Shown: positions 1 to 64,000 of the stretch, one piece after another
Layout of the letters: the number at the start of each line of letters is the position of its first letter
How positions within the stretch are numbered: position 1 is the stretch's first letter
IMG/VR virus record: IMGVR_UViG_3300027573_000779
Span: 62,001-126,000 of that record
Reading direction: 5' to 3' (one strand)
Length of the DNA stretch: 64,000 nucleotides
Notes under the pieces: generated by a model
Told to the model about the DNA's origin: nothing
The model's input: only the letters and a program-made list of their open reading frames with translations
Database searches by the model: none
Position numbers and translations under genes: made by a program

Positions 1-1
1 T

Positions 2-586
2 GCTGGAGGCGCGGCGTTAGTAAGCGCGGCAGGAAAGAGGCTAAGTCTTCTTTTTAATGTTACCGGACATCACCTTTTCCTTTGTTCTCAGGTTAGAGAT
101 AAGATGGCTAAAGGGCCAATGGCACAAGCGGGAGGAAAAACAGCTAGCGGAGGCAACGCTCCAAAGTTTTATAGTTCGCTTATTTGCGAGATTAAAAGAC
201 CTTGGTCAGACAGATGGATTTACGAAAATCCTTCAGACAAAGACAGTAAAATTATTGGTAGAATGGTAGAAATCAAACTTGATAAAACGCCAAATGAAAA
301 AACAGGAGTTACCGTTATGTATCCTGTTAAATATGGGCTGAAGGGTGGCGTTTGGCGTGCCCATGAAGCCATGACTGTTGCTCAAAGCTGTGACATAGTT
401 AAACAAGCTAAGGCTTGGTATAACATTGAAGAATCATTTTTCGAAGATATGAAAACCAAAGGGATTAAGCTTGATTCTGATAAATTTCAAGGGGAACGGG
501 CGCTTAGAGATTGTTTTGATACCAATCCAGATTTAGTGGAATATGTTTTAACTCAAGGGAAGATAATCTGGCAGGCCAAAAAATGA
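2..586 (+). CDS. recA: RecA/UvsX-like recombinase, C-terminal part (5' truncated by window)
   Basis: Frame is open from position 2; translation includes LCSQVRDK...TASGGNAPKFYSS, matching the RecA NQxRxK...GGxAxKFYxS motifs, followed by KAWY and KFQG. Confidence 0.8.
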   Translation, partial: AGGAALVSAAGKRLSLLFNVTGHHLFLCSQVRDKMAKGPMAQAGGKTASGGNAPKFYSSLICEIKRPWSDRWIYENPSDKDSKIIGRMVEIKLDKTPNEKTGVTVMYPVKYGLKGGVWRAHEAMTVAQSCDIVKQAKAWYNIEESFFEDMKTKGIKLDSDKFQGERALRDCFDTNPDLVEYVLTQGKIIWQAKK

Positions 587-996
587 GGCTTTTTAATGTT
601 AAAGGAAAACTAGTCTATTTAAATGTTAAAAAGTATTTGATAGATTGGGACTCTGCCAGCAGGTCAAAACTGCAAACCAGAGTTAAAAAGTTCCTTAAAC
701 CGTTTTGGGAAAAACACTTATGTTATGAAGAGTTTCCCGTATATGGCAGTAGATTAAAAGTGGATTTTCTTAATGCTACTAAACGTATAGCCGTAGAGGT
801 TCAGGGCGTTCAACATGATAACTTTAATGAGTTCTTTCATAAAAACCGGCTTAATTATTTTTTTTCAATTAAGCGCGATGTTAAGAAACTTAACTGGTTG
901 GAAACGAACAAATTTAAAGTTTTAGAATTTACAGAGGAAGACGTTGAACAATTAACTTATGATTTTGTTTTGCAGAAGTTTGAAATTTATTTATGA
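583..996 (+). CDS. Vsr/DUF559-like PD-(D/E)XK endonuclease
   Basis: EEFPV...LKVDFL...IAVEVQGVQH motif; ATGA overlap with upstream gene. Confidence 0.7.
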   Translation: MRLFNVKGKLVYLNVKKYLIDWDSASRSKLQTRVKKFLKPFWEKHLCYEEFPVYGSRLKVDFLNATKRIAVEVQGVQHDNFNEFFHKNRLNYFFSIKRDVKKLNWLETNKFKVLEFTEEDVEQLTYDFVLQKFEIYL

Positions 997-2510
997 CAAC
1001 AGACGAAGGAAAAGAAACAACACCCTTATATTCGATAAGGATAGAAAAACATGTATTAGGCGGGTTAATTAAAAACCCAAAATCGTTAGTAGACATTACC
1101 GGCTTTGTTAAAAGCAGTGATTTTTTTGTTAAACCACACCAAGTTATTTTTGGTGTTTTGGAAAATTTAATTCTAACTAACACCCAGTTCGATGAAGTTA
1201 CACTCGCTCAAAGGATTAATGATTTGGGCGTTAAGTTTAAAGATAATATTAACATCTTTGATTACATTCAAACACTCGCATTTACTCAAATTACTCCCAA
1301 TGGCACCCTAAAGGCCGCTAAAGAGTTAATAAAGCTTCGAATCAAAAGAGAGATTTGTGCTACCGCTGATTCAATCAAAAACTATCTTCACGACACTCAA
1401 GAAGAAGATATTGATAAGATAATTGCTGAAGCTGACGCTATTTATAACAGAAACATTACAAGTTACAGTCTTCAGGATGAGCCGGTAGATGTATTTGAAG
1501 GTCTGGCTGACCTAATCGAAGAGAGGGGAAATTCTCCTATAGATGAAATCGGTTATCCTACTTTGTATCCAGAGTTTAACAGGCTTTTTGGAGGAGTGAG
1601 GCCGGGAAATATTTATGCAATAGTTGCAAGGCCGGGACAAGCAAAGTCAACTATGATAAGCGATATGTGTTATGGCATAGCCAAACTAACACGTTTTAAA
1701 ATTCCGGTTTTAATTCTAGATACTGAAATGAACACGACAGATGTTCGTTTTAGATTAGCTTCATCTATCACAGGGGTACCATTTTGGCATTTAGAAACAG
1801 GTAATTGGCGCAAGAACACAGAAATGTTTCAAAAGGTAAGGACAGTTCTAAAAGACCTAGAAGCGTTTAACTTTTTTCACTATCAAGTAGCTAATAAAAA
1901 CATTGATGAAATTGTTTCAATTATTAGACGTTGGTATTATTTAAAGGTTGGAAGAGGCAATAGATGTATTGTTGCTTATGATTACATTAAACTAACAGGG
2001 GAAAACGTAGCTCAAAATTGGGCAGAACATCAAGCTATTGGTGAAAAGATTAATAAGTTAAAACGTCTTTCAGATGAAATTCATTGCCCTATTATTACCG
2101 CAATGCAGCTTAATAGAACGGGCGAGAACTTTAATAAGAATAGTAAAGATGTTACCGATGATTCTTCAGCAATTTCTCTTTCTGATAGACTTCAATGGTT
2201 CGCCAGTTTTGTAGCTATTTTGCGTAGAAAAACATTAGATGAAATTGAAGATGATGGGATTGAGTTTGGTACTCACAAGCTAATTCCTACAAAAACCCGT
2301 TTCCAAGGCAAAGACGCTGCCGGTCATCAAGATTTGGTTCTTAGACCAACACCAGACGGCAAAAAGAGATATGTTAATAATTACCTAAACTACGATATAG
2401 CTAATTTTAAGGTTACTGAGAAAGGTTCTTTAAGAGATGTTGTAGAAGCACAAAAACTTAAGTATAACTTTAATAAAGATGATAAAAAGCCAGACGCAAC
2501 CCTTGAGTAA
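993..2510 (+). CDS. dnaB: DnaB-like replicative helicase
   Basis: N-terminal EKHVLGGL/DFFVKPHQVIF; Walker A ARPGQAKST; LDTEM; YDYIKL; AMQLNR. Confidence 0.93.
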   Translation: MTTDEGKETTPLYSIRIEKHVLGGLIKNPKSLVDITGFVKSSDFFVKPHQVIFGVLENLILTNTQFDEVTLAQRINDLGVKFKDNINIFDYIQTLAFTQITPNGTLKAAKELIKLRIKREICATADSIKNYLHDTQEEDIDKIIAEADAIYNRNITSYSLQDEPVDVFEGLADLIEERGNSPIDEIGYPTLYPEFNRLFGGVRPGNIYAIVARPGQAKSTMISDMCYGIAKLTRFKIPVLILDTEMNTTDVRFRLASSITGVPFWHLETGNWRKNTEMFQKVRTVLKDLEAFNFFHYQVANKNIDEIVSIIRRWYYLKVGRGNRCIVAYDYIKLTGENVAQNWAEHQAIGEKINKLKRLSDEIHCPIITAMQLNRTGENFNKNSKDVTDDSSAISLSDRLQWFASFVAILRRKTLDEIEDDGIEFGTHKLIPTKTRFQGKDAAGHQDLVLRPTPDGKKRYVNNYLNYDIANFKVTEKGSLRDVVEAQKLKYNFNKDDKKPDATLE

Positions 2511-2511
2511 G

Positions 2512-3399
2512 ATGGGCGTTCGAGAAGTCCTAGTTAGCCTAGGCTTTAACCCCTCTGACTTTGGTGATTATTATCGGATGAGACCTATTTATAGGGCTTC
2601 TGATAATAACACCTCTTTATCTGTTCATAAAAGAACGGGTAAATGGACAGATTTTGGTTTAGATAAAAAGGGCGACCTTGCCGAACTGGTTAAGATTTGT
2701 CTTAATTTAAGTAACATTGAGGAGGCTGAAGGTTATTTGGGAAACAATTTCCAAACTCAAAGGGAGTCATTAGTTATTAAATCGCGCCAAACTTTTGACA
2801 AAGATATTGTTACAAGTTTGAAGCCTATTTATGGTTATTGGGAAGGAAGGGGAATTTCTTCGATGACTTTAAAACTGTTTCAAGGTGGATTATGTGGTTT
2901 TGGGCGCATGAGGAATAGGTTTGTTTTTCCTATTTTTGACAGTAAAGGAACAGTTATTGGTTTTTGTGGAAGGGATATTACAGATAAGTCTAAGATTAAA
3001 TGGAAAATATTAGGTCAAAAAAACAACTTTTTGTATCCACTTAATGTTAACGAACAAGAAATAATTAAAGCAAAAAAGATAGTAATTGTTGAGTCAATAG
3101 GTGATATGCTCAGACTATGGGAATTAGGGGTTAAGTTTAGTATGGTTTTGTTTGGGGTTTCTTTAAGTATTGCGCAACTTAATAAACTTATTCAATTGGA
3201 CCCCGATGAAGTTTTAATAGGTCTCAATAATGAACCTACAAATAACAATATTGGGAATTTCGCGGCTGAAAAAATAAAAAGAATTCTGCTTAGGCACTTT
3301 GACCGCAAACAAGTCAGAGTAACTTTACCAATTCAAAAGGATTTTGGAATAATGAATTATCCTGAAATTGTAGAATGGAAACAGATTTATAACGTATAA
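2512..3399 (+). CDS. dnaG: DnaG-like primase (Toprim)
   Basis: RNRFVFPI...VIGFCGR...KWK, then VIVESIGD Toprim motif; follows helicase. ATG 2512 chosen over 2479 to avoid overlap. Confidence 0.85.
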   Translation: MGVREVLVSLGFNPSDFGDYYRMRPIYRASDNNTSLSVHKRTGKWTDFGLDKKGDLAELVKICLNLSNIEEAEGYLGNNFQTQRESLVIKSRQTFDKDIVTSLKPIYGYWEGRGISSMTLKLFQGGLCGFGRMRNRFVFPIFDSKGTVIGFCGRDITDKSKIKWKILGQKNNFLYPLNVNEQEIIKAKKIVIVESIGDMLRLWELGVKFSMVLFGVSLSIAQLNKLIQLDPDEVLIGLNNEPTNNNIGNFAAEKIKRILLRHFDRKQVRVTLPIQKDFGIMNYPEIVEWKQIYNV

Positions 3400-3402
3400 C
3401 AC

Positions 3403-3852
3403 ATGAACGATAAATTCAAACTTGCTGTTATTGGCTCGCGCTCTTTCACCGACAAAGAACGGCTTTATAAAATTCTAGACAAGAACATAGATAAGATTTC
3501 AGTTATTGTCAGTGGCGGAGCAAAAGGGGCAGATACTTTAGCTCATAATTGGTGCGAAGAAAGAGGGGTTCCCATTATCATTTTCTACCCTAGATGGCAC
3601 AAACTAGACGGCACCTTTGATAGAGGCGCGGGATTTAGAAGGAACAGGTTAATTATAAAACAGGCCGATAAGGTGCTCGCGATGTGGGACGGGGTGAGCA
3701 AAGGTACTCTTAATAGTATCGAAATTGCTAAAGAGCTTAAGAAGCCTATCAAAATTTTAACATTTACACCTAAGGTTGAGACCAAAACTGAACCTGAAAG
3801 CGAACTTAAAAATGGACAAAAAGAAACTCAAACTGTCAGCAAGCAGGATTAA
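3403..3852 (+). CDS. SLOG-family (YspA/DUF2493-like) protein
   Basis: AVIGSR, IVSGGAKGAD, AGFRRN, WDGVSKGT motifs. Confidence 0.8.
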   Translation: MNDKFKLAVIGSRSFTDKERLYKILDKNIDKISVIVSGGAKGADTLAHNWCEERGVPIIIFYPRWHKLDGTFDRGAGFRRNRLIIKQADKVLAMWDGVSKGTLNSIEIAKELKKPIKILTFTPKVETKTEPESELKNGQKETQTVSKQD

Positions 3853-4804
3853 AACCCTTAAAACTTGTTCTTGGATTTATTGGTGTAATTACATCCTTAA
3901 GTTACCTAATGGAGGAAATGATGGCTCTTCAAAGGGCGCCGTAGTTCATTTAGTTTTAGAGCTTCTTTTAAAACCTAAACATCGTAAACATTTTAATTCA
4001 ATTATAAAAGAAAACCATATTTATGGGTCAAAAGTAATTAAAAGATTAGTTATAAAACATGCTAACAGGTTAAGAGTGGGAGATGAAAATAACCTTGCCG
4101 ACATTAACAAAATGACGATGACGGCGCTCAATTTGGATTTCTTTTGTAAAGGGGCGGACAGAATAGTTCCCGAAGAAGAATTCACAATTGAAACCGAAGA
4201 TTACAAAATTACAGGCTTCATTGATAAGCTGGCTCATTACGGTAAGAGCAAGATGACCATTACAGATTATAAAACCAGCAAGAGGCAATTTGAAGGAGAT
4301 GATATAGATGGGAACATTCAGGCTTTTATGTATTCCCTTTATGTCTATAAAAAATACGGAGTTATTCCAGAAGTGACTTTTTTGTTTTTAAAGTTTCCCG
4401 AAGCGCCTGAAATTAAACCCAAAACTTGCACTCAAGAGGAGCTTTCCGGTTTTGAGAGTTATTTAACTTATCTCAAGGACTATTTGGCGAATTTTGACAT
4501 TTATAAAGCTACCGCTAATTATGCTGCCGATAATCCCGATATGAAGTGGCTATGTGGTTTTGCAAGAACCAAAGGTGAGCTTAAAAAAGATGGCTCTGTA
4601 AAGTGGCAGTGCCCGTTAAAATACGAGACGAACTATTATGCGCTAATTGATTTAAAAACCGAAGAAGTTCTTAAAACTAGTTTAAAAAGAAAAGATTTGG
4701 TTGAAAAAGAAGGGACCAAGGTTCATTTTTTAAGATATTTTGGTTGTCCAAAATACGGCAACAAACTCACTTATAAGTTTAAAAATACAGAATCAAAATT
4801 TTAA
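3812..4804 (+). CDS. PD-(D/E)XK exonuclease, Cas4/RecB-like
   Basis: LSASRIK..C, GAVVH, GFIDKL...ITDYKT, QAFMY and C-terminal cysteines. Start at ATG 3812 inferred. Confidence 0.8.
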   Translation: MDKKKLKLSASRIKTLKTCSWIYWCNYILKLPNGGNDGSSKGAVVHLVLELLLKPKHRKHFNSIIKENHIYGSKVIKRLVIKHANRLRVGDENNLADINKMTMTALNLDFFCKGADRIVPEEEFTIETEDYKITGFIDKLAHYGKSKMTITDYKTSKRQFEGDDIDGNIQAFMYSLYVYKKYGVIPEVTFLFLKFPEAPEIKPKTCTQEELSGFESYLTYLKDYLANFDIYKATANYAADNPDMKWLCGFARTKGELKKDGSVKWQCPLKYETNYYALIDLKTEEVLKTSLKRKDLVEKEGTKVHFLRYFGCPKYGNKLTYKFKNTESKF

Positions 4805-4807
4805 ATC

Positions 4808-4837
4808 TTGATTAGTTTACCAAGACTCGACTATTAT
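4808..4837 (+). promoter_or_regulatory. Candidate sigma-70-type promoter
   Basis: TTGATT-N18-TATTAT in an intergenic gap, 7 nt before ATG 4845. Confidence 0.45.
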
Positions 4838-4844
4838 TAGAATA

Positions 4845-5600
4845 ATGAACGTTTTACCTCTTTTTAAAAGTCATCATAGCCTAGGAAGAAGCATTTTGAC
4901 TCTTAAAGAGGCAGGCAAAACAAAACCCGGATTTCCCACTTCAATAATCGATTTAGTCAAAGAGAACAACATTAAAACCCCCTTTCTGATTGAAGACAGC
5001 GCCTCTGGATTTATTGAAGCTTATGAGAACTTTAAAAAGATTGGCGTAAATGTTGTTTTTGGATTTCGGGTAACAGCCACAGACGATTTAACGCTTAAAA
5101 ACGAAAGCGAACTTAGTAAGGAACACAAAATTGTAGTTTTACTTAAAAATCCAAAGGGGTATGATAACTTAATAAAGGTAATCACCAAAGCCTCAGTTGA
5201 CGGCTTCTATTACATTCCTAGAATTGACTATAAGAACTTGCGGGAGTTATGGTCTGAAAATTTAGCGCTAGCAATTCCTTTTTATGATAGTTTTTTGTAT
5301 CGAAATATTATCCTAGGAGGTTGTTGTGTTCCTGATTTAACAGGTTTTAATCCGGTTTTTTTTATGGAAGATAATTGTCTTCCGTTTGACTGGTTAATAC
5401 AAGAAGCTATTGAGAAATACACTGGAAACAATTTTAGGAAATTAGCCGCTAAAAGTATTTATTACAACACCAGAAAAGACTTTAAAGCCTATCTTACGAA
5501 CAGGTGTATAAATAATAGGAGCACGTTAGATAAACCCGAAATGGAACATCTTTCCTCTGCCGAATTTTGTTTTGAAAGCTGGAAGGAAAAAAATGTTTGA
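4845..5600 (+). CDS. Stand-alone PHP domain of DNA polymerase III alpha
   Basis: KSHHSLGRSIL, GFIEAY, VLLKNPKGYDNLIK, DGFYYIPRID match the DnaE N-terminus; metal-binding histidines look degenerate. Confidence 0.85.
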   Translation: MNVLPLFKSHHSLGRSILTLKEAGKTKPGFPTSIIDLVKENNIKTPFLIEDSASGFIEAYENFKKIGVNVVFGFRVTATDDLTLKNESELSKEHKIVVLLKNPKGYDNLIKVITKASVDGFYYIPRIDYKNLRELWSENLALAIPFYDSFLYRNIILGGCCVPDLTGFNPVFFMEDNCLPFDWLIQEAIEKYTGNNFRKLAAKSIYYNTRKDFKAYLTNRCINNRSTLDKPEMEHLSSAEFCFESWKEKNV

Positions 5601-6069
5601 TTTTGAAACCCAACTCAAGGTTGGAGAAACAGGAGAAGCTTTCTTTCTAAAATGCTACAAAGGCACCAAATCTGACAGCAGACAATATGATATAATTCTT
5701 GAAAATGGAGATACAGTTGAACTAAAGACTGATACTTACGATATGAACGAAACACCAAACTTTTTTATGGAGCAGTTTGGTAATGTTAAGAATGTTCCAG
5801 ATTCATTAGGTGGCGCTTGGAGGGCAAAGAGAGACAGGGTTAATTATTTTGTTTACTATTTTTCAAGCAATAGAACTTTTTTTTGGTTTGAACCGAATAA
5901 GCTTTGTAAGTTTTTAGATACTAATTTGAAAAAGTTTTTTAAAAAATTCATCAAAAATACTTCTTGGACCGCAGTAGGATATTTAGTCAAACGAAAAGAA
6001 ATTGAACATTTGTGTGTTTTAAAAGAAACTTTTAACCAATATGGACGAAAAATTGATATAATTACGTGA
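5593..6069 (+). CDS. Putative PD-(D/E)XK-type phage endonuclease
   Basis: GETGE...YDI...TVELKTD...NFFME pattern. Confidence 0.55.
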   Translation: MFDFETQLKVGETGEAFFLKCYKGTKSDSRQYDIILENGDTVELKTDTYDMNETPNFFMEQFGNVKNVPDSLGGAWRAKRDRVNYFVYYFSSNRTFFWFEPNKLCKFLDTNLKKFFKKFIKNTSWTAVGYLVKRKEIEHLCVLKETFNQYGRKIDIIT

Positions 6070-6875
6070 AAAGTTTTGGGCTATTAGATTTAAACGAAGA
6101 TTTGCTTCTTAAGCGTTATCAAGCTGGAGAAAGCATGAACGCTTTAAGGTATGAGTTCCATTGCGGTGCAACTACCTTAAAAACATGGTTGACAAATCGC
6201 GGCTGTCAAACACGAGATTTAATCTTGTCGCATCGCAAGGCTAACTTTGACGAAACTTATTTTGTCCAAATTGACAGTCATGAAAAAGCCTATTGGTTGG
6301 GGTTCTTGTATGCAGACGGAAACATTTATCAAAACAAATTGCAGCTTGGTTTGGCGCTGAAAGATAAAGGACATATCTCTCTGTTTCAGGAACATATTGC
6401 ATCTAATCACAAACTATACAAAGATAGAGACAGTTATAAATTGGTAATCAGGAGTCAAAAGTTAGTAGATTCCTTGGGTGAATTGGGATGTTTGCCTAGA
6501 AAATCATTTACTCTAAAATTTCCAACTAAAAGACAGGTTCAAAATCAATTTATAAATAGTTTTTTGTTAGGGTATTTTGATGGAGATGGATGTATAAGTA
6601 TTAGAAGCGCGGAATGTTGTTGGGTTTTTTCTTTAGTAGGGACCAAAGAATTTCTTGAAACTGTTAAGGCAATCTTAGTTCCTGTTGTGGATTCTAAAGT
6701 GTCTCTTTTTAAAGAAGCTCGCAGCTTTAATAATGTATGGGTGTTATCTGTTGGAGGAGGATTTAAAACGGAAAAGGGAAAGATTAAGTTACGTAAACTT
6801 TACGAATTTCTATATGAAAAATCAGATTTTTGTCTTCAAAGAAAAAGGGAAAAGTTTGAAAAAGTTCTTAACTAA
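6066..6875 (+). CDS. Free-standing double-motif LAGLIDADG homing endonuclease
   Basis: KAYWLGFLYADGNI and SFLLGYFDGDGCI motifs; N-terminal HTH-like segment. Confidence 0.88.
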   Translation: MKSFGLLDLNEDLLLKRYQAGESMNALRYEFHCGATTLKTWLTNRGCQTRDLILSHRKANFDETYFVQIDSHEKAYWLGFLYADGNIYQNKLQLGLALKDKGHISLFQEHIASNHKLYKDRDSYKLVIRSQKLVDSLGELGCLPRKSFTLKFPTKRQVQNQFINSFLLGYFDGDGCISIRSAECCWVFSLVGTKEFLETVKAILVPVVDSKVSLFKEARSFNNVWVLSVGGGFKTEKGKIKLRKLYEFLYEKSDFCLQRKREKFEKVLN

Positions 6876-6877
6876 AT

Positions 6878-7519
6878 ATGGACGAACATCTTTTAAGATT
6901 TAATAAAGATAAAACTTTTGTTTTTTTGGATTATGAAAGCTTCAATCTTTGTCTTAGTTTTTGCCACAACCTTCCTTGGCAGATTGCTATGATGAAGGTG
7001 GTTAACGGGCAGATTGTAGAAAGTTACGACAGGTATATTAAATGGAAAACCCATCTGAAAATCAGTGATGAAGCGGCCAAGATTACAAAATTTGACCAAA
7101 AGAAATTTGATGCTGAGGCGGTTTCTTCCGAAGAAGTGTATCCTGTTATGAAACAATGGCTTACAGAAGCCGATTATATTGTAGGCCATAATATTCTAGG
7201 CTTTGATATTTATCTTATTAAAGAGTGGTTTTTACTTAATAAGGATAATCCTAGAGAACTGTTTAAAAAGGTTATTTGCACAAACGTAATAGCTAAGGCA
7301 ATAGGTTTGGATATGACCACTCCTGACAAAAATAGACATTTGTTGGAGTTTCAATATCCAATTTTACATACCAGAAAAAGAGGTTTAAAAACCAGACTGG
7401 AGTTTTTGGGCAAGGAATACAAAATTGAGCATGATTATGATAATCTTCACAACGCTCTGGTAGACCTTTCTTTAAACGTTAAGGTTTGGAACAAACAAAA
7501 ATTTTCGATTGAAGTCTAA
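6878..7519 (+). CDS. DEDDh 3'-5' exonuclease (DnaQ/epsilon-like)
   Basis: ExoI FLDYES, ExoII GHNILGFD, ExoIII LHNALVD. Confidence 0.88.
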   Translation: MDEHLLRFNKDKTFVFLDYESFNLCLSFCHNLPWQIAMMKVVNGQIVESYDRYIKWKTHLKISDEAAKITKFDQKKFDAEAVSSEEVYPVMKQWLTEADYIVGHNILGFDIYLIKEWFLLNKDNPRELFKKVICTNVIAKAIGLDMTTPDKNRHLLEFQYPILHTRKRGLKTRLEFLGKEYKIEHDYDNLHNALVDLSLNVKVWNKQKFSIEV

Positions 7520-7536
7520 AGTGTGTAAAATAAGAT

Positions 7537-7737
7537 ATGGCGAGTTTGGATTTTGCATACGACCTGTTAGAACGTTTAAATGATGAAAAGATGAGCTACA
7601 CTCTTGTTGTTCTCCAAAAGGGAAAAAAACGATTTAAAGCAGATATTTTTCATAACGTCCGCGAACCTTTAGTTAAAGAAGCTATGTCAGAAGCCTTAGG
7701 TAAAGCTAAAAAACACGTCAAGTCCAAGACAAAATAA
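7537..7737 (+). CDS. Small hypothetical protein
   Basis: Fills the gap between exonuclease and DnaE; preceded by the GTGTAA motif. Confidence 0.6.
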   Translation: MASLDFAYDLLERLNDEKMSYTLVVLQKGKKRFKADIFHNVREPLVKEAMSEALGKAKKHVKSKTK

Positions 7738-7745
7738 CCCACTTT

Positions 7746-10361
7746 ATGCAAATAAATTCGATTGACGAATTCTTGAAAGAATTCGAACCTCTGGATTTTC
7801 CTAAACTTGGATATATTCGTTTACCTAAATTCGAACTTACAGAAGAGGATAAAAAAGAATATAGCCTTCAAAAAGATATTTCTTCAGAAGACCTATTACA
7901 CCATCTAGTAGAATATTTCTACAAACTTAAAAAAGAAAAAGGTTTAATTCCTCTTGATAAGGAGGACATTTATCGCGCCCGAATCAAGGAGGAAATGGAC
8001 ATTTTTAAAAAACTTTATTTTGTAGATTATATCCTGCTTATTTTCTCAATTCTTAAGTTTTGCCAAAACAAGAATATAATGAACTCTCCTTCTCGTGGTT
8101 CTTGTGGAGGTTCATTAGTTTTATATGTTATTGGGGTTACTTCTTTGGACCCTATTAAACATGGACTGCTTTTTGAGCGTTTCGTCTCTGCGGCTCGAAC
8201 TGAAATTAAGGAGCTTGATGGGAAACTTTATATTGCATCATCGTTTCTTCCTGATGTTGATATTGATTCAGACACCAGTTACAAACCATTAATCAATGAG
8301 TATTTAAACCAAAGGTTTGCGCACAAAACCTGCCGGATGCTGAATCTTAACCACATGAAAAGCAGACTTCTTATTAAAGAAGTTGGAAAAATTGTAGGCG
8401 GCAAAAGCGAAGTAGAAATGAATACTATTTCATCCCTAATTCCAACCTCTTTTGGAATACCAAAGGAGCTTAGTAAAGCTTATGAGGAAATAAAGGAGTT
8501 AAAGGAATGGTGTGATAAAAACAAAGAGAGCTATGAAATTGCGCTTGCTCTTCAGGAATTGATTAAAAACAAATCGGTTCACGCCTCTGGTATTTTTATA
8601 AGTGAAAACAGGCTTGATGAAACCTTACCTACTGAACTTACAAAAGATAAAGAAAAAGTCACTTCTTTTGACATGAAGTCTTGTGAAAAGCTAGGTATTA
8701 AGGTTGATAATTTAGGTCTTAAAAATCTTGCTGCTATTGCGCATTGTTTAAAATTGGTGGGTCAGGAACTTCATACAGTAGACGTAAATCACCCATCAGT
8801 TTATACTTATTTAAACAACAGCACGAATTATCATGGTGTTTTCCAATGTGAAGAAGGCAGCGGAAAAGACATTCTTTATAAAAGCAAACCAAAGAACATT
8901 GATGAAATTGCTGTCGCTATTGCTCTTAACCGGCCCGGATGTATCAAATTTGTAGACCGGTATATTGAGAACAAGCTTAGCGGAAATTATAAGATTGAGC
9001 CACGCGTTAAAGACATTCTTGAGCCGACTTTTGGGGTTATTATTTTTCAGGAACAAATTATAAAACTTTGTATTCGGATGGCTGGTTTTACTCCCCAACA
9101 AGCAGATGGGGTGCGCAAAGCGGTAGGCAAAAAAAACATGGATAAAGTTTTGGAATACAAACCTAAATTTATCGAGGGAGCTTTGAAAAATGAGTTTGCC
9201 AAAGAACTAACTGAAGAAATTTGGCAGGTTTTTGAAGATAGCGGCAACTATCTTTTTAACGCCAGTCATGCGGTTGGTTATGCTTATTTAACAGCTATAA
9301 CGGCCTATCTTAAAGCTAATTATCCAAAAGAATTCTTTTTATCTCTATTTATTCATTCTGAAAATGAACAATCTCAAATAGAAGAGATTTCAAAAATTTA
9401 CAGCGAGCTTAAAGATTTTAATATTAAACTTCTCCCGCCAAACCTATTGAAATCCCAAAGCAGTTTCAGTATCGAAAACGGAAATATAAGATTTGGTCTT
9501 TCGGCTATCAAGGGGAACGGGAAAGAAGCTGTTGAAAAGTTAAATGATTTCAGGAGCGTATATTCCAACAAGTTTGAGTTATTTCAAGCCGCCGAAGAAG
9601 CGGGCCTGTCTAAGGGGATTGTTTGTGCGTTAATCCAAGCTGGCGCTTTATCCGACTCTTTAGACCAAGGCAGAAGCTTGGTGGTTTTAGAAGCTCAACT
9701 TTGGAAGATTTTAAGTGACAGAGAAAAGAAAATAGCGATGCAGCTTGGTCAAAGTTATAATTTTGACCTTTGTTCTATCATCAAACAGATGAAGGTAATG
9801 ACCAATGAAAAAGGCAAACCTTTAATTAAAGAATCAAGGTATGAAACTATAAAAACCGACGCTGACCCATATTTTAAAATTTATAATAAAAACAAACGCA
9901 ACGAACAGTTCGCTAATTGGTTTTATGAAACCTCTCTTTTGGGTTATAGTTATTATAACAGCTTAAAGAATGTTTTTAAAGACCAGTTCCCAACTCTTCA
10001 AAGTATTGAGGAAGTTATAGCAGAAGCTCCCGAAAAGGATGTTTTCTTTACCGGTATTGTTCAGGAAACTGTTAATGCCGTTGCTAAAAACGAGAAAAAG
10101 ACCCGCTATTTTAAAGCTTCTATTAAAGACGAACATAACAAAATTGATGTTCTTTTATTTAACTTTTATATCGATAGATGTAAGGAAGAGAACCTGAAAC
10201 TCCCCGAAGAAGGAAACATCGTAATAGTCGAAGGAACCAAGAAAAAAGACGCTGTATTCGCTGACAAAATTATCATCCAAGATTATAAAATTTATATGAA
10301 GCTAAGTGATATTAAAAAAGACGAAGATAGTAAAAAAACACTTGAGAAAACACCCAATTAA
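7746..10361 (+). CDS. dnaE: DNA polymerase III alpha catalytic core (lacks PHP domain)
   Basis: SRGSCGGSLV, LLFERF, PDVDID, HASG, KVDNLGL, FQEQ, YLFNASHAVGY, IRFGLSAIKG, C-terminal OB fold. Confidence 0.95.
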   Translation: MQINSIDEFLKEFEPLDFPKLGYIRLPKFELTEEDKKEYSLQKDISSEDLLHHLVEYFYKLKKEKGLIPLDKEDIYRARIKEEMDIFKKLYFVDYILLIFSILKFCQNKNIMNSPSRGSCGGSLVLYVIGVTSLDPIKHGLLFERFVSAARTEIKELDGKLYIASSFLPDVDIDSDTSYKPLINEYLNQRFAHKTCRMLNLNHMKSRLLIKEVGKIVGGKSEVEMNTISSLIPTSFGIPKELSKAYEEIKELKEWCDKNKESYEIALALQELIKNKSVHASGIFISENRLDETLPTELTKDKEKVTSFDMKSCEKLGIKVDNLGLKNLAAIAHCLKLVGQELHTVDVNHPSVYTYLNNSTNYHGVFQCEEGSGKDILYKSKPKNIDEIAVAIALNRPGCIKFVDRYIENKLSGNYKIEPRVKDILEPTFGVIIFQEQIIKLCIRMAGFTPQQADGVRKAVGKKNMDKVLEYKPKFIEGALKNEFAKELTEEIWQVFEDSGNYLFNASHAVGYAYLTAITAYLKANYPKEFFLSLFIHSENEQSQIEEISKIYSELKDFNIKLLPPNLLKSQSSFSIENGNIRFGLSAIKGNGKEAVEKLNDFRSVYSNKFELFQAAEEAGLSKGIVCALIQAGALSDSLDQGRSLVVLEAQLWKILSDREKKIAMQLGQSYNFDLCSIIKQMKVMTNEKGKPLIKESRYETIKTDADPYFKIYNKNKRNEQFANWFYETSLLGYSYYNSLKNVFKDQFPTLQSIEEVIAEAPEKDVFFTGIVQETVNAVAKNEKKTRYFKASIKDEHNKIDVLLFNFYIDRCKEENLKLPEEGNIVIVEGTKKKDAVFADKIIIQDYKIYMKLSDIKKDEDSKKTLEKTPN

Positions 10362-10370
10362 AATTACAAT
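10342..10370 (+). promoter_or_regulatory. Candidate sigma-70-type promoter
   Basis: TTGAGA-N17-TACAAT, 11 nt before ATG 10382. Confidence 0.55.
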
Positions 10371-10381
10371 ATTAATAACTT

Positions 10382-10951
10382 ATGTTACAATTCTTTAAGC
10401 CCACTTCTCGCAATTCAGGGTCAGCCTGTTCTTTTTCAAACGATACCGAAAGAGAAGGATTTTATCTCTCAATGGTAAAACAAGCCTCATGGGATGCCGA
10501 AACCAAAAGAGGGAAGTTCTTTTCAAACAAGAAGAATCCCGAAGCCTCGGTTTCAGCTAAACTAAGCCTTACTGAGGTTGGTGGATTTTTAAATGTTTTA
10601 GAGAAAAACAAAAAGCTTCATTCTGTTCATAGCACTGATAAGCAAACCGTTATTATCGATTTCAGTCCTTACTTGAAGGAAAACGTGCAGATAGGTTTTA
10701 GTCTCTCTGTCAACAAAACAGCAGGCGAACAAAAAACATCCTTTCTTATTGGGTTCAACTTGGATGAAGGAAGAGTTATTAGGGAATACTGCGTAGCTTT
10801 TCTCCAACGTCAGTTTGCCGTTTTGGACGCTGTTGACACTGCTTATAGGGCTAAAGGTCAGGAGTGGAAGAAGAACAACCCTCCCGCTCAAACAGAACCA
10901 GTAGCACCCGTAGTTCCTCAGGAAGATGAATCTAATTTAGACAACGTGTAA
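10382..10951 (+). CDS. Hypothetical protein, possibly ssDNA-binding
   Basis: Beta-rich body with a Pro-rich, acidic C-terminal tail (PQEDESNLDNV), next to the polymerase. Function is inferred. Confidence 0.4.
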   Translation: MLQFFKPTSRNSGSACSFSNDTEREGFYLSMVKQASWDAETKRGKFFSNKKNPEASVSAKLSLTEVGGFLNVLEKNKKLHSVHSTDKQTVIIDFSPYLKENVQIGFSLSVNKTAGEQKTSFLIGFNLDEGRVIREYCVAFLQRQFAVLDAVDTAYRAKGQEWKKNNPPAQTEPVAPVVPQEDESNLDNV

Positions 10952-12921
10952 TGGAAAAGATTAAGGTTTTAATCCATACAGATTTTACCTTGGCCTTTAC
11001 TGGCTTTGGTAAGTTTATTAAGGGCCTGCTGAAGTATCTTCATGCTACGGGCAAGTATGAAGTTGTTCATTATTGTATGAACATGCAGCAAAACAACATT
11101 GACTTGAAAAGAACTCCATGGAAGTCAATTGGTTGTTTGCCTGATAATCAGCAGGAACTTAATAATATTTTAGCTCAGTTTCGGCCTGAAGAACGAGACC
11201 CTAAATTCAGGGAAATGTGTTATGGCTCATATTTCTTAGACAAAGTTATTTCTGAGGAAAAACCTGATATCTATTTTGGTATTCAAGATATTTGGGGGGT
11301 CCAATTCGCCGTTGGGCGCAAGTGGTTTAAAGACTTAACATCTGTAATTTGGACAACTCTTGATTCACTCCCGCTTTTGCCTGTTGCAGTTGAAAACGCT
11401 CCCTTGATTAAAAACTATTGGATGTGGAGTGATTTTGCAACCAAGGAAATGCACAGGTTGGGACACAAACATGTTCAAACCATGCACGGCTGTTTTGAGA
11501 CCAGACACTTTTTTAGATTGCCAGATGAACATCGAAAAAAGTTGCGCCAGTTTCATCAAATTCCCGAAAGCGCTTTTATTATAGGATTTGTATTTAGAAA
11601 CCAACTTCGAAAGTCGGTTCCAAATTTACTTGAAGGTTACCAGTTATTTAAAAAGCAAAATCCTAACGTTAATAGTCGCCTTCTTCTTCATACTTTCTTT
11701 GGTGAAGGTTGGAACATTCATAAACTAGCTGACGAATATGGAGTTTCCAAGGATGAAATCTTAACTACTTATATTTGTAGAGCTTGTAAGAATTATGAAG
11801 TTAAGCCTTTTACAGGACATGATTTGAATTGCCGTTTTTGCGGTGCTGAAAAGTCACAAATTACAACTAATGTAGGAGAAGGAATTTCTGAAGAACAACT
11901 TAATCATGTTTACAACTTAATGGATGTTTATTGTCATCCGTTTACCAGTGGAGGACAAGAACTTCCTATCCAAGAAGCCAAACTTACTGAACTAATTACT
12001 TTGGTGACTAATTATAGTTGTGGGGAAGAGAGTTGTTATCCCGAAGCAAAATCTCTTCCCTTGGAATGGACAGAATATAGAGAGCACGGAACAGAATTCC
12101 GTAAAGCATCAACTACCCCGGCATCAATTGCAAAACAACTAACTCATGTTCTAAAAATGAGCAAAAAAGATGTTAATGCTTGGGGCGTTCAGGCACGTAA
12201 ATGGACTCTTCAGAACTTTTCCGTTGAAGCTATTGGGCGCAAAGTTGAACAATTTATTGATGCTGTTCCACGCATTAAAAATCAGAATGTTTTTGACCTG
12301 TCTAAAAATCCAAAAGCTATTGTTCCTTATATTGCTGATAATAAAGAGTGGGTTAAAACGCTTTATTCTGAAATTCTAAAAACCCAAGTTTTAGATTCAG
12401 ATTCGGGACTTAATTATTGGTTAAATGAACTTAACGTTAACAAAAAACCAAGAGAACCAATTGAGGGTTATTTCAGGCAGGTTGCCGAACAGGAAAACCT
12501 AAAGACTAAGGGTTTCGACCTTGAAACTTGGCTGGACCCCGAAGACAAAGGTAAAAGGGTTCTACTAACTATTCCAGAAAGTATTGGGGATGTGTTCCTT
12601 TGTACTTCGCTTTTTGAATCTATTAAGGAAGCTTATCCAGAATATTCATTGTATGTGGCGACCAAACAAGAGCACTTTCCTATCCTAGACTGTAATCCCT
12701 ACATAAAGAAATGTTTGCCTTATATCCCTCAAATGGATTCACAGGTTTGGTTGGAAGGTATGTGGGAAAGCAAAGGGTTTTTTGAAGTGGCATATTTGCC
12801 TTTCATTGGAACTCAAAGATTTTTAGATTATCTTTGGAACGGTAATAGTCGCATACAATACGATATTAGAACTAGACATATAAAGTGGACCAGTAGCGAC
12901 CCCGTTGAAAGGAAGACATAG
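10951..12921 (+). CDS. Multidomain glycosyltransferase (GT4-like, Zn ribbon, DUF4214-like, GT9 N-terminal half)
   Basis: TGFG, RNQLRK, HPFTSGGQELPIQEA (GT-B/GT4); CRAC...CRFC insert; LYSEIL...GLNYW; SIGDVFL...ILDCNPYI. Confidence 0.8.
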   Translation: MEKIKVLIHTDFTLAFTGFGKFIKGLLKYLHATGKYEVVHYCMNMQQNNIDLKRTPWKSIGCLPDNQQELNNILAQFRPEERDPKFREMCYGSYFLDKVISEEKPDIYFGIQDIWGVQFAVGRKWFKDLTSVIWTTLDSLPLLPVAVENAPLIKNYWMWSDFATKEMHRLGHKHVQTMHGCFETRHFFRLPDEHRKKLRQFHQIPESAFIIGFVFRNQLRKSVPNLLEGYQLFKKQNPNVNSRLLLHTFFGEGWNIHKLADEYGVSKDEILTTYICRACKNYEVKPFTGHDLNCRFCGAEKSQITTNVGEGISEEQLNHVYNLMDVYCHPFTSGGQELPIQEAKLTELITLVTNYSCGEESCYPEAKSLPLEWTEYREHGTEFRKASTTPASIAKQLTHVLKMSKKDVNAWGVQARKWTLQNFSVEAIGRKVEQFIDAVPRIKNQNVFDLSKNPKAIVPYIADNKEWVKTLYSEILKTQVLDSDSGLNYWLNELNVNKKPREPIEGYFRQVAEQENLKTKGFDLETWLDPEDKGKRVLLTIPESIGDVFLCTSLFESIKEAYPEYSLYVATKQEHFPILDCNPYIKKCLPYIPQMDSQVWLEGMWESKGFFEVAYLPFIGTQRFLDYLWNGNSRIQYDIRTRHIKWTSSDPVERKT

Positions 12922-14096
12922 TGAATTTAATCGAGCGATACGCATTATCTTGTGGAGTTAAAATTGGAGAACCTTACATCTTCGAAAAGTTTTTCCCTTT
13001 ATCTATTGACAAGTATATAACTTTACATACAACCAGCAAAGAGGCCAAAAACTATGACTATTTTCAAGAAGTAGTTGATATTCTTTTCCCGATTTTAGAT
13101 AAGGAGAAAATTGGAATTATTCAACTTGGCACTCCCGAAGACAAGCCTATTTTTGGCGCTTATCGCCTCTGTGGTCAAACCGACATCAACCAAGCCGCAT
13201 ATGTTGTGAAACACGGTTTACTCCATATGGGTGTTGATAGCTTTCCTGTTCATATTGCTGGTCACTATAATAAACCCATTGTTGCCCTTTATTCAACAAA
13301 TTGGGCCGCTAACGTTTGTCCTTATTGGGGTGAAAAAGAAAAACAGACGCTTTTTGAGCCAGACCGAAGCAAACGAAAGCCTTCATTTTCAAACGTTGAA
13401 AGACCAAAGACAATCAACGAAATAAAACCCGAAGATATTGCGGAAGCAGTTTGTAAACATTTAAATCTTCCGTTTGATTATCCTTATAAGACTGTTTATG
13501 CTGGCGAAGGATTCGGAACGGCGAACGTTGAATGTATTTTGAATCAAGTAATAAATCCCGCCCAGTTTAATCTTTCCAATATAATTGTCAGGCTGGATTT
13601 GGAATTTAATCAAGAACCCCTTCCCGCCCAATTGTCACAAAGTCAATGTGTTTTGGTTACCAAACAACCTATTGAGCCGGGAATTCTTCAAACTTTTAAA
13701 CCTAATATTTTGGAAATAAACTATGAAATTACCAAACATGGTTCGCCAGACTTTATAAAGTTTGTAAGACAGTTGGGTATTAAGTATAATTTGTTTTCTT
13801 ATTTGGATGAAGAAGAACTTAATAAACAAAAAAGTTACTTCATGGATTTTGGAGTCATTTTTAAGCAAGATGTAGGTCGCCCGAAAGAGCTTGACAAAAT
13901 TCCCACATCTGAGTTATTCTATAAATCAACGAAGTTCACCCTGAGCAAGGGCAAGATTTATCCAAGCTATTATGCAGTTTTAAATGATTTACCCATAGAA
14001 GGAATTGGAAACCATGTGGCCACAATTCCAAACGAGAACCATTTAAACGAGCTTTGGAAAGAAAGCAGGCATTTGAGATTTTTTGTTAAGAAATAA
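12921..14096 (+). CDS. GT9 (heptosyltransferase-like) C-terminal-domain protein
   Basis: IIQLG, LCGQTDINQAAYVV, GVDSFPVHIA, PIVALY. Confidence 0.75.
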   Translation: MNLIERYALSCGVKIGEPYIFEKFFPLSIDKYITLHTTSKEAKNYDYFQEVVDILFPILDKEKIGIIQLGTPEDKPIFGAYRLCGQTDINQAAYVVKHGLLHMGVDSFPVHIAGHYNKPIVALYSTNWAANVCPYWGEKEKQTLFEPDRSKRKPSFSNVERPKTINEIKPEDIAEAVCKHLNLPFDYPYKTVYAGEGFGTANVECILNQVINPAQFNLSNIIVRLDLEFNQEPLPAQLSQSQCVLVTKQPIEPGILQTFKPNILEINYEITKHGSPDFIKFVRQLGIKYNLFSYLDEEELNKQKSYFMDFGVIFKQDVGRPKELDKIPTSELFYKSTKFTLSKGKIYPSYYAVLNDLPIEGIGNHVATIPNENHLNELWKESRHLRFFVKK

Positions 14097-14098
14097 TT

Positions 14099-14821
14099 AT
14101 GTATTATCCTCCTCCATTTTTAAGAAAAAGAAATGATTTAGGCTTGATTGACGATGGTTCTGTAATCTATGTTTATAAACCAGATGGAACTATTGATTGG
14201 CGCAGAATGGTTAAGCCTGAACATTTGGTTCCAAACAAAAGACTGACAGAAGAAAAGGATATCACTAAGCTAAGTGATGACAAGTTATTGATTGTTTTGG
14301 CAGGAATTAGGGATTTAGCGGCAGTTCGTGGTTATTGCGGCTTTCGTTTTATTTGTAATACAGCAACCGACATATTTGTTTCTGTTATTTGTGAAATAAT
14401 TTGGATAGGTAACTATGAACAGGGGGTTGTTCGTAGTTTTGAGGCTTATTCAAATATAGAAACCTCTGCAATGGCCGACGCTACACCCGAAAATACAGAA
14501 GGGTTTGGCATGAAATATTTGACGGCAACTGCGGAAAACCGCGCCTTTGTTCGTTGTGTGAGAAACTTCCTTAATATTGGTGTGGTTGGAGAGGAAGAAG
14601 TTTCAAGCGTTGTTAGCCCAACTCCTATTAGCAACAACCCATCGGCTTTTATTGTGCTTCAAGAACTGATGACTAAAAAGAAACTTTCTTTTTTTGATAT
14701 TAAAGCAAAGCTTGTAGAAGACAAATATCCAGAAGTTGATAAGGTTGAGAAACTTGAAGACATTTCTCAAGTAAAAGTTTTTGAGTTGATTAAGAAAATT
14801 CAAGAAGCTAAAAAGCACTAA
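14099..14821 (+). CDS. Hypothetical protein, possible Rad52-like single-strand annealing fold
   Basis: AMADA...TAENRAFVRCVRNFLNIG resembles the AxxRAxxRA helix of annealing proteins. Confidence 0.4.
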   Translation: MYYPPPFLRKRNDLGLIDDGSVIYVYKPDGTIDWRRMVKPEHLVPNKRLTEEKDITKLSDDKLLIVLAGIRDLAAVRGYCGFRFICNTATDIFVSVICEIIWIGNYEQGVVRSFEAYSNIETSAMADATPENTEGFGMKYLTATAENRAFVRCVRNFLNIGVVGEEEVSSVVSPTPISNNPSAFIVLQELMTKKKLSFFDIKAKLVEDKYPEVDKVEKLEDISQVKVFELIKKIQEAKKH

Positions 14822-17800
14822 CCATAACTAATGGAAGATGCATATTCGAATTATTTTTAACAACAATTTTAGCAATTTTTCTATCTTCGTTTAGAAAATA
14901 ACAAACGCCTTCCAGATAGTTAAATTTGGCTCGCTGAATGTAATTGTGCATGTCATTTTGATAAAAAATAAAATTTGACATGAGACCGAATCCTTGATAG
15001 GACCAGTTGCCGCGATTTACTAAATCAACCGTCATATCAGTGCCAACTTGAGTATAAATGCTACCGCTAACGCTGAAAGCTTGCACTGTAACACTGATAC
15101 TTGAGTTGGTATTTTTATAAATTTTAATTCTGTCTTTGTCATTACTATAGGTTCCAAGCTTCATTTCTCCAACTTTAGCTTGATTGCTGGTTCCTTCTCC
15201 TTCACTGAAACGAGTTGTATGATAACCGTCTTGACACAAAATACAAATTACATTAACATGTTCGTTTCCGTTTAGTCTAGCTGACCATTGACCACTAGTG
15301 GCTCTCATTACATAATAAGGTGTTTTTACGTCATAATTTAGGGCGCTATATTCAGGATATTCTGTTCCGCCATAAACAGCATTTACTGTGCTTAAAGTAT
15401 ACCATGGCTGATTTTGCGCATTATGAATGACTTTATTAGGATTATTATAATGAAAAAACCTTCTCCATTTATTGTTCCTAATATAAACTTTTTCTTCACC
15501 CCCCACCAAAGAAAATTGAACATACATAATATTTGATGGCAAGTATTGCAAGAAAGTCCCATCAACAATGTTTCTTCTGGTTCCATTAACGACAACCGAT
15601 GAATTAAAAACTGTTTTCCCTCCCGGCGTTTCCTGCATTCCTAATTGATTAGTATTATAGGGTGTCCAAATATAAACCTGTTCATCGTTTGTGTCTGCAC
15701 CAGTAACAAGAGTTTCGACTCCCAAACATTCTTCTATAACCGAATTAGCATTAGCAAATCGATTGTTTGGTACTATCATTGGGACCTCAAGCCCCATTCC
15801 TTCAGTTAGGTTTCCAAGGCTGTCTCTGCTTACAGTATTCCGAATGCCTATGTAACCAGTCATGTAGTTAGAAAACCACTCTTCGTTTGTATAAGAATTG
15901 TTATAAACAAAAGTTGATGATTCTATTCTGTTTCCATAAGGGGGAGCATGATTTAAATTAGAATTAGTTATAGTGGTTGTACCCGTGACCTCTTTCTCAA
16001 TATAATAACAATTATGATTTGAAGCCATAAAAGCCAGTTGGTAAGGATTATTGTGAAGTTGGTCTGCTACTTCATTTACAATATTTCTTCCTCCTGATAA
16101 TGGCAGTTTGTTTAAATTAATTAATATACTATTTTCATCAATACCAGACGTTAAAAAAGAACTGCTTCTAGTAAATTTAAATTTGTGTCGGACACCATTT
16201 AAATGCGACCAGTATCCACTTAGAGTAAACAATTCTGTATCTGGCAACGCGAAATTCCCAAGATTTTGCCCTCTAATACTTAAATTCCCAGTTAAAAAAG
16301 CATAAAACCTAAAGGCGTTGTCTGTAAATGGAGTTTTATACGAAGTTACTTCTGGCGGCAATGTGTCATAAACGACAATATTGTCGGGATTAGGGAAAAA
16401 GCCGCCATCTTGACGTTTGATATAAACAGGACCGCTAAAAGACCCCTCTGTTGGAGTATAGCCCTCAAACTTCATGGAAGAATTCCAGTCTTCAGTTCCT
16501 ATAAGTTTAGTTCTTGTGGTTTGTACTGGGAGTCCGTTCATCGTAATCCAAAAATAAACAGTGCTCCCATCAATGGTGCTGTCTAGAATTGAAGGATTAA
16601 GATTATGAGCATATCCATAAAAATATTCATTATTAGCAAACCGCGCATTAACAGTATTACTTGAATTATAAATGCCGCTTGTGATTAGCGCTATTGGGTC
16701 AAAAAAGTTTGCTGTATATTCTGTTTTTGCAGTCCCGGCATCTGTATGATAGTCAATTTTAACTAATTCAGTAGTAATTTCTGGAGGAATAGTTACTCTA
16801 ATTCCGGTTGAACTAGTGGTTCCAAGTCCGCCAGTTCTCCAACTTAAGTTGCTATTATCATAAAAACTAACTGTGTCAACATTATAAATATTTGAGCCTC
16901 TGATTGTTCCAGTATTGTTTAAAGGAATTCCGAAGTCGGGAACAATATCTGTTATAGTACTTAAAGGACTAAATTTTGTTGCTGAAATGCCGGTTTTATT
17001 TCGTTTTTCTGAAACAACGGTAATATAATCAGCTACAAAACTGCTTCCATAATTCGGCACTTGAGCTACAATTTCCTGCGAAGAATTAACATACATCTTG
17101 TTACAAACTCCAGTGCCTACCAAAACTTTTGAAATTTGAGAAAATCCGTTTCCTTCAATAGTTATATAATCACCCTGTCTTCCTTCGGTTGGAGTAAAGG
17201 AGCTAACAGTAATATTTAAAGTTGTAAAAGTAAAATTTGTTGCACTAATAGCCTGTTTCTGAACTGTAGGAATTGCTAGGGTGATAGGACCAGTAGTAGA
17301 AGTTAATGGAACATAAAATCTTACTAATGTTTCAGTGACTAAAAATGGCTTAACCCATTCTCCGTTGCCCACCTTAGCAAGCTCAATATAACGAAGATTA
17401 GTACCCACTACATCAACCAAGGTTCCAGCGCCCCCGGCTGAAGGACTAAAACTAGTAATAGTGGGATTGGCATCTACCATACTTTGGGTTGCCATAACCA
17501 CTTCCGAAACCTGAGTCACCGCTATCGTTTCAGTAATGATACCTCCTTCTGCAACACTTATTTCTTTGGAAGTAGCCAAACCTGAACCAATAAAAAACTC
17601 TTTTGTAACATTGTTTTGGTTGTTACACAAAATTTTCACTGCTGTTAAATAACCCGTTGGAGCTAATTTGTTTGTTACTCTAAAGGTTGTAAATTGTGAG
17701 CTTATTTGTCTTTGCCCCCTGACTATTCTGCTAGGAACAATTAAACCCCCTTGGACTAAAGGTTGAATGAAGTATTCTGGCGCTATATCAGCTTGAAAAT

Positions 17801-18302
17801 TCCAAGAAACATTACTAAACTTATACCAATTTGTAGATTCAGTAATTAAACTCTGAAAGCCTACGTCATTAGCGTGTAAAACCCCAGATGTATTAAAAGC
17901 AGGAGTGGCTGCAACCGGAACCGGATTTATAGCTCCCCCCAATTCCTCAAAAAAAGAGATTTCACAATTTGCTTGAATTGGAGCAGTTGGTTTAATGTTT
18001 AAACTATATGAAGTTAAATAACCACTATTAAACGTAAGACCTGCAAAGTTACCTGCAAAAGACCTGTTTTCGTCCCGAATGATATATTCAGTCATAATAT
18101 CACTCCCGGTGAGCCAATATGAAAGACGAAGTTTTCCTACGATACCGTTTGTAAAACTGAAATCATTATTAATAGTTGTGTCTAATAAATATTTAGGAAT
18201 AAGTTCGGCGCTAACTGACAAATCGGCGTTTGTGGCCACCACCAACCTGTTATTTAAATAAACTGGCAAATTCTGAAATGTATGATATAAATTGTTAGCC
18301 AT
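14808..18302 (-). CDS. Virion protein: tail-tube-like N-terminus plus IPT/TIG (Ig-like) repeats
   Basis: PTITSFSPSAGGAGTLVDVVGTN, VSSFTPTEGRQGDYITIEGNGF and TITDIVPDFG repeats; N-terminal GYLTSYSL motif shared with the tail tube gene. Confidence 0.7.
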   Translation of the reverse strand: MANNLYHTFQNLPVYLNNRLVVATNADLSVSAELIPKYLLDTTINNDFSFTNGIVGKLRLSYWLTGSDIMTEYIIRDENRSFAGNFAGLTFNSGYLTSYSLNIKPTAPIQANCEISFFEELGGAINPVPVAATPAFNTSGVLHANDVGFQSLITESTNWYKFSNVSWNFQADIAPEYFIQPLVQGGLIVPSRIVRGQRQISSQFTTFRVTNKLAPTGYLTAVKILCNNQNNVTKEFFIGSGLATSKEISVAEGGIITETIAVTQVSEVVMATQSMVDANPTITSFSPSAGGAGTLVDVVGTNLRYIELAKVGNGEWVKPFLVTETLVRFYVPLTSTTGPITLAIPTVQKQAISATNFTFTTLNITVSSFTPTEGRQGDYITIEGNGFSQISKVLVGTGVCNKMYVNSSQEIVAQVPNYGSSFVADYITVVSEKRNKTGISATKFSPLSTITDIVPDFGIPLNNTGTIRGSNIYNVDTVSFYDNSNLSWRTGGLGTTSSTGIRVTIPPEITTELVKIDYHTDAGTAKTEYTANFFDPIALITSGIYNSSNTVNARFANNEYFYGYAHNLNPSILDSTIDGSTVYFWITMNGLPVQTTRTKLIGTEDWNSSMKFEGYTPTEGSFSGPVYIKRQDGGFFPNPDNIVVYDTLPPEVTSYKTPFTDNAFRFYAFLTGNLSIRGQNLGNFALPDTELFTLSGYWSHLNGVRHKFKFTRSSSFLTSGIDENSILINLNKLPLSGGRNIVNEVADQLHNNPYQLAFMASNHNCYYIEKEVTGTTTITNSNLNHAPPYGNRIESSTFVYNNSYTNEEWFSNYMTGYIGIRNTVSRDSLGNLTEGMGLEVPMIVPNNRFANANSVIEECLGVETLVTGADTNDEQVYIWTPYNTNQLGMQETPGGKTVFNSSVVVNGTRRNIVDGTFLQYLPSNIMYVQFSLVGGEEKVYIRNNKWRRFFHYNNPNKVIHNAQNQPWYTLSTVNAVYGGTEYPEYSALNYDVKTPYYVMRATSGQWSARLNGNEHVNVICILCQDGYHTTRFSEGEGTSNQAKVGEMKLGTYSNDKDRIKIYKNTNSSISVTVQAFSVSGSIYTQVGTDMTVDLVNRGNWSYQGFGLMSNFIFYQNDMHNYIQRAKFNYLEGVCYFLNEDRKIAKIVVKNNSNMHLPLVMVSAF

Positions 18303-18305
18303 ATT

Positions 18306-19172
18306 TTAATAATACCTGCTTATTACAGTTTTACTTTTTGAATATTGCCCCACATCATTATTAAGGACCGAAGAGCGCACAATTCCTTTACTAATAAAAA
18401 CAGATGGATTTCTATCTAAGACTCCAGATATGGGAAAAAACACAATTTCATAATCAGACCCTTCAAATCCGGGGACGGGAGTAAGATTTAACGCTGTTTC
18501 GGGAGAAAAATCTACTGTATTAAACCCGCTATAAACATCATGAGTCACTTCAACAATTTCTTCAGCACCGCCATATTTAACCTCTACCGCCTCTGATTCT
18601 CCAACAATTGTCACAGGTATCCAATTAGCGCTAAACGAATAACTACAGTTAATTAAGTTTATCGTGGGTAAAGCTCTATATTCCAACGCATTTCCTACGT
18701 AAGGCTTTGATACACAAAGGGCTGTAGAATAATAGTGAGCTATTCCACTTGAATTGGTTATATTATGGTTAGTACTGTTTGATTTAGCGGTCAATATTCC
18801 TGATGTAGGATGAAAACTTATTAAACTTGCATTAACTTGGATTGGCTCATGTTCAACGGCATTGATTTGATAGGAACTTAGATAATAACGTCCAGTCACT
18901 TGTCCTATCGAAATTTCGAATTGATAGTCTTGGTCTGAACTGTTTAGATTCTTAATAAAGTTAAGATAGCTAAAAAAAGGCTCTTTGGCTGGTTCCATGA
19001 AATAAGAAAGACTCAAACTGCTTTGGGCAACCCCTTCATAAGAGTAAGAATAAGGGCGCATAAACCCCAAAGCCCTTATTGGCATTACCCTTGTATCAGA
19101 AGAAAGCGAAGCGGAAGTAGCCAAAATACCTGTTCCGTTAACCCTTACCTCACAATTCTCGAAAGAAATCAT
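18306..19172 (-). CDS. Tail-tube-like structural protein
   Basis: YYLSSYQI and SYSFSANWIPV motifs align by eye with 49747-50853. Confidence 0.5.
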   Translation of the reverse strand: MISFENCEVRVNGTGILATSASLSSDTRVMPIRALGFMRPYSYSYEGVAQSSLSLSYFMEPAKEPFFSYLNFIKNLNSSDQDYQFEISIGQVTGRYYLSSYQINAVEHEPIQVNASLISFHPTSGILTAKSNSTNHNITNSSGIAHYYSTALCVSKPYVGNALEYRALPTINLINCSYSFSANWIPVTIVGESEAVEVKYGGAEEIVEVTHDVYSGFNTVDFSPETALNLTPVPGFEGSDYEIVFFPISGVLDRNPSVFISKGIVRSSVLNNDVGQYSKSKTVISRYY

Positions 19173-19197
19173 CCTTTTTCCTTTAAAATTTTACACA

Positions 19198-20049
19198 TTA
19201 AAAGTCCACAAACCCTCGCAATTGTAAAGAAAGAATTATATTATCATTAATGCTACTGGTAAAACTATAATTTATAAGTTCCAGATTACCAAAGGTATAC
19301 GTCTTAATCAATTGGTCGGTTCGATAATCGTTGCAGGTTATAGTAAATTCTTTTACTGTTTTGGTGTTTAATATATTAAGAAGAGTTTTAAAAGTATATC
19401 TACCCAATTCCATCTGAGCGGAAAAGCTTACCGTAATTGGAGGGGTTGAATCCACTCTTAAAGGGGCAAGTTGACCCATTATATAAATCGGTGTTCTTGG
19501 GACCTCAAGGTTTAAATCAAAAGAAATAAGCCGATTATTGGTTAAATCATCCAAAGTAATTGTGATTGAGCCGCGATTTGGAATCAAAAAACTGTAATTA
19601 GCTGGAGTTAAACTGGCGCTTGCAAGCTCAGTTCTTTCACTTTCGACCATTTGGCCGAATGTTTCATAACCGTTAAAACTAGTGGTTATTTCTGGTATTT
19701 GATTGTCAGTATACTTAAGATTGTAAGAAGTTAAGTAAAGAGGGTTAAAAATCAGACCGTCTCCCGCCGCTTCAGCATTTTCCACAAAAACCAAATGTCC
19801 TGTTGCAGGATTAGCGCCAGTAAAACCAATAAACTGGTCAGAATTAACCAAAAACGATTGAGTGGTCAATCTCCCCAAAGATTGACCCCGAAGCATTGTG
19901 GAAGTTCTTTCAAGCCCCAGATGGAGAATTGGACCATAAGAGGCGTTTATTTCTGGCTGTATGCTTTGCAATCCAGCAATTTCCTGATGATTTAAGTAAA
20001 ATCTTTGGTTTTCTCTACTTACCTTATAATTAATGAACAAATCACTCAC
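19198..20049 (-). CDS. Tail-tube-like structural protein
   Basis: LYLTSYNL and ISFDLNLEVPRTPIYIMG motifs align by eye with 49747-50853. Confidence 0.55.
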   Translation of the reverse strand: MSDLFINYKVSRENQRFYLNHQEIAGLQSIQPEINASYGPILHLGLERTSTMLRGQSLGRLTTQSFLVNSDQFIGFTGANPATGHLVFVENAEAAGDGLIFNPLYLTSYNLKYTDNQIPEITTSFNGYETFGQMVESERTELASASLTPANYSFLIPNRGSITITLDDLTNNRLISFDLNLEVPRTPIYIMGQLAPLRVDSTPPITVSFSAQMELGRYTFKTLLNILNTKTVKEFTITCNDYRTDQLIKTYTFGNLELINYSFTSSINDNIILSLQLRGFVDF

Positions 20050-20057
20050 ATATTAAT

Positions 20058-20088
20058 TTACACGCCAATAGCGTTCCAAATTGTGTAA
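20058..20088. promoter_or_regulatory. Back-to-back GTGTAA motifs (candidate divergent late promoters)
   Basis: TTACAC at 20058-20063 (minus strand) and TGTGTAA at 20082-20088 (plus strand) in the 60-nt gap between divergent operons. Confidence 0.65.
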
Positions 20089-20109
20089 AATATTAAGAAG
20101 GTAAAAGGT

Positions 20110-20643
20110 ATGTCGTTGTATAACATTGCTGATTTCAATTCCAGCGCCCATTACTTTAAAAATGATATTGTGTGGGGTGGGGAAGAAGGTAAGCCAAATT
20201 ATTATTATTGTCTTATCGAGCATGATGCTGGTTCGTATACCTTTTCTACTGAAGTTGAGACTGGGACGCGATGGGGGGGCATTGTTACAATTAATGATGT
20301 AGCTACTCCCCATTTTCTATGGGTGGGTTCTTATGCTACTGCTATTCGTTTGCAACCAAAGGTAAAAGTTATTAAATTTGGTGATTCATACGAGCAAAGA
20401 ACACCAGACGGCATTAACTCTTCATTAATTGAGATTGATTATATTTTTGGCAATCGAGATATAAGGGAAGCTCAGGCCATTCTTCACTTCCTGAAAGAGT
20501 GTGGCGGCAGTACAATGTTTGTTCATACCCCTAGCGCCCCCTACGATTCTCAACGTAAGTTTGTTTGCCGCACATGGGACCACACCTTTGACTTTATTAA
20601 CAATTTTACAATTAGAGCCAAATTTGATGAGGTAGTTGCGTAA
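20110..20643 (+). CDS. Minor tail protein, lambda gpM-like (distal tail)
   Basis: PKVKVIKFGDSYEQRTPDGIN...AILHFL...FVCRTW...AKFDEV. Confidence 0.85.
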   Translation: MSLYNIADFNSSAHYFKNDIVWGGEEGKPNYYYCLIEHDAGSYTFSTEVETGTRWGGIVTINDVATPHFLWVGSYATAIRLQPKVKVIKFGDSYEQRTPDGINSSLIEIDYIFGNRDIREAQAILHFLKECGGSTMFVHTPSAPYDSQRKFVCRTWDHTFDFINNFTIRAKFDEVVA

Positions 20644-21662
20644 TGTTAAAATCTGAAGCAAGAGAAAGTATTAAGAAACTAAATGCGGATTTAATGTCTT
20701 TAAATCCAAGCGCTCTCATTACTATGTTTGAAATTGATGTTACCGATATAGCTTTTGATTTGGGTATTGATGTAGGAGAAAATACGGTTTTTAGGTTTCA
20801 CAATGTTCCTTCTCTTTTTAGTACTGATATTTTTTGGAAAGGAATAAGATATAGTCCCGCGCCCGTCAGAGCAGAAGGATTTGAACTAAACGCTAAAGGT
20901 ATTGTTGCCGCTCCAAAATTAAGTATTTCTTCAAATGAGGAGGGAATTGTTGCTTTGGCGACTTTGAAATCTTACTTAAGAGATTTAAATGATTTAGTGG
21001 GCGCAAGAGTGACCAGAAGAAGGACTTTAGCTAAATATATTGATGATGTTAATTTTATTCCCAATGAATTTGCGGCTGAAAGACCTTATGGATTTGCTCA
21101 GGATTGGAACGCCGAGTTTCCTCCCGATGTTTATTATATTTATCGAAAATCTAATGAAAATAAGTTTTTATTAGAATATGAATTAGGCTCGCCCATTGAC
21201 GTTCAAGGTATTCAGTTACCCAATCGATTAGTTAGCAAACAAAGATGTTTGTGGCAATATAGAGGAAACGGTTGTTTTTGGGAGAATGTAAACAACTATC
21301 TTGAAAATCCAGAAGTCTTTGAAAACTGTGGTGAATCAGTTTTCCCGCAACATGGTGCTCCCCCAGTAGCCAATACTCAAGACCAACTTATTATAGATTC
21401 TCTTGAAGTTGATGAATTGGTTTATAAAGGTCTTTGGAATTCTCTTACGACTTATGTTAAAGGCGATTATGTTTATTTAAAAAAAGATGGTATTAGTTTT
21501 TATTTTGCTTCTAAACAAAACAGTAACTTAAACCACCCTCCACCAAATAAAGATTACTGGATGGAAGACCAGTGCTCAAAAACTGTTAGAGGGTGTAAAC
21601 TACGCCATGGCACTTCTCTTCCTTATGGCGGATTTTATACCGTCCACAAATATGAAGGATAA
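20643..21662 (+). CDS. Minor tail protein, lambda gpL-like
   Basis: DLVGARVTRRRTLAKYID, CLWQYRGNGC, DQCSK..RGCKLR, LPYGGF. Confidence 0.9.
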   Translation: MLKSEARESIKKLNADLMSLNPSALITMFEIDVTDIAFDLGIDVGENTVFRFHNVPSLFSTDIFWKGIRYSPAPVRAEGFELNAKGIVAAPKLSISSNEEGIVALATLKSYLRDLNDLVGARVTRRRTLAKYIDDVNFIPNEFAAERPYGFAQDWNAEFPPDVYYIYRKSNENKFLLEYELGSPIDVQGIQLPNRLVSKQRCLWQYRGNGCFWENVNNYLENPEVFENCGESVFPQHGAPPVANTQDQLIIDSLEVDELVYKGLWNSLTTYVKGDYVYLKKDGISFYFASKQNSNLNHPPPNKDYWMEDQCSKTVRGCKLRHGTSLPYGGFYTVHKYEG

Positions 21663-21663
21663 C

Positions 21664-22407
21664 ATGTTAAGAACCACTTCATTAAACGAAATTAAACAAT
21701 ACGCTATTTTATCTAAACCTGAAGAATGTTGTGGTTTGGTTCTTGAAACTCTTACGGGTGTTAAAATTTGGCCAACTGAAAACTGTTCTGAATATGATAG
21801 AACTAAAACTTTTAAGATTCACCCTTTTGAAGTTATAAAAATTGAAGACCAAGGAAAACTAATTGGAATTTATCACTCCCATAACTCACCTTCTAAAGAA
21901 AGGATATTTTCGGAACTTGATATTCGTAATGCCCAAATACATAAAATAATGTCTATTGTTTATAACACTGTTGAGGAACAGTTTTGTTTTCTTACTGAAA
22001 CCAGCCAATTAAAGTATCTTGGGCGCAAGTTTTTGATTGGTCAAAACGATTGCTTCTCTTTAATTCATGATTATTTTAAAAATGAATTAAAAATAGAACT
22101 AGGAAATTATCCTAGAGATAACAAATGGTTTATTAAAAACCCAACCATCTGGCTAGACAATGTAGAAAAAGGGGGATGTAAAATAGTTTTTAAAGGTAGT
22201 GCTTTGGAAGAATTTGCGCTTAAAAAGTATGATATTTTATTAAGTGATGGACCAATTGAAGGAGTTCCATGCCATGGGGCGCTTTATATAGGCAACGGAA
22301 TGGTTCTTCACCATCCTAGAAACAAACTTTCCACCCTTGAACCTTTACATCAAACTCTAGCAGAAAGAATTCTTTTTGTAATTCGACATAAACATTATGG
22401 TAACTAA
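21664..22407 (+). CDS. Tail assembly protein, lambda gpK-like (JAB plus NlpC/P60)
   Basis: PEECCG, YHSH, DCFSLIHDY, HGALYIGNGMVLHH. Confidence 0.9.
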   Translation: MLRTTSLNEIKQYAILSKPEECCGLVLETLTGVKIWPTENCSEYDRTKTFKIHPFEVIKIEDQGKLIGIYHSHNSPSKERIFSELDIRNAQIHKIMSIVYNTVEEQFCFLTETSQLKYLGRKFLIGQNDCFSLIHDYFKNELKIELGNYPRDNKWFIKNPTIWLDNVEKGGCKIVFKGSALEEFALKKYDILLSDGPIEGVPCHGALYIGNGMVLHHPRNKLSTLEPLHQTLAERILFVIRHKHYGN

Positions 22408-23068
22408 AATTAAACTACATGGACATTTAGGAGACGCTATAGGTAAAGATTGGAAGCTGGCAGTTAAAAGCGTCAAAGAAGCCATTCATGCGATTAATAC
22501 CATAACTAAAGGTAAATTGTATCGCTATTTACTTAAAAAAGATTCTGAAGGGGCGCAATATAAGATTCTTATAAATGAGACCCCGGTTAGTCATTCCGTT
22601 AATAAAATTGATAGTAAAAATTGGGAAGAGGCCAAAAAAACTGAACTTGTAATGGAGATAAAAAATTTAAAAAGTATAGATATTGTTCCTATTATTGAAG
22701 GCGCGGACTCAGATTTTTTGTCTGTTTTATTAGTTATAGTTGGAGTAGTCTTAATTGTCGTTGGTTTATTGACTGGAGGCGTTCTTACGGCTGTTGGTGT
22801 TACTTTAGTAATAGGAGGCATAACAATGCTTCTTTCGCGTCCTCCCGAAATACCTAAACCAGATGATATTCAAAACATAGGTGGGGGAAGGTCTTACTTT
22901 TTTAATGGGGCTGTCAATATAACTACTGAGGGCGGACCTGTGCCTTTAGGTTATGGTGAATGCATTATTGGCAGTCAGGTTTTATCACAAGGTTTTGGAG
23001 TGGGGATTAGAACTGATTCCTTACCAAGATGGGAATATCCAGAAACAGTTCTTTATCCGATAACATAA
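22397..23068 (+). CDS. Tail assembly protein, lambda gpI-like
   Basis: IKLHGHLG, hydrophobic stretch, SYFFNGAVN..EGGPVPLGYG. Confidence 0.88.
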   Translation: MVTKIKLHGHLGDAIGKDWKLAVKSVKEAIHAINTITKGKLYRYLLKKDSEGAQYKILINETPVSHSVNKIDSKNWEEAKKTELVMEIKNLKSIDIVPIIEGADSDFLSVLLVIVGVVLIVVGLLTGGVLTAVGVTLVIGGITMLLSRPPEIPKPDDIQNIGGGRSYFFNGAVNITTEGGPVPLGYGECIIGSQVLSQGFGVGIRTDSLPRWEYPETVLYPIT

Positions 23069-23069
23069 C

Positions 23070-26000
23070 ATGGGCGCTCGAAGTGCATTAGAAGGACTTT
23101 ATTTTACCAAAGAAACATTTGATGATGGGACCAACACCGTTCTTCCTCAAAAGTTTACCACCGTGGTAAGTGTGGAAACTCTTGATTTACTCTCAGAAGG
23201 AGAGATACAGGGGCTAGTAGAAGGAAACTATTCATTTGTCGGAAGTGTCGGCAATGTAGGGTACACAAGTTATACTTTTAATGAATTTCCTGCTCTATAT
23301 GTAAACATGGGTATAGAAGGAACAAGCACTATTCCAACTTACGTTCGTTCAATCTATTTCAACGATATTCCTATTGTGAACGAAGAAGGACAACTTAACT
23401 TTGCTAATATTGACATCGTTCATACTAAAGGGCTTCCAGCCGGAAGTGATTTAACAGATTTAAGTACTCAATATTTAGCAAAACTAATTGGAGAGCAGTT
23501 GCGAGGTTGCGATATTGAAGCTTTTAAAGACGGAAAATTAATTGAAGACGAACAATTAAATATTTATTATGAACCTATTGGTTACCCTGATACTATAAAT
23601 GATAAAAACAATCACGCTACAAAACATGCTAAAGATGAAAAATTAATTCAGCCTTCAAAATATGCAAACCAAGTCTTTATAAAAGGAAAGGATTTGCAAA
23701 AATTAAAACCTTGGCCAATTCAACTTAAAAACTATACCAGTGTCTATCAACCAACTTTTAATGACAATATTAAAATCTACAAAATCCTGAACCGCGAATG
23801 TTTGGGTTGTTTCGTTAATTTAAAAGTTACTACGTTACAGGAAGGAATTGCTCAGGACGACGATGAGGATAGAAAAAAAGAAATTGATGCATTTTTTGGG
23901 AGTGTTGAACTTGACCAAAAATATAGAAAAATTGGCGACATAGTTAATTCAACCGTTTACATAGGTTTAAGTTATAGACCGCTTTTTGAAACGACCAGCA
24001 CCACAATAGACCCAAGAAGCAATTGGTTAGACGCTAAAATTGTCACCCTTACTGGCCGAACCATTAATGGTATTGTGGTTCCAACCAAACTAGACTTTCA
24101 AAACGAATATCCTCAATTTGATGATTTGTTTGATGATGATGATTTTATAGGTTGGGAAGTTTTAGTTTTTAGAATTACCAAAGATTCAGTTAATTCACAT
24201 ATCAGGAATTCAGTTGTAGTTGATAGTATTTCTGAAATGTATGGAACTAGATTCACTTATCCTTATGCAGCTTTAGTTAAATCAAAATTCAGTTCAGAAT
24301 ATTTTCAACAAATTCCCGAACGCGCCTTTAGAGTGCGACTTTTAAAAGTTAAAGTTCCAAGTAATTATAATGTAATTTTAAGAACTTATGATGAATCTGG
24401 CGGACCTTGGGATGGAACTTTTAAAGATGATAAAGAATGGAGTAATAATCCAGCTTGGTGTTATTATGATTTATTAACCAACCCTAGATATGGATTAGGG
24501 AAGTATATTGGTGAAGATTTTATTGATAAATGGACGCTATATGAAATAGCTAAATACTGTGATACTTTAGTTGATGATGGTTATGGGGGCGTTGAACCCA
24601 GATTTACTTTTAATTGGTGGTTTACTACCAGAGAAGAGGCTTACAAGGTTTTAGCTGACTTAACCAGCGTTTTTAGAGCGATGATTTATTATGGGTTTGG
24701 CACCATTTACACAATTCAAGATGCGCCTAAAGAAGCTGTTTATACATTTACCAACGCCAATGTAGAAGAGGGGCAGTTTAATTATAGTTCAAGCAGTAAA
24801 AAAGAAAGATATACTGTTGCGGTTATTCGTTATAATGACCCAAACAATATGTTTAGGCCAGCTTACGAACACATTGAAGACGTTGATGGTATTCGAAAAT
24901 ATGGAATTCGGGAAACTAACGCCACCGCTTTTGGTTGTTCCAGTAGAGGACAGGCTGTAAGACTGGGGAAATGGCTTCTTTTAACTAATATTTTAGAAAC
25001 TGAAATTCTAACTTTTACTGCGGGACACGAAGGTTCAATTTTAAGACCGGGAGATGTTATTTCGGTTTTTGATATTAATCGAAAGGCTCATCGATATGCA
25101 GGCAGAACAGTTTCTATTACTGAATCGGGGGGCAATACAACCGTTGTGTTGGATTCGGCGGTTACGGGTTTAATATCAGGCAGAGCTTATAGGTTTTCTA
25201 TTTTAGTTCCAACTTATTATTACGAGCCTTCTACAGTAACAGATTTAGATTTTTCTAATAGCGCTGAAATTCGCAGAAGTCCAATTCAGACTTTTAACAT
25301 AACTGGCGCAAGTTATAATTCAGCAACCACCAGTATAACCTTTACTGGCACTATTAACACTTCAGATTATCAACTAATTCAAAACATGATTTGGAGTTTG
25401 GATATTACTGACGATGAAACTTATGCGGAAGAAGATAAAAATTTTATAAGAGATAATGTTGATTTTTATAGAATAATTAGAATTTCTGAAAAAGACGACC
25501 ATAAATATGAAGTTGGGGCCGTTCAGTATGTCGAAGATAAATATGACAAAATTGAAGAGGGCATAGGGTTTGAAGTTTATATTCCAGAAGTTCAAAGTAT
25601 TCCTCCTTCTCCTAATGCATCTTTGGTTCTTCAAACGACCGAAGAAAACAAAATTAATAATGTAACTATTACTGCCGGTATTACTGGGGGATACTCGGAT
25701 GCTACCAGCATTGAGGTTTACATGAAAGCCGACAGTAATTTTGATGATAATAGTGTTCCTCACAGAGACTATAAGGTGGGCAAGTTTTTTGGAGTAGGAG
25801 CGGTTAATGTCGCCAAATTAATTCCTCAGGACAATAATAAAGATTATTTTATTCGGGTTTATACCAAAAACGACAAGTATGGCACTTATTCATCCACTCC
25901 TGCTACAGGAAAAATCTCTTATGTTGGTGGATTTGATGTAACTAAAATGAATATTTCAAGCCTTCAAATTCAGCAAGACTATACTGGATTTTCAGGCAAA

Positions 26001-27035
26001 GGGTTGATGACTAGTGAATATAATCCAGTTTTTACTTGGCAAGTAGGTGGTCTTTATGGGCCGGATTTGGTTAATGCTGAAAGAGCTTATTCATGTAGAG
26101 TTACAATTCGTCCTCCTCAGTATGCTTATAGTGGTTCAGTGGCGCGAAGCGGTCTTTATTGGGAACAAACCGGCATTAAAAGCACCAATGGATATTTCTC
26201 ATATCAGTTTCCTTTTGCTCTTAATAGTATAGTGCCGCAAGGTCCCCATAAACATTATGATATTGTAGTTGAAGCCCATGATGTAAATGGAAATACCTCT
26301 GCTGGCGGGAATATTAGCAATCAAAGCGGAACCTTTTATACAGGTTTTCATCAGTTTGATGTTGCTACCTTTTTAAAGCCAATTGATTCAGGCATTCAGC
26401 TTTCAAACAACATTATTACTTATGAATTTTCAGGCCAAGCAACGGGGGTTGATTTAAGTAGTGGTATTAATTTTCAAACCGAACAGTTTTTAGGTCCAAA
26501 TGGAGAAGTTGTTATTAACTTTCTTTCTGGAACACTGTCGCCAGACTTAAGAGGTTGTTTTATTTATGTAAGTTCGGGAGCTTTTCCTAAACGTGAAGCT
26601 GCGGCAGCTTGTTCTACTGGTTCAGTAATTCCGGCGACTGGAAACATTTTTGTTTATCGATACCAGTTTAAAGATTTAGACGTTAATACTCCTACAATTT
26701 ACCATCCTTACGCGGGAAGGATGATAAGAGGATATCCGACTGGTTTCATATCGCTGGCCTTTTATGATGCTTTTGATGAAGTAAAGCTGGAAAGAACCAA
26801 TGACAGGGAAGCTACTATAACGGGTTTATTTATGTCCAATAACGCTATTATTACAAATCGGCCCTATGTGGGCAGTGTAAATATAAGCGAAAAGGCAACT
26901 TTTAAAGACTTTAGAAACTCAAGTCCTTATAATGATATGATGGTTGTAAACTATGGGACACCAGCTAACCCAATTTATAGATTGGTTACTATAGACGCAA
27001 GCGGAAATCATGTGGTGGTAATGAGCAACATTTAA
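23070..27035 (+). CDS. Tail tip / host specificity protein, lambda gpJ-like
   Basis: DLLSEGEIQGLV, WDGTFK..WSNNPAWCYYDLLTNPRYGLG, AFGCSSRGQAVRLGKW, LRPGDVI. Confidence 0.93.
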   Translation: MGARSALEGLYFTKETFDDGTNTVLPQKFTTVVSVETLDLLSEGEIQGLVEGNYSFVGSVGNVGYTSYTFNEFPALYVNMGIEGTSTIPTYVRSIYFNDIPIVNEEGQLNFANIDIVHTKGLPAGSDLTDLSTQYLAKLIGEQLRGCDIEAFKDGKLIEDEQLNIYYEPIGYPDTINDKNNHATKHAKDEKLIQPSKYANQVFIKGKDLQKLKPWPIQLKNYTSVYQPTFNDNIKIYKILNRECLGCFVNLKVTTLQEGIAQDDDEDRKKEIDAFFGSVELDQKYRKIGDIVNSTVYIGLSYRPLFETTSTTIDPRSNWLDAKIVTLTGRTINGIVVPTKLDFQNEYPQFDDLFDDDDFIGWEVLVFRITKDSVNSHIRNSVVVDSISEMYGTRFTYPYAALVKSKFSSEYFQQIPERAFRVRLLKVKVPSNYNVILRTYDESGGPWDGTFKDDKEWSNNPAWCYYDLLTNPRYGLGKYIGEDFIDKWTLYEIAKYCDTLVDDGYGGVEPRFTFNWWFTTREEAYKVLADLTSVFRAMIYYGFGTIYTIQDAPKEAVYTFTNANVEEGQFNYSSSSKKERYTVAVIRYNDPNNMFRPAYEHIEDVDGIRKYGIRETNATAFGCSSRGQAVRLGKWLLLTNILETEILTFTAGHEGSILRPGDVISVFDINRKAHRYAGRTVSITESGGNTTVVLDSAVTGLISGRAYRFSILVPTYYYEPSTVTDLDFSNSAEIRRSPIQTFNITGASYNSATTSITFTGTINTSDYQLIQNMIWSLDITDDETYAEEDKNFIRDNVDFYRIIRISEKDDHKYEVGAVQYVEDKYDKIEEGIGFEVYIPEVQSIPPSPNASLVLQTTEENKINNVTITAGITGGYSDATSIEVYMKADSNFDDNSVPHRDYKVGKFFGVGAVNVAKLIPQDNNKDYFIRVYTKNDKYGTYSSTPATGKISYVGGFDVTKMNISSLQIQQDYTGFSGKGLMTSEYNPVFTWQVGGLYGPDLVNAERAYSCRVTIRPPQYAYSGSVARSGLYWEQTGIKSTNGYFSYQFPFALNSIVPQGPHKHYDIVVEAHDVNGNTSAGGNISNQSGTFYTGFHQFDVATFLKPIDSGIQLSNNIITYEFSGQATGVDLSSGINFQTEQFLGPNGEVVINFLSGTLSPDLRGCFIYVSSGAFPKREAAAACSTGSVIPATGNIFVYRYQFKDLDVNTPTIYHPYAGRMIRGYPTGFISLAFYDAFDEVKLERTNDREATITGLFMSNNAIITNRPYVGSVNISEKATFKDFRNSSPYNDMMVVNYGTPANPIYRLVTIDASGNHVVVMSNI

Positions 27036-27036
27036 A

Positions 27037-28341
27037 ATGATTACAAGGTATGCAGGCGATAGATATGTTGGGCTTACAGGAGATGTAAAGCCAACGGGTC
27101 TGCTTTCTGGCGCTTTATTTCTCGAAATACCGACTTTACATCGATATGCTTATTTACCTGAAAGTGGATGGCTTCTTCTTCCTGGGGGGTCAGGCAGTAG
27201 TGTCACTTACGTTGTTTCTGGTTCGGGCGTTCATTATATCCTTTCTGGGACTGGCATTGATGACCCAACAATAGTTAGAACGACTGGAACTCAAACAATT
27301 AGTGGTTTAAAAAACTTTACCTATTATCCTACTTATTTTTTAAGTCCCGGTATTAGTATTGGCAACAATGTACAAAGAGGGCCTTTCGATGTTAGATACG
27401 GATGGATTAATCCTCCTTCTGGATTAACTATTACCAAAACTTTTGATTATGCTTTTAATCTTTGGGATAATACAGATTATTTAACTTTTGAGGTTTATGC
27501 TTTTACTTACATAAGTGGTACTAAAATTTACAGTCCCGGTTTGTCTGGCGCTTATAGCGGAACAGGTAGTTTTGATTGGTTTAAAGTAGACCTTACTTGG
27601 TCGGGAGCGCCGGGGGCTAGTGGATATAAAGTGGTTTTTGGCGGCGATAATACCAACAATAGATTTAGAGACTATTATATTCAAACAGGCACAACTGGCC
27701 TGACTTATGGAACCTCGGGAGATGTTTTGACCTATGAAAGCCCAATAGTAGTCACTCCGCAAATTTCTTCAGGAATTGATTTATACATTGATGGTTCGGG
27801 CGACCTTCATACGGTAAAAGATATTTATTGTAGAAACATTTACGCTTTAAACCTAACTGGTTTAACTGGTGGAACTACTATAATTACCAGTGGAAGTTTC
27901 CCCTCTGGTGGCGTTAGTGGCGATATTTTTATTAAAAACCATGAAGGAACCGGAAGCGGCTATTGGACCGCTTTTCCTTTAAAAAGCAATTTAGTTCTTT
28001 GTTCTGCCTATACTCCTTCGGGCACTGGGGTTGATGTGGCCGAATATCCTGTTCCTTATGGGTTAGAAGGTACTAATAGTGTTACTTGGAACATTCGAAG
28101 AGCTACTTTTAGGGTTCAACAGTCGGGATTAACTTCTGCTGTGATGTTACAAAAATCTACCGGAATAGGAGTTTTTGAACCAGTAAATATTCATGTTCTT
28201 ACCTTAACAAGCGGCCTTTATGAGACCTATTTAACTACAGGAATGGGAACTTTAAATAGTAATGATAAGGTAAGATTTGCTGTAACTAATACTGGCTCAA
28301 GCGCAAATTGGACAATTACAATGGAACTTTCAAATAAATAA
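27037..28341 (+). CDS. Tail fibre-like structural protein
   Basis: Follows J; VRTTGTQTISGLKNF fibre motif; very rich in SG/TG dipeptides. Confidence 0.6.
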   Translation: MITRYAGDRYVGLTGDVKPTGLLSGALFLEIPTLHRYAYLPESGWLLLPGGSGSSVTYVVSGSGVHYILSGTGIDDPTIVRTTGTQTISGLKNFTYYPTYFLSPGISIGNNVQRGPFDVRYGWINPPSGLTITKTFDYAFNLWDNTDYLTFEVYAFTYISGTKIYSPGLSGAYSGTGSFDWFKVDLTWSGAPGASGYKVVFGGDNTNNRFRDYYIQTGTTGLTYGTSGDVLTYESPIVVTPQISSGIDLYIDGSGDLHTVKDIYCRNIYALNLTGLTGGTTIITSGSFPSGGVSGDIFIKNHEGTGSGYWTAFPLKSNLVLCSAYTPSGTGVDVAEYPVPYGLEGTNSVTWNIRRATFRVQQSGLTSAVMLQKSTGIGVFEPVNIHVLTLTSGLYETYLTTGMGTLNSNDKVRFAVTNTGSSANWTITMELSNK

Positions 28342-28343
28342 TT

Positions 28344-29309
28344 ATGGCTCAATTTACACAATATGATTCAACTGACGCAAGTGCGCCGACACTTAGCGGT
28401 ACTGTTGGTACTTTAATAACTGTTTTGGATGCCGTTCTAGTTAATGGGTATGGAAGTAAAAGCCCTGCGGGATGGACAAAACCATATTCAGGAACTAACA
28501 AAGCGGCTTATAGAGCGGGAGCGGGACTTCTTCATTATTCGAGAATTCAAGATGATGGTCCCGGTGTTCATGGCGGCAGAGAAGCAAGACTTACTAACTA
28601 TATTACAATGAGTGATGTAGATACTGGAACAGGACAAAATCCTACAAATTATAATGCTGCTGGATATGGATATGCAACTATTAGAAAAAGCGCAAGCGCT
28701 GATTCAACTACAAGAACTTGGAGGGTATTCGCAGACAATAGAACGGTTTATATTTTTATCCAAACAGGAGACGTAGCTAGTCGATGGCACGGTTTTTCTT
28801 TTGGAGAATTTTATAGCAATATAACTTACGATAGCGCTAGAACTTATGTGGTTGGGAATATTCAAGAAGCGGGAACCACTGGAGACTATAATGGATTGGC
28901 CCTCCATCATAAAATTAATCAAACCTCTAACTGTTTTAGTTTTTGTAGAGGTTATACAGGGGTAGGTGCGCCTGTTTTAGGGGGTATGTCTGGAGACCGG
29001 AGCGTTTCTCCTTCTAGTGGATTGCACTTAGAAGGAGGAGTTCCATGGCCTAATCCGATTGACGGAGGAGTTTATTTAGCCCCTTTGTATTTGTACGAAC
29101 AAAGCAATAGGGTTATTCGGGGTACATTAAGAGGATTTTGGCATTTTTGTCACGCTGTAAGCAACGTTAATGATGGAGATACTTTTACTGGCTCTGGAGC
29201 TTTGTCGGGTAAAACCTTTTATGTTGTTAAAAATACGGTTTTGCGTTCGGATGGTGGAGGTCCCGGAGTTTATATAATAGAAACAAGCAACACTTTGGAT
29301 ACAAACTAA
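28344..29309 (+). CDS. Tail-fibre-associated protein (paralog A)
   Basis: DASAPTLSGTVGTLITVLDAVLVNGYG N-terminus; tandem paralog of next gene. Confidence 0.6.
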   Translation: MAQFTQYDSTDASAPTLSGTVGTLITVLDAVLVNGYGSKSPAGWTKPYSGTNKAAYRAGAGLLHYSRIQDDGPGVHGGREARLTNYITMSDVDTGTGQNPTNYNAAGYGYATIRKSASADSTTRTWRVFADNRTVYIFIQTGDVASRWHGFSFGEFYSNITYDSARTYVVGNIQEAGTTGDYNGLALHHKINQTSNCFSFCRGYTGVGAPVLGGMSGDRSVSPSSGLHLEGGVPWPNPIDGGVYLAPLYLYEQSNRVIRGTLRGFWHFCHAVSNVNDGDTFTGSGALSGKTFYVVKNTVLRSDGGGPGVYIIETSNTLDTN

Positions 29310-30256
29310 TGAGAATAATAACCTACCAAGACACAAGTGCGCCGACCTTAAGTAGTTCGGCAGGAAGCTTAATAACTGTTTTGGACGCTGTTTTAGTTAA
29401 TGGTTTTGGTTCAACAAGCCCTTTGGGTTGGACTAAACCATATTCTGGAACTAATCAGGCAAAATATCGGATGGGTGCAGGTATTATGCATTATCTTCTT
29501 GTTGCTGATGATTCAACTTCAGGAAGTGCCACAATAGCAGCCTGTGCAGGATTTGAAACCTCAGATAGTATTAGTTCTGGCACAGGGCGCTATCCCGCTG
29601 TAGGTCAAGGAATAAGTTCTTTAGGATGGGTTTCGTGTGTTAAATCAACCGTTGCTTCGGCTCCTTGGTATATTATAGGAGATGAAAGGAGTTTTACTCT
29701 TGTAACTTATTTTAGTGGAACCGATGGTGGTGATGCTAGATGTTTTCATTTTGGAGAATATTACAACTATGGTTCCCCTTTTACCTATCGTGGAAATATA
29801 GTCGGACAAAGTTCATTTAGCACCAGCCAATCATTTGAAAGCCTCCACGCGGTAAATGTAATAAACACTACAGCCGCCATAGCTGGAAGTTTTGTTTGTA
29901 GGCCAGCTACCGGTAACCCCACATCTGTAAATGTTGGCAGAATTGGGGATAGGAGTCGCGGAGGTTATGACGCGGCTTCAAATAACATAGGAGTTGTTCC
30001 CTTCCCAAATTCATCAGATGGAGGAATTTATTTGGCCCCAATTAGAATAACCGACCCAACAACAACTCCCGTTGGTGGGATTTTGGGTCATTTAAGAGGT
30101 ATATGGCATCAGGTTCATCCTAGTCTTTCATTAGTTCATAAAGGTGTCTATCAAGGGTCGGGAGCTTTGGCGGGAAAGAGTTTTATTATGCTCTACAGTA
30201 GTATAGTTGTTGGGAACCATGTTTTTGAAATCAGCGATAATGTAGACACTAATTAA
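29309..30256 (+). CDS. Tail-fibre-associated protein (paralog B)
   Basis: DTSAPTLSSSAGSLITVLDAVLVNGFG; shares GWTKPYSGTN, DGGxYLAP and GSGALxGK with the previous gene. Confidence 0.6.
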   Translation: MRIITYQDTSAPTLSSSAGSLITVLDAVLVNGFGSTSPLGWTKPYSGTNQAKYRMGAGIMHYLLVADDSTSGSATIAACAGFETSDSISSGTGRYPAVGQGISSLGWVSCVKSTVASAPWYIIGDERSFTLVTYFSGTDGGDARCFHFGEYYNYGSPFTYRGNIVGQSSFSTSQSFESLHAVNVINTTAAIAGSFVCRPATGNPTSVNVGRIGDRSRGGYDAASNNIGVVPFPNSSDGGIYLAPIRITDPTTTPVGGILGHLRGIWHQVHPSLSLVHKGVYQGSGALAGKSFIMLYSSIVVGNHVFEISDNVDTN

Positions 30257-30258
30257 CT

Positions 30259-30759
30259 ATGCCTAACCAACCAATCTCAGGAAAAGCACGAATTGGATAT
30301 ATTGCGGTTTTGAGTCAAACAGCAGTAAGTATGCCTATTTTAAGACCCCTTAGGTTGCGTTGCATCCAAGCTGGCAACACTTATATGATATTAGGAGGAA
30401 GAGATAATACTGAAGGGAATTCACTTCAACCATGTTTAAAAATAGAATCTCAGGGGTATTATCAATTTAGATGGGGAAGAAGTGGGACCGTTCAAAGTAT
30501 CTCTGTAGACGTAAAACAAGCAGTTAATTTGTCTCCAAGACCTTCACTTTACGTTTATCCTAATACTGATATTGGGGTAACCGGGGTTTCTGGTTATGGG
30601 TATGAAGTTTTTGCAGCAAGCGGCGCAGGATGGGTAACAATTGGGCCTGTGCCGGTAACTGGCACTGGAATTGGTGCTGTTAAAGTGGAATTAAGGGCTA
30701 ATTATGATGGTCAATATAATAGTGCTCCCTGCTATTGGGACCATTTGGCAACTAGTTAA
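30259..30759 (+). CDS. Hypothetical structural protein (beta-sandwich-like)
   Basis: Tightly packed in operon; resembles the C-terminal domain of 37995-40706. Confidence 0.5.
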   Translation: MPNQPISGKARIGYIAVLSQTAVSMPILRPLRLRCIQAGNTYMILGGRDNTEGNSLQPCLKIESQGYYQFRWGRSGTVQSISVDVKQAVNLSPRPSLYVYPNTDIGVTGVSGYGYEVFAASGAGWVTIGPVPVTGTGIGAVKVELRANYDGQYNSAPCYWDHLATS

Positions 30760-30762
30760 TTT

Positions 30763-30951
30763 ATGGCAGAAAGTCAATTTAATAATTGGGTAGATGGGGC
30801 GCTTTTTCTTGATACTGGAGGCGATAATAACTTTGCGATGTGGTTTCAGGGTGCGCCAGTTTTCGACCTAAACGCCGAAGGCCAAGAGGAAGAAGAAGGA
30901 GGCGAAACTTTCATTAATGTTTCCAATAGGCGGCGCTGTGCTTTCTTTTAA
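30763..30951 (+). CDS. Small hypothetical protein
   Basis: Two WxxGAxxF-type motifs, also at the N-terminus of 40710-41231. Confidence 0.5.
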   Translation: MAESQFNNWVDGALFLDTGGDNNFAMWFQGAPVFDLNAEGQEEEEGGETFINVSNRRRCAFF

Positions 30952-30987
30952 TACTTTTCTCCCAAAAATTGTGTAAACACTCTTGAT

Positions 30988-31347
30988 ATGCAAGATTTTA
31001 ATGTGGAATTTTCTAATTCTATTGCTAAATGGCTTTTGGCCAAATCCAGCATATTAAATCCCAAAGTGGGCAGTTTTAATAAACTTTCTGCTATTTTTCT
31101 AAAAGGCAAGACTATTGAAGAAGGGGTGGCTTATGTTCTAAAATATATCCAGTCGCTTCATGAAAAAACAAAGGGTTTGGGTTTTGAGTTAGTCATTAAA
31201 GGCAAACAAGAAGAACTTGTTTATCCTATTGAGGAACTAAAAGCGGCGCAAGAAGAACTTAAAGCTTTAAATATCCAACAATTTAATTTTCCAGTTAGCG
31301 ATTTATACTTAGAACTCCCAAATCACGAACTTTGGTTTTCTTTTTAA
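30988..31347 (+). CDS. Hypothetical protein
   Basis: ORF preceded by TGTGTAA at 30970. Confidence 0.6.
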   Translation: MQDFNVEFSNSIAKWLLAKSSILNPKVGSFNKLSAIFLKGKTIEEGVAYVLKYIQSLHEKTKGLGFELVIKGKQEELVYPIEELKAAQEELKALNIQQFNFPVSDLYLELPNHELWFSF

Positions 31348-31370
31348 ATGTGTAATAATAAGGAACTTAT

Positions 31371-31721
31371 ATGAGCGAAAAACTTAATCAACTTAAGACT
31401 ATGATAGCGACATCTCAAGAAAATTTAAAAAAAATGCAGGCGGAAATGCCTGAAGATGACCGCATGAATAAAATGATGAAGGAAATGTATCGTTACATGG
31501 ACTATGTCATGGGCTATATCTATGAAATGGAGGCATCAGGATATAAACAGTGGGAAAGACATAATGTTGGGCACATCCCATCCGTGAAAGGTGCGGGTAA
31601 AATGCAAGCTGTTTTGGAAGCTCTTGGCCTTGATGATGATTATGAAGTTTATAAACCCATGATTTCTGTAGCTAAGACTAAGCGTGGGATGGAAATTGAG
31701 GCTAGTTATACAAAGAAATAA
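31371..31721 (+). CDS. Hypothetical protein
   Basis: ORF preceded by TGTGTAA at 31349 and an AAGGA ribosome-binding site. Confidence 0.65.
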   Translation: MSEKLNQLKTMIATSQENLKKMQAEMPEDDRMNKMMKEMYRYMDYVMGYIYEMEASGYKQWERHNVGHIPSVKGAGKMQAVLEALGLDDDYEVYKPMISVAKTKRGMEIEASYTKK

Positions 31722-33361
31722 TGAAACAACCAAAATATAAAATATTATTTTCAAGCACGGTTAAACCTATCGTTAGCGCCGAAAAGGATAAATATTTATC
31801 TATAGCTTCCCTTAATGAGCTTCGTTCGTTCCTTCCTGATTTAGATATAGAAGGCAATGTAGATGTTCTTCCGATATCATTTAACGCCTGTGTTGTAAAC
31901 AGGAGAAACAAAAATTTTCATGGCGTTGATACAACTATAGCTTTACAAATAGTTAAAAAGTTCCCTACAAAATATGTAAATATTGAACACTCAAGGGATA
32001 AGGTAGTTGGAACTATTATTAGCGCTAGTTTTTCTGAGTTCGGCACCGACAAACCTCTTACAGAAGAGGATATTAAAGATACTAAAAAACCATTTAATAT
32101 CACTCTATCTGGAATTATCTGGAGAGTAGTTAGTGAAGAATTGGCTGATAAAATAGAAGAGTCAAACGACCCCGCAAGTCCTTATTATGCAAAGATTTCC
32201 GCAAGTTGGGAGCTTGGTTTTTATGATTATGTAATAGCTAAATTACCCAAAAACAAGAAAAATCTGGAAGACGCTATCGAGATTATAAAAGACGAAGAAA
32301 AGATTCAAGAACTGGAAACCTCAATGAAAGCTGGCGCTCTTGAAGATGTTGAACTTTGCACATTGCCCGTAGGAGATGTTTTAGCTTATGGGATTGGATT
32401 AACTGAAACTCCCGCCGCTGATGTTCAGGGAATAGCTGTTCCCGAAGAAAATGTTCCCAAGGTAGTTAAAGCTGAAGTCACTTGCCAAGATTTAGTTGAT
32501 GATATAACCAGAGCGGGGGGCACAGTAGTCAACCCAATTTTTACCACCACCAACACAACTACAGGAGCAATTCAATTAATTTATCATCAAGTAGGCGAAG
32601 ACATGGCTGAAAACACTAAAAAACTAAGCAAGATAATTGATAATAAAGTTACAGAAGTAATTAGCCGCGAAATTCTACATCTACAAAATACTAGTTCCCA
32701 TATTAATAATTTAAATGTAAAAAAGGATAGCTTGACTATGAAGATTAAGGACGTTAAAGATATTACGGATGAAGCTCTGAAGACTATTACTGCCTCAGAA
32801 ATTACTGATTTCATCTCCGAACAACTAAAACAAGCTAATGAGCAGTATGTTACTGAAAAGAACGCCGCTCAGGAAGCTGCCAATAAAGCTAAGGCCGACT
32901 ACGAAGGTCTTTTAGCTGAAAGTAACACCCTCAAAACTAAACTGGCCGAAATTGAAAAGTCGTTGAATGACTTTAAGGAACAGGCCAAAGCTCGTGAGCT
33001 TCAGGAGAATTTTAATACCCATATGGGTCTTATTTCTGATAAATATGAACTTGATGACGAAACTCGGAAATTGGTTGCTTCCCAAATTCAAGGGCTTAGC
33101 AACGAAGATTTTGTACCTTATGAAAAGAATCTTTCGGTCCTTTTAAAAGGTAAAGAAAAGAAAGCTCAAACGGTTGTAGCATCTACTGATACTAAACCCA
33201 ATCCCGACACTATTGTTAGTGACGCAATTGATAAAGGAGCTAAAGACAAAGTTGTTGTTCCTGCTACCCCATCAAATCAACCTACACTGGAAGACAAATG
33301 GAAGGCAAGTTTTGGGCCTGAAGGATGGATAATTGGTGGAAACAGTAGAAAACACAACTAA
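31721..33361 (+). CDS. Prohead protease fused to scaffold protein
   Basis: N-terminal VNIEH..VVG and SASWE (His/Ser protease-like); C-terminal coiled coil; sits two genes before the major capsid gene. Confidence 0.7.
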   Translation: MKQPKYKILFSSTVKPIVSAEKDKYLSIASLNELRSFLPDLDIEGNVDVLPISFNACVVNRRNKNFHGVDTTIALQIVKKFPTKYVNIEHSRDKVVGTIISASFSEFGTDKPLTEEDIKDTKKPFNITLSGIIWRVVSEELADKIEESNDPASPYYAKISASWELGFYDYVIAKLPKNKKNLEDAIEIIKDEEKIQELETSMKAGALEDVELCTLPVGDVLAYGIGLTETPAADVQGIAVPEENVPKVVKAEVTCQDLVDDITRAGGTVVNPIFTTTNTTTGAIQLIYHQVGEDMAENTKKLSKIIDNKVTEVISREILHLQNTSSHINNLNVKKDSLTMKIKDVKDITDEALKTITASEITDFISEQLKQANEQYVTEKNAAQEAANKAKADYEGLLAESNTLKTKLAEIEKSLNDFKEQAKARELQENFNTHMGLISDKYELDDETRKLVASQIQGLSNEDFVPYEKNLSVLLKGKEKKAQTVVASTDTKPNPDTIVSDAIDKGAKDKVVVPATPSNQPTLEDKWKASFGPEGWIIGGNSRKHN

Positions 33362-33393
33362 TAACAATAAATTTTAAGGAGAAATAAAGAATT

Positions 33394-33945
33394 ATGCCAA
33401 ATATTAAACCATTTCGTACGGTAAATGAGTACGATGTACTTAACCTCTTCGCTTACAGTGGCACTTTGCCTGTCGTGGCTGGAACATTTGTAAGAATTTT
33501 GAGTGGGTGGGAACCGGGACAAGAACTCTCTGAACTAGGTTCAGTGGGTGCTTCCTACGCAAACACAGTGTCTCTCCGCTATGGTATCGCAGCCAAGGTG
33601 GGTATGACAAATCTAACGGGCTATTCTTCAATCGGCATGTTGCTTAACGATGTGCGCGAACTTGATGAAAATGGCGAAAAACTGATTTTTAAACCTCGTA
33701 AAGCTGCTGAAATGCAATGCGTGATAAGTGGACTGGCTGTTCCAATTGCTACTGCGGGTATCTTCCTGTATAGCGGCATTAACGGAACTCCGGTTGCTGG
33801 CAACCCCGCCTATTCTACTGGCGACGGTCAGCTTTCGACAACTCCAAGTCCTTCTTCGGGTCAACATGCGGTTGCCGAACGAGTTGGAACGTTCCTCGGA
33901 CCTAAGAGCAGCAACGGTTTCGCGTTGTTTAAGCTGGAGCTTTAA
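33394..33945 (+). CDS. Capsid decoration/cement protein
   Basis: Between scaffold and capsid genes; Gly-rich beta protein; strong AAGGAG ribosome-binding site. Confidence 0.6.
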   Translation: MPNIKPFRTVNEYDVLNLFAYSGTLPVVAGTFVRILSGWEPGQELSELGSVGASYANTVSLRYGIAAKVGMTNLTGYSSIGMLLNDVRELDENGEKLIFKPRKAAEMQCVISGLAVPIATAGIFLYSGINGTPVAGNPAYSTGDGQLSTTPSPSSGQHAVAERVGTFLGPKSSNGFALFKLEL

Positions 33946-33980
33946 TTCTAACAGAAAGATTTAAATAATAAGGATTTTAT

Positions 33981-35096
33981 ATGAAATTAAAACTTAAAGC
34001 CACACAAGAACAAATCGAGCTTATTAAGATGATAGGTTCTCGTAATCTTACGGAATCTCGTAAAGCTCAAGACATGTTGGCAGCTTTCATTGCAGAAGTC
34101 ATTAGCAAAGTACTTGCTCAAGCCGGTACCGCTTCTCTAATTTATACTGACAGCACTTTTAACGAGGATGATGACCCGTCAATTCCTCTGGAACTTTTCT
34201 ATGACCAAAATGAAACTCAATGGGTTACTGTTTGGTCTCAAGCAATTGCTGGTGGTTTGCCAACCTCCCAAGTTTCGGGAGTTGCTGAACTTAAAGTAAG
34301 CACTTATCGCCTTGATAGCGCGGTTAGTTTTGCTAAGAAATATGCGAGAAAGTCTCGCCTTGACGTAATTTCTAAAGCCGTGGAACGCATGGCACAGGAA
34401 ATTTTGGTTAAACAGGAACGTAATGCTTGGGCAGTTATTATGCGAGCGGTTTCCGAAGCTAGAACTAACGGAAATCTTCACATTTTAGAATGTCTAACTG
34501 AAAACGTATTCCAGTTGGATGACATGAATACACTCATGACTCTTATCCGACGCTTCAATACTTCATGGGCTAGCGGCACTCCTACTTCTTTGGACTCTTT
34601 TGGTCTTACTGACCTATTTGTAAGTCCTGAGATTAAGGAACAGATTCGCGCCTTTGCGTATGAGCCGATGAACACTCGGGCTGGCACTATGACTTCTAGC
34701 GGCGCTACTGCGGTTCCTCTTCCTGATTCTATTAGGGAGCAGATTTATCGCAATGTAGGAACTTCTGAGATTTATGGAGTTAATATCCATGACCTTAATG
34801 AACTTGGCCTTAGCCAAAAGTATAACACGTTGTTTCAAACCTTTGCGGGCGCTTTGGGAGTTGGTAAAAATTCCACTGAGTTTGTAAGTGCCAACGATGA
34901 AGCGCTTATTGGTTTTGACCTTGGAAGAGAATGTTTCATTCGTCCTCTGGCTCAGAACGCTGATAACGGCGGAACCGTAGTGTCTCACCCTGATGACCAA
35001 TGGGTTATTAGAAGTGAGAAGGCTGGTTTTTATACCGCAATTGAGGAAGGGCGTCTCTGCCTTGATGGACGTGGTGTTTGCGCCTTGGTTGTCTAA
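33981..35096 (+). CDS. Major capsid protein (HK97-fold expected)
   Basis: 371 aa after protease and decoration genes; LTDLFVSPE motif; strong ribosome-binding site; followed by a terminator. Confidence 0.8.
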   Translation: MKLKLKATQEQIELIKMIGSRNLTESRKAQDMLAAFIAEVISKVLAQAGTASLIYTDSTFNEDDDPSIPLELFYDQNETQWVTVWSQAIAGGLPTSQVSGVAELKVSTYRLDSAVSFAKKYARKSRLDVISKAVERMAQEILVKQERNAWAVIMRAVSEARTNGNLHILECLTENVFQLDDMNTLMTLIRRFNTSWASGTPTSLDSFGLTDLFVSPEIKEQIRAFAYEPMNTRAGTMTSSGATAVPLPDSIREQIYRNVGTSEIYGVNIHDLNELGLSQKYNTLFQTFAGALGVGKNSTEFVSANDEALIGFDLGRECFIRPLAQNADNGGTVVSHPDDQWVIRSEKAGFYTAIEEGRLCLDGRGVCALVV

Positions 35097-35118
35097 TTTT
35101 TAGATAATATCACAACTT

Positions 35119-35148
35119 AGAGGTAGAAGAAATTCTACCTCTTTTTTT
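35119..35148 (+). terminator. Intrinsic terminator
   Basis: AGAGGTAGAA-GAAA-TTCTACCTCT then T run. Confidence 0.9.
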
Positions 35149-35199
35149 GTTCTCTAAATTTAATTGCGTGTGTAACACTTCATAGGAAAAAGGCAATTT

Positions 35200-35535
35200 A
35201 TGCGAAGAAAAAAGGAACTAAAACAAATAGACGGTAAAGAAGAACGGCACGAACCCTCTTCACTAGAACAAATTTGGGGCGACTCGGGACTAAGTAAATA
35301 TAACACTTTTGATGTTAATACTTATAAGCAAAATCTGGCCGAAATGACTAAAGCGGACCTACAATCTCACGCTGTTAGAGTTAATATTATTCCAATAGAT
35401 GATAGAGAACAGCTAGTAAAAAGACTTGTTCGCGAATTTAATCGGCACGTTGGTAGTTTTCAACAGCCAGTTGTTAAGAAAAATGAAGTAAAACCAACAA
35501 AAGAAGTTTTTAAAATTCTAAGTGAAGGTAGATAA
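35200..35535 (+). CDS. Hypothetical protein
   Basis: Preceded by TGTGTAA at 35169 and AGGAAAAAGG. Confidence 0.65.
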   Translation: MRRKKELKQIDGKEERHEPSSLEQIWGDSGLSKYNTFDVNTYKQNLAEMTKADLQSHAVRVNIIPIDDREQLVKRLVREFNRHVGSFQQPVVKKNEVKPTKEVFKILSEGR

Positions 35536-35565
35536 GTGTAATCATTAATGGAGATTTTATAATTT

Positions 35566-36090
35566 ATGGCATCACTATTTTCATTTGCTGAAGACAACGG
35601 AGCCGCATTCGGAACCCCTGCTACAGGAAGCACAAGAACATGGTTCAGGACCGAATCTAACTGGAAAAACGTTGATGACTCAACAACGGCTTACAGTTCT
35701 TCACCAATCACAGCAGGCAATAACTCTTATGGTAAATACCAGTTTGGAGTTATTACAGGTACTTTTAATCAAGTAAGTAACGGTAAATTTGGACATACTA
35801 CAGGCACTTTTGGGGCCGGTATTACTTTAGTAGGTAGAGTTGACTCAGGTTATACTACTCCTGCTACAACCGCCCTAGGAAGCGCAACAAACATCACTGT
35901 GCCAAGCGGTCTAACAGATGCGGCTTTTACTGTTACTTTTGCGGGTAATGGTCCTCAGTATGCTAATAGTTCAACGTTGGCAGTTACGGGATACAGTATG
36001 TACCTAATTTCTCAACTTCAAACTACAACGGGAGCTTCGCCGGGCGACACCAGTACCGCTACCCTCACATTGCAGTACGACGAATCGTAA
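35566..36090 (+). CDS. Probable virion structural protein (Thr/Gly-rich beta sandwich)
   Basis: Composition and ending LQTTTGASPGD...LQYDES; has its own GTGTAA motif and terminator. Confidence 0.55.
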   Translation: MASLFSFAEDNGAAFGTPATGSTRTWFRTESNWKNVDDSTTAYSSSPITAGNNSYGKYQFGVITGTFNQVSNGKFGHTTGTFGAGITLVGRVDSGYTTPATTALGSATNITVPSGLTDAAFTVTFAGNGPQYANSSTLAVTGYSMYLISQLQTTTGASPGDTSTATLTLQYDES

Positions 36091-36122
36091 AAGTCTCTGG
36101 AAATCAACAACTTACAAATATT

Positions 36123-36151
36123 AACCCTCGAAAAGTTTTGAGGGTTTTTTT
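36123..36151 (+). terminator. Intrinsic terminator
   Basis: AACCCTCGAAA...TTTTGAGGGTT then T run. Confidence 0.75.
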
Positions 36152-36152
36152 A

Positions 36153-36181
36153 TTGACAAAAGTTGAAACTTTAAATATTTT
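36153..36181 (+). promoter_or_regulatory. Candidate sigma-70-type promoter of HNH gene
   Basis: TTGACA-N17-TATTTT. Confidence 0.55.
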
Positions 36182-36190
36182 TATTATCAA

Positions 36191-37078
36191 ATGATAAGTG
36201 CTGACAATCCTTATTTAAGCCAAAAAGAGTATTTCGAAAAATTATACGTAGAAGAAAAGAAAAGTTCTTGGGAAATTGCAAAACTTTTAGATATTTCACA
36301 AAACTCTGTAATGTGTATTTTAAAAGCTCATAATATCCCAAGACGCTCTTATAAAGAAAACAAAATGCCAGTCCCTAAAGGCTCTAATCTTTCAGAAGCT
36401 CACAAACAAGCTCTTTCTAAATCACATATCGGAAAAATTGTTTTAAATCCCGAAACAGGTCGCGGCTACAATTTCAGTCAAATTGAAGTTGAATGTGGCT
36501 TTTGTAAGACAAAAATCTTTAAAAAGAAATGCCACACCGAACAACACAAAGTTTTCTTTTGCAATCACAAATGTCACGCTGGTTATAAAAAGGGCAAACC
36601 AAGTCTACACTATGCACGTAAAAGCGTTGCTTGCACTGAATGCGGCGAAACTTTAATAAGAAAACGATGCGAAATTAACAAAAATAAGAACGGGCGCTTC
36701 TTTTGTGACCAAATTTGTGCTGGTATCTGGAAATGCAAAAACCTCACAGGAGACAAGGTTTATAATTACAGAGGCGGCTACGAGAAATGGGAAAATTATG
36801 GCCCATCTTGGCCTTGGGCGCGGAAACAAGCCCTAGAAAGAGATAATCATACTTGTCAAAACTGCGGCAAAACTAAACAAGACTTAGGTAAGGAACCAGA
36901 CGTTCATCACAAAATCCCCTTCAGATTCTTTGGTCTAGAACGCCACGAAAAGGCTAACAGGCTATCTAATTTAGTCTGCTACTGTCCCAAATGCCACAAA
37001 GATATTGAAGAACGCGACCTTCCAATGATTGAAAATTACGCAAAAATCGTTAGAGGAATTCACCTTCCAAAAGTATAA
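36191..37078 (+). CDS. HNH homing endonuclease with HTH, NUMOD3-like and Zn-finger domains
   Basis: EIAKLLDIS HTH; LSEAHKQALS; two CxxC...FCxxxC units; CQNCG...DVHHKIP...NRLSNLVCYCPKCH. Confidence 0.88.
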   Translation: MISADNPYLSQKEYFEKLYVEEKKSSWEIAKLLDISQNSVMCILKAHNIPRRSYKENKMPVPKGSNLSEAHKQALSKSHIGKIVLNPETGRGYNFSQIEVECGFCKTKIFKKKCHTEQHKVFFCNHKCHAGYKKGKPSLHYARKSVACTECGETLIRKRCEINKNKNGRFFCDQICAGIWKCKNLTGDKVYNYRGGYEKWENYGPSWPWARKQALERDNHTCQNCGKTKQDLGKEPDVHHKIPFRFFGLERHEKANRLSNLVCYCPKCHKDIEERDLPMIENYAKIVRGIHLPKV

Positions 37079-37100
37079 TACTTGGTAAACATAATACCAT

Positions 37101-37493
37101 ATGCAATTCAAATATCTTTTCGAGGCTCTTTTAAAAGACGAGTCGGTTATCAAACAAAACCAAGAAGACAAATCCGCTACTACAAAAGGGAAGAATTGTT
37201 TTTATGACGTTATGCAAAACATGGACAACCTTGTGGCCTTTGGTATGTTTAATCAAGAAAAAGACGAATCTTATGCTGTAGATTTAACCACTGGGCGCTT
37301 TGTTGTTAATGGAGCTTCTTTTTTTGTTCATGACGAACCCCTTTCAAACATTCGTCTTATTTACTTTAAGCGCAATTTTATTACTTTAAACTTACTAGAG
37401 AACCAAGAGGTCCGCGATGCGACCTATCATTTTGGTTTTCAAGCTAATCTTCCAAACGGCAGCAACTTTCAGCGAGTTATGGTTTTGCATTAG
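37101..37493 (+). CDS. Hypothetical phage protein
   Basis: VDLTTGRFVVNG, RLIYFKRN, YHFGFQ. Confidence 0.6.
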   Translation: MQFKYLFEALLKDESVIKQNQEDKSATTKGKNCFYDVMQNMDNLVAFGMFNQEKDESYAVDLTTGRFVVNGASFFVHDEPLSNIRLIYFKRNFITLNLLENQEVRDATYHFGFQANLPNGSNFQRVMVLH

Positions 37494-37544
37494 AGCTTCC
37501 ATAGTTTTCTAGTGTAAAACGTACCAGCTTAACTCAAAGAAAAT

Positions 37545-37572
37545 GGCCAAGAAGCAATTCTTGGCTTTTTTT
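37545..37572 (+). terminator. Intrinsic terminator
   Basis: GGCCAAGAA-GCAA-TTCTTGGCT then T run. Confidence 0.85.
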
Positions 37573-37624
37573 GTGTAATAGATAAAGAGAGGCAATACCA
37601 TGCTCCCCAACAATACAATGAATT

Positions 37625-37993
37625 ATGGCATATCAAGCGACAATTTTAAGTAGGATAACACAGTTCGGCACCACTCAGATTATTGCTGAATTTGTTGATA
37701 ATCAAGGAGTTATGCCGCGAAGAGTCGCAACTAGGGTTTGGAACAAAGAAAATGTTACTAATCCAGAACTAATTGTGGCGCGGAATGAAGTTATAGCTCA
37801 GTTAACAGCAGAATACGATGAACTTACTGAAAAAAATTCTAACATGACTACTTTTAAAGAAAAGTTGACTCAATATCTCGATACAAAAATATTAGAAATT
37901 ACAGAACAATATTTAGCCGACCTTCAAAACTATAACTTAAACGAAAAACAAATAGCAATAGCTTTAAAAGTAAGATTTAAATGGGAAGTTTAA
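37625..37993 (+). CDS. Hypothetical protein
   Basis: First gene after TGTGTAA at 37572. Confidence 0.6.
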   Translation: MAYQATILSRITQFGTTQIIAEFVDNQGVMPRRVATRVWNKENVTNPELIVARNEVIAQLTAEYDELTEKNSNMTTFKEKLTQYLDTKILEITEQYLADLQNYNLNEKQIAIALKVRFKWEV

Positions 37994-37994
37994 T

Positions 37995-40706
37995 ATGGCA
38001 AATTTAATAGCTTATCAAGACGGTAATTGGTCAGACCCTAATACATGGTATGTATTAGAAAATATGAGCGTGGGTATGATATGCAACATCGCGCCATCTA
38101 CATCATCCACTCAAAGAACTTATGCATCTTTTCCCTTTACTCCTCAATCTGGCGACTATGATGGTTTTGCTGTTCGATTTTTCCAAAAAAACAACAATGC
38201 TTCAACAGGAATGTATACAGGCGCAATCCTTCAAGTGGGGACCTCTGGCGAAATTGTAAGATATACTGGATTTGTTGAACATTTACCTAATACTTCAAAT
38301 GTTACAAACGCTTATGCTGGTCCTAGGTTTTTTAAATTTCAAACCCCAATTAATTTTACAGGTGGAACAAGCTACGTTATAAGTCTTAGAGCTTCAGCGT
38401 CTTCTCTTATTACTTTTGGTGGCTCTGGCACTTTATCTAATTTTGGTATTGGTTTGCGCCGAATGGCAACCCAAGCTCCAGCTAGCGGAGATATCTTGTT
38501 TATTATGGGAGAACAACAAGGAACCGGAGCTTTAAGTAATAGAGTTGTTACATATGATTTAACTTCAGGAGTTCCTTATGGTCCTGATAGAATTAACAAC
38601 GCGGACCAGTTAAGTATTTCGATTTCAAAAGGAGGAATTTTAAACTTCCCTCCTTCTGGTAATACCGGATATTATTTAAAATGGAGAGGATGTTTGTATA
38701 ACCATCCCGAAGGCGTAATTAACGTTGGAACGCCAGCAACAGGAATTCCTTCGGGTAGTACTGCAATTTTAGAACCCGATGGAATTACAGCAGCAGGAGA
38801 AGCTTATTTGTGTAACGGAGAATATGCAACTTTAAATCTTTGCGGTTCTCCTAAAACTTATTGGACAACACTTAAAAGTCATTATGGAGGGCGTGGACTA
38901 GCAACTCAAGTTAATACTGGAATTTCTTTTAGAGTATATACTGGATATGGACAAGATTTAACAACACTGTCGCCTAACAGTTATATTTATATTGATAATT
39001 CCAGTTTTGCTGTTCCAAAACAATTAACTACTGTTTCTGGCGCTTTAAGTGGTTTGTTATATAGCGTTGCTAGTACTACTGTAGCTGAAACAAGTGCTGG
39101 ATGGGCACCTTATACAAGTGGCGACCCCATTACTATAGAAGTAAATAATGCAAGTGGCTGGATATCGGGAGACACTCTTATTTTTAGTGAACTTGAATTA
39201 AATCGAAGAGAAATAAGAACCATTACTAACGTTAGTGGCAGTTTTATTACACTTAATTCAGGTTTTCTATATGCTCATATGGGGTCCGGTCATGTTGAAA
39301 GTCACGTAGCAAACGTTAGTAGGAACGTAACCTTTGGACGTGTCGTTGCTGCTACAGGAGGATGTTATAAACTATTACCTTCTGGAATTATAAACTTTAA
39401 AAATACATATTTTTCTCTTTTGGATACTGTTGTAAGCAGCACAAGAAAAGATATATATGAATATAATTCAGGATTTTTAATGGAAGGATGTGGTTGGAGC
39501 GGAAGAAGCAATAATATAACGTTTTTAAATTTTCCAAGCGACCAAAGAGGGGAACTTACAACTATAATTAAAAATAACATTATAGCTCACGCTAGCGCTA
39601 GCGCCAGTTCCACAATAGTTTATAGCGCCGTTGCTTCCAGTGAAAACAAAGGTGGAATTCAGTTCATCAATAACTTATTTTTAGGGGCAGCAGGGGGATT
39701 TTCTTTAAATAGAAATAACTGGCTCATTTCTGGAAACATTTTTTATCGTGGCAATATAACTTTTGCTAACGATTCTTTTCATAACGCAAATCAATTTTCA
39801 AATAACGCTTTTATTGGACTTGCTGAAAGTAGTAATTTTCCTATTAATTCAGTTTTTGAAAACTGTATGTTTAGATGGGAAACAGAAAGTGTCCCTATAA
39901 CAATAGGTAACACTTATAATAATTGCATGTTTCAGAGTAAAGGCTTAATTGAAACTTCTTTTAATAACGAGTTTGTTAAAAATACTTTTTTAAATTGTAA
40001 ATTTGCCTCTTTTCCATGGTCAGGCATTACAACGATACAAACAACTTCTACTCAAACCAATTTATACGACAACAAATTTGTTAATTGTGATTTTTCGTAT
40101 TTGTCGGGTAATAACTATATCGGAGCTACGAATGATATTAGTATTAGTGCAACTGGTACAATTTATCCAAAATTTGAATTTAACAATTGTGTTTTTAATG
40201 CGGCAACCCCAATATCGCTTAGTTTAGACAACTTTAATAAAGATTCAATTTTATCTTTTGTTAACTATAACAAAATAACCGGAAATAATTACATTTATAA
40301 AGCTTGGGGAGTTTTATCTACAGACACAACAATTGTATGGTCTACAAGCCCTTCAATGCGAATGACCCCAATAAGTAATAATAATAGATTACAAACTACT
40401 TCATTTTTTGTTCCCGTTCGAAGTGGCCAAAAAGGAAGCGCGGCTGTTCGTGTCAGACAGTCTTCAAATAGTGACGGAATTGAATATAATGGTGCAGTTC
40501 CTATTCTTGTTTTTCAAGAAAACATACCAATGGGTATTACTGGGGACATCATTATAGCTTCGGGAACTGCTGGTCTTTTTGGTACTTGGCAAATTTTGAC
40601 AGGACAAAGCTCCACTGCGCCTCAAGACGGAGTTATGAAGTTTGCTGTAACTTGCGGAGGACCAGCTTACAGTCAAGGTTGGGTTAATGTTGATGATTGG
40701 AGATAA
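37995..40706 (+). CDS. Virion protein with parallel beta-helix (pectin-lyase-like) region
   Basis: GNWSDPNTW N-terminus; repeated FxNCxF/IxNN strands; beta-sandwich C-terminus. Confidence 0.65.
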   Translation: MANLIAYQDGNWSDPNTWYVLENMSVGMICNIAPSTSSTQRTYASFPFTPQSGDYDGFAVRFFQKNNNASTGMYTGAILQVGTSGEIVRYTGFVEHLPNTSNVTNAYAGPRFFKFQTPINFTGGTSYVISLRASASSLITFGGSGTLSNFGIGLRRMATQAPASGDILFIMGEQQGTGALSNRVVTYDLTSGVPYGPDRINNADQLSISISKGGILNFPPSGNTGYYLKWRGCLYNHPEGVINVGTPATGIPSGSTAILEPDGITAAGEAYLCNGEYATLNLCGSPKTYWTTLKSHYGGRGLATQVNTGISFRVYTGYGQDLTTLSPNSYIYIDNSSFAVPKQLTTVSGALSGLLYSVASTTVAETSAGWAPYTSGDPITIEVNNASGWISGDTLIFSELELNRREIRTITNVSGSFITLNSGFLYAHMGSGHVESHVANVSRNVTFGRVVAATGGCYKLLPSGIINFKNTYFSLLDTVVSSTRKDIYEYNSGFLMEGCGWSGRSNNITFLNFPSDQRGELTTIIKNNIIAHASASASSTIVYSAVASSENKGGIQFINNLFLGAAGGFSLNRNNWLISGNIFYRGNITFANDSFHNANQFSNNAFIGLAESSNFPINSVFENCMFRWETESVPITIGNTYNNCMFQSKGLIETSFNNEFVKNTFLNCKFASFPWSGITTIQTTSTQTNLYDNKFVNCDFSYLSGNNYIGATNDISISATGTIYPKFEFNNCVFNAATPISLSLDNFNKDSILSFVNYNKITGNNYIYKAWGVLSTDTTIVWSTSPSMRMTPISNNNRLQTTSFFVPVRSGQKGSAAVRVRQSSNSDGIEYNGAVPILVFQENIPMGITGDIIIASGTAGLFGTWQILTGQSSTAPQDGVMKFAVTCGGPAYSQGWVNVDDWR

Positions 40707-40709
40707 TAA

Positions 40710-41231
40710 ATGGACTTTTATTGGAAAGATGGAATTCCGTTTATATACCAACAGAAAAGCGATTTAGGGCGCTATGTTTATTGGTTTGAAGGCAGTCCTT
40801 TCTTAACCACTCCTTCTACCGGCACTTTAACTCAATACATGTTTCCAATTGCCGATGTTTCAGGCTCTTGGACTCAATCTCCTCTTTATTCTAAAGTTAA
40901 TGAATATTACGCTGATGATTTAAATTATATACAGTCTCAGCCAGTACCGGTTAACAACGGAACTGAACTGTTATTAGGAACGGCGGGGAACATTCCTTCT
41001 TCTTTAACCGGTCATGTTCTAAGATATCGCTACGAAAAAAACATGAATTCGAGCACTGGAATTAATTTAACTATAGGTTTGTATCAAGGAAATACCCTCA
41101 TAAAAGAAGCAACTCACTCCAATCTCCAAAAGGGATGGGTCGATGGAGTGATGACTTTAACAACTGGAGAGGCGGCAACTATAACTAACTATACCAATTT
41201 AAGAGTTAGGTTAATAGCTATTACTGGATAA
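40710..41231 (+). CDS. Hypothetical structural protein
   Basis: C-terminal domain (PLYSKV...ITNYTNLRVRL) is paralogous to the C-terminus of 41233-43443. Confidence 0.55.
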   Translation: MDFYWKDGIPFIYQQKSDLGRYVYWFEGSPFLTTPSTGTLTQYMFPIADVSGSWTQSPLYSKVNEYYADDLNYIQSQPVPVNNGTELLLGTAGNIPSSLTGHVLRYRYEKNMNSSTGINLTIGLYQGNTLIKEATHSNLQKGWVDGVMTLTTGEAATITNYTNLRVRLIAITG

Positions 41232-41232
41232 A

Positions 41233-43443
41233 ATGGCTACACGTTTTTATTTCGAAAATACAAATTTCACTACTTTTTCTCCTCAGTTTAGTGGTTTTTG
41301 GGCTTATACCAGCGAAGCTGGTCGTTATAATCTAGTTGATTATAAATCAAACAACCCGTTAATAACTGGAACAACTATTGGTCCCACATGGAACGGCGCT
41401 GGTCTTGACCGTCAATATATTACAGAACCTTTATCTGCTCAAACCATTAATGGGACAGTTACTGGTCAGTTAATGGTTCGTGAGTACAACCCCGGCGATA
41501 ACGTTAATAGGTTAGTTACTTGTATTAAGGCAATTGATGGAAGCGGCAACTTAAGAGGTAGGGTTTTAACTACTGGTAACTATAGTAATACTACTACAGA
41601 ATTTGTTAATAACGTTAGTCATAGAAATAAAATCATTGCAACAAATACTTCATTAACCAGTGTTGCAATTCAAAGCGGCGACCGTCTTGTTATTGAATTG
41701 GGTTATACAGAAGCAGCAGGAGCAACCCCCGAAGCATCTGCTCTTTGGGGTTCCTTAACTTCTCTTGCTGATTTACCCGCAGATGAAACACAAACAACTT
41801 TAGGTATACCTTTTATTGAGTTTAGTATTGATGTAGTTCGCTTAAAAGCTAGAACTCAAAACGGTTTAGCTAAAATCGTCGCTCAAAAAAGGCAAGAGCA
41901 AACAGGTTTAGCCGCAATCATCAATCTAAGAAGTAATAGCCAAACAGGTTTGGCGAGGATTTTTAATACTTTAAGGAACGGTCAAACAGGTATTGCGCGA
42001 ATTTTAAACACTTCACAGCGTTCTCAAACAGGTGTTGCTAGAATTTTACTTTCTAAAAATAATTATCAAACGGGTATCGCTCGAATTTTTAATACTTTAA
42101 GAAATGGACAAACGGGGCGTGCAAGAATTTTAACTTCTTCCCTTCAATACCAGACCGGTGTTGCGAGAATTTTTAATACCGTTAGGTTTAGTATTAGCGG
42201 CAAAGCATCTATTGATACCGATACAACAACAATTCAAAATCACCAAACCGGCAAGGCTAGGATATTTAATACAATTAGAAATTATCAAACCGGCGTTGCG
42301 AGAATTTTTAACACTTTAAGAAACGGCCAGACCGGTGTTGCTAGAATTTTAGTTTCTAAAAATAATTATCAAACGGGCATTGCTAGAATATTTAATACCT
42401 TAAGAAAAGAGCAAACGGGCAAAGGCTTTATCGTCCCCAATCTTACCGCTTCTGTTTCTTGGATTAGGTTTGAATTTCCTGCTGGAAATTCAACAACTAA
42501 CAATCAAACCGGTGTTGCGAGAATTTTTAAAGCTTTACAAAACAGTTTAAATGGTATCGCTAGGATTTTTAAAACCATTCAACAAACTCAAACTGGACGA
42601 GCAAGAATAGTTTTTAGATATACAAATACACAAACCGGTGTTGCTAGAATTAAAGTTACAAGGAAAGAAAGTGGGGGATGGTGGTATTGGGGAAGAGATA
42701 TCCCCGGAGGAAATTACGTGCGTGCTAATAGTTTCCAAGACGCTTTAGAAAAACAACAAGCATTAGCTGATGAAGCGAGCGATATTTATTGGACAACAGA
42801 AAATCCAAACGGAGCTATTGATTTAAGTTATATTTATATTCAAAAATATTATCCACTTTTCCCTATAAACCACCAAGAATATTACGAAATTGAAGTTTAT
42901 AATGACGAAGAAGGCGTTGAGTATCATTATCTTTTTAATTCTGTTAATGATATTTATCCAAGACTTCTTGACATTTACGGAAGCCATTGGTTATTTGCTG
43001 GAGCTTTCTTTCCTGTCCAATACGGTAAAGCGAGCATTAGAAGTCCTTTTAAAGCTTATCCAATCCAAGACATAAATAGCGGGACTTGGAACACAACCCC
43101 TCTTTATAGTAAAATTTGGGAAGAAACGCCCGTTACTAATGATTATATTATATGTTCCCAAAATCCAAACAACGACACTTGTGAAATGCTTTTAAGTCCT
43201 TTAATGTCAGGTCATTACAGTTCTTTAAAATTAAACTATGTATACAAAAAACAAGAAACTAACTTTTATCAAATTAATTTAACAGTTCAGCTTTTTGAGG
43301 GGGCTGTTAAAAAACACGAAACAATATTACCTTTAATTTCTGGTTTGTGGACAACAGGAAGTGTTTCTTTAACCGCTCACGAAATCAAAAGTATAACAAA
43401 TTTCTCTGATTTAAGAGTAAAGTTTGTAGCAAATAGAGTATAG
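41233..43443 (+). CDS. Fibre-like protein with 14-aa QTGxARI repeats
   Basis: About 19 repeats between globular N- and C-terminal domains. Confidence 0.65.
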   Translation: MATRFYFENTNFTTFSPQFSGFWAYTSEAGRYNLVDYKSNNPLITGTTIGPTWNGAGLDRQYITEPLSAQTINGTVTGQLMVREYNPGDNVNRLVTCIKAIDGSGNLRGRVLTTGNYSNTTTEFVNNVSHRNKIIATNTSLTSVAIQSGDRLVIELGYTEAAGATPEASALWGSLTSLADLPADETQTTLGIPFIEFSIDVVRLKARTQNGLAKIVAQKRQEQTGLAAIINLRSNSQTGLARIFNTLRNGQTGIARILNTSQRSQTGVARILLSKNNYQTGIARIFNTLRNGQTGRARILTSSLQYQTGVARIFNTVRFSISGKASIDTDTTTIQNHQTGKARIFNTIRNYQTGVARIFNTLRNGQTGVARILVSKNNYQTGIARIFNTLRKEQTGKGFIVPNLTASVSWIRFEFPAGNSTTNNQTGVARIFKALQNSLNGIARIFKTIQQTQTGRARIVFRYTNTQTGVARIKVTRKESGGWWYWGRDIPGGNYVRANSFQDALEKQQALADEASDIYWTTENPNGAIDLSYIYIQKYYPLFPINHQEYYEIEVYNDEEGVEYHYLFNSVNDIYPRLLDIYGSHWLFAGAFFPVQYGKASIRSPFKAYPIQDINSGTWNTTPLYSKIWEETPVTNDYIICSQNPNNDTCEMLLSPLMSGHYSSLKLNYVYKKQETNFYQINLTVQLFEGAVKKHETILPLISGLWTTGSVSLTAHEIKSITNFSDLRVKFVANRV
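41851..42660 (+). repeat. Coding tandem repeat, 42-nt / 14-aa period
   Basis: For example QTGLARIFNTLRNG QTGIARILNTSQRS QTGVARILLSKNNY. Confidence 0.9.
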
Positions 43444-43446
43444 TAT

Positions 43447-46400
43447 ATGTCAACCAGATTATATTTAAATTGGAACGAATCGGGGTATAATGCATCCCTA
43501 AGTAAATATTACTCTGGATGGCAATCCGGCTCAAGTAGATTTTCAGTATATGGTTTGGTGCAAAAAGAAGGTATTACAGACAGATATGCTCCCAATCATT
43601 TAGACTTTCCTATAACTACCGGATTTATTCCGTTTGCTATGTCGAAAGCTCTCTCCGAACCCTTAGTTTCGGGAGTTTATAATACTGGATTGTTTTCTGG
43701 AATATCTACTTATTTATGTGGAAAAACCGGGACTTTTGCTATTCAGGTTGGTATTTATAATTTCGATGGGAGTCAGTTAAAAAGCGAAATTTTTCCTGTA
43801 ACAACCGGAAGAAACATAGTTATAACAGATTCTGTTCAAGGAAAATATCTTACAGATATTTTCCCAAACACAGGTTTGCATTCTGGTTTTACGGCAGATA
43901 GAGGAGATAGACTTGGAATAGTCTATGGTTTTTATAATAGAACTAATAGTACTAGTAATTTTCATTTTGAATCAGCCGCAACTACAAACATTGGAGATTT
44001 TTCATTTAGCGAAACCCCCGCAGAAGTATTCGATTTACCACAGTTAGGTACTTTTAAAAATCCTTGGATTGAATTTTCTAATAATTTTCAATTTGTTAAA
44101 ATAAAAAACATACAAGGAAAAGCGGCTATTAGCAGAGGAGCTAGGGATATAAGAGGAACTGCTAGAATTGCTACTCCTCCTTATTATTATGAAAATACCA
44201 CTCCGATAATATTGCCATATTACGGAGGAGGTTCGACCTATCCTTCAACAATTAATGTCACTGGTTTGGATTCAAGTAAAACTTCAGTGACCGTTTGGAT
44301 TAATGGATTTGCTTATACTAATCCTAGAAACGTAGAAATATTGTTGGTTTCTCCTAGTGGAAGAAATATTGTTTTGATGGGTGACAATTCACCGTCAACA
44401 ACTTCAGTTAGCGGTTTAAATTTAACTTTTAACCAAAGTTCTCCTCATATAATGGGAGCTAGTAAGAGGTTATCTGGCGTATCTTATCTCCCTACACTTA
44501 ATAATGAGTCTCGATTTTTCCCTCCTGCTTATTCTGGTATTATTGACAATACAATAGCTAATTCAAATTTGAATGTTGTTTCTGGAGACGACCCCAATGG
44601 AACTTGGTCGTTGTATGTTCTAACCCAAGACGCAAGAATTGGAGGAATTAAATCTTGGGGGCTTTCTTTTGCTAACAATGCAGCTCAAGTTGCTCATTTT
44701 TCATTAAGTGGAAGTTTTGGCCCATTAACCGTTCCAGAAACACAAAGCGGCAGAGCAAGAATTAAAGTTACTAGAACTCCAACTACAAATTGGATGTATA
44801 GTATAAAGACAGGAGGGGGCGACCCTGAAATTACTGATTTTGTTTCTGGATATTCATTCGGAGAAGCTATTTTAAAATCAACGGGAACTTATGAATATAT
44901 CTATCCATATGCTATTGTAGGAGACTTTCTCCAATCTTTTAGTGGTGTTGGTGGCAATAGAAATCATATAGAATTTTACTTTTCTGACCCAGAATGGGGG
45001 TCAGCGGTTTATTTAAGGAACGAACAACCCATTTTCCCCACTAACGATGGTCTGTTTTGGAGCAATGGTAATCAAGCCTACGAAATAACAGCGGGAGCAT
45101 TACACAATTCTGGTATTTGGGAATTACAACGACTTCTTTTTCCGGCGCAAATTGGTTTAGCTAAAATTATCAAATTAAACGTTAATAACCAAACCGCAGT
45201 TGCTAGGATTTTTAATACGGTTAGATGGTCTATTAACGGTGTAGCGCGAATTGCTGGCGCGGGAGCACAATCTTACGACCAATTAGGCAAAGCTAGAATA
45301 AGCACTACCACACAAAGAACTCAAACTGGTTTAGCGCGAATTTTAACCACCAGCCAAAGAACACAAACCGGCATTGCTCGAATTCTTAATACCAGCCGTT
45401 GGTCTCAAACCTGCATTTCTAGAATTAAGGTTACTACAACTCAAACTCAAAGTTGTAGGGCTAGAATTCAGGTTACAACTCGCAATAGTCAAACAGGTCT
45501 TGCTAGAATTAAGGCTACAAGTTCTCGCGTTCAAACAGGGTTGGCACGAATTTTAAACACTACACGAAATACCCAAACCGGTTTATCTAGGATTAAAACT
45601 ACAAGTAATTGGAGCCAAACTTGTAAAGGTAGAATTAAAGTTTCTACTTCCAATATTCAAACTGGCGTTGCTAGAATCAGAGTTTCAACAAATAGAACTC
45701 AAACCGCTTTAGCTAGGATTTTAAATACAAGCAGAACAAGTCAAACTGGTCGCGCAAGAATTCGGACAACAACACAGAATAGCCAAACTGGGGTTGCGAG
45801 GATTAAAGCCGCAACCAGTCGCTCTCAAACCGGTTTAGCAAGAATTTTAAATACTTCTAGATTTACTCAAACTGGCGTTGCTAGGATTAAAAATACAATT
45901 TCATGGACCCATACTGGCGTTGCTTACATTGCTGCTCTTGGAAGTCAGATTAGAGTTCAACTTGGTAAAGCTCGCATACTTAATACTGTTAGATATAGTC
46001 AAACTGGCAAGGCTAATATTAAACATATTAGGAGCTACACGCAAACTGGTATTGCTAGAATTCGCTGCACAATAAATAGAACTAATTCTGGTTTGGCGCG
46101 AATCAAAGCTTCAATATCTCAAAGTCAACTTTGCGTTGCTAGAATTAAGACTACAAGTTCTTTTAGCTGCCAAGGCAAGGCAAGAATTCAAAGAGCTTCT
46201 CAATGGACCGTTAACGGCCTAGCTAGGGTTAAAGTAACCGACAATAATTCTCAAACTGGCGTTGCAAGAATCAAGGCTACAACTCAGAATTCTACTCAAG
46301 GTAAAGGAAGAGTTCTCCGCACAATTCAGCAATCTCAAACTGGTAAGGGTTATATTACTGTATCGGCGGCTTCGAACCGGACCCAAACAGGTATTGCTAG

Positions 46401-46911
46401 AATTCTAAGAAGTTCAACTCAAAATCAGCTTTGTGTTGCTAGGATTAAAACTACTCAAAATAACAATGTTAATTGTGTAGCCCGAATTAAAACTACAAGT
46501 AGTAGAATAATTACTTGTATTTCAAGAATCTCTAAGTCTAGCACCCAAAATCAAACCGGTGTTGCTAGAATCAGAACTAGCACCAGAAATAGTATTTCTT
46601 GCTTAGCTAGAATCAAAACCACTACTTTAAACTCAACAACAGGTAAAGGTAGGATTCAAACTACTTCTAGACATAGCAATACTGGATTAGCAAAAATTAG
46701 AGTTTTAAAGACCCAAACTCTTACGGGTATAGCTAGAATTTTCGGAACTCAAAGAAGAACGACAACCGGTTTAGCTTTTATATTCCCTTATAGTATTACA
46801 GAATTACCTAAAAAGGAAATTATTGCTACTATTTTGGGTCAAAAAGTGACGGGTCCTCAAGGTGTCAGAATTGGACTAATTATCAAGGAGGTTATTGTTA
46901 GGGTTCCATAG
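43447..46911 (+). CDS. Fibre-like protein with proprotein-convertase P-domain and QTGxARI repeats
   Basis: YPSTINVTG...ILLVSPSG...NGTWSLYV...IKSWGLSF (P-domain); roughly 40 repeats. Confidence 0.7.
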   Translation: MSTRLYLNWNESGYNASLSKYYSGWQSGSSRFSVYGLVQKEGITDRYAPNHLDFPITTGFIPFAMSKALSEPLVSGVYNTGLFSGISTYLCGKTGTFAIQVGIYNFDGSQLKSEIFPVTTGRNIVITDSVQGKYLTDIFPNTGLHSGFTADRGDRLGIVYGFYNRTNSTSNFHFESAATTNIGDFSFSETPAEVFDLPQLGTFKNPWIEFSNNFQFVKIKNIQGKAAISRGARDIRGTARIATPPYYYENTTPIILPYYGGGSTYPSTINVTGLDSSKTSVTVWINGFAYTNPRNVEILLVSPSGRNIVLMGDNSPSTTSVSGLNLTFNQSSPHIMGASKRLSGVSYLPTLNNESRFFPPAYSGIIDNTIANSNLNVVSGDDPNGTWSLYVLTQDARIGGIKSWGLSFANNAAQVAHFSLSGSFGPLTVPETQSGRARIKVTRTPTTNWMYSIKTGGGDPEITDFVSGYSFGEAILKSTGTYEYIYPYAIVGDFLQSFSGVGGNRNHIEFYFSDPEWGSAVYLRNEQPIFPTNDGLFWSNGNQAYEITAGALHNSGIWELQRLLFPAQIGLAKIIKLNVNNQTAVARIFNTVRWSINGVARIAGAGAQSYDQLGKARISTTTQRTQTGLARILTTSQRTQTGIARILNTSRWSQTCISRIKVTTTQTQSCRARIQVTTRNSQTGLARIKATSSRVQTGLARILNTTRNTQTGLSRIKTTSNWSQTCKGRIKVSTSNIQTGVARIRVSTNRTQTALARILNTSRTSQTGRARIRTTTQNSQTGVARIKAATSRSQTGLARILNTSRFTQTGVARIKNTISWTHTGVAYIAALGSQIRVQLGKARILNTVRYSQTGKANIKHIRSYTQTGIARIRCTINRTNSGLARIKASISQSQLCVARIKTTSSFSCQGKARIQRASQWTVNGLARVKVTDNNSQTGVARIKATTQNSTQGKGRVLRTIQQSQTGKGYITVSAASNRTQTGIARILRSSTQNQLCVARIKTTQNNNVNCVARIKTTSSRIITCISRISKSSTQNQTGVARIRTSTRNSISCLARIKTTTLNSTTGKGRIQTTSRHSNTGLAKIRVLKTQTLTGIARIFGTQRRTTTGLAFIFPYSITELPKKEIIATILGQKVTGPQGVRIGLIIKEVIVRVP
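45148..46783 (+). repeat. Coding tandem repeat, 42-nt / 14-aa period
   Basis: For example QTGLARILTTSQRT QTGIARILNTSRWS QTCISRIKVTTTQT. Confidence 0.9.
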
Positions 46912-46937
46912 TTAATTTCAGTGTAAAATTAAAAGAT

Positions 46938-47279
46938 ATGGCAGACATTTATGATATTAGTGTAATTCAGGGCGAAAACATCTATTTGAGGGTTGTAGCT
47001 CTAGATGTTAACCAAAACCCTATTGATTTAACTAACTACACAGTGTCGGGCTATGCCAAGTACCGTTATACTGATACAGGAATAGTTTTAAACTTAAGAC
47101 CCGCAATTCACAGTAGTTATATAAGTGGCTACATTGATATTAACGTGCCGGAAACCGGGACCGCCCCTCTTCCTGTAATGCAAGGGGTTTATGATATTGA
47201 AATTCACAACCCTTTTACCAGTTATACCACAAAAGTTATAAAAGGTCTTTTTAATGTAGAACCGGAGGCGACAAGATGA
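46938..47279 (+). CDS. Small Ig-like virion protein (BppU N-terminal-like)
   Basis: IQGE...PIDLTNYTV...GVYDIEI...KGLFNVEPEATR. Confidence 0.6.
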   Translation: MADIYDISVIQGENIYLRVVALDVNQNPIDLTNYTVSGYAKYRYTDTGIVLNLRPAIHSSYISGYIDINVPETGTAPLPVMQGVYDIEIHNPFTSYTTKVIKGLFNVEPEATR

Positions 47280-47773
47280 AATTAGTAGATATTGTAGATG
47301 CACTATATCGTGAATTGGAAAATCCAACAGATATTTCCATAGCTGCTATCCATTTCTGGATGGAATCAAACTTAGGAAACTTAAATATAGCTGTAAACAC
47401 CGATTATAGCTTTAATACCTCCACAAGACAAATAAACGATAATGGCGGGAATGAGATATCAAATTTAGAAGATATTGCTATTTATAAACAACTTTATAAA
47501 GTTCATCGTGCTAAAGTCTTGGTTAGGCGTCATTTGGGAGCAGCAAGCACCGAAAGTATTATTCAAATTGATTCAGACGGTAGCTCAATTCGAAAGGTGA
47601 ATAAAACAACTTTAGCCGCCGAATACCGCCAACTTCTAAAAAATGAAGAGGATACATTAGACAATTTGGTTAAAAATTATGGTCATAATAGTACTCTACC
47701 TCTGCAAGTGGTTGGAGATGATACGGTTGCGGCTTATGAAGACGTTTTAGACCCCAATCCAAGAATAAGATAA
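47276..47773 (+). CDS. Putative head-tail adaptor
   Basis: Helical protein at the start of the neck gene block; positional inference. Confidence 0.45.
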   Translation: MKLVDIVDALYRELENPTDISIAAIHFWMESNLGNLNIAVNTDYSFNTSTRQINDNGGNEISNLEDIAIYKQLYKVHRAKVLVRRHLGAASTESIIQIDSDGSSIRKVNKTTLAAEYRQLLKNEEDTLDNLVKNYGHNSTLPLQVVGDDTVAAYEDVLDPNPRIR

Positions 47774-47774
47774 A

Positions 47775-48209
47775 ATGGCAGATTTGGTTTCAACGGCAGA
47801 CAGAACAGCGTTTATTAGTGGTTTAATTAATCACTTTGATACGTTTAAAGCTCCAATTATAGTTCATAAAGAACCTTTGACTCAGGTGGTGAACGAGAAT
47901 CAAAATCCTTTTATGGGATATGGGCCAATTGAGACTGATGTAACTTATGTTCCAGTTAGCGGCACTTTTTACGCAATAAAAGTTACTCATGATAGTATAA
48001 ACAATAATAATCTACCAATTATTAACACTCAACTGCCAACCAACACTATAAGAGTTAAGGTCTCTGGAGACGCAAAAAACTACATTTCTCAAGGCAAAAC
48101 AACAGCAATTACTTTCTTGGGCGAAATGTATAATCAAATCAGCGTCCCAATGCCCAAAAACTTTCTTGGATTTATTTTTTATTATTACGATTTAACTAAA
48201 GTTGAATAA
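47775..48209 (+). CDS. Putative head closure/stopper protein
   Basis: Size and position in neck block. Confidence 0.4.
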   Translation: MADLVSTADRTAFISGLINHFDTFKAPIIVHKEPLTQVVNENQNPFMGYGPIETDVTYVPVSGTFYAIKVTHDSINNNNLPIINTQLPTNTIRVKVSGDAKNYISQGKTTAITFLGEMYNQISVPMPKNFLGFIFYYYDLTKVE

Positions 48210-48211
48210 AC

Positions 48212-48835
48212 ATGGCAAAATATACAACAATCAACATTAATGTCTTAAATAAAGCAATTCAAAAAACTGCTAAATCTAGGACTAATTTTATGTTTAACGC
48301 TGCTAGAACAAAATTTGTGGCCGCTAAACAGAATATGTTGCGTGAGTTTGATGAGCATCCCGTTACTCAAGAATTGAAAGCTGGTCCTGAAGCAGAAGGA
48401 AACCCAAGTGGCACTTTAGGTGGACGCGCCAATCTTTATGCTTTTATTGGTTTTCCTGCCGAAACAGAACCAACAGAGATTATAAGAAGTGCCTTAGAAA
48501 GCTTTGTTAATATCTTAAATAACCCTACAATAACCTTTGGTTACAGGTCCGCGACATTTAGTTTTTCTGTCGTATATCCTTCTTTAACAGAGATTTATAA
48601 AGCGACCCCTTCACCTTTTAGTAGCAAAAGTTGGGTTAAAGGGATTGAAGATGGCATGTGGGGATTAACTCATTATTTAAATGGACTATATACAAACCCT
48701 CCAAAAGACTTTAGTGATTGGTCTAGGTCGGGACCTGCTATTGAATCTAAGTCCCAAGTAAGAGCAGATTCGTTTGAAGCTCGCCCTTATATGAAAGAAA
48801 TTCTTGAACATTTTGTAGCAAGAGTCAGCACATGA
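48212..48835 (+). CDS. Putative neck/tail completion protein
   Basis: Position; C-terminal ARPYM motif typical of HK97 gp10-like proteins. Confidence 0.45.
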   Translation: MAKYTTININVLNKAIQKTAKSRTNFMFNAARTKFVAAKQNMLREFDEHPVTQELKAGPEAEGNPSGTLGGRANLYAFIGFPAETEPTEIIRSALESFVNILNNPTITFGYRSATFSFSVVYPSLTEIYKATPSPFSSKSWVKGIEDGMWGLTHYLNGLYTNPPKDFSDWSRSGPAIESKSQVRADSFEARPYMKEILEHFVARVST

Positions 48836-49686
48836 GACCTCAATATGCCAATAGATTAATTTCAAGTTTTAACCTCTGGTTTAATAATACTCTTTTGAGG
48901 GAGGGGCAGGCTTATCAAACCACAACCTCTATCTTTTACCCAATTGGACAGGTTTACTATGGACTTTATACCTATGCAACTCCTTACAATCAATTCGTTT
49001 CAGATTATTCAGTAACGGGCGCGACGATTATCACTGGGGTTTATTTAAACGGAACCTTTGTTTCAACTGGCGTAAGTGGTTTAAAGGCAATAGATTACGA
49101 AAACGGCAGGGTTCATTTTACTGGCCAATTACCCTCAACCATTAGAGTTAGCGGCACTTTTTCCTTTAAAGAATTTAATGTTCAAATAACCGAAGAACAA
49201 GAAGAAAAGCTCCTTTTTGAAACAAAGTATAGCCCGCGTCCAAAACTAGGACAAGCTCCAACAGGTTTATGGGCAAGCACTTGGACCTATCCTATTATCT
49301 TTTTAAAGAACGTTGCAAGCGACAATAAACCGTTTGCTTTTGGAGGACAAGATGACTCAATTTATCAAATTTCCGCAATGATACTAGCTGACAGCCAATT
49401 TAACTTAGATGCTTTAAGCTCATTATTTGTGGATAAAACAAGAACAATATTAGGAATGTTAAATGAAAACGAATATCCGTACAATGTCTATGGTAGTTTT
49501 AAAACAGGACTATATAACTATACTGGCCTTGTTGCTAATAAAGATTATTCTTTTATAAATGATATCCATATATCTAAGTTCCAACCCAGTATTTATAGTC
49601 AGATGAAATTAGTGAATCCCGGCATTCATTTTGGTGTAATTGATTTTGAGATTAGTAAGGTAAGATATCCTAGACTAGGAACTTAA
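48832..49686 (+). CDS. Putative tail terminator protein
   Basis: Immediately before the tail tube gene; YPIIFL...PFAFGG. Confidence 0.45.
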   Translation: MRPQYANRLISSFNLWFNNTLLREGQAYQTTTSIFYPIGQVYYGLYTYATPYNQFVSDYSVTGATIITGVYLNGTFVSTGVSGLKAIDYENGRVHFTGQLPSTIRVSGTFSFKEFNVQITEEQEEKLLFETKYSPRPKLGQAPTGLWASTWTYPIIFLKNVASDNKPFAFGGQDDSIYQISAMILADSQFNLDALSSLFVDKTRTILGMLNENEYPYNVYGSFKTGLYNYTGLVANKDYSFINDIHISKFQPSIYSQMKLVNPGIHFGVIDFEISKVRYPRLGT

Positions 49687-49746
49687 AATTACTGTTCTCA
49701 TATTAATAAAACAGTTGTAATTAAACTTAGAAAACAGGACTAATTT

Positions 49747-50853
49747 ATGGCAAGAAACAGAGTTATTTATCAATCAGAGGGTGTATTTGCTGGTCAAAGA
49801 ACCCCTTGCACCGGTGTTAATCATACTGGCGCGGCTGATGTAAAAGAAATTTATCGTGTCCAAAGCGCGAATTATTCATTCAACCTTGGAAAACGAGACG
49901 TTAATCAATTTGGTGAACTCGCCGCAATCGATAGGATTCTAGTTGACCCTCCTACCGTTTCGCTCGATTTTACCTATTTGCTGGCCAATGTCTATAATGA
50001 ACAGGCATTGGGAATGACAGTTGGGATAAGCACTAATCCTACATCTAATGCTTTTTCAGGCATTTTTGCGGGTGCCACCGACGAAAAAGCTTACTGGGTT
50101 AAGACGGTTGCCTATGGTACTGACCTTCACGGTCTACCGTCTACTGGTTATGTTTTCGGCGCAATTGGTTTTGGTAACGGGTATATTAGCTCGTACAGTA
50201 TTGACGCTGCCGTAGGAGATTTCCCAAGAGCGAGCGTTCGTGTTGACTGCTCAAACATGAAGTTTGACAACTGGCTCAGCACCGACGAAGCAAAACAAAG
50301 CCCTTGTGTTAATAAAGAAAATGGAACACTCATTGCCGCAGATACTTATAGACTTCCTTCTGGAACGTCTACAACTTCTGCCCTTGACCAAACCACCGTT
50401 CTTCGTCCCGGTGACGTAGTTATGACTTGGGATAATGCCGCTGCGGCCACTATGGGCACGGCTATTAACGATGCCAAAATTCAAAGTTTCACTTTGTCTA
50501 GTGATATTTCTAAGACTCCGTTGAATAAGCTTGGAAGCAAGTTTGCATATTCGCAAGAAACCAACTTCCCAGTTACTGCCAGCCTTCGAATTACTGCTGC
50601 TGTGGGTGATATGAACACCGGTTCTCTTACCCAACTTCTGGAATCTACTGGAGTTAATACTGTGGGTGTCAAAATTTTTGCTCCTACGGGTTCTACCGTT
50701 AACTTCGGCTTTGACCTTAAGGGTGCTCAGCTTGATAGCCAAGAATATAGCTCCAGTATCGGTGATAGCAAAACTGTAACTATGAACTTCAGTGTTCCTA
50801 TTGCAGGCGCTAACGACCTTACTCGTGGTATTTTCCTAAGCGGAAGAGTCTAA
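49747..50853 (+). CDS. Major tail tube protein
   Basis: RVQSANYSF...DVNQFGEL; precedes chaperones and tape measure; followed by a strong terminator. Confidence 0.75.
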   Translation: MARNRVIYQSEGVFAGQRTPCTGVNHTGAADVKEIYRVQSANYSFNLGKRDVNQFGELAAIDRILVDPPTVSLDFTYLLANVYNEQALGMTVGISTNPTSNAFSGIFAGATDEKAYWVKTVAYGTDLHGLPSTGYVFGAIGFGNGYISSYSIDAAVGDFPRASVRVDCSNMKFDNWLSTDEAKQSPCVNKENGTLIAADTYRLPSGTSTTSALDQTTVLRPGDVVMTWDNAAAATMGTAINDAKIQSFTLSSDISKTPLNKLGSKFAYSQETNFPVTASLRITAAVGDMNTGSLTQLLESTGVNTVGVKIFAPTGSTVNFGFDLKGAQLDSQEYSSSIGDSKTVTMNFSVPIAGANDLTRGIFLSGRV

Positions 50854-50874
50854 TCCTGTTGTAAAATAAACTAG

Positions 50875-50907
50875 ATAAGCCCGAAGAAATTCGGGCTTAT
50901 TTTTTTT
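50875..50907 (+). terminator. Intrinsic terminator
   Basis: ATAAGCCCGAA-GAAA-TTCGGGCTTAT then T run. Confidence 0.92.
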
Positions 50908-50966
50908 GTTCTTTTTTTGGGAAACCTTGTGTAAAGATTAGTAGGTAAAAGGTCAGTTCCAAGGTT

Positions 50967-51281
50967 ATGGACATAAATAGTGAAAATCTGAAAGATTATA
51001 TTCTCTTTCATGTAACTAGAAAGATAACAAATCTTTATAAACATATACTTTTTATTCTGGAAGATTTGCGCGATGAAAAGTATTCAATGCAAGACCCAAA
51101 GAGTTATTCGCAAACCAGAAAACGGGTTTTGGATTTAGGAAATGACGCCATAAGAGAAATTAACGAACATTTTAAACATTTAGAGGTACAAATTAATGAA
51201 AACAAAACCCAATATCCAATCGGTGATTCGGGAACGTTTGTGTTTGCAAAGTCTTCAAAAAACAATGGAAGAAAAGTTTAG
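50967..51281 (+). CDS. Hypothetical protein
   Basis: Preceded by TGTGTAA at 50928 and AGGTAAAAGG. Confidence 0.6.
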   Translation: MDINSENLKDYILFHVTRKITNLYKHILFILEDLRDEKYSMQDPKSYSQTRKRVLDLGNDAIREINEHFKHLEVQINENKTQYPIGDSGTFVFAKSSKNNGRKV

Positions 51282-51429
51282 GGTGACGCCCAAGCTCGAA
51301 TATATTAAATCTACAGCTTTTTTAATTAAATTTAAAAACTGGGATGATAGCACTAAAAAAGACTTTATTAAAAATTTAGGCGGAAAGGTAAATTTTAAAC
51401 AAACACAGGAGTTTTTAAATACATTATGA
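51265..51429 (+). CDS. Small hypothetical protein
   Basis: Fills the gap; ATGA overlap with next gene; start uncertain. Confidence 0.4.
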   Translation: MEEKFRVTPKLEYIKSTAFLIKFKNWDDSTKKDFIKNLGGKVNFKQTQEFLNTL

Positions 51430-52151
51430 AAAAATTGCACGAGTTCACGGTATATAAGGAAACCGAAATAGAAGTTACGGTAAAGGATGAAAACGATAAG
51501 GACGTAGTAAAAAAGGAAAAGAAACGCGAGCCTTTTAAGTATTTTATCGCTAAACCTACCCGAAATCAAATTGATGAAGCAGACTTTTTCTATGCTCAAA
51601 AGTTTAATGAGGCGGCTAAAGCAGGACTTTTAACTAGAGCCTTGCTCGCTAAACGTTATTCAAACGATGGCGGCTCAATGAGTGAACCGGATAAAGAACA
51701 GTATGTATCGCTTTATACCGCCCTTTTTACCAAGGAAAATGAATATAAATCTTTAGCCGGTTTGCCGGAAGATAAGCAGGACAAGGAGAAAATAAAGAAA
51801 GTTACAGAAGAAATTATTGAGCTTCAAAAAGAAATTCAAGATTTTGAAGCTACCCAAATGAGTCTTTACGACCAAACTGCCGAAAGTTGGGCTAGGAATA
51901 AAACTATTCTTTGGTGGGTTCTTTTCCTGTCATATAAGTATACTGACGGCGAAAATTTTGAACCTGTTTTTAAAGGCCAGATTTTTGAGGAAAAAGACGC
52001 TGTTTATGGGGAAATTTGGGATTCAGAGGATAGTTTTCAGTTGGAAGTTGTTAATAAATTTGTCTTCTTTGTTAGTTTTTGGTATACAGGTCGCGCCAAT
52101 AAGCCAGAAGATTTTGCCGAAATAGCTAAAAGATTTGAACCAGAGTCCTAA
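51426..52151 (+). CDS. Putative tail assembly chaperone (gpG-like)
   Basis: Charged helical protein between tube and tape measure genes. Confidence 0.55.
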   Translation: MKKLHEFTVYKETEIEVTVKDENDKDVVKKEKKREPFKYFIAKPTRNQIDEADFFYAQKFNEAAKAGLLTRALLAKRYSNDGGSMSEPDKEQYVSLYTALFTKENEYKSLAGLPEDKQDKEKIKKVTEEIIELQKEIQDFEATQMSLYDQTAESWARNKTILWWVLFLSYKYTDGENFEPVFKGQIFEEKDAVYGEIWDSEDSFQLEVVNKFVFFVSFWYTGRANKPEDFAEIAKRFEPES

Positions 52152-52172
52152 AAATAAACTAACGTCCTGTTC

Positions 52173-52201
52173 GGCCCTTACCTAAAGTAGGGGCTTTTTT
52201 T
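52173..52201 (+). terminator. Intrinsic terminator
   Basis: GGCCCTTAC-CTAAA-GTAGGGGCT then T run. Confidence 0.8.
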
Positions 52202-52204
52202 GTA

Positions 52205-53221
52205 GTGAATAAACTAGATGAAATTAAACATAAAATTGCTCTTGCTGATATTTTAGTAGGTTATTCCACAGTAATATTTAATAATCAAACCATCTATATC
52301 AAACATTTTACCTTTCAAGAACACCTAAAAGTTGAACAAGAATATGAAACAAGCTTTGAAATAGCTGTTAAAAAGGGCGTTCCAACCATTGAAGACAAAA
52401 TAAAAGAACTTATTAAAGAAAAAGAGTGGACCGACGAAGAAGAAAAACAGTTCCAAAAACTTCCTCAAGATATAGGTATTTTAAAAGATACCAAGAAAAA
52501 ATTCTTCTTGGAAAAAGACGTGGAAAGAATTGATAAAAATATTAAGGCTGAAGAGGAGAAATTGCAAAAATTGGAGACTAAAAGAAACAGCCTATTAGGT
52601 TACACCGCAGAAACTTACGCAACAAAAAAAACTAACGAACTGTTTGTTTTTCATACCTTTAGAAATCAATTAGAACTAGATAAAACTTTATATTCTTGGG
52701 AAGAGTTTAATGAGTTGGATGAAAGTCAAATGGGCGATTTAATTAATCTTTTTAATAAAGATTGCGTTAGATTTGCCCCTCAAGAGATGAAAAAAACAGC
52801 TATTTTAAACTCTCACATGCAAATGATTTATTTGGCGGGAGAAGATTTGTGGAACTTTTATGGTAAGCCGGTAGTTCAATTTACCGCCCGTCAAAGCGAG
52901 CTTTATAGCCTAGGACGTTATTTTAAAGGACTTATTTCGGACTTAAAAGATAAGGTCACTAGCGATGTTTTAGACGACCCGGATAAACTAATTCAATATG
53001 TAGACTCTCAAAAAGCCGCTGAAACCCTTGGAACCGCCAAAATTCCTGAAGGAAAAGAATCAATTGGAGGAGGAACGGCTATTGTGGGAGCTTCCACTGA
53101 AGATTTAAAGAAATTAGGCTTAGATAAAGAAAAGGGCGCTGATAGTTTGGCTGAAGAAGCTGGAAAGAAAGGCGGCTCTTTAAATATGGAAGATTTATTA
53201 AAATTACACGGTTTGGTGTAA
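52205..53221 (+). CDS. Putative tail assembly chaperone (gpT-like)
   Basis: Directly before tape measure; FYGKPVVQFT..Q..L and DDPDKL motifs. Confidence 0.55.
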   Translation: MNKLDEIKHKIALADILVGYSTVIFNNQTIYIKHFTFQEHLKVEQEYETSFEIAVKKGVPTIEDKIKELIKEKEWTDEEEKQFQKLPQDIGILKDTKKKFFLEKDVERIDKNIKAEEEKLQKLETKRNSLLGYTAETYATKKTNELFVFHTFRNQLELDKTLYSWEEFNELDESQMGDLINLFNKDCVRFAPQEMKKTAILNSHMQMIYLAGEDLWNFYGKPVVQFTARQSELYSLGRYFKGLISDLKDKVTSDVLDDPDKLIQYVDSQKAAETLGTAKIPEGKESIGGGTAIVGASTEDLKKLGLDKEKGADSLAEEAGKKGGSLNMEDLLKLHGLV

Positions 53222-53241
53222 TATTATAAGAAGGATTAAGG
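53216..53241 (+). promoter_or_regulatory. GTGTAA motif and ribosome-binding site of tape measure gene
   Basis: GTGTAATATTATAAGAAGGATTAAGG immediately before ATG 53243. Confidence 0.6.
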
Positions 53242-53242
53242 T

Positions 53243-56200
53243 ATGGCCAATGATGGAGTAAGAGTACCTGTAGTACTAGAGTGGAATCAAGCGATTCAAG
53301 ACTCTATAGCACAGGCACGAAGAATCCCGCCAGTTAACGTTAGAGTTAATACTGGCCGGATTGGAGATGGTTTTAAACACGCGTCTAAAGAGGCCGAACA
53401 GTTTGAACGAGCCTTAGCTAGCGCCCAAACCCGCGTTTTAACCCTCGGGGCGTCTTTCGGCGCTCTGTTCGCAATTCAAAGAGGCTTTAAAGCCTTAATC
53501 CAAACAACCATTGATGTTGAAAAGCAGCTTAAAGACATTAATGTTATTTTGGGAGTAAGCACAAGCAGTCTTAGCACCTTTTCTGAGCAACTGTTTGGTA
53601 TAGCTAAAAATACCGGCCAAAGCTTTGAAACAGTAGCTAAAGCCGCCTTGGAATTTAGCCGCCAAGGTCTTGGAGTTCAAGAAACTTTAAAAAGAACCAA
53701 TGACGCCCTTATTTTAACCCGCCAAACTGGATTAGATGCCGCTGAAGCAACCGACGCTATCACTGCCGCTATTAACAGCTTTAGTCAAGCTGCTCTGACT
53801 TCAAGCGATATTGTTAATAAGTTTGCTAAGGTTGACCAAAACTTTGCAGTTAGTTCCGCTGACTTAGCAGAAGCTATTAAACGGGTGGGTTCTAGCGCTG
53901 AAGAAGCGGGAGTAGGAATTGATGAACTTATTGCTTTAGTTACCTCTGCCCAACAAATAACTCAACGTGGCGGTGCTGTAATTGGTAACGCTTTTAAGAC
54001 TATTTTTACTCGTACAGCCAGACCCCAAGTGCTTAATGACCTTGAACAACTTGGAATTACTGTCAGAAACGCTCAAGGAGATATTCTCCCGGCTGTTCAA
54101 ATCCTCACAAATTTGGCGAACAGTTATGATAATTTAAGTCAGGCCCAACAATCTGCCGCCGCTGAACTTGTAGGGTCTGTTTATCAAATTAACATTTTAA
54201 AAGCTTCTTTAAAAGATTTGGGTAAAGAACACTCGTTTTACTCTAAGGCTCTCAATGACTCTTCAACCGCAACTGACGAAGCTGTTCAACGTAACGAAGC
54301 TTTAAATACAACTCTAGCGGCTTTAATTAATAGAACTAAAGAAAACGTAAGGCAGTTTTCGGCTAATGTGGGACAGGACACTTTTGGCCCTTCAATTCGA
54401 AGAGTTGCTGGTCTTGCTAATGGTTTCTTGGAAAATGCTAATAACATTTTAGGTGCCGATAAAGCTGAAGTGGCTTTTAAAGAAATTGGTTCAGTTCTTG
54501 GAAAAGGACTGGTTAGGGGTTTTGGACAGTTCTTACAAGGTCCGGGTTTGGCGCTGATTGGTGTTGCACTGTTTAAATTTGCCAGTCAGTTCGCAAGGCT
54601 GGCAACAGAAGCTTATAAACTTTTGACTGACCTTAACAAAAGCACTGACCAAAGGGCCGCTATTGAGTCTCGCGTTTTAGGCGTTTTAAGACAAGAGCCT
54701 AATATTTATAGCCAAATACTAGGAAATAGTTTAAGTGTTGTTCAGGCACAAGAAAAGGTTCTTCAAATTATAACGGCACAAAATGCAGCCTTAAACGCCC
54801 AAAAAGCAATAGCTTCACAACTAACATCCACCCTCATTAATACTGGCGCAGTAGGAGTCAATCCTAAGACTAGGGAAGTGGTGACCAATCCAGCTTTAAA
54901 AAAAACACGCTCAGAAGGTAGCATTCCGAACTTTGCGGTAAATATTTTGGACGCTCAAAAGGAAATTGAAGGCGCTTATAAAGCTAAATACATTCCCGGC
55001 CAAGTGCGCCAAGTGGGAGACGCAGTAATTAATAATGCAGAAAGTATTAAAACTAGCGCCGCACACCCCCAAGAAAAAGCTATAGTGCCGCCTCAAGGCA
55101 GCGAAGCGGGACAAAAATACAAAGAAGCTTATCGAACTATTTATGGTAAAAGCCCTTATGGGGATGCAATTACCAAGGGGAGAAACGCTTTTCAGGTTCA
55201 GTGGATGAAGTCAATCGGCGCTAAAAGAGGGTTGGATTTAACTAATCCAGATAATATTTTAGTGCTTGCAAAACAGTTCAGAGAAACCTATGGGTCACAA
55301 CAGGGGCTGTTGCCATTTAATAAAGGAAAGGTGCCAAGTTTTGCCTCTAGTTTAACTTTATCAACTTCAAAAAACTTTGTTAAACTCGCAAAAGAAAGGG
55401 GTGTCAAAATTGTCAGAGAAGACCAGAGGGTTCCCCAAGGTAGTGCTTTTTATATTCGTTCTGGCGCAGAAGGAAAGAAAATAGTTCTTCCAAAAAAGAC
55501 TCCTATTGATGTTCTTGCTCATGAAGTAGGACACGACCTTTCATATGATTACTTAAATATATACTCTCCAAGACTTTTAAAAGAACAATCAGCTAACATC
55601 GAAGCCTTAAAAAGAATTCCCACAGAAAAAGAAAGACAGGGATATCGTGAAACACTAAGTCCTGCAACTAAAACATATAAAATTGGAATATTAAGAGGTA
55701 TTTTGAAGGATTTTGCTCCTAATATAGACGACGAAAGTATTTTTATTAATGAACTCAGAAAGCAGGAAGGCAAACATTCTGATAGATATTCCCCCGTAAT
55801 AAGAGCGCACAGTACCGCTTTGCGTGCTTTGATAAAAGATATAGGACCAAAAAAAGTAAAAGAGATATTGTCACAATTGCCCGAAATAGACAAAACCGAT
55901 TTAAAAAGAAAACCTTACGCTTCGGGGCACGTTCCAAACTTCAACCTCTTCAGTAAGGTTTCTACTGAAGACGAAGCTAACCGAATGGTTAAAGTCTCTT
56001 CGGTTAACGCGCTGAAGCCTTATTTGAAGAAATCAGAAGGTGATGTGCCAAATTTTGCCTCAGGGCGCGTCCCGAACTTTGCTTCTAGTTTATCTCTTTC
56101 AACTAGTAAAAAACTATTAAGGGAAGCTAAAAAAACAGGAATAAAAACACTAAGAACCAACGAACCAATACCTTATTATGATATTCCTTCGAGTTCGGTT

Positions 56201-59200
56201 CGCGCTCCAAAAGGAACTTCTTTTGATGTTATTGCGCACGAACTTGGTCACGGATTTTCTTATCAGGAAAACCCCCTTCTGGAAAGAGTGCGTTCAGATA
56301 TAAAATCAGAAGTGGGCGCTAATACTGAAATTTTAAACAGATTATCAGGAAAAGAAAAGAAATCATTTGCTAAACAAATGCTTAATCCTTTTAAAACCTA
56401 CAAGATAACATCTTTAGTTGATTCTTTAAGAGGACTGGTTCCCCTACCTGAGATGGTCAAAATCATTGGACAACACAGAATAAGAACCAAAGATTTAGGA
56501 AAAAGAGCCGGGGATTTAGGTAATTATAGTGATTTTAGAAAATCTCAATCACAAGTTCTAAGAGACATTGTTAAGACAGTGGGACCACAAAAAGTTAAAG
56601 AGCGCATTTCGAATCTTTCACCGGTTAATAAACAAGACTTAAAGGCGCGTTATTTTGCTTCAGGGCGAGTGCCCAACCTTGCCAAAAGTTCCTACTCTTT
56701 GGTTCATAGTACAACTCCACAGTTGGCTAAGACAATAGAGTCAGAGGGCCTTAAACCTAGAAGAAAAGAGGGCTTTGAAAAGGGGTATTTTTCGCAACAT
56801 GTTACTAACTTTGAGAAACTTGCTGAAGAAGTCAGAGCAAGCGAGTTTCCTGATTTGCCTAGTAGACTAAACTCGGTTTATTTAACTCCAGAAAGTCGAA
56901 AATTTAATAGGTTTGGAACGCATTTTAAAGTTGCCCCAAATAAAGAAAGCTATATTTTCAACTTAAAAAAGATAGATAAAGCTTTTGATTTAGCGGGTCC
57001 TTATGGGACGAGCACTGTTCCAAATACTAAATTACGCGAACTTGCTCGTGAATATTTCCAATCCGGCATTCCTTTAAATAGACAAAATCTAAATAAAGTT
57101 TTAGAAAAAGAGAAAGAAAATACGGGTTATGACTATGGAGACAATCCTTTTTTTGAAATCCTGACGCCGGGACCAGTTTCAGCTAAAAAAATAAAAAGGC
57201 TTAACTCAAAAGGCGCGGTTCCAAACTTTAATATTGATGTTAATGGTATTTTTTCACAACTTCCTGAGCGTGAACGCGTTGTAATAGAAGAACACGCCGA
57301 TGGATTAAAATTGGGCGAAATTGCAAAGAAATATAATATTTCAAGAAATAAAGCAAGCTCTATTTTCAATCGCGGACGTAATAGTTTTATAAAGCAATAC
57401 GGTTTGGCTAAAAAGGGTTTTGGAGAGTTCGCGGCACAAGGTAAAATCCCAAACTTTGCTAAAATCTACAAACTTCGCACTGGATTTCCTGAACATATTT
57501 TAAAACAAATTCAATCATTACATGGTAAACAATTACGAATATTTCCGACTAAGGACCACTTTCCTAAAGAGTTGCGAAACGATATTATAAAGTATGGAGA
57601 AAACAATATTCCCAAGTTTGACCCAAACTTAATAATCGACAGTAATGAAATTATTGAAGTTGAACACGATGATAATATTCGAGGACTTCATGGAACCAAT
57701 ATTGAGAAAATTGTAGTAAAGAAAACAACGCCTTATTTAGACCAACATCTGGCAATTGCCAAAGATGGCGGTATTAAGAGTATTTGGCACACTTTAAATC
57801 CAGACAGGTTTAATAAACCACAAAATCCTAGAAATAGAATTTATAGTCAGGGCCAAGTGCCGAATTTTGCTTCTTCATTTTCTAATATCAGTTTAGCAAA
57901 AGCTCCACATAATTCTACTGCGATAAGAAGACTGGGAATACCAAAAACCGGCAGTTATGCTTCCTATTACTTTGACAGGAATAAACACATAAACATAAGT
58001 TTCATTGAATCTAACCAAAAAGGGGACGCTTTTAGGTTATTTAAAGCTTTGGGGCGCACCGCCCGTAGAATTAAGCGTCCAATTATAAGTGAAACTCTAG
58101 TCAAATCGTCCAAACAACCTGACGAAAACCAAACTAATTGGGAACAACTTTTAGTAAGATATCCTCAATTACGCTACCGGGACTTACCAAACGCTTCAAC
58201 CAATGGGGTTTTTCGGCCAAATCTTCTAGGAAGTGAAGAACGAAGCTTTAACACCTTTGAAGAACTAAAAACTATAGTAAACCAAGTTCCTTCAGATATT
58301 TTCAAAAAAAACCTTAGAACAGGATTCACAAGTGTCGGCAACCTCTCCACTACTTTTAAAAACAAAGGGCAAGCGCCAAATTTTGCTTACATTCCATTCA
58401 TTTCTCCTCTTGTCGGGCGCGTGGTGACTAATTTGGTGCATTCTGGCGAAGGTTTTAGTATGGCGGCTTTAAAACCTGCTTTTAATTTTGCTAAGGAAAA
58501 GGGCATAAAACAAACGATTAAAAATATTATTTTAGACAAACCGGCGCACCAAGGAACTTTTTTTGGTTTTAACGAAGAAGGAAGAGAAGACTTCGGCTTG
58601 TCCGAATTTGGTTTTCGAAAAATGTTTGGTTTGGAACCTAGAATTCCACCAAATCCAGAAGTTAAACTCCGTCAAATTCCGGGCAAGAAAAACACCTATG
58701 CAATAGGTGGAAGAAATCCACTACAAAATTTTGGAGTTAATCTAACAACAAAAACTCCTCAAAATGTTAGATATCGCCCTCAAGACCCAAATACAATTAG
58801 AAGTTTGTTTAGGAGTCCAGATTTCGGAGCTTTTAACCTAGATGCCAACACCAAAAACAGAAAAATTCGCTATTCTGACACTTGGGATTTTGCACTCCAT
58901 GGGAGCGAAAAGTTGAATTTTAAGGAATTAAAAGACGAACTAAAAAGACGTTTTATTAGACAGCCCGAACTTGAATCTATCAAAGATGAATTTAAATTAA
59001 ACGTTCTTCCAAAAGTTTTAAAACAAAACCCTTTAAAAACAATTAAGGATATTAAAGAACTTTTTCCCAAAAACAGACTTAAGAGTGTTTTGAATCCTGC
59101 GAATCTTGTTTTCCAAGGTAATGCGGGAGCCAGTCTTTTTACTAATGAGCCGGTTCATTCTTATGGTAGTTCACAGTTAACAAAACTGTTTAGGAAGCTA

Positions 59201-62200
59201 GTAAACAGTGTCTCGTCACCAGCAACATTCGTAGGCCAAGTTACAAATCCCGATGACAAAAAACTTCTTTTTGATAGTCTTACTGACCTTGCAAATAGCG
59301 ATATAGACCTTCAAAAAACCAAAGCTACGCCTGCCGCCAAATTTTTAGGTACAAAATATAAACAAAACAAATTAAAAGAATCATTTATAACACTTCAGGA
59401 TAGATTGTATAATAGATTCAATTTTAATCCTTCTTCAAAACGTGATTTTAGTAATCGCAAGGACGCTTTTCCAATTGGCAAGCCGGGAATCAACATTTTT
59501 TCGGCTATAGAAAAATATGGTAGAGCCAAAGGTGAAGTGCCAAATTTTGCTTCCTCTTTGCCTTTATCAACCGCCAAAGAATTATTAGCTCTAGCCAAAG
59601 AAAGAAAGATTCGCATTACTAGAGATAAAGAACTTGGAGCTTTTCATAGATTTTCAGAAAGAAGAATTAATCTTCCTAAAGGCGAATCAATTGAAACTTT
59701 CGCGCATGAATTGGGTCACAGTTTATCTACCGATAATTTTTATAAATTTGCTAATGCAAATCGGATAGAAAGAGAAGTAATGGCTAATCAAGAGATTGTC
59801 CAACGACTGGTTGACCCAAAAGAACAAGAAACATTTAAAACAAACACTCTTGAATCTTTTAAATCTTATAAAAGCGGAATAATACTAGAACGGGTTTGGC
59901 CACAATTGCAAATTCCAGAAGAAAAACGCAATCAATATATTGAAATTCAACAAAAAGAATTTAAAAAAACTCAGAGAAGTAAAGGTATAAGTCCAGAGCA
60001 TCGAAGTAGCGCTGCTGTATTACGAAAACTTGTTAAAGATTTTGGGCCAAAAACCATAAAACAACTTATTAGTTCCACTCCCCGCGACGAGAGGGAAGCT
60101 TTAAAACTGCGCTATTCTTTTGGAAAAATCCCTAGTTTTGCCGTAATGAGTCCGCAGGAAAAAGCCTTTAAAGATATCGCTTTAAGACTAAATTCAGAAA
60201 AACATATAGGATATGGCCCACAAAAATATTTTTTACCATTTTTGTCTGATAAAACCGTAAATCCCTATCAATCATTATATTATAGCACCCCATACGAACA
60301 ACAACAAACAAAAAAAGAAGAAGTTGAAAAGAAACTAATAAATTTTATTCCCGAAGGTAAAAATTTCCTAAGACCATATAACAATATTCTACAGCAAGCC
60401 CCCGCTGTTAAAGATGCTTACAGGTTTGTAAGAAACCTTTTTGGTGATTTTGCTGGTCGTGGTTCTGGCGACCCTCTTGAGCGTTCTGCAAACAACTATT
60501 TGAAGATAATGCGTGGTTTACAAAAAACCGGTGTTTTTAAAGAAATAAACAAACTGTCGCCGCAACAATTATTAAGAGGAGGGATAAAATCAGGTAATCT
60601 TTCTCTATACGGTTTTGGGGGAGACCCCCTTCCTGAATCAAAATTCAAAACAAGAGCTTTGGAGTCTGGCAATCGCGACCTTGTGGCTAACGACCCATTA
60701 TATTCGTTTCATCAAAGGTTTGAAAGTAAAAAAGAAGAATTAAAACTAAGAAAACAGTTTAAAGCTTTTACAAGCTCCTTTGTAAACTCTGTTTCTAAAT
60801 TCAGGAACATTCCAAGAATAAAAAATAAACTTGAAGAAATAACTGGCGGTGACCATACAAGACTAGCCCTAACTGCAAAAAAATATATTCCGCCTGAAAT
60901 TTATGAACGTTTAGCTTACCTAAGCAAAACCTTTGTAAATACAAAACGGCAGGCTTATAATCTTGGTGTAGACATTGATTCTCCATTTTACTTTCGTGGA
61001 CAAAGTAGAAGCGAAGCGGCAATTTTAGACAAACTTAAAGAATTTACCTCTTTGGGATTTGCAAGTCAGACAGATAGATTAGGCGTTACTTTAAATAATA
61101 ATCCATTGTTTGCTGCTGCTTTTGGCGTTACTTCCGGCAAAGAGTTTGGAAAACCGGGGTTATTGGGAATTTATAGAAAAAAACAAATCGACAGTAGAGA
61201 ACCAAGAAGGCTAGGAGAAAACATCTCTTCTGGCAGGCTTAGAATAGATGACCTGTTTGGTTTTATTGATTTGGCGGCTCAAAAATTTGTTCCAGCGTCT
61301 TCTCTAAGTAAAGTATATGGTCCAGAACACGCGCCCTCTTCTGAAATTCTGGAGAAAACCAAATCTTTGCTAAGTAAAGAAGATTACGACATAATAAAAT
61401 CTCAAAGTTTACATAAAGATTATAATCCAAACACACAATTAACTCTTACAAGAGGATTAGATGTTCGTAGAGGAAAGAAAATATCAGACTACCGTGGTCC
61501 AAGTCAAACTAACCCCAATCTTGGCGAACTTTCTTTTAAAGAGTTGCTTGACTATCTAAAACACTCAATAGATACTACCCAACCGGGAGTTATTCCAACA
61601 GGTGGGCCAGAAAGTTCTTTTGCAAATGTCAGTTCTGACGCTATTTTAGTTAAAAACCGAAAAACCGCTAAAGAATTAGAAAATAAACCCGTTCAAAAAG
61701 AGGGACAGGCGCATTTCCAAAGGCTGGTCAGTCAATCAGAATTATTCGGATACGACAGACTACAAAACCTTTTTGATAACCCAAATCTTTCAACAGAAAG
61801 AAAAAACAAACTGTTGAGAAGCGGAATCGTTGTTAATCTTCCTGAAATTAGAGGGCAAATTGGATATAGAACGGCAGCACCCGAACGCGAATACCCAATT
61901 TTAACATCAACCCCAAAAACTTCTGGACCTGTAAATATTGGCAGATTATTTGCTGTTTCGCCTTATATATTCAAAAAATCAGGTTATTCAAAAGGAAAGT
62001 TGCCAAACTTTGCAAAAGCTCCGCAATTTTCTCAACTTCAATTAAAAGAAATTTTGGGCGGCTCAACTGAAGCTAGAAAAGCTGTTTTCCAAGACAGTCA
62101 ATTTGTTTTAAAATACGGAAAATCTTCTGGTCACGCTATAAATGAATTTGTTTCAAATAGATTATTTAATGCTTTTGGCGAAAACGTGCCCGAAGCTCAA

Positions 62201-64000
62201 TTAATTGACACTCCTCAAGGTAAAGCCTTTCTGTCTAAATTCATCCAAAGTCAATCTTTTGGAGAACTGTATGATAAAGGAGATATTAATACAAGACAAA
62301 GATTAATTCAAGGAGTTAAACCTTCTTTTGCGGCTCATGCGGCCTTTGCTAATTGGGACGCATTTGGCGATTGGAATCCAGCAGGAGCCAATGTAAGACT
62401 AGATTCAAATAATAGACAGTTTTTTGTGGACTTGGGTGGGGCTTTAGCTTATAGAGGTTTGGGCGCACCTAAACCCAATTTTGGTCCAGAAGTGCCCGAA
62501 CTGCGTTCTCTTATTGATTATGCATCTAATCCTTATGCTAAAGCCGCTTTTAAATTTCAACCAGAAGAGCTAAAATCTAATGTTGCCGATTTTCTAAAAA
62601 GAACTCCGTCAAATTTAAGCGGTTTGTTAGAGTCTTTAAATAGTGAAACCCAAGGGGACCCACATATCACTAAAGCACTAAAACAAATTCCTAATCGTTT
62701 AAATTATCTTAGAAACTTTATTAAATCCAAAGGTTCTATCCCAAATTTCGCGTTCTTTTCAGGAATAGCTTCTGTCGCGCAATCACTTACAGGAGCTAAA
62801 AAACTTCCAAAACAAAACATTCGTGCTAACATTACTCCCGAAGAAATGGAGGCAATCTATTTTAATTACGCTAAAACCATTTATAATCCTCAAAAAGGAA
62901 AAATCCCAGTAGGTTTAAATTATTTTGCGAACAAGGCTTTCAATTCCGCGATGTTTGAACATCAAGGCTCTTATGTTTTTGGTTCTCACGATAACGAGTT
63001 GTTCCTTCCAACTCACTTTGCTCCAAAAAGCTTAAAGGGCGGATTTGCGGCGCAAAAAGCATTAAGTGAATATTCTAATGTAATGTATGCCGTAACTCAG
63101 GAAATGACCCCAATGCTAGAAAGACTTGGGTTCAGTGTGGCTAAATCTGGAGTTAAAGTTCCCTTCAGGGGCGGAACTGCATTAAAAGACTTTTTGGTTT
63201 CTGATAAACTGCGAACCCCAATGTTTCTTACCAATTTCCTTTCTCAAATGAAACAGGGAGCGGGTTCTAAATACGTTAAACAATATTTAACAAGAGAAGA
63301 CCAAGCTAAATTTAGTCATTATTATCCTTATGGTGGGGGAACTCCGGGCGAAGATGAAGCTATTGAATACTTAAGAAACAGAGGAATTACAGCTAATCAG
63401 GGCAAAATTCCTTCGTCTAATGCGTATTTAAAAGCTAAGTTAACGCACGTCCCCAATTTTGCTCTTCTTGACTCTCTTAGGAGTTTAATTGATGTTCAAA
63501 ACAATAAGTTTTTGGGTTCGAAATTACCCAATACACTTGGAGAAATTTACCCTGTTATAAGGGACCAATTTCCTAAAATAGGACCAATCTTAAAGGGAAT
63601 TAACCCTAGATTACTACTAGATGATATTAATGTTGATAGTGGGACATTATATCGAGGTTTTGCTAGAGCTGTGCGCTCAAAAACATATGACGGTCCTTTT
63701 AGAGCATATGACAGTCCTATTAAACCCTCCGAAACCGTCACAGGTGAACTTGACTTTTTATATAACTTTACGCACGCTTTAAATAGAGGCCAACCGTTAA
63801 AATTCCAAAAAGCCTCGCTAGAAGCCCTGTTCCAAATTGGCGCTCAAGCAAAACAAGAAGGGATAACTGATAAAGTAGGTATCAATACAAATAGCGACCC
63901 ATTTTTTAGAAACCTCGGAAACCCGCAACAACATAGAGATTTTGCACGAAACTTTTTAAATTTAGATAAATCAAAACCCAATCAATCCTTTATTCAAAAA
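53243..64000 (+). CDS. Giant tape measure protein fused to an array of enzyme-like modules (3' truncated; absent from ORF track)
   Basis: Hand translation from ATG 53243 shows no stop in 3586 codons. First ~560 aa are TP901-type tape measure (AALEFSRQG, NFAVSSADLAEAIKRVGS, GAVIGNAFKTIFTR); the rest is modules separated by GxVPNFA linkers. Confidence 0.93.
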   Translation, partial: MANDGVRVPVVLEWNQAIQDSIAQARRIPPVNVRVNTGRIGDGFKHASKEAEQFERALASAQTRVLTLGASFGALFAIQRGFKALIQTTIDVEKQLKDINVILGVSTSSLSTFSEQLFGIAKNTGQSFETVAKAALEFSRQGLGVQETLKRTNDALILTRQTGLDAAEATDAITAAINSFSQAALTSSDIVNKFAKVDQNFAVSSADLAEAIKRVGSSAEEAGVGIDELIALVTSAQQITQRGGAVIGNAFKTIFTRTARPQVLNDLEQLGITVRNAQGDILPAVQILTNLANSYDNLSQAQQSAAAELVGSVYQINILKASLKDLGKEHSFYSKALNDSSTATDEAVQRNEALNTTLAALINRTKENVRQFSANVGQDTFGPSIRRVAGLANGFLENANNILGADKAEVAFKEIGSVLGKGLVRGFGQFLQGPGLALIGVALFKFASQFARLATEAYKLLTDLNKSTDQRAAIESRVLGVLRQEPNIYSQILGNSLSVVQAQEKVLQIITAQNAALNAQKAIASQLTSTLINTGAVGVNPKTREVVTNPALKKTRSEGSIPNFAVNILDAQKEIEGAYKAKYIPGQVRQVGDAVINNAESIKTSAAHPQEKAIVPPQGSEAGQKYKEAYRTIYGKSPYGDAITKGRNAFQVQWMKSIGAKRGLDLTNPDNILVLAKQFRETYGSQQGLLPFNKGKVPSFASSLTLSTSKNFVKLAKERGVKIVREDQRVPQGSAFYIRSGAEGKKIVLPKKTPIDVLAHEVGHDLSYDYLNIYSPRLLKEQSANIEALKRIPTEKERQGYRETLSPATKTYKIGILRGILKDFAPNIDDESIFINELRKQEGKHSDRYSPVIRAHSTALRALIKDIGPKKVKEILSQLPEIDKTDLKRKPYASGHVPNFNLFSKVSTEDEANRMVKVSSVNALKPYLKKSEGDVPNFASGRVPNFASSLSLSTSKKLLREAKKTGIKTLRTNEPIPYYDIPSSSVRAPKGTSFDVIAHELGHGFSYQENPLLERVRSDIKSEVGANTEILNRLSGKEKKSFAKQMLNPFKTYKITSLVDSLRGLVPLPEMVKIIGQHRIRTKDLGKRAGDLGNYSDFRKSQSQVLRDIVKTVGPQKVKERISNLSPVNKQDLKARYFASGRVPNLAKSSYSLVHSTTPQLAKTIESEGLKPRRKEGFEKGYFSQHVTNFEKLAEEVRASEFPDLPSRLNSVYLTPESRKFNRFGTHFKVAPNKESYIFNLKKIDKAFDLAGPYGTSTVPNTKLRELAREYFQSGIPLNRQNLNKVLEKEKENTGYDYGDNPFFEILTPGPVSAKKIKRLNSKGAVPNFNIDVNGIFSQLPERERVVIEEHADGLKLGEIAKKYNISRNKASSIFNRGRNSFIKQYGLAKKGFGEFAAQGKIPNFAKIYKLRTGFPEHILKQIQSLHGKQLRIFPTKDHFPKELRNDIIKYGENNIPKFDPNLIIDSNEIIEVEHDDNIRGLHGTNIEKIVVKKTTPYLDQHLAIAKDGGIKSIWHTLNPDRFNKPQNPRNRIYSQGQVPNFASSFSNISLAKAPHNSTAIRRLGIPKTGSYASYYFDRNKHINISFIESNQKGDAFRLFKALGRTARRIKRPIISETLVKSSKQPDENQTNWEQLLVRYPQLRYRDLPNASTNGVFRPNLLGSEERSFNTFEELKTIVNQVPSDIFKKNLRTGFTSVGNLSTTFKNKGQAPNFAYIPFISPLVGRVVTNLVHSGEGFSMAALKPAFNFAKEKGIKQTIKNIILDKPAHQGTFFGFNEEGREDFGLSEFGFRKMFGLEPRIPPNPEVKLRQIPGKKNTYAIGGRNPLQNFGVNLTTKTPQNVRYRPQDPNTIRSLFRSPDFGAFNLDANTKNRKIRYSDTWDFALHGSEKLNFKELKDELKRRFIRQPELESIKDEFKLNVLPKVLKQNPLKTIKDIKELFPKNRLKSVLNPANLVFQGNAGASLFTNEPVHSYGSSQLTKLFRKLVNSVSSPATFVGQVTNPDDKKLLFDSLTDLANSDIDLQKTKATPAAKFLGTKYKQNKLKESFITLQDRLYNRFNFNPSSKRDFSNRKDAFPIGKPGINIFSAIEKYGRAKGEVPNFASSLPLSTAKELLALAKERKIRITRDKELGAFHRFSERRINLPKGESIETFAHELGHSLSTDNFYKFANANRIEREVMANQEIVQRLVDPKEQETFKTNTLESFKSYKSGIILERVWPQLQIPEEKRNQYIEIQQKEFKKTQRSKGISPEHRSSAAVLRKLVKDFGPKTIKQLISSTPRDEREALKLRYSFGKIPSFAVMSPQEKAFKDIALRLNSEKHIGYGPQKYFLPFLSDKTVNPYQSLYYSTPYEQQQTKKEEVEKKLINFIPEGKNFLRPYNNILQQAPAVKDAYRFVRNLFGDFAGRGSGDPLERSANNYLKIMRGLQKTGVFKEINKLSPQQLLRGGIKSGNLSLYGFGGDPLPESKFKTRALESGNRDLVANDPLYSFHQRFESKKEELKLRKQFKAFTSSFVNSVSKFRNIPRIKNKLEEITGGDHTRLALTAKKYIPPEIYERLAYLSKTFVNTKRQAYNLGVDIDSPFYFRGQSRSEAAILDKLKEFTSLGFASQTDRLGVTLNNNPLFAAAFGVTSGKEFGKPGLLGIYRKKQIDSREPRRLGENISSGRLRIDDLFGFIDLAAQKFVPASSLSKVYGPEHAPSSEILEKTKSLLSKEDYDIIKSQSLHKDYNPNTQLTLTRGLDVRRGKKISDYRGPSQTNPNLGELSFKELLDYLKHSIDTTQPGVIPTGGPESSFANVSSDAILVKNRKTAKELENKPVQKEGQAHFQRLVSQSELFGYDRLQNLFDNPNLSTERKNKLLRSGIVVNLPEIRGQIGYRTAAPEREYPILTSTPKTSGPVNIGRLFAVSPYIFKKSGYSKGKLPNFAKAPQFSQLQLKEILGGSTEARKAVFQDSQFVLKYGKSSGHAINEFVSNRLFNAFGENVPEAQLIDTPQGKAFLSKFIQSQSFGELYDKGDINTRQRLIQGVKPSFAAHAAFANWDAFGDWNPAGANVRLDSNNRQFFVDLGGALAYRGLGAPKPNFGPEVPELRSLIDYASNPYAKAAFKFQPEELKSNVADFLKRTPSNLSGLLESLNSETQGDPHITKALKQIPNRLNYLRNFIKSKGSIPNFAFFSGIASVAQSLTGAKKLPKQNIRANITPEEMEAIYFNYAKTIYNPQKGKIPVGLNYFANKAFNSAMFEHQGSYVFGSHDNELFLPTHFAPKSLKGGFAAQKALSEYSNVMYAVTQEMTPMLERLGFSVAKSGVKVPFRGGTALKDFLVSDKLRTPMFLTNFLSQMKQGAGSKYVKQYLTREDQAKFSHYYPYGGGTPGEDEAIEYLRNRGITANQGKIPSSNAYLKAKLTHVPNFALLDSLRSLIDVQNNKFLGSKLPNTLGEIYPVIRDQFPKIGPILKGINPRLLLDDINVDSGTLYRGFARAVRSKTYDGPFRAYDSPIKPSETVTGELDFLYNFTHALNRGQPLKFQKASLEALFQIGAQAKQEGITDKVGINTNSDPFFRNLGNPQQHRDFARNFLNLDKSKPNQSFIQK
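54917..63463 (+). repeat. Dispersed in-frame linker repeat G-x-[VILA]-P-[NS]-[FL]-[AN]
   Basis: Copies start at 54917, 55325, 55925, 56039, 56063, 56663, 57212, 57440, 57851, 58367, 59531, 60122, 61994, 62732 and 63443 (THVPNFA), with a degenerate copy at 63401. Confidence 0.92.

What the first reader, a model, noticed from the sequence alone, without database searches (positions are those of the whole stretch)
54917..63463. GxVPNFA linker conserved at protein level: candidate cleavage or docking signal
Seen: GSIPNFA, GKVPSFA, GHVPNFN, GDVPNFA, GRVPNFA, GRVPNLA, GAVPNFN, GKIPNFA, GQVPNFA, GQAPNFA, GEVPNFA, GKIPSFA, GKLPNFA, GSIPNFA, THVPNFA, usually with S/A/N two residues before the Gly and basic residues upstream. 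Synonymous positions vary (Pro CCG/CCA/CCC/CCT, Asn AAC/AAT, Gly all four codons), so selection is on the peptide rather than on a DNA site. Inference: a protease recognition site (for the prohead protease at 31721, the internal zincins or a host protease) or a chaperone/tube-binding motif. It may also supply microhomology for module swapping.
Basis: partly seen in the sequence, partly recalled or inferred. Interest (0 to 1): 0.88.

Follow-up and report, generated by a model that had tools for sequence, protein, structure and literature searches.

The report
Junction motif in giant tape-measure protein
A nine-residue peptide signal marks every junction between the swappable modules of a 5,468-residue phage tail tape-measure protein, and it is conserved across at least 1,000 related protein clusters from uncultured aquatic phages; it is most likely a cutting or docking mark for delivering many proteins through the tail, and I found no description of it in the papers searched.

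Summary
All 15 listed peptides sit at the stated coordinates in one open reading frame (ATG 53243, running off the window). Shuffles predict 0.02 copies, and no other frame of the window has one. Codons vary, so selection acts on the peptide.

The ORF is a TP901-type tape measure protein (TMP) of a 209-kb uncultured phage. The full protein has 5,468 aa and 17 motifs.

The motif is a hallmark of the whole clade, with consensus [AS]-x-G-[FY]-[IV]-P-N-F-[ASN]:
- It occurs in all 120 best homologues and in over 1,000 clusters.
- It is almost absent from neighbouring genes.
- It is almost absent from non-TMP polyvalent proteins that share a cargo domain.

The motif lies in predicted coil at the C-terminal end of each shuffling cassette. 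Homology between relatives stops within 3 residues of it in 63% of cases, against 3% at random.

Best reading (about 0.4): a trans-read junction signal, most likely a processing site, of a TMP-anchored polyvalent protein. Docking to an assembly or host chaperone remains a serious rival.

Zincins occur in only 4 of 120 relatives, and ORF 31721 shows no protease signature.

Classical polyvalent proteins carry a different repeated junction motif of their own.

The parts
53243..64000 (+). Giant tail tape measure protein gene. It runs off the window; the full product P0001 is 5,468 aa with 17 motifs.
   Evidence: Stop-free frame. P0001 is 100% identical. The contig is IMGVR_UViG_3300027573_000779, 208,933 bp.
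53243..54916 (+). Conserved TP901-type TMP N-terminal core, about 558 aa, with no motif inside.
   Evidence: PF10145 E 1.8e-26. TIGR01760 E 5.7e-37. 45-50% identity to 119 homologues.
54917..54937 (+). Motif 1, GSIPNFA, at the junction between the core and cassette s1.
   Evidence: The first motif falls right after the core (about aa 540-650) in about 90% of the 120 homologues; about a tenth have it near aa 840-1800.
54938..55345 (+). Cassette s1, a small conserved alpha/beta module plus a lineage-specific helical extension, ending in motif 2 (GKVPSFA, 55325-55345).
   Evidence: Clusters with 60 homologues. Alignment A6. In the AF2 model the module has pLDDT about 70-75 and both flanking motifs are below 50.
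55346..55945 (+). Zincin cassette 1 (HEVGH at 55520-55534), ending in motif 3 (GHVPNFN, 55925-55945).
   Evidence: Paralogous to the other two zincin cassettes at 31-35% identity. HExxH positions.
55946..56083 (+). Short 38-aa cassette ending in motif 4 (GDVPNFA, 56039-56059), followed eight residues later by motif 5 (GRVPNFA, 56063-56083). This is a tandem junction.
56084..56683 (+). Zincin cassette 2 (HELGH at 56237-56251), ending in motif 6 (GRVPNLA, 56663-56683).
56684..57232 (+). Cassette of unknown function with a weak DUF2441 resemblance, ending in motif 7 (GAVPNFN, 57212-57232).
   Evidence: E 9e-4, below the Pfam cut-off. phrog_5663.
57233..57460 (+). 76-aa cassette with a sigma-70 region-4-like helix-turn-helix, ending in motif 8 (GKIPNFA, 57440-57460).
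   Evidence: PF08281/PF04545 E about 3e-4. TIGR02937 E 4e-6. All three scores are below the curated cut-offs.
57461..57871 (+). Cassette of unknown function ending in motif 9 (GQVPNFA, 57851-57871).
57872..58387 (+). Cassette of unknown function ending in motif 10 (GQAPNFA, 58367-58387). It is shared as a whole cassette with relative P0051.
   Evidence: residues 19-172 of 172 align to 17-181 of 181 in the relative's cassette.
58388..59551 (+). 388-aa cassette of unknown function ending in motif 11 (GEVPNFA, 59531-59551).
59552..60142 (+). Zincin cassette 3 (HELGH at 59705-59719), ending in motif 12 (GKIPSFA, 60122-60142).
   Evidence: (phrog_87 metalloprotease, E 1.3e-9).
60143..62014 (+). 624-aa cassette of unknown function ending in motif 13 (GKLPNFA, 61994-62014).
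62015..62752 (+). 246-aa cassette of unknown function ending in motif 14 (GSIPNFA, 62732-62752).
62753..63463 (+). 237-aa cassette of unknown function ending in motif 15 (THVPNFA, 63443-63463). This is the only copy without the Gly.
63464..64000 (+). Start of the next cassette. Two further motifs (P0001 aa 3721 and 3799) and a motif-free 1,663-aa C-terminal region lie beyond the window.
52205..53221 (+). Conserved 336-aa all-helical protein directly upstream of the TMP. It is a candidate partner or chaperone and is not protease-like.
   Evidence: Present in 77 of 80 related loci. AF2 pLDDT 81. No significant PDB or BFVD fold match; the best hit, which is not significant, is a tail assembly chaperone.
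51426..52151 (+). Conserved 253-aa-class protein (241 aa here) upstream of the TMP, with many invariant aromatic residues. It is a candidate partner.
   Evidence: Present in 74 of 80 loci. Alignment A3. No PDB, Pfam or PHROG match.
49747..51429 (+). Conserved putative major tail protein (49747-50853) and two small conserved ORFs (50967-51281 and 51196-51429) of the tail module.
   Evidence: Synteny in 73, 73 and 41 of 80 loci. No family hits. The functions are inferred from position only.

Best explanation
The region is the cargo-carrying middle part of a giant TP901-type tail tape measure protein that works as a tail-anchored polyvalent protein.

Architecture. A conserved N-terminal core and a conserved C-terminal region bracket a train of independently shuffling cassettes. 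In this phage they include three zincins, a sigma-like helix-turn-helix and a dozen unknowns. Relatives carry ART-PolyVal, DUF7178 and ParB-like domains. Each cassette ends in a flexible, basic, acid-poor tether followed by the short linear motif [AS]-x-G-x-[VI]-P-N-F-[AN].

Proposed role. The motif is a junction signal read in trans by one conserved partner of this phage clade. Most likely it is a site-specific processing site. The chain would be cut at each junction during tail maturation or after ejection, and the cassettes would leave the tail lumen as separate proteins. This would be a multiplexed version of the single maturation cut that separates the enzymatic end of the T5 tape measure protein from its body.

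Shown here: the motif, its junction position, its disorder, its clade-wide conservation, its restriction to TMPs, and the lineage-wide flavour of its variable position.

Inferred: that it is cleaved, when, and by what.
For: - Non-random and peptide-level.
- Clade-wide: present in all 120 top homologues. The conserved junction module that it flanks has 1,189 hits among 50%-identity clusters, and 133 of 136 further representatives carry the motif.
- Logo from 502 copies: G and P at 100%, N 99%, F 97% (G and P are fixed by the search pattern; N and F were free to be S and L). A/S at -2 in 88%. Basic residues are enriched and acidic residues depleted at -7 to -2.
- Restricted to TMPs: 293 copies inside TMPs against 13 loose hits in 518,000 aa of the other stop-free six-frame segments of the loci.
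- Absent from other polyvalent proteins: 0.019 per 1,000 aa in 102 non-TMP proteins sharing the ART-PolyVal domain, against 2.11 in TMP-anchored proteins.
- Cassette boundaries: 63% of homology segments end within 3 aa of a motif end, against 3% at random. Motif-to-motif cassettes recur at different positions in different proteins. In P0110, ART-PolyVal (877-1037) and DUF7178 (1064-1260) each fill one cassette.
- Imported cassette: one that still carries the classical polyvalent junction motif has the TMP motif appended directly after it.
- Disorder: the AF2 model places both motifs flanking cassette s1 in coil with pLDDT below 50.
- Flavour tracks lineage: within-protein identity at +1 is 0.459 against 0.348 +/- 0.017 when permuted. 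The non-aromatic flavour forms one clade on the core tree.
- Precedent: the T5 TMP is cut after R1127, between its body and its metallopeptidase part, and the fragment stays in the tail. The lambda TMP is also processed (PMC10038345).
Against: - No protease was found that could read the motif. Zincins occur in only 4 of 120 relatives. The two conserved genes next to the TMP are helical with no protease-like fold or motif. No peptidase domain was detected in the 35 larger window ORFs scanned against Pfam or PHROGs.
- Pro is enriched threefold right after the motif. A cut exactly after the last residue is therefore unlikely, and the scissile bond is unknown.
- No natural gene split at a motif was seen.
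- Every fact listed as support is equally compatible with a docking signal.
- There is no cultured relative, so no proteomic data exist.
Confidence: 0.4

Rival explanations
1. The motif is a docking signal for the phage's own tail-assembly machinery: the conserved helical proteins encoded just upstream, or the tail tube lumen. Each foreign cassette inserted in the tape measure protein carries one adaptor. The chaperone can then keep the cassette extended and soluble, and tube polymerisation can pass over it. The chain stays intact.
For: - The motif is TMP-specific and absent from head-type polyvalent proteins with the same cargo domain.
- Two clade-specific helical proteins of unknown function sit between the tail protein gene and the TMP in 74 and 77 of 80 loci. 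One of them has many invariant aromatic residues.
- The best BFVD hit of the other, which is not significant, is a tail assembly chaperone.
- The motif has a hydrophobic knob (aromatic, I/V, F) around a Pro-Asn turn on a flexible tether, which is typical of docking peptides.
- No protease was found.
Against: - The conserved N-terminal core (about 550 aa) and C-terminal region (1,250-1,660 aa) have no motif, so docking is not needed along most of the protein.
- Spacing ranges from 8 to 1,670 aa with no periodicity.
- The motif's invariant residues are far more conserved than the candidate partners, which are 23-51% identical.
Confidence: 0.25
2. The motif is a docking signal for a conserved host chaperone or prolyl isomerase that the unfolded tape measure protein meets during ejection: a SurA- or FkpA-type periplasmic chaperone, or a cytoplasmic Hsp70 acting as a ratchet. 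One handle per cassette would keep the chain soluble or pull it in.
For: - The commonest family variants, GYIPNFA and GFIPNFA, share Y-I-P-N or I-P-N with WEYIPNV. That peptide was selected by phage display and binds the SurA P1 domain with Kd 1-14 uM, within a described Ar-X-Ar-X-Pro preference (PMC11401910; PMC7195389).
- HK97 genome injection needs the periplasmic chaperone FkpA (PMC5099701).
- Near-invariance of the motif across phages whose own proteins are only 23-51% identical suggests a very conserved reader.
Against: - The resemblance was recalled and then checked only at the level of the published peptide. It is a lead, not a test.
- The first aromatic of Ar-X-Ar is not at the right spacing.
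- The window phage has lost the aromatic at +1 in all 17 copies.
- Hosts are unknown.
- Predicted cargo such as a sigma-like HTH and ART would act in the cytoplasm.
Confidence: 0.12
3. The motif cleaves itself at the invariant Asn, through an asparagine peptide lyase type of succinimide chemistry at N|F, so no protease is needed.
For: - Asn is 99% conserved and is followed by a 97% conserved Phe.
- No protease was found.
- From established knowledge, viral maturation cleavages of this class cut after Asn.
Against: - Two of the 15 window copies have Ser in place of Asn.
- The motif lies in predicted coil with variable flanks, so there is no folded catalytic environment.
- Known Asn lyases need a structured domain.
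Confidence: 0.05
4. The motif has no biochemical reader. It persists as microhomology that lets cassettes recombine, or as a neutral remnant of repeated duplication.
For: Cassette breakpoints coincide with the motif. Low-GC codon bias makes the 21-nt sites fairly similar, with some excess of CCT at Pro.
Against: - All synonymous codons are used, and codon use mostly follows the background.
- Window copies share a mean of only 65% nucleotide identity and mostly 5-8 nt of exact match.
- Amino-acid invariance over about 45% divergent proteins and 1,189 matching clusters requires purifying selection on the peptide.
- The -2, +1 and charge preferences of the flanks are protein-level features.
Confidence: 0.03

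Closest known systems
Polyvalent proteins of phages and conjugative elements (Iyer, Burroughs, Anand, de Souza, Aravind 2017, PMC5512222)
   Same: Both are giant multi-cassette proteins with mosaic, rapidly shuffling effector-type domains, delivered with the invading DNA. A relative (P0110) carries the signature ART-PolyVal domain PF18760 and DUF7178. The window protein carries zincins, the commonest polyvalent-protein domain.
   Different: - This protein is anchored to a tail tape measure core. That paper never mentions tape measure proteins or junction motifs.
- Zincins are rare here (4 of 120) but present in 90 of 101 classical proteins.
- Classical proteins use a different repeated junction motif, P-E-Q-[IV]-K-S-A-x-G-N-x-G-x-F-D-x4-D-I-R-[FY], with 276 copies against 0.1 expected. 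They lack GxVPNFA.
Maturation cleavage of tape measure proteins (T5 pb2 after R1127; lambda gpH)
   Same: In T5 the tape measure protein is cut between its body and an enzymatic (metallopeptidase) part during tail morphogenesis, and the fragment stays in the tail (PMC10038345).
   Different: Those proteins have a single cut with no known shared motif. This protein has up to 17 identical signals, one per cassette, and cleavage is not shown.
Polyprotein junction sites of RNA viruses (potyvirus NIa or picornavirus 3C type sites)
   Same: One conserved 7-9 residue site sits at every junction between functional units. All copies in a virus share the same flavour, and the flavour shifts by lineage.
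   Different: No cognate protease has been identified here. The carrier is a structural tail protein of a DNA phage.
SurA client motif (Ar-X-Ar-X-Pro; peptide WEYIPNV)
   Same: Aromatic, aliphatic, Pro, Asn order. Four residues are identical to the GYIPNFA variant.
   Different: The first aromatic is missing. The window phage lacks the +1 aromatic. Binding is untested and the hosts are unknown.

Membership tests
TP901-family phage tail tape measure protein | Match to the family profile above the curated cut-off | tested here: met
   PF10145 scores 93.7 bits against a cut-off of 33.2. TIGR01760 scores 127.5 bits against 28.8. More than ten PHROG tape-measure families match.
TP901-family phage tail tape measure protein | Position in a tail gene module downstream of the tail protein and chaperone-type genes | tested here: met
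   Nine upstream genes are syntenic in 41-77 of 80 loci. Their functions are inferred from position only.
TP901-family phage tail tape measure protein | Determines tail length and lies in the tube lumen | not testable with these tools
   No virion data exist and there is no cultured relative.
Polyvalent proteins (Iyer et al. 2017) | Very large protein combining several unrelated effector or enzymatic domains in a mosaic, shuffling arrangement | tested here: met
   17 cassettes, including three zincins and a sigma-like HTH. Cassettes are shared piecemeal with other proteins.
Polyvalent proteins (Iyer et al. 2017) | Signature Pfam domains of polyvalent proteins (ART-PolyVal, LPD families, MPTase-PolyVal) | tested here: not met
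   None were detected in the window protein. They are met in relative P0110: PF18760 at E 6.7e-25.
Polyvalent proteins (Iyer et al. 2017) | Classical repeated junction element ...QIKSAxGNxGxF...DIRF (defined here, not in the literature) | tested here: not met
   One copy in 353,817 aa of the TMP family, against 276 in 262,354 aa of classical proteins.
Polyvalent proteins (Iyer et al. 2017) | Packaged in the virion and delivered into the host | not testable with these tools
   Inferred from the fusion to the tape measure core.
Viral polyprotein processing site | One conserved short site at each junction of functional units | tested here: met
Viral polyprotein processing site | Cognate protease encoded by the virus | tested here: inconclusive
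   None was recognised in the window or in the 10-kb flanks of 80 loci. Zincins occur in 4 of 120. The rest of the 209-kb genome was not examined.
Viral polyprotein processing site | Demonstrated cleavage products | not testable with these tools
   Needs proteomics or expression experiments.
SurA-binding Ar-X-Ar-X-Pro motif | Two aromatics spaced by one residue, then a nonpolar residue and Pro | tested here: not met
   The family has aromatic-[IV]-Pro but no aromatic at -1 (3%). The window copies have a polar +1.
Asparagine peptide lyase (self-cleaving) site | Obligatory Asn at the scissile bond inside a folded catalytic context | tested here: not met
   Ser replaces Asn in 2 of 15 window copies. 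The motif lies in predicted coil with pLDDT below 50.

The most novel reading that the evidence does not exclude
Phage polyvalent proteins use dedicated junction codes, with at least two mutually exclusive dialects. GxVPNFA serves tail tape-measure-anchored trains. QIKSAxGNxGxF...DIRF serves the classical, zincin-rich ones. Each code is read by its own processing or loading machinery. In this clade the tail lumen would serve as a magazine that delivers up to 17 different proteins per chain (51 per trimer) into the host. The motif would be a portable coupler that makes any domain tail-deliverable.
Probability: 0.3. Interest if true: 0.85.

Novelty: new variant of a known kind. Interest (0 to 1): 0.72.

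Why it matters
If the motif is the coupler or cut mark of a tail-delivered cargo train, three things follow.

1. It defines a simple, portable rule for which proteins a large clade of uncultured aquatic phages injects. That turns hundreds of unknown cassettes into a catalogue of candidate host-takeover and counter-defence proteins.
2. It extends the polyvalent-protein concept from heads and conjugation systems to the tail lumen.
3. It gives a direct handle for testing the long-standing prediction that polyvalent proteins are processed into separate domains: a nine-residue site, plus a second dialect in classical polyvalent proteins.

It also raises a physical question. How does a 5,468-residue tape measure protein with globular cargo fit in, and set the length of, a tail?

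Tried and rejected
- Internal zincins as the general reader: rejected. HExxH occurs in only 4 of 120 relatives. They cluster in the giant-TMP clade with the non-aromatic flavour, but this looks like common descent.
- Prohead protease at 31721: no family, PHROG or PDB-sequence match for it or for its two downstream neighbours.
- Conserved neighbours as proteases: the 336-aa protein folds as an all-helical protein with no significant PDB or BFVD match. Profile searches of both neighbours against PDB sequences and PHROGs were empty.
- Fold of cassette s1: no significant match.
- Relationship of the s1 and 73-aa modules: hhalign gives 97% probability, but this is driven largely by the shared flanking motifs, so it is not claimed.
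- Natural gene splits or stand-alone modules ending in the motif: none found. The short hits look like fragments.
- Co-variation between the motif flavour and partner residues: abandoned. Only three loci are fully non-aromatic.
- Cultured relatives or prophages for host and proteome data: none. There are only 24-26% identical Firmicute phage cores and MAG contigs.
- Literature: no paper in the library holds the motif in a phage context, nor the classical junction motif.
The C-terminal third was therefore analysed only from P0001 in scripts.
Full report
**The observation**

Frame 2 of the + strand is open from 53240 to the end of the window (3,586 codons). The start is ATG 53243, behind an AAGGA. 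Shuffles of the same protein give 0.022 copies on average, and no other frame of the 64-kb window has a copy.

The codon claim is correct. All four Gly and all four Pro codons are used, as are both Asn codons. The 21-nt sites are only 65% identical to each other. S, A or N at -2 is present in 14 of 15 copies. Basic residues are enriched upstream over the 17 copies of the full protein.

**What carries the motif**

The first 558 residues are a TP901-type tape measure core: PF10145 E 1.8e-26, TIGR01760 E 5.7e-37, and many PHROG tape-measure families. The full protein is in the database as P0001. It has 5,468 aa and lies on a 208,933-bp IMG/VR contig, of which window base 1 is base 62,001. It has 17 motifs. 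The last is at aa 3799, and it is followed by a motif-free region of 1,663 aa.

Cutting at the motifs gives cassettes of 8 to 624 aa.
- Three cassettes are paralogous HExxH zincins of about 200 aa, 31-35% identical to each other.
- One 76-aa cassette resembles sigma-70 region 4, with scores below the curated cut-offs.
- The rest match nothing in Pfam, NCBIfam or PHROGs.

**The motif is a hallmark of a large clade**

All 120 best homologues carry it. These are TMPs of 1,973 to 5,468 aa with about 45% identity in the core, all from aquatic metagenomes. They have 1 to 17 copies each, and in about 90% of them the first copy lies right after the core.

A logo from 502 copies in 119 proteins reads [AS]-x-G-[FYLH]-[IV]-P-N-F-[ASN]. 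G and P are at 100% (both are fixed by the search pattern), N at 99% and F at 97%. Upstream there is a Gly- and Lys-rich, acid-poor tether, and Pro is enriched just downstream.

A profile of a conserved module flanked by two motifs finds 1,189 clusters at 50% identity. Of 136 further representatives, 133 carry the motif and none has more than 11 copies. The window protein, with 17 copies, has the most seen here.

Only MAG contigs, and no isolate genome, hold a relative. The nearest cultured phages share only a 24-26% identical core. The 80 IMG/VR loci have 28-48% GC.

**The motif is specific to the tape measure protein**

In the 80 loci with 10-kb flanks, 293 copies lie in the TMPs. Only 13 loose matches lie in 518,000 aa of the other six-frame stop-free segments of the loci.

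One relative, P0110, holds the polyvalent-protein domain ART-PolyVal (PF18760, E 6.7e-25) and DUF7178. Each sits in its own motif-to-motif cassette. A search with that region returned 102 non-TMP polyvalent proteins with the same ART domain. These have 0.019 motifs per 1,000 aa, against 2.11 in the 17 TMP-anchored hits. Three of their five loose matches are in P0137, which looks like a truncated TMP.

**The motif marks cassette boundaries**

- Segments between motifs cluster as whole units with at least 60% mutual coverage, and they occupy different ordinal positions in different proteins.
- In an all-against-all comparison of uncut proteins, 63% of the homology segments inside the variable region end within 3 residues of a motif end, against 3% for randomly placed segments. 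They start a median of 13 residues after the previous motif. Part of this is expected, because the motif itself anchors the alignments. Even so, homology does stop there.
- The window's zincin cassette aligns end to end with a cassette of P0016, and its ninth cassette with one of P0051.
- A backbone is shared by many members: core, an 84-aa module (in 60 of 120 homologues at strict coverage), variable cassettes, a 73-aa module (hits in 85 of 119), then a C-terminal region. In one subgroup a last motif lies about 90 aa from the C-terminus.
- An AF2 model of the window's first cassette with both flanking motifs (31 sequences, mean pLDDT 66) gives a small alpha/beta module at pLDDT about 70-75 and helices at 84-93. 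Both motifs fall in coil below pLDDT 50.

The motif is therefore a short linear signal on a flexible tether, not part of a fold.

**One reader per lineage**

The variable +1 position is more alike within a protein than between proteins: 0.459 against 0.348 +/- 0.017 in permutations, above all 500 of them. On a tree of the core, the proteins without an aromatic at +1 form one clade of giant TMPs that includes the window protein.

The window protein is extreme. Its +1 residues are K, S, H, D, R, A, Q, E or N in all 17 copies, residues that are very rare at that position in 610 copies from the wider family. An aromatic lies within -5 to -1 in 13 of the 17 copies. The closest other jumbo contig, L002, keeps F or Y at +1.

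This pattern fits a single trans-acting partner that changes with the lineage.

**Who reads it**

*Not the zincins, as a rule.* HExxH occurs in 4 of 120 relatives. They remain possible local readers in this phage. Three of those four proteins lie in the non-aromatic clade, but common descent explains this as well.

*Not a recognisable protease nearby.* Upstream synteny is strong, with nine conserved genes in 41-77 of 80 loci. None has a Pfam or PHROG match.
- The 336-aa protein next to the TMP models as an all-helical protein (pLDDT 81) with no significant PDB or BFVD match. Its top BFVD hit, which is not significant, is a tail assembly chaperone.
- The 253-aa protein has many invariant aromatic residues but no known relatives.
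- The 35 larger window ORFs scanned against Pfam or PHROGs show replication enzymes, glycosyltransferases, a J-like tail protein and an HNH nuclease, but no peptidase.

**Mechanism**

All the facts fit a junction signal read in trans. I rank processing first, at about 0.4.
- The layout of one signal at each junction between functional units, and none inside the long conserved parts, is that of viral polyproteins.
- Tape measure proteins are known to be cut. T5 pb2 is cut after R1127, between its body and its metallopeptidase part, and the fragment stays in the tail. Lambda gpH is also processed.
- The missing protease is the main weakness.
- The Pro enrichment after the motif argues that any cut lies inside the motif rather than after it.

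Docking to the phage's own assembly proteins (0.25) explains the TMP specificity and the lack of a protease. It does not explain why 550-aa and 1,250-1,660-aa stretches need no site.

Docking to a host chaperone (0.12) rests on two points. The first is a resemblance of GYIPNFA to the SurA-binding peptide WEYIPNV. The second is that HK97 needs FkpA for genome injection. The window phage lacks the key aromatic.

Self-cleavage at Asn (0.05) is weakened by two Ser copies and by the disordered context.

A purely DNA-level role (0.03) is contradicted by the codon data.

**A parallel found in passing**

The 101 classical polyvalent proteins carry their own repeated junction element, P-E-Q-[IV]-K-S-A-x-G-N-x-G-x-F-D-x4-D-I-R-[FY].
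- There are 276 copies against 0.1 expected, up to 11 per protein, with a median spacing of 262 aa and lineage-specific tails.
- 90 of these 101 proteins contain HExxH.
- The TMP family has a single copy, at the end of P0110's ART cassette, and the TMP motif is appended directly after it.

The two dialects are thus mutually exclusive, and an imported cassette needed the local one. Neither motif appears in the polyvalent-protein paper or elsewhere in the searchable library.

**Verdict**

It is a new variant of a known kind: polyvalent proteins and TMP maturation are known, whereas a tail-anchored cassette train with a dedicated junction code is not. What the signal does biochemically remains open and is directly testable.

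Noticed in passing
Proteins P0138-P0239, not in the window: Classical non-TMP polyvalent proteins carry their own repeated junction element, P-E-Q-[IV]-K-S-A-x-G-N-x-G-x-F-D-x4-D-I-R-[FY]. There are 276 copies against 0.1 expected, up to 11 per protein, at a median spacing of 262 aa. 90 of these 101 proteins contain HExxH. I found no description of it in the searched literature.
   Followed up: partly
P0110 aa 1025-1055 (relative of the window protein): Hybrid junction: the classical element at the end of an ART-PolyVal cassette is followed directly by the TMP-type motif (...DIRYAN-GFIPNFA). It looks as though an imported cassette had the local signal added.
   Followed up: partly
window 51426-53221 (+): Two clade-specific helical proteins (241 and 338 aa here) lie between the tail-protein genes and the TMP, conserved in 74 and 77 of 80 loci. 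Neither has a relative in Pfam, PHROGs, PDB or BFVD. Two small ORFs (50967-51281 and 51196-51429) overlap here, but in most relatives they are adjacent genes with ATGA overlaps.
   Followed up: partly
window 53243-64000 and P0001: This TMP has the most motif copies (17) of about 390 family proteins checked. It is the only one whose +1 position is polar or charged in every copy, with an aromatic moved to -5..-1 instead.
   Followed up: yes
L058-L063, about 4.1-6.5 kb in each locus (a 555-564-aa ORF upstream of the TMP): A conserved non-TMP protein in five related loci carries one motif-like GL[LA]PNLA. This could be chance or a second client of the same reader.
   Followed up: no
By synteny with related loci they sit where portal, scaffold or protease, and major capsid protein would.
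   Followed up: partly
window 23070-27035 (+) and 36191-37078 (+): A 1,321-aa protein with a Phage-tail_3 (J-like) domain lies upstream of the head genes, far from the TMP. An HNH endonuclease and three large unknown ORFs (903, 736 and 1,154 aa) are inserted between the capsid-like and connector-like genes.
   Followed up: no
window 993-14096 (+): Replication and modification block: DnaB-like helicase, primase, PD-(D/E)XK nuclease, a DNA polymerase III alpha-type polymerase and two glycosyltransferases.
   Followed up: no
Family consensus in alignment A1, the cassette of about 300 aa after s1: The commonest variable cassette of ordinary family members shows a G-x-D-F-D ... A-D-x-K pattern that resembles a PD-(D/E)xK nuclease signature. 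This was seen by eye only.
   Followed up: no
window 54938-55345 and L001 21182-21415: The two small conserved backbone modules (s1 and the 73-aa module) share weak internal similarity (A-G-x-x-P-x-x-[IV] and G-x-V-x-Y-N-x-x-[DA]-E). The hhalign probability of 97% is inflated by the flanking motifs.
   Followed up: partly

What the first reader, a model, noticed from the sequence alone, without database searches (positions are those of the whole stretch)
55346..60121. Three paralogous zincin metallopeptidase modules inside the tape measure
Seen: modules 55346-55924, 56084-56662 and 59552-60121 all start SSLxLSTxK. They contain AHEVGH (55520), AHELGH (56237) and AHELGH (59705), a downstream ExxAN, and end LRx[LI][IV]KxxGPxxxK. 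Linker-to-linker spacing is 600, 600 and 591 nt. Established: HExxH followed by ExxAN is the ImmA/IrrE-like zincin signature, and those enzymes cleave specific regulators. Inference: the whole linker-bounded unit was duplicated and diverged, showing the module is the unit of evolution. They may process the polyprotein or cut different host targets.
Basis: partly seen in the sequence, partly recalled or inferred. Interest (0 to 1): 0.8.

Follow-up and report, generated by a model that had tools for sequence, protein, structure and literature searches.

The report
Zincin protease cassettes in giant tape-measure
A 5,468-residue phage tail tape measure protein carries three diverged copies of a small zinc protease distantly related to ImmA/IrrE repressor-cutting enzymes. 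They sit among about sixteen interchangeable cargo units, separated by a short conserved peptide that recurs about 1,000 times across more than a hundred related giant tape measures.

Summary
Window 55346-55924, 56084-56662 and 59552-60121 encode three true paralogues (33-35% identity, E 1e-23 to 3e-27). Each keeps HExGH, a Glu 21-24 residues after the first His, and an invariant Ala-Asn. They lie in one open frame starting at 53243, a 5,468-aa tape measure protein (TMP) that runs past the window end.

With 15 family members, AlphaFold gives a confident zincin core (pLDDT 88.5). Profile comparison links the catalytic two-helix core specifically to ImmA/IrrE proteases (hhalign 94.6%, against 5-18% for controls). 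The Pfam M78 model is never matched, so this is a separate and very rare family: 12 true hits among 1.84 billion representatives.

The main new result concerns the linker [A/S]-x-G-[F/Y/L]-[V/I]-P-N-F-A. It is common to a large uncultured clade of giant TMPs, with 976 copies in 120 proteins against about 12 expected. Of the 114 linker-rich TMPs, 85 have no HExxH at all.

The zincins are therefore optional cargo cassettes, not the general linker-processing enzyme. I favour injected site-specific proteases with three specificities. Self-processing remains possible in this lineage. Whether the copies arose by duplication in place is unresolved.

The parts
53243..64000 (+). Tape measure protein gene. 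It is open to the window end; the full product is P0001, 5,468 aa, continuing about 5.6 kb beyond the window.
   Evidence: Only open frame. PF10145 PhageMin_Tail at aa 121-307, E 1.8e-26. PHROG tape-measure families down to 3e-46. Full length.
55325..55345 (+). Linker GKVPSFA (aa 695-701), immediately before zincin module 1
   Evidence: family consensus
55346..55924 (+). Zincin module 1 (aa 702-894): HEVGH at aa 760-764 (nt 55520), Glu781, Ala784-Asn785
   Evidence: AlphaFold model of this module has pLDDT 88.5 and pTM 0.81.
55925..56083 (+). Linker GHVPNFN, a 31-aa mini-segment, then a double linker GDVPNFA-S-GRVPNFA, between modules 1 and 2
56084..56662 (+). Zincin module 2 (aa 948-1140): HELGH at aa 999-1003 (nt 56237), Glu1023, Ala1026-Asn1027
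56663..56683 (+). Linker GRVPNLA (aa 1141-1147), after module 2
59531..59551 (+). Linker GEVPNFA (aa 2097-2103), before module 3
59552..60121 (+). Zincin module 3 (aa 2104-2293): HELGH at aa 2155-2159 (nt 59705), Glu2178, Ala2181-Asn2182
   Evidence: The best PHROG 87 stretch lies at aa 2117-2196.
60122..60142 (+). Linker GKIPSFA (aa 2294-2300), after module 3
54917..62752 (+). The in-window span of the cargo region: 14 copies of G-x-[VILA]-P-[NS]-[FL]-[AN] between nt 54917 and 62752, delimiting cassettes of about 30-620 aa. Further copies follow beyond this span and beyond the window.
   Evidence: Synonymous codons differ among the copies, so it is the peptide that is conserved.

Best explanation
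The three segments are diverged paralogous copies of a roughly 190-aa gluzincin domain found so far almost only in phages. Its fold is an N-terminal helix, a three-stranded sheet, an HExGH helix and a Glu-x-x-Ala-Asn helix, followed by a helical C-terminal subdomain. The catalytic core is a remote relative of the ImmA/IrrE (M78, PHROG 87) site-specific proteases. The copies are three of about sixteen linker-delimited cargo cassettes inserted between the N-terminal and C-terminal parts of a 5,468-aa tape measure protein of an uncultured phage (contig of 209 kb or more). This TMP belongs to a large clade of giant 'polyvalent' tape measures whose cassettes are separated by the peptide [A/S]-x-G-[F/Y/L]-[V/I]-P-N-F-A. 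Shown: paralogy, the zincin fold at model level, retention of all catalytic residues, the ImmA-like remote homology, the cassette architecture, and the independence of the linker from zincin modules. Inferred: all three are active endopeptidases that leave the virion with the tape measure at infection. Like ImmA/IrrE they would cut a few specific proteins, such as host or resident-prophage regulators or defence components, and the three copies would give three specificities. Cutting of the polyprotein itself is a secondary possibility for this lineage only.
For: Paralogy. Family-wide invariant H, E, G, H, then E, A, N, plus a Tyr and a Gly, across 15 sequences at 18-36% identity; this argues for retained catalysis. 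The AlphaFold model built on the 15-sequence alignment has pLDDT 88.5 and pTM 0.81 and shows the canonical zincin order of elements. ImmA link: PHROG 87 hits, phi105 ORF2 hitting PHROG 87 at 2.8e-32, hhalign 94.6% and E 7e-8 to eight ImmA/DUF955 proteins against 17.7% and 5.3% for controls; the best BFVD structural matches include proteins named IrrE or IrrE N-terminal-like, E 3e-3 to 8e-3. Cargo status: the module is 1 of 470 cassette clusters and occurs in 7 of 123 giant TMPs. Relatives carry ART-PolyVal, GNAT, ParB, glucosaminidase, kinase-like and pesticin Pfam domains. Linker independence: 976 linkers against 12.3 expected, and 85 of 114 linker-rich TMPs lack any HExxH. Precedents: polyvalent proteins carry 1-5 interspersed zincin domains (PMC5512222), and a TMP-fused enzyme acts inside the host in phage P23-45 (PMC10770324). 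Stand-alone homologues exist in other phage contigs, so the domain works without a polyprotein.
Against: No substrate, activity or virion proteomics is available. No Foldseek match to solved structures is significant (best E 0.2). The Pfam M78 model is not matched. ImmA/IrrE proteases normally sit next to their XRE-type substrate gene, which is not the case here. Whether folded 190-aa domains can travel in or through a tail tube is unknown. Having three copies in one protein, unusual in this clade, would also fit a processing role at many sites.
Confidence: 0.5

Rival explanations
1. The three zincins are the polyprotein's own processing enzymes. After ejection, or during tail assembly, they cut the G-x-V-P-N-F-A linkers, for example with Phe at P1', and release the other cassettes.
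For: Iyer et al. predicted autoprocessing for zincin domains interspersed in polyvalent proteins. Each module is flanked directly by linkers. Three copies are spread along the cargo region. A hydrophobic P1' residue suits gluzincins (general knowledge, not tested here).
Against: The linker is conserved in 114 of 120 related TMPs, and 85 of these have no HExxH. Only 7 of 123 carry this module. Stand-alone homologues occur in phage contigs that are not known to carry such polyproteins. Linker residue +1 differs between zincin-bearing TMPs with no matching pattern in the enzymes.
Confidence: 0.25
2. They are cell-wall (peptidoglycan) peptidases that help the tail tip cross the envelope, like the lytic domains known in other tape measure proteins.
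For: Lytic metallopeptidase domains are common in TMPs (and general knowledge). A relative carries a glucosaminidase domain, PF01832.
Against: There is no similarity to M23/M15 (LAS) or other muralytic families in Pfam, NCBIfam, PDB or Foldseek. The specific remote homology is to cytoplasmic ImmA-type proteases.
Confidence: 0.08
3. They are catalytically dead filler whose only role is to add length to the tape measure ruler.
For: TMP length sets tail length, and any sequence can add length (general knowledge).
Against: All metal-binding and catalytic residues are invariant across 15 sequences that have otherwise diverged to 18-36% identity. The domain also exists as a free protein.
Confidence: 0.04

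Closest known systems
Zincin-like metallopeptidase (MPTase) domains of phage and plasmid polyvalent proteins (Iyer, Burroughs, Anand, de Souza, Aravind 2017, PMC5512222)
   Same: Small HExxH plus downstream-Glu zincin domains, one to five per giant multidomain virion-delivered protein, interspersed among unrelated effector domains. They are predicted either to autoprocess the protein or to act on host proteins. Relatives of this TMP carry the ART-PolyVal Pfam domain.
   Different: Here the carrier is a tape measure protein; the paper's text has no occurrence of 'tape' or 'linker'. The cassettes are delimited by a strictly conserved peptide. The zincin is specifically ImmA-like. I could not test which, if any, of the paper's 12 MPTase clades it belongs to.
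ImmA/IrrE family metalloendopeptidases (Pfam PF06114 Peptidase_M78/DUF955, COG2856, PHROG 87), e.g. phage phi105 ORF2
   Same: HE-x-G-H, then a helix with E-x-x-A-N. Profile-profile probability is 94.6% over the two catalytic helices, with PHROG 87 hits. ImmA and IrrE cleave specific repressors (established knowledge: ImmR, DdrO).
   Different: No Pfam M78 hit for any of 15 members. Only 55 columns align. The His-to-Glu spacing is 21-24 residues against 28. The 'FA' after AN is replaced. The C-terminal helical subdomain differs. There is no adjacent XRE-type repressor gene. The domain is embedded in a structural protein rather than being a free lysogeny-module enzyme.
Thermus phage P23-45 gp96, a 5,002-aa tape measure fused to a virion RNA polymerase (PMC10770324)
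   Same: A giant TMP that carries an enzyme used inside the host at the start of infection. That paper also notes metallopeptidase and membrane domains in the TMP.
   Different: There is no detectable relationship between the two proteins. P23-45 carries one large enzyme at the N-terminus, not a train of linker-delimited cassettes.
Tape measure proteins with embedded lytic domains (e.g. T5 pb2, mycobacteriophage TMPs; general knowledge)
   Same: An enzymatic domain inside a TMP, delivered at the point of entry.
   Different: Those are peptidoglycan hydrolases. These modules show no similarity to them.

Membership tests
Zincin (gluzincin) metallopeptidase superfamily | HExxH motif on an alpha-helix | tested here: met
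   HE-x-G-H is invariant in 15 sequences and lies in helix 54-66 of the model.
Zincin (gluzincin) metallopeptidase superfamily | Third ligand Glu on the next helix | tested here: met
   Invariant Glu, 21-24 residues after the first His, lies in helix 76-90 of the model. This holds at the level of sequence and secondary structure only.
Zincin (gluzincin) metallopeptidase superfamily | Core fold: N-terminal helix, three-stranded sheet, two catalytic helices | tested here: met
   AlphaFold model, pLDDT 88.5: H5-17, E21-25, E35-37, E45-49, H54-66, H76-90. This matches the core described in PMC5512222.
Zincin (gluzincin) metallopeptidase superfamily | Zn coordination geometry and proteolytic activity | not testable with these tools
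No biochemistry is available.
ImmA/IrrE (Pfam PF06114 Peptidase_M78) | Match to the curated family model | tested here: not met
   PF06114 is absent at E up to 10 for the three modules and up to 1 for all 15 members.
ImmA/IrrE (Pfam PF06114 Peptidase_M78) | Remote homology of the catalytic core (HExxH ... E-x-x-A-N) | tested here: met
   hhalign A2 against A3: 94.6%, E 7e-8, 55 columns. Controls give 17.7% and 5.3%. PHROG 87 is hit by 5 of 15 members.
ImmA/IrrE (Pfam PF06114 Peptidase_M78) | Encoded next to its XRE-type HTH substrate or partner | tested here: not met
   The modules are internal to the TMP. Reference ImmA genes sit beside a transcriptional regulator; here they do not.
ImmA/IrrE (Pfam PF06114 Peptidase_M78) | Site-specific cleavage of a regulator | not testable with these tools
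   Needs biochemistry or degradomics.
Polyvalent proteins (Iyer et al. 2017) | Many unrelated domains in one virion- or conjugation-delivered polypeptide | tested here: met
   P0001 gives 17 segments when cut at linkers: the N-terminal TMP part, about 14 cargo cassettes and 2 C-terminal segments. They include an HTH like sigma-70 region 4 and a DUF2441-like unit. Relatives carry ART-PolyVal, GNAT, ParB and other domains.
Polyvalent proteins (Iyer et al. 2017) | One to five interspersed zincin MPTase domains | tested here: met
   Three copies at aa 702, 948 and 2104.
Polyvalent proteins (Iyer et al. 2017) | Delivery into the host with the DNA | not testable with these tools
   Inferred from TMP biology and the P23-45 precedent.
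Tail tape measure protein | TMP family domain and a long helical, Gly-rich hydrophobic C-terminal part | tested here: met
   PF10145 at 1.8e-26. PHROG TMP families at 3e-46 and, at the C-terminus, phrog_934. A Gly/Ala-rich hydrophobic stretch is visible in the sequence.

The most novel reading that the evidence does not exclude
The conserved peptide [A/S]-x-G-[F/Y/L]-[V/I]-P-N-F-A is a dedicated release or hand-off signal: a cleavage site for an unidentified protease, a self-cleaving Asn site, or a chaperone or tube docking peg. It would turn the tape measure of a whole uncultured phage clade into a modular 'cargo train' of independently evolving injected effectors. The three ImmA-like zincins would be injected anti-repressor-type weapons with different targets, such as regulators of host defence systems or of resident prophages.
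Probability: 0.3. Interest if true: 0.85.

Novelty: new variant of a known kind. Interest (0 to 1): 0.6.

Why it matters
Tape measure proteins are usually treated as rulers with at most one lytic domain. Here a whole clade of uncultured phages, with at least 285 proteins of 3,000-7,750 aa found by one search, uses the tape measure as a carrier for dozens of swappable units marked off by one invariant peptide. That gives a ready-made catalogue of candidate injected effectors with their domain boundaries already marked.

The three ImmA-like zincins are a concrete, testable case. If they cut host or prophage regulators on entry, that would be a new use of the anti-repressor protease family. If they cut the linkers, they would be the first defined processing enzyme of a polyvalent protein.

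The negative result also matters. It separates the linker question from the zincin question, so neither should be used to explain the other.

Tried and rejected
1. Nearest cultured relative. blastn and tblastn of the TMP N-terminus and of module 1 against 50,697 GenBank phage records gave nothing, or only 24-27% identity to generic TMPs.

2. Sequence search of module profiles against PDB gave only marginal HExxH-strand matches to serralysins.

3. Foldseek against PDB gave no significant match; the best E was 0.2, and IrrE 3dti ranked 20th at E 1.3.

4. AlphaFold with only the three paralogues was poor (pLDDT 62.5). It became confident only with the 15-sequence alignment.

5. A fourth module in P0001, and hits P0006, P0010 and P0015, were rejected as coiled-coil or repeat noise.

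6. In-place triplication was tested by tree and AU test and is unresolved.

7. Linker conservation as a result of recent DNA duplication or recombination was rejected, because the copies use different synonymous codons.

8. Identity of other cassettes (aa 1148-1323, 2301-2917, 2925-3163): no PDB sequence relatives. Pfam on the C-terminal 2,069 aa found nothing.

9. A neighbouring protease that might cut the linkers: Pfam and PHROG on the ten ORFs upstream of the TMP gave nothing useful.

10. A literature search for the linker peptide found no relevant paper.

11. ESM Atlas gave only sub-threshold leads: phage hypothetical proteins, and M78 at 0.85.
Full report
**What is there**

From ATG 53243 one + frame stays open to the end of the window. 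The other two + frames carry 239 and 403 stops over 53001-64000. The window is part of IMG/VR contig IMGVR_UViG_3300027573_000779, 208,933 bp. The frame continues beyond the window, and the complete product is 5,468 aa (P0001).

Residues 121-307 match PF10145 PhageMin_Tail at 1.8e-26. Residues 39-469 match PHROG tape-measure families down to 3e-46. The C-terminal third is helical with a Gly/Ala-rich hydrophobic stretch and a weak PHROG tape-measure match. The rest of the window is clearly phage: DnaB, Pol III alpha, a Phage-tail_3 protein and glycosyltransferases. So 'inside the tape measure' is correct.

**The observation**

They align over their full length at 33-35% identity, with E 8e-23, 3e-27 and 1e-24, and 39 invariant columns spread from the first to the last helix. 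Each follows a G-x-V-P-[NS]-F-A linker directly and is followed by another. Linker-to-linker distances are 200, 200 and 197 aa. HE-x-G-H, the downstream Glu-x-x-Ala-Asn and the LR...K..GP block are all present.

**What the module is**

Pfam gives only sub-threshold hits of the strand plus HExxH helix to reprolysin, M4, M13 and M91 models, and never to PF06114.

An exhaustive HMMER search of 1.84 billion cluster representatives with the three-copy profile found 15 proteins. Three are repeat noise. The true family is very small:
- five other giant tape measures, with one or two copies each;
- one fragment;
- five stand-alone phage proteins of 177-270 aa.

One stand-alone copy overlaps the start of a large-terminase gene. 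A seventh module-bearing giant protein (P0057) came from the later tape-measure search.

Across 15 sequences at 18-36% identity the invariant residues are H, E, G and H of the motif, then E, A and N, one Tyr and one Gly. With that alignment AlphaFold gives pLDDT 88.5 and pTM 0.81. The order of elements is helix, three strands, HExxH helix (54-66), Glu helix (76-90), then five more helices. That is the zincin core as described in PMC5512222. I could not read the model coordinates, so zinc geometry is not verified.

**Is it ImmA/IrrE-like?**

Foldseek against solved structures is not significant (best E 0.2). Against predicted viral structures, the best matches (E 2.5e-3 to 1e-2, TM 0.33-0.49) include a Bacillus phage 'peptidase' and proteins named IrrE or IrrE N-terminal-like.

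PHROG 87 'metallo-protease' is hit by 5 of 15 members (best 2.6e-5) and by the whole TMP at 4e-10. I checked what PHROG 87 is. The ImmA homologue of phage phi105 (ORF2, between integrase and repressor) hits it at 2.8e-32. Its relatives are annotated ImmA/IrrE family or DUF955.

A profile of eight such proteins (A3) matches the module profile at 94.6% probability, E 7e-8, over the two catalytic helices. As controls I used a second, unrelated HExxH cassette from the same tape-measure clade (A4). It gives 17.7% with the module family and 5.3% with ImmA.

The family is distinct from M78 as Pfam defines it, and it lacks the adjacent XRE partner gene typical of ImmA.

**The linker and the carrier family**

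Searching with the N-terminal 560 aa, restricted by the tool to proteins of comparable size, returned at least 285 proteins. The 120 listed are 3,023-7,751 aa and 39-54% identical to the query. No cultured relative is present in GenBank phages.

In those 120 proteins the pattern G-x-[VILAMT]-P-[NS]-[FYLWM] occurs 976 times, against 12.3 expected from shuffles. The consensus is [A/S]-x-G-[F/Y/L]-[V/I]-P-N-F-A, with G and P at 100%, N at 95% and F at 87%. The linkers lie mostly in the region between the N-terminal domain (first linker at median residue 547) and the C-terminal part, about 1,600 aa long at the median. Their median spacing is 177 aa and is irregular. In the window the copies use different synonymous codons, so selection acts on the peptide.

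Cutting 123 giant proteins at the linkers gives 1,234 segments in 470 clusters at 60% or more mutual coverage; 333 are singletons. Three units are conserved: the N-terminal domain, a first unit of about 80-130 aa, and a unit of about 71 aa just before the last linker. Everything between them is variable and reordered between proteins. Precomputed Pfam hits in relatives include ART-PolyVal, GNAT, ParB, glucosaminidase, AAA_33 and pesticin.

This is the polyvalent-protein idea of Iyer et al., grafted onto a tape measure and given explicit delimiters. No paper in the searchable library mentions the linker peptide.

**Consequence for mechanism**

- The zincin cassette occurs in 7 of 123 giant proteins.
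- 114 of the 120 have four or more linkers, and 85 of those have no HExxH anywhere.

So whatever the linker does, it does not in general need these enzymes. That weakens the 'they process the polyprotein' reading without excluding it for this phage.

The following points favour injected site-specific proteases:
- the catalytic residues are retained in all copies;
- free-standing homologues exist;
- the specific kinship is with repressor-cutting proteases;
- the modules sit among other putative take-over units, including an HTH like sigma-70 region 4 at aa 1338-1379;
- a TMP-fused enzyme acts inside the host in P23-45.

Three copies in one protein is unusual. Only 14 cases of any repeated cassette were found, and the zincin here is one of only two triple copies; the other is the conserved ~71-aa unit in P0034. 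This fits either three specificities or a dosage or processing need.

I put the effector reading at about 0.5, self-processing at about 0.25, a muralytic role at about 0.08 and inert filler at about 0.04.

**Origin of the three copies**

The two copies in P0003 are sisters (100/100), a clear tandem duplication. The three copies in P0001 fall in an unresolved polytomy with those of P0002, P0004 and P0005. Forcing them together costs 9.8 log-likelihood units, with AU p = 0.11. In-place duplication and separate acquisition by cassette exchange both remain open.

**Verdict**

The zincins themselves are a new, rare branch of a known kind: zincin domains of polyvalent proteins, ImmA-like. The more surprising result lies around them, in a clade-wide, peptide-delimited cargo system inside tape measure proteins whose delimiter has no assigned function.

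Noticed in passing
window 54917-62752 and onward; P0001 aa 559-3807; relatives P0002-P0132: A strictly conserved linker peptide, [A/S]-x-G-[F/Y/L]-[V/I]-P-N-F-A, occurs 976 times in 120 related giant tape measures against about 12 expected. It delimits shuffled cassettes. Its function (cleavage site, Asn self-cleavage, docking peg) is unknown, and it was not found in the literature.
   Followed up: partly
window 57254-57379 (P0001 aa 1338-1379, within the cassette at aa 1330-1399): A 70-aa cassette resembles sigma-70 region 4 or a LuxR-type HTH (Pfam 7e-4, below threshold; PHROG sigma-factor families at 3e-4). It could be an injected transcription take-over unit.
   Followed up: no
L001 19076-19291 (P0001 aa 3727-3798, beyond the window end): A conserved unit of about 71 aa (...NP-x-G-L-x-V-x-N-K-R-D-E-P-x-G...) sits just before the last linker in 77 of 123 giant tape measures, sometimes twice or three times. 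No family assignment.
   Followed up: no
window 54938-55324 (P0001 aa 565-694): The first cassette after the N-terminal domain is conserved in 83 of 123 relatives, unlike the variable cargo that follows.
   Followed up: no
P0060, P0064, P0065 and 11 others (alignment A4); P0016 aa 877: Other tape measures of the clade carry unrelated HExxH cassettes: an HELFH family in 14 proteins, and an HEMGH unit in P0016. Zincin-type cargo has therefore been recruited more than once.
   Followed up: partly
L004 10001-10570; L005 10001-10813: Stand-alone homologues of the zincin module (177-270 aa, ending ...K-K-P-W-x-x) lie in phage contigs on the packaging side. In L004 the gene overlaps the start of the large terminase gene.
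   Followed up: partly
window 55946-56083: Between zincin modules 1 and 2 there is a 31-aa mini-segment followed by two linkers only one residue apart (GDVPNFA-S-GRVPNFA). This may be a remnant of a deleted cassette.
   Followed up: no
window 62015-62731 (P0001 aa 2925-3163): By eye this cassette has a kinase-like pattern (H-A-A-F-A-N-W-D ... F-F-V-D-L-G-G). No Pfam or PDB sequence support was found, so it remains an unverified impression.
   Followed up: partly
window 993-2510, 7746-10361, 10951-14096, 23070-27035, 43447-46911: Phage context: DnaB-like helicase, Pol III alpha, two glycosyltransferase-like genes, a 1,321-aa Phage-tail_3 (host-specificity-like) protein about 26 kb upstream of the tape measure, and a 1,154-aa protein with a weak proprotein-convertase P-domain hit.
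   Followed up: no

Follow-up and report, generated by a model that had tools for sequence, protein, structure and literature searches.

The window, that is the whole stretch of 64,000 nucleotides that was analysed, belongs to the 209-kb genome of an uncultured, siphovirus-like phage that occurs in groundwater and sediment, and from position 53243 onward it is taken up by one giant open reading frame, which continues beyond the end of the window:

Window 53243 to 64000, + strand: giant ORF of 5,468 aa, tape-measure protein (TMP) with an internal cargo array; ATG at 53243, runs off the window, stop at genome position 131649 (window 69649); stop-free over 16.4 kb, matched by PF10145 and PHROG
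Window 53603 to 54163, + strand: PhageMin_Tail domain (aa 122-308) in the N-terminal part of the TMP; PF10145 match

The PhageMin_Tail match (E 1.8e-26, above the cut-off) is the sole match to PF10145 in the 208,933-bp genome, eleven PHROG tape-measure families match the N-terminus of the ORF at E<1e-15, and PHROG tape-measure families also match its C-terminus. Judged by these profile matches, the two ends of the giant ORF are those of a tape-measure protein, and no second TMP-like gene is present in the genome. An identical protein is found in the public collection (P0001). Over the N-terminal ~650 aa, identity to the TMPs of three related viral contigs is 42-48%; these TMPs are 2,111, 3,857 and about 3,560 aa long as compared with 5,468 aa here, and it is only the N- and C-terminal ends that are shared with these relatives. 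The scaffold thus defined comprises the N-terminal ~650 aa and the C-terminal ~470 aa and is Ala-rich, whereas the cargo modules between these ends are K/R- and aromatic-rich.

The interior of the TMP consists of about 15 modules that are delimited by 16 copies of a short peptide motif, G-x-[VIL]-P-[NS]-F-[AN]. Strict copies number 14, against 0.54 expected from shuffling, and the other two are P-S-F variants. Since codons differ freely at synonymous positions from copy to copy, the possibility that the motif is a DNA-level recombination linker was rejected. The modules relevant here are the following:

Window 55331 to 55930, + strand: HExxH zincin-like peptidase module 1 (aa 698-897); HExxH at aa 761, 36% identical to the other two copies, motif at both ends
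Window 56069 to 56668, + strand: HExxH zincin-like peptidase module 2 (aa 944-1143), adjoins the ART-like module on its upstream side; HELGH at aa 1000, weak Reprolysin/M13/M4 matches
Window 56654 to 56683, + strand: upstream boundary motif of the ART-like module (F-A-S-G-R-V-P-N-L-A), one of the 16 copies
Window 56669 to 57217, + strand: DUF2441/BC2332-type module (aa 1144-1326, 183 aa) with a predicted ADP-ribosyltransferase (ART) fold, assigned by sequence and fold comparisons
Window 57203 to 57232, + strand: downstream boundary motif of the ART-like module (N-S-K-G-A-V-P-N-F-N), one of the 16 copies
Window 57218 to 57445, + strand: sigma-70 region-4-like HTH module (aa 1327-1402), directly downstream of the ART-like module; Sigma70_r4 at E 3.7e-5, just under the cut-off, TIGR02937 at E 1.2e-7, PHROG sigma-factor families at E 1e-6
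Window 59537 to 60127, + strand: HExxH zincin-like peptidase module 3 (aa 2100-2296); HExxH at aa 2156, PHROG 87 metallo-protease at E 1.3e-9, paralogous to the other two

Peptidase modules 2 and 3 are paralogous at E 2e-26, and the Pfam peptidase matches of the HExxH modules are all weak. No HExxH was found in the related TMPs, though the boundary motif is present there. The embedded peptidases therefore cannot be the general explanation of the motif, and their candidacy as a universal motif protease is weakened. For two modules that lack an assignment, ESM-Atlas gave weak leads only (scores <=0.81).

The ART-like module had been flagged in a first-pass annotation on the basis of four peptide strings, and all four were recovered in one frame and in the order LVHSTT...IESEGLKP, FEKLAEEVRASEFPDLPSRLNSVY, AREYF and FEILTPGPV, at about window 56696-57181 (translation, frame from 55901). 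They lie within the interval 56684-57211 that had been proposed for the module, and this interval nearly equals the natural module at 56669-57217; it does not correspond to a free-standing gene. The context that the segment is internal to a single 5,468-aa ORF had been missed. At the module, the other two frames are stop-rich and the TMP frame is the only open one. Contigs from three public runs, which are independent of each other and sampled groundwater and freshwater sediment, contain identical DNA, and the locus is therefore no assembly artefact.

In terms of sequence, the only Pfam family matched by the module is DUF2441 (PF10386; 19.7 bits, E 9e-4, profile positions 56-114 of 141), with a score below the gathering score of 25 bits, and for this reason we file the module as a divergent relative or new subfamily and not as a typical member. 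A newer precomputed annotation lists PF10386.17 for the whole protein, and PHROG 5663 matches the module at E 3.2e-8. When 7.3 Gb of plasmid sequences were searched by tblastn at E<=10, exactly two matches were returned, both of which are annotated as DUF2441 (best E 1e-5, 89% coverage). Pairwise BLASTP with a Bacillus DUF2441 protein aligned 154 aa at 30% identity (E 1e-13), hhalign of the module with 14 DUF2441 proteins gave a probability of 96.9% (E 1.4e-10), and a profile built from the module and family members matched PDB entry 2AUA at E 5e-7. The homology implied by the earlier label “DUF2441-like” is thus borne out by tblastn, BLASTP and hhalign. Close relatives are lacking: the only phmmer matches among 1.84 billion representatives were its own protein and a low-complexity sequence, word-indexed searches with the module alone or as a region of the whole protein gave no other match, and module scans of viral_contigs, genome_contigs and metagenome_contigs returned nothing or only the source contig Ga0208454_1000014. 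Neither the module nor a Bacillus DUF2441 protein had a tblastn match in the INPHARED phage collection, and PADLOC and NCBIfam had no match for the module. As phmmer found no relatives beyond its own protein, the conservation analysis draws on a single, narrow subfamily from Bacillus, and the family alignment comprises this Bacillus prophage subfamily plus four viral contigs.

DUF2441 is listed in the ART clan of Pfam (PMC7955679), and BC2332 (2AUA), a solved member, is classified in SCOP family d.166.1.6 of the ADP-ribosylation superfamily (PMC3000352). The homology to such a family is what upholds the designation of the module as ART-like. With BC2332 and other DUF2441 proteins the module shares domain-wide homology, including the strand-1 His, the signature block, the A-R-x-Y helix and the C-terminal [FW]-E-x-L strand, and it also shares the association with phages, as Bacillus members lie in prophages between tail genes and lysis cassette. 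Unlike typical members, the module is only 22-28% identical to them and stays below the Pfam gathering threshold, and while the DUF2441 members found are free-standing proteins of 140-180 aa (BC2332 has 224 aa), the module lies in the interior of a virion protein of 5,468 aa. By sequence comparison, window 56669-57217 encodes a real but very divergent domain of DUF2441/BC2332 type, with a probable ART fold.

Fold prediction points in the same direction at low confidence. A single-sequence AF2 run produced a useless all-helical model (pLDDT 45), and the AF2 model that was used, with a mean pLDDT of 46.8, is a low-confidence model that shows a beta-alpha-beta order and places His, Tyr and Glu on strands. 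With this low-confidence model (mean pLDDT 46.8), Foldseek placed 2AUA at the top (E 1.6e-3, probability 1.00, TM 0.40), and an unbiased VIA search of 48,161 PDB chains with the same low-confidence model placed 2AUA first at Z 5.9 (Z 6.4 in another VIA run). Ranks 2-11 are all occupied by members of the ART superfamily, with DarT, PltA, CC0527, pertussis toxin, MbcT, diphtheria toxin and TreX among the names. The Z-scores of ranks 1-11 from this low-confidence model are only 2.8-5.9, and no structural Z-score reaches 7; values this low are flagged by the tool itself as possibly non-specific. The AFDB clusters matched by the model include DUF2441, ART-PolyVal-like and RES entries, the cluster named ART-PolyVal at a probability of only 0.21. 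One could argue that the resemblance is due to chance and that the segment has no ART fold, as the Pfam match misses its threshold, confidence in the AF2 models is low, and single-sequence homologues are absent from the 1.84 billion clusters. Such an explanation is extremely improbable and already strongly disfavoured, since independent methods (tblastn, BLASTP, 2AUA profile match, hhalign, PHROG and VIA) concur, since tblastn at E<=10 gave nothing but DUF2441 proteins, and since 11 of the 11 top chains of 48,161 are ART folds. Because these several lines of evidence agree, the resemblance to DUF2441 is more than chance.

Which type of ART fold is it? The first-pass annotation had named both a His-type and a KptA-type. 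For the KptA/Tpt1 family, a likeness exists in the h-h-H-[GS]-T ... I ... G-L-x-P pattern at the N-terminus and in the fold superfamily, Tpt1 being listed by VIA at rank 50 with Z 2.1, but the Arg that precedes the His of the R-H-R-R tetrad is a Val in the module, and PF01885 matches nowhere in the genome at E<=10 although the controls were detected in four genomes. The KptA-type assignment was therefore dropped. ART-PolyVal was likewise rejected, with no match of PF18760 at E<=10 in the whole genome. The His-type assignment holds, as the strand-1 His, the Tyr of S-x-Y and the C-terminal Glu are kept and are conserved in the family alignment. The three codons are:

Window 56705 to 56707, + strand: His13 codon (cat) in L-V-H-S-T, predicted strand-1 NAD-contact residue; aligns with the His of F-Y-H-V-S in DUF2441 proteins, model strand 10-14
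Window 56879 to 56881, + strand: Tyr71 codon (tat) in P-S-R-L-N-S-V-Y-L-T; column invariant in alignments A1 and A2, model strand 70-73
Window 57155 to 57157, + strand: Glu163 codon (gaa) in F-F-E-I-L, candidate catalytic Glu; column invariant in A1 and A2, model strand 162-166

All elements of the DUF2441 signature are present in the module, namely E-x3-E-x2-R-x3-F-P-x2-P-S-R-x2-S-x-Y, A-x2-Y and E-x-L-x2-G-x-V, and the same signature block can be aligned to 2AUA. With the module included, the residues E49, E53, R56, P64, S65, R66, S69, Y71, E163 and others are invariant in A1 and A2. His13, Tyr71 and Glu163, the residues of the H-Y-E class, are all present and all three lie on predicted strands, and we infer from alignment and model, not from side-chain superposition, that they may occupy the ART triad positions of a diphtheria-toxin/PARP-type H-Y-E NAD+ site. 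For BC2332, the active-site geometry has been found to match diphtheria toxin, exotoxin A and cholix toxin (PMC3024214). In the literature that we searched, there was no DUF2441 protein with a biochemical test or a demonstrated activity.

It could be that the same fold serves another chemistry and that the module is an NAD+-consuming hydrolase or phosphorylase similar to RES proteins or MbcT, or a binder or degrader of an NAD-derived immune signal. MbcT (Z 3.0) and RES toxins (Z 2.2-2.4, in the range below 7) are among the structural neighbours, and RES domains conserve the same residue types as the invariant Arg, Ser and Glu of the module. Phage counter-defence via NAD-derived signals is also a known theme (PMC9503650). 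However, the H...Y...E arrangement is the pattern of transferases, the best neighbours after 2AUA are the transferases DarT, PltA and pertussis toxin, and a bulk depletion of NAD+ on entry would hurt the phage's own infection, which together make a non-transferase activity rather unlikely.

A second possibility is that the module is a catalytically inert remnant of an ART fold that serves as structural spacer, binding module or length element of the tape measure. Pseudo-enzymes are common among ART-fold families, this domain is located inside a structural protein, and the lack of close relatives in the phmmer search of 1.84 billion representatives could reflect a relaxed constraint. On the other hand, all family-invariant residues, including Y71 and E163, are kept at an overall identity of only ~25%, and His13 is aligned with the family His; the retention of the invariant residues at such a low identity argues for purifying selection on the predicted active site. 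Moreover, the predicted structure is beta-rich and globular, unlike a helical tape-measure scaffold, and the adjacent modules are of enzyme or regulator type. An inert domain is hence unlikely.

The architecture of the giant ORF has its closest parallel in the virion-borne polyvalent proteins described by Iyer, Burroughs, Anand, de Souza and Aravind in 2017 (PMC5512222), in which ARTs are more frequent than any other modifying enzyme and for which processing by zincin peptidases has been predicted (PMC5512222, PMC9503650). Features of such proteins are a giant polypeptide with zincin-like HExxH and ART-superfamily domains, a DNA-binding HTH and a virion-structural anchor, and the giant ORF shares these: unrelated effector-type domains, i.e. 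three HExxH modules, the ART-fold module and the sigma-region-4 HTH, are joined in one polypeptide, and zincin-like metallopeptidases, the three HExxH paralogues, are interspersed. There are also clear differences. The anchor is a TMP and not a head protein, and the term “tape measure” does not occur in PMC5512222; the ART is of DUF2441-type and not ART-PolyVal; a short conserved peptide motif delimits the modules here and is not described in the consulted passages of PMC5512222; and no Pfam LPD domains were detected in this TMP. The concept of an ART that is carried in the virion is shared with phage T4 Alt, which is delivered with the DNA and modifies host proteins early (PMC9503650), and with the MuF-VIP2 fusions, which are a MuF-ART precedent (PMC7302621). 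These ARTs are of the R-S-E type and head-packaged, whereas the module is of the His-type and resides in the tape measure of the tail. With respect to the anchor, the TMP of mycobacteriophage TM4 (PMC1796659) is comparable, as it is a TMP with a non-structural functional segment that acts during infection, but the known inserts of TMPs are motifs of peptidoglycan hydrolases, directed at the cell wall, while the inserts here are of intracellular type (ART, sigma-like HTH) and make up about 60% of the protein.

We thus favour the explanation, with a probability of roughly 0.55, that the module is a divergent DUF2441/BC2332 ART-fold domain, carried as one cargo of a TMP-anchored polyvalent array, and that it is a predicted NAD+-using modifier of a host macromolecule. 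Observed directly are the build of the ORF, the homology of the module to its family and its retention of conserved residues, the division of the interior into modules by the motif, the paralogy of the peptidases and the contrast in conservation between scaffold and cargo. As the module is a cargo of the TMP, it would probably enter the host bacterium when infection begins, and its delivery into the recipient cell together with the DNA is predicted from the TMP anchor. Mechanistically, the TMP would leave the tail tube and reach the host envelope or cytoplasm before the DNA, the cargo modules would be released, perhaps through cleavage at or close to the boundary motif by the embedded peptidases, and the ART-like module would bind NAD+ and ADP-ribosylate a host macromolecule in the first moments of infection. 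The target may be a protein, for example RNA polymerase or a defence factor, or a nucleic acid, and the earlier suggestion of an NAD-dependent modifier of host protein or nucleic acid is in this sense reasonable for what is a predicted enzyme.

Several points count against this favoured explanation. Folded domains of 20 kDa have no obvious fit in the lumen of a tail tube, and the position of the TMP gene is atypical, as the lambda-like L/K/J tail-tip genes (window 20631-27032) lie 26 kb upstream and the gene is the last of its strand block, with convergent genes, the terminase among them, downstream. The sub-threshold Pfam score, the low confidence of the AF2 models and the Z-scores below 7 likewise count against it. 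The difficulty of fitting globular domains into the tail lumen leads to another alternative, according to which the enzyme is active but no injected effector, the array being either cleaved off in tail assembly and acting late in the producing cell, or packaged elsewhere in the virion. Lambda gpH and some other TMPs are processed during assembly, and the presence of the motif in relatives that lack peptidase modules would suit a separate assembly protease. Nevertheless, an internal TMP segment would be an odd route to a late cytoplasmic activity, and the precedent of the polyvalent proteins (PMC9503650, PMC5512222) points to delivery, which makes a non-injected enzyme very unlikely.

More speculatively, and we consider this broader idea doubtful though worth stating, the TMP of this phage clade may as a whole be a modular “effector train”, in which the motif would be a programmed processing or docking signal that is cut by the embedded zincins or by a conserved phage or host protease, so that a dozen or more independently folding cargo domains, including the DUF2441-type ART and a sigma-region-4 decoy, would be released into the host at DNA ejection. 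If true, a biological role could for the first time be assigned to a DUF2441-type ART, and the TMP would be a tail-borne counterpart of the head-packaged polyvalent proteins, with a cleavage code of its own. For the DUF2441/BC2332 family, an ART-like structure has been solved since 2005 while no function is known, and a member that is wired into a virion protein predicted to be first into the host, beside peptidase and sigma-like modules, gives the family a concrete, testable role as an early phage effector. The idea of polyvalent proteins would thereby be extended from head-anchored to tape-measure-anchored delivery. The 16-copy motif, which is selected at the peptide level and delimits the modules, may be a processing code, and if this code is real, it could be used to detect the cargo domains of further giant tail proteins.

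At window positions 56684-57211, where the first-pass annotation had placed a DUF2441-like ADP-ribosyltransferase (ART) module of the His-type, translation of the frame open at window 55901 gives, in this order, L-V-H-S-T-T...I-E-S-E-G-L-K-P, F-E-K-L-A-E-E-V-R-A-S-E-F-P-D-L-P-S-R-L-N-S-V-Y, A-R-E-Y-F and F-E-I-L-T-P-G-P-V. As both other forward frames are stop-rich at the module, these peptide strings are real and lie in a single open frame where they had been read. A scan for stop-free stretches found the frame open from 53240 to the window end, and the ORF, which encodes a tape-measure protein (TMP, see below), continues past the window edge:

Window 53243 (ATG) to genome 131649 (TAA), plus strand: TMP ORF, 5,468 codons, read on the whole genome

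The source genome is a 208,933-bp IMG/VR virus record with a CheckV completeness of 100%, of which bases 62001-126000 make up the window, and identical DNA with zero differences occurs in contigs of three public groundwater or freshwater-sediment metagenome runs, two of which may be the source sample itself. The ORF is an intact phage gene, directed against bacteria.

The module is the 183-aa segment aa 1144-1326 (window 56669-57217), and DUF2441 is its sole Pfam family, with a score (19.7 bits, E 9e-4) under the curated 25 bits; the collection's precomputed annotation lists PF10386.17 for the whole protein. PHROG 5663 (function unknown) matches residues 48-173 (E 3.2e-8). In a tblastn search of all plasmids in PLSDB at E<=10, both matches were annotated Bacillus DUF2441 proteins, the better one covering 89% of the module (E 1e-5), and pairwise BLASTP with the best Bacillus plasmid DUF2441 protein gave 30% identity over 154 aa (E 1e-13). 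Alignment of the module with 14 DUF2441 proteins by hhalign reached a probability of 96.9% (E 1.4e-10), and PDB 2AUA, the solved DUF2441 member BC2332, was matched at E 5e-7 by a profile that combined the module with family members, as compared to E 0.07 for the module by itself. The assignment to DUF2441 made from the sequence is thus supported, and we hold with high confidence (probability about 0.9) that this is a DUF2441-type domain. As phmmer picked out nothing but the protein itself among 1.84 billion cluster representatives, the module has no close relatives there; it is a divergent member, within the ART world, of a known but uncharacterised family.

His-type ARTs open with the pattern h-h-H-[GS]-[ST]-x(n)-I-x3-G-[LI]-x-P. 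The annotation had described the opening as H-class/KptA type, and only the His-type part of this description stands: a genome-wide search with PF01885 (KptA/Tpt1) at E<=10 gave no match while the controls rang, and Val, not Arg, precedes the His. An ART-PolyVal identity of the module was likewise rejected, as PF18760 matched nothing in the genome at E<=10.

DUF2441 has been assigned to the ART clan of Pfam (PMC7955679), BC2332-like proteins form SCOP family d.166.1.6 of the ADP-ribosylation superfamily (PMC3000352), and for 2AUA, the structural-genomics centre behind the structure reported that active-site templates matched diphtheria toxin, exotoxin A and cholix toxin (PMC3024214). With this placement of the family by Pfam and SCOP, the module is expected to adopt the ART fold. 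An AF2 model from a 13-sequence alignment has a mean pLDDT of only 46.8 and a pTM of 0.43, and its secondary structure runs beta-alpha-beta, the strands being at 10-14, 70-73, 94-99, 106-109, 162-166 and 172-178. A Foldseek comparison with known structures, which had been suggested together with the annotation, put 2AUA first at a probability of 1.00 with this low-confidence model, and AFDB cluster matches include DUF2441, ART-PolyVal-like and RES entries. In a second look with VIA, 2AUA (Z 6.4) headed a list whose other members were all ART-fold proteins (PltA, MbcT, RES), and in a VIA search of 48,161 chains that was independent of Foldseek, 2AUA ranked first (Z 5.9), all VIA Z values being in the range that the tool calls unspecific. 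Ranks 2-11 were DarT (four times), PltA, CC0527, pertussis toxin, MbcT, diphtheria toxin and the Rhs toxin TreX, with many further ARTs at lower ranks. The fold argument therefore relies on the near-exclusive ART make-up of the top ranks and on no individual score, and this model-based test is weaker than the family classification; both agree with the term "ART-like".

The family alignment pairs His13 (module numbering; L-V-H-S-T) with the His of F-Y-H-V-S in DUF2441 proteins, and its invariant columns are E49, E53, R56, F60, P64, S65, R66, S69, Y71, E124, A126, Y129, E163, L165, G168, V170 and K173. In the low-confidence model, His13, Tyr71 and Glu163 are on strands 1, 2 and 5, respectively, which we take to be the places of the H-Y-E set of diphtheria-toxin/PARP-type enzymes, and the "His-type" label is upheld by these three residues. 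Overall identity to the family is only about 25%, yet every invariant family residue is kept, which argues for selection on the putative active site.

The 5,468-aa protein is a tape-measure protein: PhageMin_Tail is found at aa 122-308 (E 1.8e-26), hits to 11 TMP families of PHROG have E<1e-15, one TMP PHROG matches close to the C-terminus too, and PF10145 is matched nowhere else in the genome. Its length is exceptional, and if all residues measured length, about 0.15 nm for each would add up to a tail of about 0.8 micrometre. A single hydrophobic segment lies at aa 4057-4079. The TMPs of three related viral contigs (2,111, 3,857 and about 3,560 aa) share with it only the two ends, ~650 aa at the N-terminus (42-48% identity) and ~470 aa at the C-terminus (27-30%), and in all three the ART-like module, recognised Pfam cargo domains and HExxH are absent. 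Both ends are rich in Ala and poor in aromatics, and the inserted modules are rich in K/R and aromatics. In one related contig (L005), the TMP is encoded by two overlapping ORFs in different frames (L005:3033-4532 and L005:4502-13699), which could be the result of a programmed frameshift or of a sequencing error that shifts the frame.

A peptide motif with the consensus [SK]-x-G-x-[VIL]-P-N-F-[AN] recurs through the TMP interior, with 14 strict copies versus 0.54 expected (2,000 shuffles, maximum 4), and P-S-F variants raise the count of G-x-[VIL]-P-[NS]-F-[AN] by two to 16. Synonymous codons differ freely between copies, and selection thus acts on the peptide, not the DNA. Every recognisable module is delimited by the motif, the ART-like module being an exact interval between two copies:

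Features of the TMP interior (all plus strand)
Window 54908-64000, then to genome 126650: motif region, 16 sites, e.g. at 54923, 55331, 55931, 56045, 56069, 56669, 57218, 57446, 57857, 59537, 60128, 62000, 62738, 63449
aa 562, 698, 898, 936, 944, 1144, 1327, 1403, 1540, 2100, 2297, 2921, 3167, 3404, 3724, 3802: the 16 motif copies
Window 55331-55930 (aa 698-897): HExxH module 1, by paralogy
Window 56069-56668 (aa 944-1143): HExxH module 2, by paralogy
Window 57218-57445: sigma-70 region-4-like HTH, 76 aa, directly downstream of the ART-like module in the same ORF
Window 59537-60127 (aa 2100-2296): HExxH module 3, by paralogy; PHROG 87 "metallo-protease", E 1.3e-9

The HExxH (zincin-like) modules, one of which, of 200 aa, directly precedes the ART-like module, are three paralogues of ~200 aa with about 36% pairwise identity, each opening with V-P-[NS]-F-A-S-S-L and closing at the following motif. 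The HTH could be a putative decoy or promoter-targeting element. The other modules have no recognisable family; ESM-Atlas searches with two unassigned modules gave weak leads only, one of them to polyvalent-protein domains at 0.69. For the 624-aa module at aa 2297-2920 (window 60128-61999), which has no family match, the closest clusters with a name in the ESM-Atlas are "large polyvalent protein-associated" LPD23/38/39 and ART-PolyVal at low scores of 0.6-0.69, and this link is a lead only.

Two of the three relatives carry G-[FV]-[IV]-P-N-[FL] four to five times, with the first copy at the homologous position (about aa 570), where the shortest relative has a degenerate G-F-V-P-A-G-A. From this distribution, the motif is ancestral to the TMP clade, its copy number rising with insert size. 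In a low-coverage metagenome run (X3), contigs break at or near boundary motifs (window 56069, 57216, 57336), which may be due to k-mer repeats or merely to low depth. Outside the window, a 12-bp tandem repeat, GGTCCCRAACTT, forms arrays at genome positions 178746-179168, 181922-182209, 184818-185075 and 193961-194266. Its plus frame reads (V-P-N-L)n, an echo of the TMP motif that may be coincidence; as the arrays read as (D-Q-V-W / D-Q-V-R)n on the minus strand and have ATG starts there, they probably encode small repeat proteins from that strand.

The gene order around the TMP is atypical, as lambda-like L/K/J genes lie 26 kb upstream. Nine other large ORFs at 31.7-53.2 kb have no PHROG matches, and the TMP is followed shortly downstream by convergent genes, including an ERCC4-type nuclease and the terminase large subunit:

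Window 20631-27032: lambda-like tail-tip genes, minor tail protein L-like (phrog_18), K-like (phrog_30) and central fibre J-like (phrog_31, E 1e-146)
L003 (stretch downstream of the TMP) 6915-8792 = genome 138564-140441, minus strand: terminase large subunit (phrog_2, E 2e-18), with the ERCC4-type nuclease

What could such a module do? TMPs are believed to exit the tail and to form a DNA conduit (PMC7824862), and the cargo including the ART-like module would therefore reach the host at the very onset of infection. We consider delivery into the host moderately probable, as inferred from this behaviour, and a difficulty for the model is that folded 20-kDa domains would not readily fit into the tail tube. 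Once inside, the module would modify a protein or nucleic acid of the host at the expense of NAD+; NAD+-dependent transfer has, in our estimate, an even chance, and a nucleic-acid target is possible, since the nearest structural neighbour other than 2AUA, DarT, ADP-ribosylates DNA. The embedded peptidases might free the cargo by cutting at the motif, which could be a cleavage site or a docking site. Such a release is an attractive idea, weakened by the relatives that have the motif without a peptidase, and our confidence in cleavage at the motif is low.

All Bacillus DUF2441 genes that we retrieved are in prophages or phage-plasmids, flanked by tail/baseplate genes and an XhlA/holin-endolysin cassette:

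L010:3986-4522, L012:5001-5513 and L013:5001-5507: DUF2441 genes in three Bacillus loci

The slot between tail/baseplate genes and the holin/endolysin cassette is a classic accessory-gene slot. This location supports a phage role of the family and suggests that DUF2441 as a whole has a phage accessory function.

The arrangement resembles the polyvalent proteins (Iyer et al. 2017) in that a giant virion-anchored polypeptide contains interspersed zincin peptidases, an ART-superfamily domain and a DNA-binding HTH. ARTs are the commonest macromolecule-modifying domains of polyvalent proteins, and processing of the polyprotein, before or after injection, is predicted to be the task of the peptidases (PMC5512222; PMC9503650). 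Here, in contrast, a tape measure serves as the anchor (Iyer et al. 2017, PMC5512222, do not use this term), the ART is of the DUF2441 type, and a conserved junction motif separates the modules. An ART-fold module inside a motif-segmented, peptidase-bearing TMP is thus a new form of the polyvalent-effector theme.
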